The position numbers and the translations under genes were made by a program. The notes under the pieces are model-generated. The model made no database searches. It had not been told where the DNA came from and saw nothing but the letters and a program-made list of their open reading frames with translations. Positions 1 to 40,366 of a stretch of 40,366 bases of DNA are shown here, piece by piece. Numbering within the stretch: position 1 is the stretch's first letter; each line of letters opens with the position of its first letter. This DNA is from Utricularia gibba (lineage: Eukaryota; Plantae; Magnoliophyta): assembly GCA_002189035.1 (NCBI GenBank), contig NEEC01000257.1:1-40366 (forward strand). The letters are read 5' to 3'.

Positions 1-493
1 AAAGTGATGTATTTATTATCGTTCGGTTTTCGGGGCTGCCTACATGGTTTTCAAGGAACCGCTTCTCGTTTGGCGGCCAGTCTCGCTGGGAACTTGGTCC
101 TTGACCCGATTCTGTATGGCTCATGAGGTCAACTGGATGCAAATCGATTAAAAAAAATGATCCATTTGTTTAAATTATGATGTCACGTGCACCCACATGA
201 TTTTTCAACAACTTACTTTATACTTGAGAAGGCGGTCTTTGGGGCACTTGGAACCGGAAAAAGATCAGCTTAGGCCTTGGCCAAAGTAAGTTGTAGCCCG
301 GCAAAGAAAGTGATGTATTTATTAACGTTCGGTTTTCGGTGTTGCCTACATGGTTTTTCAAGGAACAGCTTCTCGTTTTGTGGCGGCCAGTCTCGCTAGG
401 AACTTGGTCCGGGCCCGCGATTCTTTATGGCTCATGAGGACAAAAGGATGCAAATCGATGAATACAATGTTGCATTTGTTTAAATTGCGATAT

Positions 494-1733
494 CACGTGC
501 ACCCCACATGATTTTTCAACAACTTACTTTATACTTGAGCAGGCGGTCTTTGGGTGCACCTGGAACGGGACAAAGGTAAGGTTTGGCTTGCACCGAGAGT
601 TAGTTGTAGTCCGGCAAATAAAGTGATGTATTTATTATCGTTCGGTTTTCGGGGGCTGCCTACATGGTTTTTCAAGGAACCGCTTCTCGTTTTGTGGCGG
701 CCAGTCTCGCTGGGAACTTGGTCCTTGACCCGATTCTGTATGGCTCATGAGGTCAACTGGATGCAAATCGATTAAAAAAAATGATCATTTGTTTAAATTA
801 CGATGTCACGTGCACCCCACATGATTTTTTCAACAACTACTTATACATGAGGAGGCGGTCTTGGGGGCACTTGGAACCGGAAAAAGATCAGCTTAGGCCT
901 TGGCCCAAAGTAAGTTGTAGCCGGCAAAGAAAGTGATGTATTTATTAACGTTCGGTTTTCGGTGTTGCCTACATGGTTTTTCAAGGAACAGCTTCTCGTT
1001 TTGTGGCGGCCAGTCTCGCTAGGAACTTGGTCCGGGCCCGCGATTCTTTATGGCTCATGAGGACAAAAGGATGCAAATCGATGAATACAATGTTGCATTT
1101 GTTTAAATTGATATCACGTGCACCCCACATGATTTTTTCAACAACTTACTTTATACTTGAGCAGGCGGTCTTTGGGTGCACCTGGAACGGGACAAAGGTA
1201 AGGTTTGGCTTGCACCGAGAGTTAGTTGTAGTCCGGCAAATAAAGTGATGTATTTATTATCGTTCGGTTTTCGGGGGCTGCCTACATGGTTTTTCAAGGA
1301 ACCGCTTCTCGTTTGTGGCAGTCTCGCTGGGAACTTGGTCCTTGACCCGATTCTGTATGGCTCATGAGGTCAACTGGATGCAAATCGATTAAAAAAAATG
1401 ATCATTTGTTTAAATTACGATGTCACGTGCACCCCACATGATTTTTTTAACAAACTTTATACTTGAGAGGCGGTCTTGGGGGGCACTTGGAACCGGAAAA
1501 AGATCAGCTTAGGCCTTGGCCCAAAGTAAGTTGTAGCCCGGCAAAGAAAGTGATGTATTTATTAACGTTCGGTTTTCGGTGTTGCCTACATGGTTTTTCA
1601 AGGAACAGCTTCTCGTTTTGTGGCGCCAGTCTCGCTAGGAACTTGGTCCGGGCCCGCGATTCTTTATGGCTCATGAGGACAAAAGGATGCAAATCGATGA
1701 AATACAATGTTGCATTTGTTTAATTGCGATATC
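494..1733 (+). repeat. Two B-A dimers carrying all or part of the variant junction haplotype (B*/A')
   Basis: The B units end in TTACGATGT (~801 and ~1415). The following A heads show ATACATGAGGAGG/GGGGGCAC (807) and TTTTTAACA/GGGGGGCAC (1424). Confidence 0.75.
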
Positions 1734-4700
1734 ACGTGCACCCACATGATTTTTTCAACATTACTTTATACTTGAGAGGCGGTCTTTGGGTGCACTTGGA
1801 ACGGAAAAGGTAGGTTTGGCTTGCAAAGTAAGTTGTAGTCCGGCAAATAAAGTGATGTATTTATTATCGTTCGGTTTTCGGGGGCTGCCTACATGGTTTT
1901 TCAAGGAACCGCTTCTCGTTTTGTGGCGGCCAGTCTCGCTGGGAACTTGGTCCTTGACCCCGATTCTGTATGGCTCATGAGGTCAACTGGATGCAAATCG
2001 ATTAAAAAAATGATCCATTTGTTTAAATTATGATGTCACGTGCACCCCACATGATTTTTTCAACAACTTACTTTATACTTGAGAAGGCGGTCTTTGGGTG
2101 CACTTGGAACCGGAAAAAGATCAGCTTAGGCCTTGGCCCAAAGTAAGTTGTAGCCCGGCAAAGAAAGTGATGTATTTATTAACGTTCGGTTTTCGGTGTT
2201 GCCTAATGGTTTTTCAAGGAACAGCTTCTCGTTTTGTGGCGGCCAGTCTCGCTAGGAACTTGGTCCGGGCCCGCGATTCTTTATGGCTCATGAGGACAAA
2301 AGGATGCAAATCGATGAATACAATGTTGCATTTGTTTAAATTGCGATATCACGTGCACCCCACATGATTTTTTCAACAACTTACTTTATACTTGAGCAGG
2401 CGGTCTTTGGGTGCACCTGGAACGGGACAAAGGTAAGGTTTGGCTTGCCCGAGAGTTAGTTGTAGTCCGGCAAATAAAGTGATGTATTTATTATCGTTCG
2501 GTTTTCGGGGGTGCCTACATGGTTTTTCAAGGAACCGCTTCTCGTTTTGTGGCGGCCAGTCTCGCTGGGAACTTGGTCCTTGACCCCGATTCTGTATGGC
2601 TCATGAGGTCAACTGGATGCAAATCGATTAAAAAAATGATCCATTTGTTTAAATTATGATGTCACGTGCACCCCACATGATTTTTTCAACAACTTACTTT
2701 ATACTTGAGAAGGCGGTCTTGGGTGCACTTGGAACCGGAAAAAGATCAGCTTAGGCCTTGGCCCAAAGTAAGTTGTAGCCCGGCAAAGAAAGTGATGTAT
2801 TTATTAACGTTCGGTTTTCGGTGTTGCCTACATGGTTTTTCAAGGAACAGCTTCTCGTTTTGTGGCGGCCAGTCTCGCTAGGAACTTGGTCCGGGCCCGC
2901 GATTCTTTATGGCTCATGAGGACAAAAGGATGCAAATCGATGAATACAATGTTGCATTTGTTTAAATTGCGATATCACGTGCACCCCACATGATTTTTTC
3001 AACAACTTACTTTATACTTGAGCAGGCGGTCTTTGGGTGCACCTGGAACGGGACAAAGGTAAGGTTTGGCTTGCACGAGAGTTAGTTGTAGTCCGGCAAA
3101 TAAAGTGATGTATTTATTATCGTTCGGTTTTCGGGGCTGCCTACATGGTTTTTCAAGGAACCGCTTCTCGTTTTGTGGCGGCCAGTCTCGCTGGGAACTT
3201 GGTCCTTGACCCCGATTCTGTATGGCTCATGAGGTCAACTGGATGCAAATCGATTAAAAAAAATGATCATTTGTTTAAATTATGATGTCACGTGCACCCC
3301 ACATGATTTTTTCAACAACTACTTTATACTTGAGAAGGCGGTCTTTGGGTGCACTTGGAACCGGAAAAAGATCAGCTTAGGCCTTGGCCCAAAGTAAGTT
3401 GTAGCCGGCAAAGAAAGTGATGTATTTATTAACGTTCGGTTTTCGGTGTTGCCTACATGGTTTTTCAAGGAACAGCTTCTCGTTTTGTGGCGGCCAGTCT
3501 CGCTAGGAACTTGGTCCGGGCCGCGATTCTTTATGGCTCATGAGGACAAAAGGATGCAAATCGATGAATACAATGTTGCATTTGTTTAAATTGCGATATC
3601 ACGTGCACCCACATGATTTTTTCAACAACTTACTTTATACTTGAGCAGGCGGTCTTGGGTGCACCTGGAACGGGACAAAGGTAAGGTTTGGCTTGCACGA
3701 GAGTTAGTTGTAGTCCGGCAAATAAAGTGATGTATTTATTATCGTTCGGTTTTCGGGGGCTGCCTACATGGTTTTTCAAGGAACCGCTTCTCGTTTGTGG
3801 CGGCCAGTCTCGCTGGGAACTTGGTCCTTGACCCCGATTCTGTATGGCTCATGAGGTCAACTGGATGCAAATCGATTAAAAAAAAATGATCCATTTGTTT
3901 AAATTATGATGTCACGTGCACCCCACATGATTTTTTTCAACAACTTACTTTATACTGAGAAGGCGGTCTTGGGTGCACTTGGAACCGGAAAAAGATCAGC
4001 TTAGGCCTTGGCCCAAAGTAAGTTGTAGCCCGGCAAAGAAAGTGATGTATTTATTAACGTTCGGTTTTCGGTGTTGCCTACATGGTTTTTCAAGGAACAG
4101 CTTCTCGTTTTGTGGCGGCCAGTCTCGCTAGGAACTTGGTCCGGGCCCGCGATTCTTTATGGCTCATGAGGACAAAAGGATGCAAATCGATGAATACAAT
4201 GTTGCATTTGTTTAAATTGCGATATCACGTGCACCCCACATGATTTTTTCAACAACTTACTTTATACTTGAGCAGGCGGTCTTTGGGTGCACCTGGAACG
4301 GGACAAAGGTAAGGTTTGGCTTGCACGAGAGTTAGTTGTAGTCCGGCAAATAAAGTGATGTATTTATTATCGTTCGGTTTTCGGGGGCTGCCTACATGGT
4401 TTTTCAAGGAACCGCTTCTCGTTTTGTGGCGGCCAGTCTCGCTGGGAACTTGGTCCTTGACCCGATTCTGTATGGCTCATGAGGTCAACTGGATGCAAAT
4501 CGATTAAAAAAAATGATCCATTTGTTTAAATTATGATGTCACGTGCACCCCACATGATTTTTTCAACAACTTACTTTATACTTGAGAAGGCGGTCTTTGG
4601 GTGCACTTGGAACCGGAAAAAGATCAGCTTAGGCCTTGGCCCAAAGTAAGTTGTAGCCCGGCAAAGAAAGTGATGTATTTATTAACGTTCGGTTTTCGGT

Positions 4701-7700
4701 GTTGCCTACATGGTTTTTCAAGGAACAGCTTCTCGTTTTGTGGCGGCCAGTCTCGCTAGGAACTTGGTCCGGGCCCGCGATTCTTTATGGCTCATGAGGA
4801 CAAAAGGATGCAAATCGATGAATACAATGTTGCATTTGTTTAAATTGCGATATCACGTGCACCCCACATGATTTTTTCAACAACTTACTTTATACTTGAG
4901 CAGGCGGTCTTTGGGTGCACCTGGAACGGGACAAAGGTAAGGTTTGGCTTGCACGAGAGTTAGTTGTAGTCCGGCAAATAAAGTGATGTATTTATTATCG
5001 TTCGGTTTTCGGGGGCTGCCTACATGGTTTTTCAAGGAACCGCTTCTCGTTTTGTGGCGGCCAGTCTCGCTGGGAACTTGGTCCTTGACCCGATTCTGTA
5101 TGGCTCATGAGGTCAACTGGATGCAAATCGATTAAAAAAAATGATCCATTTGTTTAAATTATGATGTCACGTGCACCCACATGATTTTTTAACAACTTAC
5201 TTTATACTTGAGAAGGCGGTCTTTGGGGGCACTTGGAACCGGAAAAAGATCAGCTTAGGCCTTGGCCCAAAGTAAGTTGTAGCCCGGCAAAGAAAGTGAT
5301 GTATTTATTAACGTTCGGTTTTCGGTGTTGCCTACATGGTTTTTCAAGGAACAGCTTCTCGTTTTGTGGCGGCCAGTCTCGCTAGGAACTTGGTCCGGGC
5401 CCGCGATTCTTTATGGCTCATGAGGACAAAAGGATGCAAATCGATGAATACAATGTTGCATTTGTTTAAATTGCGATATCACGTGCACCCCACATGATTT
5501 TTTCAACAACTTACTTTATACTTGAGCAGGCGGTCTTTGGGTGCACCTGGAACGGGACAAAGGTAAGGTTTGGCTTGCACCGAGAGTTAGTTGTAGTCCG
5601 GCAAATAAAGTGATGTATTTATTATCGTTCGGTTTTCGGGGGCTGCCTACATGGTTTTTCAAGGAACCGCTTCTCGTTTGTGGCGGCCAGTCTCGCTGGG
5701 AACTTGGTCCTTGACCCCGATTCTGTATGGCTCATGAGGTCAACTGGATGCAAATCGATTAAAAAAATGATCATTTGTTTAAATTATGATGTCACGTGCA
5801 CCCACATGATTTTTTCAACAACTACTTTATACTGAGAAGGCGGTCTTGGGGCACTTGGAACCGGAAAAAGATCAGCTTAGGCCTTGGCCCAAAGTAAGTT
5901 GTAGCCCGGCAAAGAAAGTGATGTATTTATTAACGTTCGGTTTTCGGTGTTGCCTACATGGTTTTTCAAGGAACAGCTTCTCGTTTTGTGGCGGCCAGTC
6001 TCGCTAGGAACTTGGTCCGGCCCGCGATTCTTTATGGCTCATGAGGACAAAAGGATGCAAATCGATGAATACAATTTGCATTTGTTTAAATTGCGATATC
6101 ACGTGCACCCACATGATTTTTTCAACAACTTACTTTATACTTGAGAGGCGGTCTTTGGGTGCACCTGGAACGGACAAAGGTAGGTTTGGCTTGCAAAGTT
6201 AGTTGTAGTCCGGCAAATAAAGTGATGTATTTATTATCGTTCGTTTTCGGGGGCTGCCTACATGGTTTTTCAAGGAACCGCTTCTCGTTTGTGGCGGCCA
6301 GTCTCGCTGGGAACTTGGTCCTTGACCCCGATTCTGTATGGCTCATGAGGTCAACTGGATGCAAATCGATTAAAAAAAATGATCCATTTGTTTAAATTAT
6401 GATGTCACGTGCACCCCACATGATTTTTTCAACAACTTACTTTATACTTGAGAAGGCGGTCTTTGGGTGCACTTGGAACCGGAAAAAGATCAGCTTAGGC
6501 CTTGGCCCAAAGTAAGTTGTAGCCCGGCAAAGAAAGTGATGTATTTATTAACGTTCGGTTTTCGGTGTTGCCTACATGGTTTTTCAAGGAACAGCTTCTC
6601 GTTTTGTGGCGCCAGTCTCGCTAGGAACTTGGTCCGGCCCGCGATTCTTTATGGCTCATGAGGACAAAAGGATGCAAATCGATGAAACAATGTTGCATTT
6701 GTTTAAATTGCGATATCACGTGCACCCACATGATTTTTTCAACAACTTACTTTATACTTGAGAGGCGGTCTTGGGTGCACTGGAACGGAAAAGGTAGGTT
6801 TGGCTTGCAAGTTAGTTGTAGTCCGGCAAATAAAGTGATGTATTTATTATCGTTCGGTTTTCGGGGCTGCCTACATGGTTTTTCAAGGAACCGCTTCTCG
6901 TTTTGTGGCGGCCAGTCTCGCTGGAACTTGGTCCTTGACCCCGATTCTGTATGGCTCATGAGGTCAACTGGATGCAAATCGATTAAAAAAAATGATCCAT
7001 TTGTTTAAATTATGATGTCACGTGCACCCACATGATTTTTTAACAACTACTTTATACTTGAGAAGGCGGTCTTTGGGTGCACTTGGAACCGGAAAAAGAT
7101 CAGCTTAGGCCTTGGCCCAAAGTAAGTTGTAGCCCGGCAAAGAAAGTGATGTATTTATTAACGTTCGGTTTTCGGTGTTGCCTACATGGTTTTTCAAGGA
7201 ACAGCTTCTCGTTTTGTGGCGGCCAGTCTCGCTAGGAACTTGGTCCGGGCCCGCGATTCTTTATGGCTCATGAGGACAAAAGGATGCAAATCGATGAATA
7301 CAATGTTGCATTTGTTTAAATTGCGATATCACGTGCACCCCACATGATTTTTCAACAACTTACTTTATACTTGAGCAGGCGGTCTTTGGGTGCACTGGAA
7401 CGGAAAAGGTAAGGTTTGGCTTGCAAAGTTAGTTGTAGTCCGGCAAATAAAGTGATGTATTTATTATCGTTCGGTTTTCGGGGGCCTACATGGTTTTTCA
7501 AGGAACCGCTTCTCGTTTTGGCGGCCAGTCTCGCTGGGAACTTGGTCCTTGACCCCGATTCTGTATGGCTCATGAGGTCAACTGGATGCAAATCGATTAA
7601 AAAAATGATCCATTTGTTTAAATTATGATGTCACGTGCACCCACATGATTTTTTCAACAACTTACTTATACTTGAGAAGGCGGTCTTTGGGTGCACTTGG

Positions 7701-10700
7701 AACCGGAAAAAGATCAGCTTAGGCCTTGGCCCAAAGTAAGTTGTAGCCCGGCAAAGAAAGTGATGTATTTATTAACGTTCGGTTTTCGGTGTTGCCTACA
7801 TGGTTTTTCAAGGAACAGCTTCTCGTTTTGTGGCGGCCAGTCTCGCTAGGAACTTGGTCCGGGCCCGCGATTCTTTATGGCTCATGAGGAAAAGGATGCA
7901 AATCGATGAATACAATGTTGCATTTGTTTAAATTGCGATATCACGTGCACCCCACATGATTTTTTCAACAACTTACTTTATACTTGAGAGGCGGTCTTTG
8001 GGTGCACCTGGAACGGGACAAAGGTAAGGTTTGGCTTGCACGAGAGTTAGTTGTAGTCCGGCAAATAAAGTGATGTATTTATTATCGTTCGGTTTTCGGG
8101 GCTGCCTACATGGTTTTTCAAGGAACCGCTTCTCGTTTTGTGGCGGCCAGTCTCGCTGGGAACTTGGTCCTTGACCCCGATTCTGTATGGCTCATGAGGT
8201 CAACTGGATGCAAATCGATTAAAAAAAATGATCATTTGTTTAAATTATGATGTCACGTGCACCCACATGATTTTTTCAACAACTTACTTTATACTTGAGA
8301 AGGCGGTCTTTGGGTGCACTTGGAACCGGAAAAAGATCAGCTTAGGCCTTGGCCCAAAGTAAGTTGTAGCCCGGCAAAGAAAGTGATGTATTTATTAACG
8401 TTCGGTTTTCGTGTTGCCTACATGGTTTTTCAAGGAACAGCTTCTCGTTTTGTGGCGGCCAGTCTCGCTAGGAACTTGGTCCGGGCCCGCGATTCTTTAT
8501 GGCTCATGAGGACAAAAGGATGCAAATCGATGAATACAATGTTGCATTTGTTTAAATTGCGATATCACGTGCACCCCACATGATTTTTTCAACAACTTAC
8601 TTTATACTTGAGCAGGCGGTCTTTGGGTGCACCGGAACGGACAAAGTAAGTTTGGCTTGCCAAGTTAGTTGTAGTCCGGCAAATAAAGTGATGTATTTAT
8701 TATCGTTCGGTTTTCGGGGGCTGCCTACATGGTTTTTCAAGGAACCGCTTCTCGTTTTGTGGCGGCCAGTCTCGCTGGGAACTTGGTCCTTGATTCTGTA
8801 TGGCTCATGAGGTCAACTGGATGCAAATCGATTAAAAAAAATGATCATTTGTTTAAATTATGATGTCACGTGCACCCACATGATTTTTTCAACAACTTAC
8901 TTTATACTTGAGAAGGCGGTCTTTGGGTGCACTTGGAACCGGAAAAAGATCAGCTTAGGCCTTGGCCCAAAGTAAGTTGTAGCCGGCAAAGAAAGTGATG
9001 TATTTATTAACGTTCGGTTTTCGGTGTTGCCTACATGGTTTTTCAAGGAACAGCTTCTCGTTTTGTGGCGGCCAGTCTCGCTAGGAACTTGGTCCGGGCC
9101 CGATTCTTATGGCTCATGAGGAAAAAGGATGCAAATCGATGAATACAATGTTGCATTTGTTTAAATTGCGATATCACGTGCACCCACATGATTTTTTCAA
9201 CAACTTACTTTATACTTGAGCAGGCGGTCTTTGGGTGCACTGGAACGGGACAAAGGTAAGGTTTGGCTTGCACGAGAGTTAGTTGTAGTCCGGCAAATAA
9301 AGTGATGTATTTATTATCGTTCGGTTTTCGGGGGCTGCCTACATGGTTTTTCAAGGAACCGCTTCTCGTTTTGGCGGCCAGTCTCGCTGGGAACTTGGTC
9401 CTTGACCCCGATTCTGTATGGCTCATGAGGTCAACTGGATGCAAATCGATTAAAAAAATGATCATTTGTTTAAATTATGATGTCACGTGCACCCCATGAT
9501 TTTTTCAACAACTTACTTTATACTTGAGAAGGCGGTCTTTGGGTGCACTTGGAACCGGAAAAAGATCAGCTTAGGCCTTGGCCCAAAGTAAGTTGTAGCC
9601 CGGCAAAGAAAGTGATGTATTTATTAACGTTCGGTTTTCGGTGTTGCCTACATGGTTTTTCAAGGAACAGCTTCTCGTTTTGTGGCGGCCAGTCTCGCTA
9701 GGAACTTGGTCCGGGCCCGCGATTCTTTATGGCTCATGAGGACAAAAGGATGCAAATCGATGAATACAATGTTGCATTTGTTTAAATTGCGATATCACGT
9801 GCACCCCATGATTTTTTCAACAACTTACTTTATACTTGAGCAGGCGGTCTTTGGGTGCACTGGAACGGACAAAGGTAAGGTTTGGCTTGCACGAAGTTAG
9901 TTGTAGTCCGGCAAATAAAGTGATGTATTTATTATCGTTCGGTTTCGGGGGCTGCCTACATGGTTTTTCAAGGAACCGCTTCTCGTTTTGTGGCGGCCAG
10001 TCTCGCTGGGAACTTGGTCCTTGACCCCGATTCTGTATGGCTCATGAGGTCAACTGGATGCAAATCGATTAAAAAAAATGATCCATTTGTTTAAATTATG
10101 ATGTCACGTGCACCCCACATGATTTTTTCAACAACTTACTTTATACTTGAGAGGCGGTCTTTGGGTGCACTTGGAACCGGAAAAAGATCAGCTTAGGCCT
10201 TGGCCCAAAGTAAGTTGTAGCCCGGCAAAGAAAGTGATGTATTTATTAACGTTCGGTTTTCGGTGTTGCCTACATGGTTTTTCAAGGAACAGCTTCTCGT
10301 TTTGTGGCGGCCAGTCTCGCTAGGAACTTGGTCCGGCCCGCGATTCTTTATGGCTCATGAGGACAAAAGGATGCAAATCGATGAATAAATGTTGCATTTG
10401 TTTAAATTGCGATATCACGTGCACCCCACATGATTTTTTCAACAACTTACTTTATACTTGAGAGGCGGTCTTTGGGTGCACTGGAACGGAAAAGGTAGGT
10501 TTGGCTTGCACCGAAGTTAGTTGTAGTCCGGCAAAAAAGTGATGTATTATTATCGTTCGGTTTTCGGGGGCTGCCTACATGGTTTTTCAAGGAACCGCTT
10601 CTCGTTTTGGCGGCCAGTCTCGCTGGGAACTTGGTCCTTGACCCGATTCTGTATGGCTCATGAGGTCAACTGGATGCAAATCGATTAAAAAAATGATCCA

Positions 10701-11642
10701 TTTGTTTAAATTATGATGTCACGTGCACCCACATGATTTTTTCAACAACTTACTTTATTGAGAGGCGGTCTTGGGCACTTGGAACCGGAAAAAGATCAGC
10801 TTAGGCCTTGGCCAAAGTAAGTTGTAGCCCGGCAAAGAAAGTGATGTATTTATTAACGTTCGGTTTTCGGTGTTGCCTACATGGTTTTTCAAGGAACAGC
10901 TTCTCGTTTTGTGGCGGCCAGTCTCGCTAGGAACTTGGTCCGGCCCGCGATTCTTTATGGCTCATGAGGACAAAAGGATGCAAATCGATGAATACAATGT
11001 TGCATTTGTTTAAATTGCGATATCACGTGCACCCACATGATTTTTTCAACAACTTACTTTATACTTGAGCAGGCGGTCTTGGGTGCACTGGAACGGGACA
11101 AAGGTAAGGTTTGGCTTGCCCGAGTTAGTTGTAGTCCGGCAAATAAAGTGATGTATTTATTATCGTTCGGTTTTCGGGGGCTGCCTACATGGTTTTTCAA
11201 GGAACCGCTTCTCGTTTTGTGGCGGCCAGTCTCGCTGGAACTTGGTCCTTGACCCGATTCTGTATGGCTCATGAGGTCAACTGGATGCAAATCGATTAAA
11301 AAAAATGATCCATTTGTTTAAATTATGATGTCACGTGCACCCCACATGATTTTTTCAACAACTTACTTTATACTTGAGAGGCGGTCTTGGGTGCACTTGG
11401 AACCGGAAAAAGATCAGCTTAGGCTTGGCCCAAAGTAAGTTGTAGCCCGGCAAAGAAAGTGATGTATTTATTAACGTTCGGTTTTCGGTGTTGCCTACAT
11501 GGTTTTTCAAGGAACAGCTTCTCGTTTTGTGGCGGCCAGTCTCGCTAGGAACTTGGTCCGGGCCCGCGATTCTTTATGGCTCATGAGGACAAAAGGATGC
11601 AAATCGATGAATACAATGTTGCATTTGTTTAAATTGCGATAT
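1734..11642 (+). repeat. Strictly alternating B-A dimer domain (16 dimers, ~620-630 bp each), canonical variants
   Basis: All 32 monomers typed by head and tail diagnostics alternate B,A,B,A. No hybrid monomer or A' haplotype was seen. Confidence 0.92.
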
Positions 11643-13204
11643 CACGTGCACCCCACATGATTTTTTCAACAACTTACTTTATACTTGAGCAGGCGGTCTT
11701 TGGGTGCACCTGGAACGGGACAAAGGTAAGGTTTGGCTTGCACGAGAGTTAGTTGTAGTCCGGCAAATAAAGTGATGTATTTATTATCGTTCGGTTTTCG
11801 GGGGCTGCCTACATGGTTTTTCAAGGAACCGCTTCTCGTTTTGTGGCGGCCAGTCTCGCTGGGAACTTGGTCCTTGACCCCGATTCTGTATGGCTCATGA
11901 GGTCAACTGGATGCAAATCGATTAAAAAAAATGATGCATTTGTTTAAATTACGATGTCACGTGCACCCCACATGATTTTTTTAACAACATACTTTATACA
12001 TGAGGAGGCGGTCTTGGGGGCACTTGGAACCGGAAAAAGATCAGCTTAGGCCTTGGCCCAAAGTAAGTTGTAGCCCGGCAAAGAAAGTGATGTATTTATT
12101 AACGTTCGGTTTTCGGTGTTGCCTACATGGTTTTTCAAGGAACAGCTTCTCGTTTTGTGGCGGCCAGTCTCGCTAGGAACTTGGTCCGGGCCCGCGATTC
12201 TTTATGGCTCATGAGGACAAAAGGATGCAAATCGATGAATACAATGTTGCATTTGTTTAAATTGCGATATCACGTGCACCCCACATGATTTTTTCAACAA
12301 CTTACTTTATACTTGAGCAGGCGGTCTTTGGGTGCACTGGAACGGGACAAAGGTAAGGTTTGGCTTGCACCGAGAGTTAGTTGTAGTCCGGCAAATAAAG
12401 TGATGTATTTATTATCGTTCGGTTTTCGGGGCTGCCTACATGGTTTTTCAAGGAACCGCTTCTCGTTTTGTGGCGGCCAGTCTCGCTGGGAACTTGGTCC
12501 TTGACCCGATTCTGTATGGCTCATGAGGTCAACTGGATGCAAATCGATTAAAAAAAATGATCCATTTGTTTAAATTATGATGTCACGTGCACCCCACATG
12601 ATTTTTTCAACAACTTACTTTATACTTGAGAAGGCGGTCTTGGGTGCACTTGGAACCGGAAAAAGATCAGCTTAGGCCTTGGCCCAAAGTAAGTTGTAGC
12701 CCGGCAAAGAAAGTGATGTATTTATTAACGTTCGGTTTTCGGTGTTGCCTACATGGTTTTTCAAGGAACAGCTTCTCGTTTTGTGGCGGCCAGTCTCGCT
12801 AGGAACTTGGTCCGGGCCCGCGATTCTTTATGGCTCATGAGGACAAAAGGATGCAAATCGATGAATACAATGTTGCATTTGTTTAAATTGCGATATCACG
12901 TGCACCCCACATGATTTTTTCAACAACTTACTTTATACTTGAGCAGGCGGTCTTTGGGTGCACTGGAACGGGACAAAGGTAAGGTTTGGCTTGCCCAGAG
13001 TTAGTTGTAGTCCGGCAAATAAAGTGATGTATTTATTATCGTTCGGTTTTCGGGCTGCCTACATGGTTTTTCAAGGAACCGCTTCTCGTTTTGTGGCGGC
13101 CAGTCTCGCTGGGAACTTGGTCCTCCCCGATTCTGTATGGCTCATGAGGTCAACTGGATGCAAATCGATTAAAAAAAATGATGCATTTGTTTAAATTACG
13201 ATGT

Positions 13205-13516
13205 CACGTGCACCCCACATGATTTTTTTAACAACTACTTTATACTTGAGAGGCGGTCTTTGGGGCACTTGGAACCGGAAAAAGATCAGCTTAGGCCTTG
13301 GCCCAAAGTAAGTTGTAGCCCGGCAAAGAAAGTGATGTATTTATTAACGTTCGGTTTTCGGTGTTGCCTACATGGTTTTTCAAGGAACAGCTTCTCGTTT
13401 TGTGGCGGCCAGTCTCGCTGGGAACTTGGTCCTTGACCCGATTCTGTATGGCTCATGAGGTCAACTGGATGCAAATCGATTAAAAAAAATGATTGCATTT
13501 GTTTAAATTATGATGT
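13205..13516 (+). repeat. Hybrid monomer H (A head + B tail); others at 14752, 20332, 21895, 24083, 25627, 27172 and 35563
   Basis: A diagnostics run through CAAGGAACAG (13381-13390). B diagnostics start at CTCGCTGGGAAC (~13420), followed by CCTTGACCCG and GAGGTCAACTGG. Confidence 0.9.
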
Positions 13517-16300
13517 CACGTGCACCCCACATGATTTTTTCAACAACTTACTTTATACTTGAGAAGGCGGTCTTTGGGTGCACTTGGAACCGGAAAAAGA
13601 TCAGCTTAGGCCTTGGCCCAAAGTAAGTTGTAGCCCGGCAAAGAAAGTGATGTATTTATTAACGTTCGGTTTTCGGTGTTGCCTACATGGTTTTTCAAGG
13701 AACAGCTTCTCGTTTTGTGGCGGCCAGTCTCGCTAGGAACTTGGTCCGGGCCCGCGATTCTTATGGCTCATGAGGACAAAAGGATGCAAATCGATGAATA
13801 CAATGTTGCATTTGTTTAAATTGCGATATCACGTGCACCCCACATGATTTTTTCAACAACTTACTTTATACTTGAGCAGGCGGTCTTTGGTGCACCTGGA
13901 ACGGGACAAAGAAGCTTTGGCTTGCACCGAAGTTAGTTGTAGCCGGCAAATAAAGTGATGTATTATTATCGTTCGGTTTTCGGGGTGCCTACATGGTTTT
14001 TCAAGGAACGCTTCTCGTTTGTGGCGGCCAGTCTCGCTGGAAACTTGGTCCTTGACCCCGATTCTGTATGGCTCATGAGGTCAACTGGATGCAAATCGAT
14101 TAAAAAAAGATCCATTTGTTTAAATTATGATGTCACGTGCACCCCACATGATTTTTTCAACAACTTACTTTATACTTGAAGGCGGTCTTTGGGTGCACTT
14201 GGAACCGGAAAAAGATCAGCTTAGGCCTTGGCCCAAAGTAAGTTGTAGCCCGGCAAAGAAGTGATGTATTTATTAACGTTCGGTTTTCGGTGTTGCCTAC
14301 ATGGTTTTTCAAGGAACAGCTTCTCGTTTTGTGCGGCCAGTCTCGCTAGGAACTTGGTCCGGGCCCGCGATTCTTTATGGCTCATGAGGACAAAAGGATG
14401 CAAATCGATGAATACAATGTTGCATTTGTTTAAATTGCGATATCACGTGCACCCCACATGATTTTTTCAACAACTTACTTTATACTTGAGCAGGCGGTCT
14501 TGGGTGCACCTTGGAACGGGACAAAGGTAAGGTTTGGCTTGCACCGAGAGTTAGTTGTAGTCCGGCAAATAAAGTGATGTATTTATTATCGTTCGGTTTC
14601 GGGGGCTGCCTACATGGTTTTTCAAGGAACCGCTTCTCGTTTTGTGGCGGCCAGTCTCGCTGGGAACTTGGTCCTTGATTCTGTATGGCTCATGAGGTCA
14701 ACTGGATGCAAATCGATTAAAAAAATGATGCATTTGTTTAAATTACGATGTCACGTGCACCACATGATTTTTTAACAACATACTTTATACATGAGAGGCG
14801 GTCTTGGGGGGCACTTGGAACCGGAAAAAGATCAGCTTAGGCCTTGGCCCAAAGTAAGTTGTAGCCCGGCAAAAAGTGATGTATTTATTACGTTCGGTTT
14901 TCGGGTTGCCTACATGGTTTTTCAAGGAACAGCTTCTCGTTTTGTGGCGGCCAGTCTCGCTGGGAACTTGGTCCTTGACCCGATTCTGTATGGCTCATGA
15001 GGTCAACTGGATGCAAATCGATTAAAAAAATGATGCATTTGTTTAAATTATGATGTCACGTGCACCCCACATGATTTTTTAACAACTTACTTTATACTTG
15101 AGAGGCGGTCTTTGGGTGCACTTGGAACCGGAAAAAGATCAGCTTAGGCCTTGGCCCAAAGTAAGTTGTAGCCGGCAAAGAAAGTGATGTATTTATTAAC
15201 GTTCGGTTTTCGGTGTTGCCTACATGGTTTTTCAAGGAACAGCTTCTCGTTTTGTGGCGGCCAGTCTCGCTAGGAACTTGGTCCGGGCCCGATTCTTATG
15301 GCTCATGAGGACAAAAGGATGCAAATCGATGAATACAATGTTGCATTTGTTTAAATTGCGATATCACGTGCACCCCACATGATTTTTTCAACAACTTACT
15401 TTATACTTGAGCAGGCGGTCTTTGGGTGCACCTGGAACGGGACAAAGGTAAGGTTTGGCTTGCACGAGAGTTAGTTGTAGTCCGGCAAATAAAGTGATGT
15501 ATTTATTATCGTTCGGTTTTCGGGGCTGCCTACATGGTTTTTCAAGGAACCGCTTCTCGTTTTGTGGCGGCCAGTCTCGCTGGGAACTTGGTCCTTGACC
15601 CCGATTCTGTATGGCTCATGAGGTCAACTGGATGCAAATCGATTAAAAAAAATGATGCATTTGTTTAAATTACGATGTCACGTGCACCCCACATGATTTT
15701 TTAACAACATACTTTATACATGAGGAGGGTCTTGGGGGGCACTTGGAACCGGAAAAAGATCAGCTTAGGCCTGGCCCAAAGTAAGTTGTAGCCCGGCAAA
15801 GAAAGTGATGTATTTATTAACGTTCGGTTTTCGGTGTTGCCTACATGGTTTTTCAAGGAACAGCTTCTCGTTTTGTGGCGGCCAGTCTCGCTAGGAACTT
15901 GGTCCGGGCCCGCGATTCTTTATGGCTCATGAGGACAAAAGGATGCAAATCGATGAATACAATGTTGCATTTGTTTAAATTGCGATATCACGTGCACCCC
16001 ACATGATTTTTTCAACAACTTACTTTATACTTGAGCAGGCGGTCTTTGGGTGCACCTGGAACGGGACAAAGGTAAGGTTTGGCTTGCAAAGTTAGTTGTA
16101 GTCCGGCAAATAAAGTGATGTATTTATTATCGTTCGGTTTTCGGGGGCTGCCTACATGGTTTTTCAAGGAACCGCTTCTCGTTTGTGGCGGCCAGTCTCG
16201 CTGGGAACTTGGTCCTTGACCCCGATTCTGTATGGCTCATGAGGTCAACTGGATGCAAATCGATTAAAAAAAAATGATCCATTTGTTTAAATTACGATGT

Positions 16301-16922
16301 CACGTGCACCCCACATGATTTTTTTAACAACATACTTTATACATGAGGAGGCGGTCTTGGGGGCACTTGGAACCGGAAAAAGATCAGCTTAGGCCTTGGC
16401 CCAAAGTAAGTTGTAGCCCGGCAAAGAAAGTGATGTATTTATTAACGTTCGGTTTTCGGTGTTGCCTACATGGTTTTTCAAGGAACAGCTTCTCGTTTTG
16501 TGGCGGCCAGTCTCGCTAGGAACTTGGTCCGGGCCCGCGATTCTTTATGGCTCATGAGGACAAAAGGATGCAAATCGATGAATACAATGTTGCATTTGTT
16601 TAAATTGCGATATCACGTGCACCCCACATGATTTTTTCAACAACTTACTTTATACTTGAGAAGGCGGTCTTTGGGTGCACTTGGAACGGAAAAAGGTCAG
16701 CTTAGGCCTTGGCCCAAAGTAAGTTGTAGCCCGGCAAAGAAAGTGATGTATTTATTAACGTTCGGTTTTCGGGTTGCCTACATGGTTTTTCAAGGAACAG
16801 CTTCTCGTTTTGTGGCGGCCAGTCTCGCTGGAACTTGGTCCGGCCCCGATTCTTTATGGCTCATGAGGACAAAAGGATGCAAATCGATGAATACAATGTT
16901 GCATTTGTTTAAATTGCGATAT
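16301..16922 (+). repeat. A-A doublet (no intervening B); similar doublets at 17841-18462 and 37118-37727
   Basis: Two consecutive monomers have A heads (GATCAGC or GGTCAGC) and A tails (GAGGACAAA...TTGCGATAT). Confidence 0.75.
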
Positions 16923-19397
16923 CACGTGCACCCCACATGATTTTTTCAACAACTTACTTTATACTTGAGAGGCGGTCTTTGGGTGCACTGGAACGGGAAA
17001 AGGCTTTGGCTTGCCCAAGTAAGTTGTAGTCCGGCAAATAAAGTGATGTATTTATTATCGTTCGGTTTTCGGGGCTGCCTACATGGTTTTTCAAGGAACC
17101 GCTTCTCGTTTTGTGGCGGCCAGTCTCGCTGGGAACTTGGTCCTTGACCCGATTCTGTATGGCTCATGAGGTCAACTGGATGCAAATCGATTAAAAAAAA
17201 TGATCATTTGTTTAAATTACGATCACGTGCACCCCACATGATTTTTTAACAACTACTTTATACTGAGAGGCGGTCTTGGGGGCACTTGGAACCGGAAAAA
17301 GATCAGCTTAGGCCTTGGCCCAAAGTAAGTTGTAGCCCGGCAAAGAAAGTGATGTATTTATTAACGTTCGGTTTTCGGTGTTGCCTACATGGTTTTTCAA
17401 GGAACAGCTTCTCGTTTTGTGGCGGCCAGTCTCGCTAGGAACTTGGTCCGGGCCCCGATTCTTTATGGCTCATGAGGACAAAAGGATGCAAATCGATGAA
17501 TACAATGTTGCATTTGTTTAAATTGCGATATCACGTGCACCCCACATGATTTTTTTCAACAACTTACTTTATACTTGAGCAGGCGGTCTTTGGGGCACTG
17601 GAACGGGAAAAGGTAAGGTTTGGCTTGCCAGAGTTAGTTGTAGTCCGGCAAATAAAGTGATGTATTTATTATCGTTCGGTTTTCGGGGGCTGCCTACATG
17701 GTTTTTCAAGGAACCGCTTCTCGTTTGTGGCGGCCAGTCTCGCTGGGAACTTGGTCCTTGACCCGATTCTGTATGGCTCATGAGGTCAACTGGATGCAAA
17801 TCGATTAAAAAAAATGATCCATTTGTTTAAATTACGATGTCACGTGCACCCCACATGATTTTTTTAACAACATACTTTATACATGAGGAGGCGGTCTTGG
17901 GGGGCACTTGGAACCGGAAAAAGATCAGCTTAGGCCTTGGCCCAAAGTAAGTTGTAGCCCGGCAAAGAAAGTGATGTATTTATTAACGTTCGGTTTTCGG
18001 TGTTGCCTACATGGTTTTTCAAGGAACAGCTTCTCGTTTTGTGCGGCCAGTCTCGCTAGGAACTTGGTCCGGGCCCGCGATTCTTTATGGCTCATGAGGA
18101 CAAAAGGATGCAAATCGATGAAACAATGTTGCATTTGTTTAAATTGCGATATCACGTGCACCCCACATGATTTTTTAACAACTTACTTTATACTTGAGAA
18201 GGCGGTCTTTGGGTGCACTTGGAACCGGAAAAAGATCAGCTTAGGCCTTGGCCCAAAGTAAGTTGTAGCCCGGCAAAGAAAGTGATGTATTTATTAACGT
18301 TCGGTTTTCGGTGTTGCCTACATGGTTTTTCAAGGAACAGCTTCTCGTTTTGTGGCGGCCAGTCTCGCTAGGAACTTGGTCCGGGCCCGCGATTCTTTAT
18401 GGCTCATGAGGACAAAAGGATGCAAATCGATGAAAATGTTGCATTTGTTTAAATTGCGATATCACGTGCACCCACATGATTTTTTCAACAACTTACTTTA
18501 TACTTGAGCAGGCGGTCTTTGGGTGCACCTGGGGACAAAGGTAAGGTTTGGCTTGCACCGAGAGTTAGTTGTAGTCCGGCAAATAAAGTGATGTATTTAT
18601 TATCGTTCGGTTTTCGGGGCTGCCTACATGGTTTTTCAAGGAACCGCTTCTCGTTTTGTGGCGGCCAGTCTCGCTGGGAACTTGGTCCTTGACCCCGATT
18701 CTGTATGGCTCATGAGGTCAACTGGATGCAAATCGATTAAAAAAAATGATCATTTGTTTAAATTACGATGTCACGTGCACCCCACATGATTTTTTTAACA
18801 ACATACTTTATACATGAGGAGGCGGTCTTGGGGGGCACTTGGAACCGGAAAAAGATCAGCTTAGGCCTTGGCCCAAAGTAAGTTGTAGCCCGGCAAAGAA
18901 AGTGATGTATTTATTAACGTTCGGTTTTCGGTGTTGCCTACATGGTTTTTCAAGGAACAGCTTCTCGTTTTGGGCGGCCAGTCTCGCTAGGAACTTGGTC
19001 CGGGCCCGCGATTCTTTATGGCTCATGAGGACAAAAGGATGCAAATCGATGAATAAATGTTGCATTTGTTTAAATTGCGATATCACGTGCACCCACATGA
19101 TTTTTTCAACAACTTACTTTATACTTGAGAGGCGGTCTTTGGGTGCACCTGGAACGGGACAAAGGTAAGGTTTGGCTTGCAAAGAGAGTTAGTTGTAGTC
19201 CGGCAAATAAAGTGATGTATTTATTATCGTTCGGTTTTCGGGGGCTGCCTACATGGTTTTTCAAGGAACCGCTTCTCGTTTTGTGGCGGCCAGTCTCGCT
19301 GGGAACTTGGTCCTTGACCCCGATTCTGTATGGCTCATGAGGTCAACTGGATGCAAATCGATTAAAAAAAATGATGCATTTGTTTAAATTACGATGT

Positions 19398-19707
19398 CAC
19401 GTGCACCCCACATGATTTTTTTAACAACATACTTTATACATGAGGAGGCGGTCTTGGGGGCACTTGGAACCGGAAAAAGATCAGCTTAGGCCTTGGCCAA
19501 AAGTAAGTTGTAGCCGGCAAATAAAGTGATGTATTTATTATCGTTCGGTTTTCGGGGTGCCTACATGGTTTTTCAAGGAACCGCTTCTCGTTTTGTGGCG
19601 GCCAGTCTCGCTGGGAACTTGGTCCTTGACCCGATTCTGTATGGCTCATGAGGTCAACTGGATGCAAATCGATTAAAAAAAATGATGCATTTGTTTAAAT
19701 TATATGT
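19398..19707 (+). repeat. Hybrid monomer with a different, earlier A-to-B switch point
   Basis: A' head through AAAGTAAG (~19507), then B diagnostics from GGCAAATAAAG (~19516-19526), TTATCGTT, AACCGC, CTGGGAAC and GAGGTCAACTG. Confidence 0.8.
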
Positions 19708-20018
19708 CACGTGCACCCCACATGATTTTTTTAACAACATACTTTATACTGAGAAGGCGGTCTTTGGGGCACTTGGAACCGGAAAAAGATCAGCTTAGGC
19801 CTTGGCCCAAGTAAGTTGTAGCCCGGCAAAGAAAGTGATGTATTTATTAACGTTCGGTTTTCGGTGTTGCCTACATGGTTTTTCAAGGAACAGCTTCTCG
19901 TTTTGTGGCGGCCAGTCTCGCTAGGAACTTGGTCCGGGCCCGCGATTCTTTATGGCTCATGAGGACAAAAGGATGCAAATCGATGAATACAATGTTGCAT
20001 TTGTTTAAATTGCGATAT

Positions 20019-23000
20019 CACGTGCACCCCACATGATTTTTTCAACAACTTACTTTATACTTGAGCAGGCGGTCTTTGGGTGCACCTGGAACGGGACAAA
20101 GGTAAGGTTTGGCTTGCACGAGAGTTAGTTGTAGTCCGGCAAATAAAGTGATGTATTTATTATCGTTCGGTTTTCGGGGGCTGCCTACATGGTTTTTCAA
20201 GGAACCGCTTCTCGTTTTGTGGCGGCCAGTCTCGCTGGGAACTTGGTCCTTGACCCCGATTCTGTATGGCTCATGAGGTCAACTGGATGCAAATCGATTA
20301 AAAAAATGATCATTTGTTTAAATTACGATGTCACGTGCACCCCACATGATTTTTTTAACAACATACTTTATACTGAGGAGGCGGTCTTGGGGGGCACTTG
20401 GAACCGGAAAAAGATCAGCTTAGGCCTTGGCCCAAAGTAAGTTGTAGCCCGGCAAAGAAAGTGATGTATTTATTAACGTTCGGTTTTCGGTGTTGCCTAC
20501 ATGGTTTTTCAAGGAACAGCTTCTCGTTTTGTGGCGGCCAGTCTCGCTGGGAACTTGGTCCTTGACCCCGATTCTGTATGGCTCATGAGGTCAACTGGAT
20601 GCAAATCGATTAAAAAAAATGATGCATTTGTTTAAATTATGATGTCACGTGCACCCCACATGATTTTTTAACAACTACTTTATACATGAGGAGGCGGTCT
20701 TGGGGGCACTTGGAACGGAAAAAGGTCAGCTTAGGCTTGGCCCAAAGTAAGTTGTAGCCCGGCAAAGAAAGTGATGTATTTATTAACGTTCGGTTTTCGG
20801 TGTTGCCTACATGGTTTTTCAAGGAACAGCTTCTCGTTTTGTGGCGGCCAGTCTCGCTAGGAACTTGGTCCGGGCCCCGCGATTCTTTATGGCTCATGAG
20901 GACAAAGGATGCAAATCGATGAATACAATGTTGCATTTGTTTAAATTGCGATATCACGTGCACCCACATGATTTTTTCAACAACTTACTTTATACTTGAG
21001 CAGGCGGTCTTTGGGTGCACCTGGAACGGGACAAAGGTAAGGTTGGGCTTGCACGAGAGTTAGTTGTAGTCCGGCAAATAAAGTGATGTATTTATTATCG
21101 TTCGTTTTTTCGGGGGCTGCCTACATGGTTTTTCAAGGAACGCTTCTCGTTTTGTGGCGGCCAGTCTCGCTGGGAACTTGGTCCTTGACCCCGATTCTGT
21201 ATGGCTCATGAGGTCAACTGGATGCAAATCGATTAAAAAAAATGATGCATTTGTTTAAATTATGATGTCACGTGCACCCCACATGATTTTTTCAACAACT
21301 TACTTTATACTTGAGAAGGCGGTCTTTGGGTGCACTTGGAACCGGAAAAAGATCAGCTTAGGCTTGGCCAAAGTAAGTTGTAGCCCGGCAAAGAAAGTGA
21401 TGTATTTATTAACGTTCGGTTTTCGGTGTTGCCTACATGGTTTTTCAAGGAACAGCTTCTCGTTTTGTGGCGGCCAGTCTCGCTAGGAACTTGGTCCGGG
21501 CCCGCGATTCTTTATGGCTCATGAGGACAAAAGGATGCAAATCGATGAATACAATGTTGCATTTGTTTAAATTGCGATATCACGTGCACCCCACATGATT
21601 TTTTCAACAACTTACTTTATACTTGAGCAGGCGGTCTTTGGGTGCACCTGGAACGGGACAAAGGTAAGGTTTGGCTTGCACCGAGAGTTAGTTGTAGTCC
21701 GGCAAATAAAGTGATGTATTTATTATCGTTCGGTTTTCGGGGCTGCCTACATGGTTTTTCAAGGAACCGCTTCTCGTTTTGTGGCGGCCAGTCTCGCTGG
21801 GAACTTGGTCCTTGACCCGATTCTGTATGGCTCATGAGGTCAACTGGATGCAAATCGATTAAAAAAAATGATGCATTTGTTTAAATTACGATGTCACGTG
21901 CACCCCACATGATTTTTTCAACATACTTTATACATGAGGAGGCGGTCTTGGGGGCACTTGGAACCGGAAAAAGATCAGCTTAGGCCTTGGCCCAAAGTAA
22001 GTTGTAGCCCGGCAAAGAAAGTGATGTATTTATTAACGTTCGGTTTTCGGTGTTGCCTACATGGTTTTTCAAGGAACAGCTTCTCGTTTTGTGGCGGCCA
22101 GTCTCGCTGGGAACTTGGTCCTTGACCCGATTCTGTATGGCTCATGAGGTCAACTGGATGCAAATCGATTAAAAAAAAATGATGCATTTGTTTAAATTAT
22201 GATGTCACGTGCACCCCACATGATTTTTTTAACTACTTTATACATGAGGAGGCGGTCTTGGGGGCACTTGGAACCGGAAAAAGGTCAGCTTAGGCCTTGG
22301 CCCAAAGTAAGTTGTAGCCCGGCAAAGAAAGTGATGTATTTATTAACGTTCGGTTTTCGGTGTTGCCTACATGGTTTTTCAAGGAACAGCTTCTCGTTTT
22401 GTGGCGGCCAGTCTCGCTAGGAACTTGGTCCGGGCCCGCGATTCTTTATGGCTCATGAGGACAAAAGGATGCAAATCGATGAATACAATGTTGCATTTGT
22501 TTAAATTGCGATATCACGTGCACCCCACATGATTTTTTCAACAACTTACTTTATACTTGAGCAGGCGGTCTTTGGGTGCACTGGAACGGACAAAGGTAAG
22601 GTTTGGCTTGCACCGAGAGTTAGTTGTAGTCCGGCAAATAAAGTGATGTATTTATTATCGTTCGGTTTTCGGGGGCTGCCTACATGGTTTTTCAAGGAAC
22701 CGCTTCTCGTTTTGTGGCGGCCAGTCTCGCTGGGAACTTGGTCCTTGACCCCGATTCTGTATGGCTCATGAGGTCAACTGGATGCAAATCGATTAAAAAA
22801 AATGATGCATTTGTTTAAATTATGATGTCACGTGCACCCCACATGATTTTTTCAACAACTTACTTTATACTTGAGAAGGCGGTCTTTGGGTGCACTTGGA
22901 ACCGGAAAAAGATCAGCTTAGGCCTTGGCCCAAAGTAAGTTGTAGCCCGGCAAAGAAAGTGATGTATTTATTAACGTTCGGTTTTCGGTGTTGCCTACAT

Positions 23001-26000
23001 GGTTTTTCAAGGAACAGCTTCTCGTTTTGTGGCGGCCAGTCTCGCTAGGAACTTGGTCCGGGCCCGCGATTCTTTATGGCTCATGAGGACAAAAGGATGC
23101 AAATCGATGAAACAATGTTGCATTTGTTTAAATTGCGATATCACGTGCACCCCACATGATTTTTTCAACAACTTACTTTATACTTGAGCAGGCGGTCTTT
23201 GGGTGCACCTGGAACGGGACAAAGGTAAGGTTTGGCTTGCACCGAGAGTTAGTTGTAGTCCGGCAAATAAAGTGATGTATTTATTATCGTTCGGTTTTCG
23301 GGGGCTGCCTACATGGTTTTTCAAGGAACCGCTTCTCGTTTTGTGGCGGCCAGTCTCGCTGGGAACTTGGTCCTTGACCCCGATTCTGTATGGCTCATGA
23401 GGTCAACTGGATGCAAATCGATTAAAAAAAATGATGCATTTGTTTAAATTACGATGTCACACACCCACATGATTTTTTTAACAACATACTTTATACTGAG
23501 GAGGCGGTCTTGGGGGGCACTTGGAACCGGAAAAAAGGTCAGCTTAGGCCTTGGCCCAAAGTAAGTTGTAGCCCGGCAAAGAAAGTGATGTATTTATTAA
23601 CGTTCGGTTTTCGGTGTTGCCTACATGGTTTTTCAAGGAACAGCTTCTCGTTTTGTGGCGGCCAGTCTCGCTAGGAACTTGGTCCGGGCCCGCGATTCTT
23701 TATGGCTCATGAGGACAAAAGGATGCAAATCGATGAATACAATGTTGCATTTGTTTAAATTGCGATATCACGTGCACCCCACATGATTTTTTCAACAACT
23801 TACTTTATACTTGAGCAGGCGGTCTTTGGGGGCACCTGGAACGGGACAAAGGTAAGGTTTGGCTTGCACGAGAGTTAGTTGTAGTCCGGCAAATAAAGTG
23901 ATGTATTTATTATCGTTCGGTTTTCGGGGGCTGCCTACATGGTTTTTCAAGGAACCGCTTCTCGTTTTGTGGCGGCCAGTCTCGCTGGGAACTTGGTCCT
24001 TGACCCGATTCTGTATGGCTCATGAGGTCAACTGGATGCAAATCGATTAAAAAAAATGATGCATTTGTTTAAATTACGATGTCACGTGCCCCACATGATT
24101 TTTTAACAACTTACTTTATACTGAGGAGGCGGTCTTGGGGGGCACTTGGAACCGGAAAAAGATCAGCTTAGGCCTAAAGTAAGTTGTAGCCCGGCAAAGA
24201 AAGTGATGTATTTATTAACGTTCGGTTTTCGGTGTTGCCTACATGGTTTTTCAAGGAACAGCTTCTCGTTTTGTGGCGGCCAGTCTCGCTGGAACTTGGT
24301 CCTTGACCCCGATTCTGTATGGCTCATGAGGTCAACTGGATGCAAATCGATTAAAAAAAATGATGCATTTGTTTAAATTGATGTCACGTGCACCCACATG
24401 ATTTTTTAACAACTACTTTATACTGAGGAGGCGGTCTTTGGGGGGCACTTGGAACCGGAAAAAGGTCAGCTTAGGCCTTGGCCCAAAGTAAGTTGTAGCC
24501 CGGCAAAGAAAGTGATGTATTTATTAACGTTCGGTTTTCGGTGTTGCCTACATGGTTTTTCAAGGAACAGCTTCTCGTTTTGTGGCGGCCAGTCTCGCTA
24601 GGAACTTGGTCCGGGCCCCGATTCTTTATGGCTCATGAGGACAAAAGGATGCAAATCGATGAATACAATGTTGCATTTGTTTAAATTGCGATATCACGTG
24701 CACCCCACATGATTTTTTCAACAACTTACTTTATACTTGAGCAGGCGGTCTTTGGGTGCACCTGGAACGGGACAAAGGTAAGGTTTGGCTTGCCGAGAGT
24801 TAGTTGTAGTCCGGCAAATAAAGTGATGTATTTATTATCGTTCGGTTTTCGGGGCTGCCTACATGGTTTTTCAGGAACCGCTTCTCGTTTTGTGGCGGCC
24901 AGTCTCGCTGGGAACTTGGTCCTTGACCCCGATTCTGTATGGCTCATGAGGTCAACTGGATGCAAATCGATTAAAAAAAATGATCCATTTGTTTAAATTA
25001 TGATGTCACGTGCACCCCACATGATTTTTTCAACAACTTACTTTATACTTGAGAAGGCGGTCTTGGGTGCACTTGGAACCGGAAAAAGATCAGCTTAGGC
25101 TTGGCCCAAAGTAAGTTGTAGCCGGCAAAGAAAGTGATGTATTTATTAACGTTCGGTTTCGGTGTTGCCTACATGGTTTTTCAAGGAACAGCTTCTCGTT
25201 TTGTGGCGGCCAGTCTCGCTAGGAACTTGGTCCGGCCCGCGATTCTTTATGGCTCATGAGGACAAAAGGATGCAAATCGATGAATACAATGTTGCATTTG
25301 TTTAAATTGCGATATCACGTGCACCCACATGATTTTTTCAACAACTTACTTTATACTTGAGCAGGCGGTCTTTGGGTGCACCTGGAACGGGACAAAGGTA
25401 AGGTTTGGCTTGCCGAGAGTTAGTTGTAGTCCGGCAAATAAAGTGATGTATTTATTATCGTTCGGTTTTCGGGGCTGCCTACATGGTTTTTCAAGGAACC
25501 GCTTCTCGTTTTGTGGCGGCCAGTCTCGCTGGGAACTTGGTCCTTGACCCCGATTCTGTATGGCTCATGAGGTCAACTGGATGCAAATCGATTAAAAAAA
25601 TGATGCATTTGTTTAAATTACGATGTCACGTGCACCCCACATGATTTTTTTAACAACTTACTTTATACTGAGGAGGCGGTCTTGGGGGCACTTGGAACCG
25701 GAAAAAGATCAGCTTAGGCCTTGGCCCAAAGTAAGTTGTAGCCCGGCAAAGAAAGTGATGTATTTATTAACGTTCGGTTTTCGGTGTTGCCTACATGGTT
25801 TTTCAAGGAACAGCTTCTCGTTTTGTGGCGGCCAGTCTCGCTGGGAACTTGGTCCCCCCGATTCTTATGGCTCATGAGGTCAACTGGATGCAAATCGATT
25901 AAAAAATGATGCATTTGTTTAAATTGATGTCACGTGCACCCCACATGATTTTTTTAACAACTTACTTTATACTGAGAGGCGGTCTTTGGGGGGCACTTGG

Positions 26001-28366
26001 AACCGGAAAAAGGTCAGCTTAGGCTTGGCCCAAAGTAAGTTGTAGCCCGGCAAAGAAAGTGATGTATTTATTAACGTTCGGTTTTCGGTGTTGCCTACAT
26101 GGTTTTTCAAGGAACAGCTTCTCGTTTTGTGGCGGCCAGTCTCGCTAGGAACTTGGTCCGGGCCCGCGATTCTTTATGGCTCATGAGGACAAAAGGATGC
26201 AAATCGATGAATACAATGTTGCATTTGTTTAAATTGCGATATCACGTGCACCCACATGATTTTTTCAACAACTTACTTTATACTTGAGCAGGCGGTCTTT
26301 GGGTGCACCTGGAACGGGACAAAGGTAAGGTTGGCTTGCACCGAGAGTTAGTTGTAGTCCGGCAAATAAAGTGATGTATTTATTATCGTTCGGTTTTCGG
26401 GGCTGCCTACATGGTTTTTCAAGGAACCGCTTCTCGTTTTGTGGCGGCCAGTCTCGCTGGGAACTTGGTCCTTGACCCGATTCTGTATGGCTCATGAGGT
26501 CAACTGGATGCAAATCGATTAAAAAAAAGATCCATTTGTTTAAATTATGATGTCACGTGCACCCCACATGATTTTTTCAACAACTTACTTTATACTTGAG
26601 AAGGCGGTCTTGGGTGCACTTGGAACCGGAAAAAGATCAGCTTAGGCTTGGCCCAAAGTAAGTTGTAGCCCGGCAAAGAAAGTGATGTATTTATTAACGT
26701 TCGGTTTTCGGTGTTGCCTACATGGTTTTTCAAGGAACAGCTTCTCGTTTTGTGGCGGCCAGTCTCGCTAGGAACTTGGTCCGGGCCCGCGATTCTTTAT
26801 GGCTCATGAGGACAAAAGGATGCAAATCGATGAATACAATGTTGCATTTGTTTAAATTGCGATATCACGTGCACCCCACATGATTTTTTCAACTTACTTT
26901 ATACTTGAGCAGGCGGTCTTTGGGTGCACCTGGAACGGGACAAAGGTAAGGTTTGGCTTGCACCGAGAGTTAGTTGTAGTCCGGCAAATAAAGTGATGTA
27001 TTTATTATCGTTCGGTTTCGGGGGCTGCCTACATGGTTTTTCAAGGAACCGCTTCTCGTTTTGTGGCGGCCAGTCTCGCTGGGAACTTGGTCCCCCGATT
27101 CTGTATGGCTCATGAGGTCAACTGGATGCAAATCGATTAAAAAAATGATGCATTTGTTTAAATTACGATGTCACGTGCACCCACATGATTTTTTAACAAC
27201 TTACTTTATACTGAGGAGGCGGTCTTGGGGGGCACTTGGAACCGGAAAAGATCAGCTTAGGCCTGGCCCAAAGTAAGTTGTAGCCGGCAAAGAAAGTGAT
27301 GTATTTATTAACGTTCGGTTTTCGGTGTTGCCTACATGGTTTTTCAAGGAACAGCTTCTCGTTTTGTGGCGCCAAAAAAATATGGCTCATGAGGTCAACT
27401 GGATGCAAATCGATCATTTGTTTAAATTATGATGTCACGTGCACCCCACATGATTTTTAACAACTTACTTTATACTTGAGAGGCGGTCTTGGGGGCACTT
27501 GGAACGGAAAAGGTCAGCTTAGGCCTTGGCCCAAGTAAGTTGTAGCCCGGCAAAGAAAGTGATGTATTTATTAACGTTCGGTTTTCGGTGTTGCCTACAT
27601 GGTTTTTCAAGGAACAGCTTCTCGTTTTGTGGCGGCCAGTCTCGCTAGGAACTTGGTCCGGGCCCGCGATTCTTTATGGCTCATGAGGACAAAAGGATGC
27701 AAATCGATGAATACAATGTTGCATTTGTTTAAATTGCGATATCACGTGCACCCCACATGATTTTTTCAACAACTTACTTTATACTTGAAGGCGGTCTTTG
27801 GGTGCACCTGGAACGGGACAAAGGTAAGGTTTGGCTTGCAGAGAGTTAGTTGTAGTCCGGCAAATAAAGTGATGTATTTATTATCGTTCGGTTTTCGGGG
27901 GCTGCCTACATGGTTTTTCAAGGAACCGCTTCTCGTTTTTGGCGGCCAGTCTCGCTGGGAACTTGGTCCTTGACCCCGATTCTGTATGGCTCATGAGGTC
28001 AACTGGATGCAAATCGATTAAAAAAAATGATCCATTTGTTTAAATTATGATGTCACGTGCACCCCACATGATTTTTTCAACAACTTACTTTATACTTGAG
28101 AAGGCGGTCTTTGGGTGCACTTGGAACCGGAAAAAGATCAGCTTAGGCCTTGGCCCAAAGTAAGTTGTAGCCCGGCAAAGAAAGTGATGTATTTATTAAC
28201 GTTCGGTTTTCGGTGTTGCCTACATGGTTTTTCAAGGAACAGCTTCTCGTTTTGTGGCGGCCAGTCTCGCTAGGAACTTGGTCCGGCCCGCGATTCTTTA
28301 TGGCTCATGAGGACAAAAGGATGCAAATCGATGAATACAATGTTGCATTTGTTTAAATTGCGATAT
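20019..28366 (+). repeat. Five-monomer higher-order repeat block (B*-H-A''-B-A, ~1.50-1.56 kb): five full copies plus one truncated B*-A'' copy
   Basis: Full HOR copies start at 20019, 21581, 23769, 25316 and 26866 (lengths 1562, 1561, 1547, 1550, 1501). The truncated copy spans 23142-23768. Each full copy has a hybrid H in position 2 and the AAGGTCAGC marker in position 3. Confidence 0.9.
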
Positions 28367-31300
28367 CACGTGCACCCACATGATTTTTCAACAACTTACT
28401 TTATACTTGAGCAGGCGGTCTTTGGGTGCACCTGGAACGGGACAAAGGTAAGGTTTGGCTTGCACCGAGAGTTAGTTGTAGTCCGGCAAATAAAGTGATG
28501 TATTTATTATCGTTCGGTTTTCGGGGGCTGCCTACATGGTTTTTCAAGGAACCGCTTCTCGTTTGTGGCGGCCAGTCTCGCTGGGAACTTGGTCCTTGAC
28601 CCCGATTCTGTATGGCTCATGAGGTCAACTGGATGCAAATCGATTAAAAAAAATGATCCATTTGTTTAAATTATGATGTCACGTGCACCCCATGATTTTT
28701 TCAACAACTTACTTTATACTTGAGAAGGCGGTCTTTGGGTGCACTTGGAACCGGAAAAAGATCAGCTTAGGCCTTGGCCAAAGTAAGTTGTAGCCCGGCA
28801 AAGAAAGTGATGTATTTATTAACGTTCGGTTTTCGGTGTTGCCTACATGGTTTTTCAAGGAACAGCTTCTCGTTTTGTGGCGGCCAGTCTCGCTAGGAAC
28901 TTGGTCCGGGCCCGATTCTTTATGGCTCATGAGGACAAAAGGATGCAAATCGATGAATACAATGTTGCATTTGTTTAAATTGCGATATCACGTGCACCCC
29001 ACATGATTTTTTCAACAACTTACTTTATACTTGAGCAGGCGGTCTTTGGGTGCACCTGGAACGGGACAAAGGTAAGGTTTGGCTTGCACCGAGAGTTAGT
29101 TGTAGTCCGGCAAATAAAGTGATGTATTTATTATCGTTCGGTTTTCGGGGGCTGCCTACATGGTTTTTCAAGGAACCGCTTCTCGTTTTGTGGCGGCCAG
29201 TCTCGCTGGGAACTTGGTCCTTGACCCCGATTCTGTATGGCTCATGAGGTCAACTGGATGCAAATCGATTAAAAAAAAATGATCCATTTGTTTAAATTAT
29301 GATGTCACGTGCACCCACATGATTTTTTCAACAACTTACTTTATACTTGAGAGGCGGTCTTTGGGTGCACTTGGAACCGGAAAAAGATCAGCTTAGGCCT
29401 TGGCCCAAAGTAAGTTGTAGCCCGGCAAAGAAAGTGATGTATTTATTAACGTTCGGTTTTCGGTGTTGCCTACATGGTTTTTCAAGGAACAGCTTCTCGT
29501 TTTTGGCGGCCAGTCTCGCTAGGAACTTGGTCCGGGCCCGCGATTCTTTATGGCTCATGAGGACAAAAGGATGCAAATCGATGAATACAATGTTGCATTT
29601 GTTTAAATTGCGATATCACGTGCACCCCACATGATTTTTTCAACAACTTACTTTATACTTGAGCAGGCGGTCTTTGGGTGCACCTGGAACGGGACAAAGG
29701 TAAGGTTTGGCTTGCACGAGAGTTAGTTGTAGTCCGGCAAATAAAGTGATGTATTTATTATCGTTCGGTTTTCGGGGGCTGCCTACATGGTTTTTCAAGG
29801 AACCGCTTCTCGTTTTGTGGCGGCCAGTCTCGCTGGGAACTTGGTCCTTGACCCCGATTCTGTATGGCTCATGAGGTCAACTGGATGCAAATCGATTAAA
29901 AAAAATGATCCATTTGTTTAAATTATGATGTCACGTGCACCCCACATGATTTTTTCAACAACTTACTTTATACTTGAGAAGGCGGTCTTGGGTGCACTTG
30001 GAACCGGAAAAAGATCAGCTTAGGCCTTGGCCCAAAGTAAGTTGTAGCCCGGCAAAGAAAGTGATGTATTTATTAACGTTCGGTTTTCGGTGTTGCCTAC
30101 ATGGTTTTTCAAGGAACAGCTTCTCGTTTTGTGGCGGCCAGTCTCGCTAGGAACTTGGTCCGGCCCGCGATTCTTTATGGCTCATGAGGACAAAAGGATG
30201 CAAATCGATGAATACAATGTTGCATTTGTTTAAATTGCGATATCACGTGCACCCCACATGATTTTTTCAACAACTTACTTTATACTTGAGCAGGCGGTCT
30301 TTGGGTGCACCTGGAACGGACAAAGGTAAGGTTTGGCTTGCACCGAGAGTTAGTTGTAGTCCGGCAAATAAAGTGATGTATTTATTATCGTTCGGTTTTC
30401 GGGGGCTGCCTACATGGTTTTTCAAGAACCGCTTCTCGTTTTGTGGCGGCCAGTCTCGCTGGGAACTTGGTCCTTGACCCCGATTCTGTATGGCTCATGA
30501 GGTCAACTGGATGCAAATCGATTAAAAAAAATGATCCATTTGTTTAAATTATGATGTCACGTGCACCCCACATGATTTTTTCAACAACTTACTTTATACT
30601 TGAGAAGGCGGTCTTTGGGTGCACTTGGAACCGGAAAAAGATCAGCTTAGGCCTTGGCCCAAAGTAAGTTGTAGCCCGGCAAAGAAAGTGATGTATTTAT
30701 TAACGTTCGGTTTTCGGTGTTGCCTACATGGTTTTTCAAGGAACAGCTTCTCGTTTTGTGGCGGCCAGTCTCGCTAGGAACTTGGTCCGGCCCGCGATTC
30801 TTTATGGCTCATGAGGACAAAAGGATGCAAATCGATGAATACAATGTTGCATTTGTTTAAATTGCGATATCACGTGCACCCCACATGATTTTTTCAACAA
30901 CTTACTTTATACTTGAGCAGGCGGTCTTTGGGTGCACCTGGAACGGGACAAAGGTAAGGTTTGGCTTGCACCGAGAGTTAGTTGTAGTCCGGCAAATAAA
31001 GTGATGTATTTATTATCGTTCGGTTTTCGGGGGCTGCCTACATGGTTTTTCAAGGAACCGCTTCTCGTTTTGTGGCGGCCAGTCTCGCTGGGAACTTGGT
31101 CCTTGACCCCGATTCTGTATGGCTCATGAGGTCAACTGGATGCAAATCGATTAAAAAAAATGATCCATTTGTTTAAATTATGATGTCACGTGCACCCCAC
31201 ATGATTTTTTCAACAACTTACTTTATACTTGAGAAGGCGGTCTTGGGTGCACTTGGAACCGGAAAAAGATCAGCTTAGGCCTTGGCCCAAAGTAAGTTGT

Positions 31301-33995
31301 AGCCCGGCAAAGAAAGTGATGTATTTATTAACGTTCGGTTTTCGGTGTTGCCTACATGGTTTTTCAAGGAACAGCTTCTCGTTTTGTGGCGGCCAGTCTC
31401 GCTAGGAACTTGGTCCGGGCCCGCGATTCTTTATGGCTCATGAGGACAAAAGGATGCAAATCGATGAATACAATGTTTTTGTTTAAATTGCGATATCACG
31501 TGCACCCCACATGATTTTTTCAACAACTTACTTTATACTTGAGCAGGCGGTCTTTGGTGCACCTGGAACGGGACAAAGGTAAGGTTTGGCTTGCACGAGA
31601 GTTAGTTGTAGTCCGGCAAATAAAGTGATGTATTTATTATCGTTCGGTTTTCGGGGCTGCCTACATGGTTTTTCAGGAACCGCTTCTCGTTTGTGGCGGC
31701 CAGTCTCGCTGGGAACTTGGTCCTTGACCCCGATTCTGTATGGCTCATGAGGTCAACTGGATGCAAATCGATTAAAAAAAATGATCCATTTGTTTAAATT
31801 ATGATGTCACGTGCACCCCACATGATTTTTTCAACAACTTACTTTATACTTGAGAAGGCGGTCTTGGGTGCACTTGGAACCGGAAAAAGATCAGCTTAGG
31901 CCTTGGCCCAAAGTAAGTTGTAGCCCGGCAAAGAAAGTGATGTATTTATTAACGTTCGGTTTTCGGTGTTGCCTACATGGTTTTTCAAGGAACAGCTTCT
32001 CGTTTTGTGGCGGCCAGTCTCGCTAGGAACTTGGTCCGGCCCGCGATTCTTTATGGCTCATGAGGACAAAAGGATGCAAATCGATGAATACAATGTTGCA
32101 TTTGTTTAAATTGCGATATCACGTGCACCCACATGATTTTTTCAACAACTTACTTTATACTTGAGCAGGCGGTCTTTGGGTGCACCTGGAACGGGACAAA
32201 GGTAAGGTTTGGCTTGCACCGAGAGTTAGTTGTAGTCCGGCAAATAAAGTGATGTATTTATTATCGTTCGGTTTTCGGGGGCTGCCTACATGGTTTTTCA
32301 AGGAACCGCTTCTCGTTTGTGGCGGCCAGTCTCGCTGGGAACTTGGTCCTTGACCCCGATTCTGTATGGCTCATGAGGTCAACTGGATGCAAATCGATTA
32401 AAAAAAATGATCATTTGTTTAAATTATGATGTCACGTGCACCCCACATGATTTTTTCAACAACTTACTTTATACTTGAGAAGGCGGTCTTGGGTGCACTT
32501 GGAACCGGAAAAAGATCAGCTTAGGCCTTGGCCAAAGTAAGTTGTAGCCCGGCAAAGAAAGTGATGTATTTATTAACGTTCGGTTTTTCGGTGTTGCCTA
32601 CATGGTTTTTCAAGGAACAGCTTCTCGTTTTGTGGCGGCCAGTCTCGCTAGGAACTTGGTCCGGCCCGCGATTCTTTATGGCTCATGAGGACAAAAGGAT
32701 GCAAATCGATGAATACAATGTTGCATTTGTTTAAATTGCGATATCACGTGCACCCACATGATTTTTTCAACAACTTACTTTATACTTGAGCAGGCGGTCT
32801 TTGGGTGCACCTGGAACGGACAAAGGTAAGGTTTGGCTTGCACCGAGAGTTAGTTGTAGTCCGGCAAATAAAGTGATGTATTTATTATCGTTCGGTTTTC
32901 GGGGGCTGCCTACATGGTTTTTCAAGGAACCGCTTCTCGTTTTGTGGCGGCCAGTCTCGCTGGGAACTTGGTCCTTGACCCCGATTCTGTATGGCTCATG
33001 AGGTCAACTGGATGCAAATCGATTAAAAAAAATGATCCATTTGTTTAAATTATGATGTCACGTGCACCCCACATGATTTTTTCAACAACTTACTTTATAC
33101 TTGAGAAGGCGGTCTTTGGGTGCACTTGGAACCGGAAAAAGATCAGCTTAGGCCTTGGCCCAAAGTAAGTTGTAGCCCGGCAAAGAAAGTGATGTATTTA
33201 TTAACGTTCGGTTTTCGGTGTTGCCTACATGGTTTTTCAAGGAACAGCTTCTCGTTTTGTGGCGGCCAGTCTCGCTAGGAACTTGGTCCGGGCCCGCGAT
33301 TCTTTATGGCTCATGAGGACAAAAGGATGCAAATCGATGAATACAATGTTGCATTTGTTTAAATTGCGATATCACGTGCACCCACATGATTTTTTCAACA
33401 ACTTACTTTATACTTGAGCAGGCGGTCTTGGGTGCACTGGAACGGGACAAAGGTAAGGTTTGGCTTGCATCGAGAGTTAGTTGTAGTCCGGCAAATAAAG
33501 TGATGTATTTATTATCGTTCGGTTTTCGGGGGCTGCCTACATGGTTTTTCAAGGAACCGCTTCTCGTTTGTGGCGGCCAGTCTCGCTGGGAACTTGGTCC
33601 TTGACCCCGATTCTGTATGGCTCATGAGGTCAACTGGATGCAAATCGATTAAAAAAATGATCCATTTGTTTAAATTATGATGTCACGTGCACCCCACATG
33701 ATTTTTTCAACAACTTACTTTATACTTGAGAAGGCGGTCTTTGGGGCACTTGGAACCGGAAAAAGATCAGCTTAGGCCTTGGCCCAAAGTAAGTTGTAGC
33801 CCGGCAAAGAAAGTGATGTATTTATTAACGTTCGGTTTTCGGTGTTGCCTACATGGTTTTTCAAGGAACAGCTTCTCGTTTTGTGGCGGCCAGTCTCGCT
33901 AGGAACTTGGTCCGGGCCGCGATTCTTTATGGCTCATGAGGACAAAAGGATGCAAATCGATGAATACAATGTTGCATTTGTTTAAATTGCGATAT

Positions 33996-34311
33996 CACGT
34001 GCACCCCACATGATTTTTTCAACAACTTACTTTATACTTGAGCAGGCGGTCTTTGGGTGCACCTGGAACGGGACAAAGGTAAGGTTTGGCTTGCACCGAG
34101 AGTTAGTTGTAGTCCGGCAAATAAAGTGATGTATTTATTATCGTTCGGTTTTCGGGGGCTGCCTACATGGTTTTTCAAGGAACCGCTTCTCGTTTTGTGG
34201 CGGCCAGTCTCGCTGGGAACTTGGTCCTTGACCCCGATTCTGTATGGCTCATGAGGTCAACTGGATGCAAATCGATTAAAAAAAATGATCCATTTGTTTA
34301 AATTATGATGT
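33996..34311 (+). repeat. Representative clean type-B monomer (316 bp)
   Basis: Head diagnostics: GAGCAGGCGG, CACCTGGAACGGGACAAAGGTAAGGTTTGGCTTGCACCGAGAGTTAG. Tail diagnostics: AACCGC, CTGGGAAC, CCTTGACCCCG, GAGGTCAACTGG, GATTAAAAAAAATGATCCATTTG, TTATGATGT. About 40 differences from A by manual alignment (~87% identity). Confidence 0.97.
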
Positions 34312-34625
34312 CACGTGCACCCCACATGATTTTTTCAACAACTTACTTTATACTTGAGAAGGCGGTCTTTGGGTGCACTTGGAACCGGAAAAAGATCAGC
34401 TTAGGCCTTGGCCCAAAGTAAGTTGTAGCCCGGCAAAGAAAGTGATGTATTTATTAACGTTCGGTTTTCGGTGTTGCCTACATGGTTTTTCAAGGAACAG
34501 CTTCTCGTTTTGTGGCGGCCAGTCTCGCTAGGAACTTGGTCCGGGCCCGCGATTCTTTATGGCTCATGAGGACAAAAGGATGCAAATCGATGAATACAAT
34601 GTTGCATTTGTTTAAATTGCGATAT
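34312..34625 (+). repeat. Representative clean type-A monomer (314 bp)
   Basis: Head diagnostics: GAGAAGGCGG, CACTTGGAACCGGAAAAAGATCAGCTTAGGCCTTGGCCCAAAGTAAG. Tail diagnostics: AACAGC, CTAGGAAC, CCGGGCCCGCG, GAGGACAAAAGG, GATGAATACAATGTTGCATTTG, TTGCGATAT. Hand count gives 140/314 G+C (~45%). Confidence 0.97.
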
Positions 34626-35250
34626 CACGTGCACCCCACATGATTTTTTAACAACTTACTTTATACTTGAGCAGGCGGTCTTTGGGTGCACCTGGAACGG
34701 GACAAAGGTAAGGTTTGGCTTGCACGAGAGTTAGTTGTAGTCCGGCAAATAAAGTGATGTATTTATTATCGTTCGGTTTTCGGGGGCTGCCTACATGGTT
34801 TTTCAAGGAACCGCTTCTCGTTTGTGGCGGCCAGTCTCGCTGGGAACTTGGTCCTTGACCCGATTCTGTATGGCTCATGAGGTCAACTGGATGCAAATCG
34901 ATTAAAAAAAATGATCCATTTGTTTAAATTATGATGTCACGTGCACCCCACATGATTTTTTCAACAACTTACTTTATACTTGAGAAGGCGGTCTTTGGGT
35001 GCACTTGGAACCGGAAAAAGATCAGCTTAGGCCTTGGCCCAAAGTAAGTTGTAGCCCGGCAAAGAAAGTGATGTATTTATTAACGTTCGGTTTTCGTGTT
35101 GCCTACATGGTTTTTCAAGGAACAGCTTCTCGTTTTGTGGCGGCCAGTCTCGCTAGGAACTTGGTCCGGGCCCGCGATTCTTTATGGCTCATGAGGACAA
35201 AAGGATGCAAATCGATGAATACAATGTTGCATTTGTTTAAATTGCGATAT

Positions 35251-36804
35251 CACGTGCACCCCACATGATTTTTTCAACAACTTACTTTATACTTGAGCAG
35301 GCGGTCTTTGGGGCACCTGGAACGGGACAAAGGTAAGGTTTGGCTTGCACGAGAGTTAGTTGTAGTCCGGCAAATAAAGTGATGTATTTATTATCGTTCG
35401 GTTTTCGGGGGCTGCCTACATGGTTTTTCAAGGAACCGCTTCTCGTTTTGTGGCGGCCAGTCTCGCTGGGAACTTGGTCCTTGACCCCGATTCTGTATGG
35501 CTCATGAGGTCAACTGGATGCAAATCGATTAAAAAATGATGCATTTGTTTAAATTACGATGTCACGTGCACCCCACATGATTTTTTCAACAACTACTTTA
35601 TACTGAGAGGCGGTCTTGGGGGGCACTTGGAACCGGAAAAGATCAGCTTAGGCCTGGCCCAAAGTAAGTTGTAGCCCGGCAAAGAAAGTGATGTATTTAT
35701 TAACGTTCGGTTTTCGGTGTTGCCTACATGGTTTTTCAAGGAACAGCTTCTCGTTTTGTGGCGGCCAGTCTCGCTGGGAACTTGGTCCTTGACCCGATTC
35801 TGTATGGCTCATGAGGTCAACTGGATGCAAATCGATTAAAAAAAAATGATGCATTTGTTTAAATTATGATGTCACGTGCACCCCACATGATTTTTTTAAC
35901 AACATACTTTATAGAGGCGGTCTTGGGGGGCACTTGGAACCGGAAAAGGTCAGCTTAGGCCTTGGCCCAAAGTAAGTTGTAGCCCGGCAAAGAAAGTGAT
36001 GTATTTATTAACGTTCGGTTTTCGGTGTTGCCTACATGGTTTTTCAAGGAACAGCTTCTCGTTTTGTGGCGGCCAGTCTCGCTAGGAACTTGGTCCGGGC
36101 CCGCGATTCTTTATGGCTCATGAGGACAAAAGGATGCAAATCGATGAATACAATGTTGCATTTGTTTAAATTGCGATATCACGTGCACCCCACATGATTT
36201 TTTCAACAACTTACTTTATACTTGAGCAGGCGGTCTTTGGGTGCACCTGGAACGGGACAAAGGTAGGTTGGCTTGCACCGAGAGTTAGTTGTAGTCAAAT
36301 AAAGTGATGTATTTATTATCGTTCGGTTTTCGGGGGCTGCCTACATGGTTTTTCAAGGAACCGCTTCTCGTTTTGTGGCGGCCAGTCTCGCTGGGAACTT
36401 GGTCCTTGACCCCGATTCTGTATGGCTCATGAGGTCAACTGGATGCAAATCGATTAAAAAAAATGATCCATTTGTTTAAATTATGATGTCACGTGCACCC
36501 CACATGATTTTTTTTCAACAACTTACTTTATACTTGAGAAGGCGGTCTTTGGGTGCACTTGGAACCGGAAAAAGATCAGCTTAGGCCTTGGCCCAAAGTA
36601 AGTTGTAGCCCGGCAAAGAAAGTGATGTATTTATTAACGTTCGGTTTTCGGTGTTGCCTACATGGTTTTTCAAGGAACAGCTTCTCGTTTTGTGGCGGCC
36701 AGTCTCGCTAGGAACTTGGTCCGGCCCGCGATTCTTTATGGCTCATGAGGACAAAAGGATGCAAATCGATGAATACAATGTTGCATTTGTTTAAATTGCG
36801 ATAT
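35251..36804 (+). repeat. Isolated copy of the five-monomer HOR (B*-H-A''-B-A)
   Basis: B*35251 ends GATGCATTTG...TTACGATG. H35563 has an A head with AACAGC followed by CTGGGAAC...GAGGTCAACTGG. A''35873 has AAGGTCAGC. Then B36180 and A36490. Confidence 0.88.
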
Positions 36805-37727
36805 CACGTGCACCCCACATGATTTTTTCAACAACTTACTTTATACTTGAGCAGGCGGTCTTTGGGTGCACCTGGAACGGGACAAAGGTAAGGTTTGGCT
36901 TGCACCGAGTTAGTTGTAGTCCGGCAAATAAAGTGATGTATTTATTATCGTTCGGTTTTCGGGGGCTGCCTACATGGTTTTTCAAGGAACCGCTTCTCGT
37001 TTTGTGGCGGCCAGTCTCGCTGGGAACTTGGTCCTTGACCCCGATTCTGTATGGCTCATGAGGTCAACTGGATGCAAATCGATTAAAAAAAATGATCATT
37101 TGTTTAAATTACGATGTCACGTGCACCCCACATGATTTTTTCAACATACTTTATACATGAGGAGGCGGTCTTGGGGGCACTGGGAACCGGAAAAAGATCA
37201 GCTTAGGCCTTGGCCAAAGTAAGTTGTAGCCGGCAAAGAAAGTGATGTATTTATTAACGTTCGGTTTTCGGGTTGCCTACATGGTTTTTCAAGGAACAGC
37301 TTCTCGTTTTGTGGCGGCCAGTCTCGCTGGAACTTGGTCCGGGCCCCGATTCTTTATGGCTCATGAGGACAAGGATGCAAATCGATGAAACTTGCATTTG
37401 TTTAAATTGCGATATCACGTGCACCCCACATGATTTTTTCAACAACTTACTTTATACTTGAGAAGGCGGTCTTTGGGGCACTTGGAACCGGAAAAAGATC
37501 AGCTTAGGCCTTGGCCCAAAGTAAGTTGTAGCCCGGCAAAGAAAGTGATGTATTTATTAACGTTCGGTTTTCGGTGTTGCCTACATGGTTTTTCAAGGAA
37601 CAGCTTCTCGTTTTGTGGCGGCCAGTCTCGCTAGGAACTTGGTCCGGGCCCGCGATTCTTTATGGCTCATGAGGACAAAGGATGCAAATCGATGAATACA
37701 ATGTTGCATTTGTTTAAATTGCGATAT

Positions 37728-40366
37728 CACGTGCACCCCACATGATTTTTTCAACAACTTACTTTATACTTGAGCAGGCGGTCTTTGGTGCACCTGGAAC
37801 GGGACAAAGGTAAGGTTGGCTTGCACCGAGAGTTAGTTGTAGTCCGGAAAATAAAGTGATGTATTTTTATCGTTCGGTTTTCGGGGGCTGCCTACATGGT
37901 TTTTCAAGGAACCGCTTCTCGTTTTGTGGCGGCCAGTCTCGCTGGGAACTTGGTCCTTGACCCCGATTCTGTATGGCTCATGAGGTCAACTGGATGCAAA
38001 TCGATTAAAAAAAATGATCCATTTGTTTAAATTATGATGTCACGTGCACCCCACATGATTTTTTTCAACAACTTACTTTATACTTGAGAAGGCGGTCTTT
38101 GGGTGCACTTGGAACCGGAAAAAGATCAGCTTAGGCCTTGGCCCAAAGTAAGTTGTAGCCCGGCAAAGAAAGTGATGTATTTATTAACGTTCGGTTTTCG
38201 GTGTTGCCTACATGGTTTTTCAAGGAACAGCTTCTCGTTTTGTGGCGGCCAGTCTCGCTAGGAACTTGGTCCGGCCCGCGATTCTTTATGGCTCATGAGG
38301 ACAAAAGGATGCAAATCGATGAATACAATGTTGCATTTGTTTAAATTGCGATATCACGTGCACCCCACATGATTTTTTCAACAACTTACTTTATACTTGA
38401 GCAGGCGGTCTTTGGGTGCACCTGGAACGGGACAAAGGTAAGGTTTGGCTTGCACCGAGTGTTAGTTGTAGTCCGGCAAATAAAGTGATGTATTTATTAT
38501 CGTTCGGTTTTCGGGGGCTGCCTACATGGTTTTTCAAGGAACCGCTTCTCGTTTTGTGGCGGCCAGTCTCGCTGGGAACTTGGTCCTTGACCCCGATTCT
38601 GTATGGCTCATGAGGTCAACTGGATGCAAATCGATTAAAAAAAATGATCATTTGTTTAAATTATGATGTCACGTGCACCCCACATGATTTTTTTCAACAA
38701 CTTACTTTATACTTGAGAAGGCGGTCTTTGGGTGCACTTGGAACCGGAAAAGATCAGCTTAGGCCTTGGCCCAAAGTAAGTTTTAGCCCGGCAAAGAAAG
38801 TGATGTATTTATTAACGTTCGGTTTTCGGTGTTGCCTACATGGTTTTTCAAGGAACAGCTTCTCGTTTTGTGGCGGCCAGTCTCGCTAGGAACTTGGTCC
38901 GGCCCGCGATTCTTTATGGCTCATGAGGACAAAAGATGCAAATCGATGAATACAATGTTGCATTTGTTTAAATTGCGATATCACGTGCACCCCACATGAT
39001 TTTTTCAACAACTTACTTTATACTTGAGCAGGCGGTCTTTGGGTGCACCTGGAACGGGACAAAGGTAAGGTTTGGCTTGCACCGAGAGTTAGTTGTAGTC
39101 CGGCAAATAAAGTGATGTATTTATTATCGTTCGGTTTTCGGGGGCTGCCTACATGGTTTTTCAAGGAACCGCTTCTCGTTTTGTGGCGGCCAGTCTCGCT
39201 GGAACTTGGTCCTTGACCCCGATTCTGTATGGCTCATGAGGTCAACTGGATGCAAATCGATTAAAAAAAATGATCCATTTGTTTAAATTATGATGTCACG
39301 TGCACCCCACATGATTTTTTCAACAACTTACTTTATACTTGAGAAGGCGGTCTTTGGGTGCACTTGGAACCGGAAAAAGATCAGCTTAGGCCTTGGCCAA
39401 AGTAAGTTGTAGCCCGGCAAAGAAAGTGATGTATTTATTAACGTTCGGTTTTCGGTGTTGCCTACATGGTTTTTCAAGGAACAGCTTCTCGTTTTGTGGC
39501 GGCCAGTCTCGCTAGGAACTTGGTCCGGGCCCGCGATTCTTTATGGCTCATGAGGACAAAAGGATGCAAATCGATGAATACAATGTTGCATTTGTTTAAA
39601 TTGCGATATCACGTGCACCCCACATGATTTTTTCAACAACTTACTTTATACTTGAGCAGGCGGTCTTTGGTGCACTTGGAACGGGACAAAGGTAAGGTTT
39701 GGCTTGCACGAGAGTTAGTTGTAGTCCGGCAAATAAAGTGATGTATTTATTATCGTTCGGTTTTCGGGGGCTGCCTACATGGTTTTTCAAGGAACCGCTT
39801 CTCGTTTGTGGCGGCCAGTCTCGCTGGGAACTTGGTCCTTGACCCCGATTCTGTATGGCTCATGAGGTCAACTGGATGCAAATCGATTAAAAAAAATGAT
39901 CCATTTGTTTAAATTATGATGTCACGTGCACCCCACATGATTTTTTTCAACAACTTACTTTATACTTGAGAAGGCGGTCTTTGGGTGCACTTGGAACCGG
40001 AAAAGATCAGCTTAGGCCTTGGCCCAAAGTAAGTTGTAGCCCGGCAAAGAAAGTGATGTATTTATTAACGTTCGGTTTTCGGTGTTGCCTACATGGTTTT
40101 TCAAGGAACAGCTTCTCGTTTTTGTGGCGGCCAGTCTCGCTAGGAACTTGGTCCGGGCCCGCGATTCTTTATGGCTCATGAGGACAAAAGGATGCAAATC
40201 GATGAATACAATGTTGCATTGTTTAAAATGCGATTCACGTGCACCCCACATGATTTTTTCAACAACTTACTTTATACTTGAGCAGGCGGTCTTGGGTGCA
40301 CCTGGAACGGGACAAAGGTAAGGTTTGGCTTGCACCGAGAGTTAGTTGTAGTCCGGCAAATAAAGT
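37728..40366 (+). repeat. Alternating B-A dimer domain running off the right edge of the window
   Basis: B37728, A38041, B38355, A38670, B38982, A39297, B39610, A39923, partial B40236; all canonical. Confidence 0.92.

Follow-up and report, generated by a model that had tools for sequence, protein, structure and literature searches.

That misaligned recombination builds higher-order repeats (HORs) is a textbook matter, established by studies of primate alpha satellite. In plant satellites, whose repeats are nucleosome-sized or double-sized, near-identical multi-monomer blocks form locally by unequal exchange, and the HORs of the CENH3-bound centromere repeats CEN178 (Arabidopsis), CentC (maize), and CentO (rice) are mostly irregular. 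Human dimeric alpha satellite contains structural variants with duplicated dimers, together with hybrid monomers that derive from out-of-register events, the arrangement 1-2-3-4-3-4-5 being an example of a variant produced by dimer gain or loss (PMC6447721).

The satellite described here, from a 40-kb stretch of Utricularia gibba DNA (40,366 bp; hereafter the window), resembles suprachromosomal family 1 (SF1; J1-J2) of human alpha satellite in having two alternating monomer classes that are arranged as dimers and organised into HORs, HOR copies that are closer to one another than are the monomers within them, hybrids attributable to out-of-register events, and variants that gain or lose dimers. 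The sequences are, however, unrelated, the monomer is 313 bp as compared with 171 bp in alpha satellite, the two classes are 11% apart as compared with about 25% for J1 and J2, and the copies number five or six rather than thousands. With the HORs of CEN178, CentC, and CentO the array shares near-identical multi-monomer blocks inside a satellite array, but here a single recombinant monomer defines the unit. It also differs from the human system in being a plant satellite.

TRF revealed that the window consists of one continuous array of the 313-bp satellite, with 129 full monomers (130 anchors) and no unique flanking sequence within its 40 kb; a conserved k-mer is present in 117 of the 130 monomers. 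The monomers fall into two clusters, A and B, which diverge by ∼11% and are distinguished by 34 diagnostic columns, and the base unit of the array is an A-B dimer of 626 bp. In marker typing, A, B, and the variants A* and B* were all seen as plain dimers in the window, with A* and B* in this form at 11639-12266 and at other places.

Table. Domains and repeat units along the window (positions in bp).
Feature	Position	Basis or remark
Left domain, plain A-B dimers (m000-m040)	181-12892	Strict type alternation; EcoRV spacing 608-628 bp
Sporadic variants in left domain	A* 803-1110, 11954-12266; B* 11639-11953	Markers
Pentamers B*-H-A-B-A and B*-H-A-B*-A*	12893-15984	H breakpoint as in copies 1-5; A'' marker absent
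Second pentamer type, B-A*-A-B-A*, two copies	15985-19080	m052/m053 and m057/m058 both A type
Trimer B*-H2-A*	19081-20014	EcoRV fragment 935 bp; m062 string; alignment
Copy 1, B-H-A''-B-A; H 20328-20641	20015-21576	Exchange interval 20519-20548; typing and alignment
Copy 2, B*-H-A''-B-A; H 21891-22201	21577-23137	Diagnostic columns, markers
Extra B*-A'' dimer	23138-23764	m074 = B*, m075 = A''; two successive 627-bp EcoRV fragments
Copy 3; H 24081-24381	23765-25312	Diagnostic columns, markers
Copy 4; H 25623-25926	25313-26861	Diagnostic columns, markers, alignment
Copy 5; H 27169-27431 (263 bp)	26862-28363	Alignment; EcoRV fragment 877 bp
Right domain, 11 highly uniform plain B-A dimers	28364-35246	0.09% substitutions between dimers
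Lone sixth copy, B*-H-A''-B-A; H 35559-35868	35247-36800	Markers; EcoRV fragment 929 bp
B-A*-A, third A-A junction	36801-37723	EcoRV fragment 312 bp at 37411
Plain B-A dimers up to the window end	37724-40231	Monomer types

A low-copy, five-monomer higher-order unit with a hybrid monomer, H, sits inside this dimeric array, as a sequence-only reading of the window had proposed. Marker typing identified six units with the fixed order B*-H-A''-B-A, in which B* is recognised by a GATGCAT/TTACGAT tail and A'' by the string AAGGTCAGC. Five of these lie at 20015-28363 and measure 1562, 1561, 1548, 1549, and 1502 bp (copies 1-5, respectively), a range of 1502-1562 bp, in agreement with the 1501-1562 bp that had been claimed. 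They had been described as five in tandem; the copies do form two head to tail runs, but an extra dimer at 23138-23764 splits them into two and three. Together with copy 2 this B*-A'' dimer makes a seven-monomer unit, and a raw lag peak is found at 2188 bp. The tail motifs GATGCAT and TTACGAT, said to mark B* in every copy, are present in the others, whereas copy 1 reads GATCAT, with TTACGAT kept. The shortness of copy 5 is the result of two deletions in its H, of about 31 and 14 bp, as seen in the alignment. The TRF array is split at 27371/27407, in this same monomer.

H is a clean recombinant with an A head and a B tail. Diagnostic typing and alignments revealed a single switch, from A type in the first 19 diagnostic columns to B type in the remaining 15. 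The switch falls in a 30-bp stretch common to A and B (GCTTCTCG...CTCGCT), which is preceded by A-type AACAGC and followed by B-type GCTGGGAA, and this interval is identical in eight of the nine hybrids. In each of the six full copies, B* precedes H and A'' follows it (marker typing), and the six H monomers have a GATGCAT plus TTATGAT tail in common.

The similarity between monomers has a period of five in this region, where mean identity is 0.980 at a lag of five monomers as compared with 0.942 at a lag of two, and none of 20,000 permutations (27 monomers) reached the lag-5 value. Copies are also closer to one another than are the monomers inside the unit, with identities of 0.98-0.999 between monomers at the same position versus 0.87-0.99 within units; the positions B* and B (identity 0.990) and A'' and A (0.981) are weakly distinct and only a few markers apart. 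A long, homogeneous head to tail array of the unit is absent from the window, where runs of two and three units, one isolated unit, and two relatives are found instead. Variants shared among the copies are nearly all homopolymer indels, and the one marker that bears on their duplication history (GATGCAT versus GATCCAT in the inner B), which is insufficient to reconstruct it, parts copies 1-2 from copies 3-6.

The block had been taken to lie among plain dimers and to result from a single local amplification, and neither view agrees with the domain map. To its left, 12893-20014 is occupied by two H-containing pentamers, two pentamers with A-A junctions, and one trimer, and to its right a sixth copy is found at 35247-36800, followed by an A-A junction at 37114-37723. 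The copies are thus split into two and three, with the sixth 7 kb off, and odd-numbered units fill the region from 12.9 to 20 kb. Diagnostic strings place the A-to-B switch of the two left H monomers (m042 and m047, 12893-15984) at the same place. H2 (19394-19703), the hybrid of the trimer, switches from A to B earlier than H, after 12-13 as compared with 19 diagnostic columns (m062 diagnostic string). In the pentamers at 15985-19080 adjacent monomers are both A type, which places the point of exchange within the conserved ∼50 bp at the start of the monomer. The third A-A junction includes a poorly resolved monomer (m119, 37114-37411). Monomers of the right domain have 0.27 off-type cells each.

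EcoRV had been expected to cut the block into alternating fragments of ∼945 and ∼630 bp. In silico, fragments of ∼930 and ∼626 bp were obtained, with the alternation interrupted at the extra dimer, where two 627-bp fragments are consecutive. The pentamers at 12893-15984 gave fragments of 933 and 921 bp, and those with A-A junctions gave fragments of 309 and 310 bp, starting at 16609 and 18148, respectively. The expected restriction of NsiI sites to variant domains was borne out in silico, the sixth copy having sites at 35539 and 35849.

The description of the block as young or emerging is not supported by its divergence: substitutions amount to 0.29% among the HOR copies, 0.30% among the left flanking dimers, and 0.09% among the right flanking dimers, and there are no fixed base differences between the A and B consensuses of the left and right flanks. 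The copies are not less diverged than the surrounding repeats, and the five-unit block is not measurably younger than the neighboring dimers.

The block really exists, but it is an unremarkable structural variant of a dimeric satellite, in which the five-monomer unit is present five or six times. It probably originated in a homogenised dimer array in which a misregistered exchange made H and later in-register exchanges copied the odd-numbered unit. The first exchange would have occurred between copies one monomer out of register, inside the 30-bp stretch common to A and B, possibly by unequal crossover between sister chromatids or homologues, or by break-induced or slipped replication, and would have fused an A*-type head with a B-type tail. 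The hybrid so formed would have turned a dimer run into the unit B*-H-A''-B-A, and subsequent exchanges in unit register could have copied the pentamer, giving two plus three copies at 20.0-28.4 kb and one at 35.2 kb if the contig presents the true copy number, as we presume. The two relatives at 12.9-16.0 kb may be products of the same unit-copying phase, and more misaligned exchanges may have led to the three- and seven-monomer variants and to the second type of pentamer. Weighing against this explanation are the weak distinction of B* from B and of A'' from A, the low number of copies (only five or six), the dominance of indels among the differences between copies, and the monomers that look like mixed consensuses, together with the extra B*-A'' dimer, which a single exchange in register would not yield from the pentamer; derivation of the seven-monomer unit in this way did not reproduce the dimer observed.

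Alternatively, the block could be the edge or remnant of an established HOR, the unit having arisen elsewhere in the family, with long arrays, and the window being a transition zone between dimers and HOR that was mixed by unequal exchange or conversion. The dispersal of the copies over 12.9-37.7 kb amid other odd-numbered units is consistent with such a zone, as is the finding that they are not closer to each other than are the flanking dimers. However, the ingredients A, B, A*, and B* are all present here as plain dimers, so a local origin requires nothing external, and an origin elsewhere, while plausible, appears unlikely. It is improbable that the 30-bp stretch is a recombination hot spot at which the nine H monomers arose separately, since separate events would not recreate the same B* and A'' flanks and the same tail in six H copies. 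The window nonetheless contains no fewer than three distinct shifts of register by one monomer (H, H2, and the A-A junction), and such events are therefore frequent; the two left H pentamers, without A'', are possibly separate events or conversion variants.

The odd-numbered units, or their number and order, might also stem from wrong overlaps or the collapse of copies during a noisy assembly of near-identical repeats from long reads, or from its polishing. Copies differ by ∼1.9 indel events per 100 bp as compared with 0.3 substitutions, with homopolymers holding 62% of the indel cells, and deviations are 1.6-3.4 times denser close to variant sites. Several monomers look like mixed consensuses, in which bases are dropped or swapped exactly at A/B variable sites, the heads of A'' are intermediate between A* and A, and H2, the copy-5 H deletions, and the monomer at 37114-37411 are unreplicated events. 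The dropped and swapped bases suggest polishing on mixed read pile-ups, and thus units may be miscounted or misplaced in the contig. False joins would, however, generate unique breakpoints, not one 30-bp interval with B* and A'' neighbors six times, and mixed pile-ups would generate interleaved alleles, whereas H has a single clean switch. Long exact duplicates of the consensus are absent as well; the longest exact repeat in the window is 582 bp, so no consensus stretch was laid down twice. Taken together, an artefact is an improbable source of the units. Their copy number and order in the contig need raw reads, because the differences are mostly indels and several monomers look mixed, and the case serves as a warning that noise in this assembly's satellite contigs falls exactly where monomers differ and that unit counts need read-level support.

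A local origin by misregistered exchange would make the array a small, clean plant example of the step from a dimeric satellite to an odd-numbered higher-order unit via one recombinant monomer, with three-, five-, and seven-monomer variants adjoining in one array. It contributes an example rather than a new principle.

A coding function was rejected, as only eight ORFs of 90-117 amino acids are found, in repeat sequence. An RNA function was likewise set aside, Rfam giving no match at E ≤ 1 for 20000-22000, as was an unusual secondary structure, one monomer folded as DNA giving z = +0.9 with dyad symmetry not in excess. Searches of metagenome contigs for exact matches to conserved 28- and 30-mers revealed no independent copies of the satellite, and no description of this satellite was found in the literature searched. 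The putative centromeres of U. gibba in the long-read assembly are described as being without satellite repeats, according to the account cited in PMC8333044. It is doubtful that the 313-bp family, a candidate in this respect with its actively rearranging units of several monomers, is the true centromeric satellite of the species, stranded on unplaced contigs; were it centromeric, the published view of satellite-free centromeres in U. gibba would need revision. Within the monomer, a half-repeat of ∼157 bp is weakly significant (local alignment z of about 3; global identity of 59% as compared with 54.5% for shuffled sequences), and the 313-bp monomer is perhaps itself an old dimer of a ∼157-bp unit.

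Tandem Repeats Finder described positions 1-40366 as a single 313-bp array, broken only at 27371/27407, and G+C content is flat at 44-45% with constant skew over the whole window. Monomer boundaries were set by matching a 20-base anchor at no more than four errors, which gave 130 evenly spaced sites and thus 129 full monomers. The window holds satellite alone, its only ORFs being eight of 90-117 amino acids, and a 2-kb sample returned no Rfam match. A MAFFT alignment resolved two alternating monomer types, A and B, that lie about 11% apart and are cleanly separated by 34 diagnostic columns, and a third cluster formed by the A-head/B-tail hybrid H, in which the first 19 of these columns are of A type and the last 15 of B type. 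The single switch in H falls in a 30-bp stretch common to A and B (20519-20548 in the H of copy 1), and eight of the nine hybrids switch within this interval, the exception being H2. Of the marker variants, A* has four altered positions in its head, A'' is A* with AAGATCAGC changed to AAGGTCAGC, and the B* tail carries GATGCAT and TTACGAT. Two markers in B and H tails, GATCCAT/GATGCAT and TTATGAT/TTACGAT, lie ~25 bp apart and occur in all four combinations (e.g. at 20300-20327, 20615-20641, and 21860-21890), which points to conversion or recombination between them, or to recurrent change or error.

Marker typing revealed the order B*-H-A''-B-A in five copies, as the sequence-only reading had proposed for units of 1501-1562 bp. 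Mean monomer identity across 27 monomers was 0.980 at lag five compared with 0.942 at lag two, the lag-five value being reached by none of 20000 permutations, and the predicted digests were reproduced in silico, with EcoRV fragments of about 930 and 626 bp and NsiI cuts confined to variant monomers. The five-monomer pattern is therefore real and far beyond chance. The copies do not all carry identical markers, with the first monomer of copy 1 reading GATCAT in place of GATGCAT, and they are not uninterrupted; an extra B*-A'' dimer separates copies 2 and 3, so that the run is 2+3, i.e. a pentamer, a heptamer, and three pentamers. A single marker, GATGCAT versus GATCCAT in the inner B, gives any order to the copies, setting 1-2 apart from 3-6. 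The reduced length of copy 5 reflects two deletions in its H (27169-27431), one of ~31 bp that contains an odd CCAAAAAAA filler and one of 14 bp. The break in the array found by Tandem Repeats Finder coincides with these deletions, which may represent either a genuine rearrangement or an error in the consensus at this place.

Features of the 313-bp array (window coordinates)
Feature	Position	Length	Remark
Copy 1	20015-21576	1562 bp	marker typing
Copy 2	21577-23137	1561 bp	marker typing
Extra B*-A'' dimer	23138-23764		two consecutive 627-bp EcoRV fragments; raw lag peak 2188 bp
Copy 3	23765-25312	1548 bp	marker typing
Copy 4	25313-26861	1549 bp	marker typing
Copy 5	26862-28363	1502 bp	marker typing
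Copy 6	35247-36800		complete B*-H-A''-B-A, beyond 11 plain dimers
Two pentamers with the same H	12893-15984		ordinary A after H
Two tandem A-A pentamers	15985-19080		second odd-numbered kind, A*-A adjacent; directly follow the H pentamers; ~310-bp EcoRV fragments
Trimer containing H2	19081-20014
H2 hybrid	19394-19703		switch about 70-90 bp earlier
Third A-A junction	37114-37723		right after H pentamer; 18 kb from the tandem A-A pentamers
Plain dimers	181-12892; 28364-35246; 37724 to window end		sole plain-dimer zones
B*-A* plain dimer	11639-12266		marker typing
Mixed-looking short monomers	1730-2032, 6714-7015, 7326-7628, 8562-8863, 10412-10716, 13826-14129, 16919-17219, 37114-37411

The surrounding domains had been taken for plain dimers, which is incorrect, odd-numbered units being present on the left and a sixth pentamer and an A-A junction on the right. 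Adjacency of two A monomers, found three times in the window, is another kind of register shift and places the exchange point within the conserved ~50 bp at the monomer start. Heterogeneity is greater on the left side of the array (181-20014), where A*, B*, and mixed monomers occur, than on the right (28364-35246), where off-type cells average 0.27 per monomer; the two sides nevertheless agree completely in their A consensus and in their B consensus.

The copies have the fixed order of five distinguishable positions that defines a higher-order repeat (HOR), and same-position identity between copies (0.98-0.999) exceeds that between positions within a copy (0.87-0.99). Some positions are only weakly distinct (B* and B share 0.990 identity, A'' and A 0.981), with only a few markers differing, and copy number is low, at five or six in short runs. 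For the pentamer, the term low-copy structural variant of the dimeric array is more fitting than array-forming HOR. Its description as young and emerging is not borne out by pairwise substitution divergence, which is 0.29% among the five copies and 0.30 and 0.09% among the left and right dimers, respectively, and no fixed base difference separates the A and B consensus sequences of the left flank from those of the right; homogenization is equal throughout the 40 kb, and an age contrast is consequently unreadable. A local origin is plausible, as A, B, A*, and B* are all present as plain dimers in the window; alternatively, though less probably, the pentamers mark the fringe or a relic of an already established type. 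The feature first reported is real, with boundaries partly wrong and an interpretation that was over-read.

The recombinant monomer H recurs with constant neighbors at period five. Exchange between copies one monomer out of alignment, initially by unequal crossover or replication-based repair, would generate H, and later exchanges in register with the resulting pentamer would copy it, with more misaligned exchanges yielding the A-A pentamers as well as the three- and seven-monomer units. A single in-register exchange of the pentamer cannot produce the extra B*-A'' dimer, which would require either two steps or a B*-A'' dimer that already existed. Two artifactual sources fail to account for H: a mixed read pile-up would interleave alleles, whereas H has one clean switch, and a false overlap would not repeat the same switch interval and neighbors six times. 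Moreover, exact repeats in the window reach at most 582 bp, so no part of the consensus was placed twice.

Differences between copies are mainly indels, at about 1.9 events per 100 bp compared with 0.3 substitutions (573 indel versus 235 substitution cells), and homopolymers account for 62% of the indel cells, a profile of long-read consensus noise. Some monomers, shortened to 298-305 bp, have lost or exchanged bases precisely at the columns that distinguish A from B, each differently; the density of deviations rises 1.6-3.4-fold close to variant sites, and the A'' heads of copies 3-6 fall between A* and A. The pattern suggests that the consensus was polished on mixed pile-ups containing reads shifted by one monomer, or that copies were collapsed. 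The short mixed monomers are a warning on copy-level accuracy; unit number and placement on the contig are provisional and need raw reads.

Among described systems, the nearest counterpart is human dimeric alpha satellite (suprachromosomal family 1), in which HORs are built from J1-J2 dimers, hybrid monomers arise through out-of-register events, and variants duplicate internal dimers (PMC6447721). The U. gibba array works in the same way and is biologically unremarkable, adding one more case of a process already known, but its sequence is unrelated, its monomer is 313 bp, its copies are far fewer, and it has no known centromere link. A search of the literature available to the analysis found no description of this satellite. 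Where PMC8333044 cites the U. gibba assembly, the putative centromeres are given as free of satellite repeats, and that statement leaves room for the 313-bp family, on unplaced contigs, to be the missing centromere repeat, which we regard as a long shot. The two halves of the monomer, each ~157 bp, have common blocks that include CCnACATGnTTTTTCAA and ACTTGG (e.g. in 2659-2971), as though the monomer were itself an old dimer, and this internal half-repeat is only weakly significant (local alignment score z about 3).
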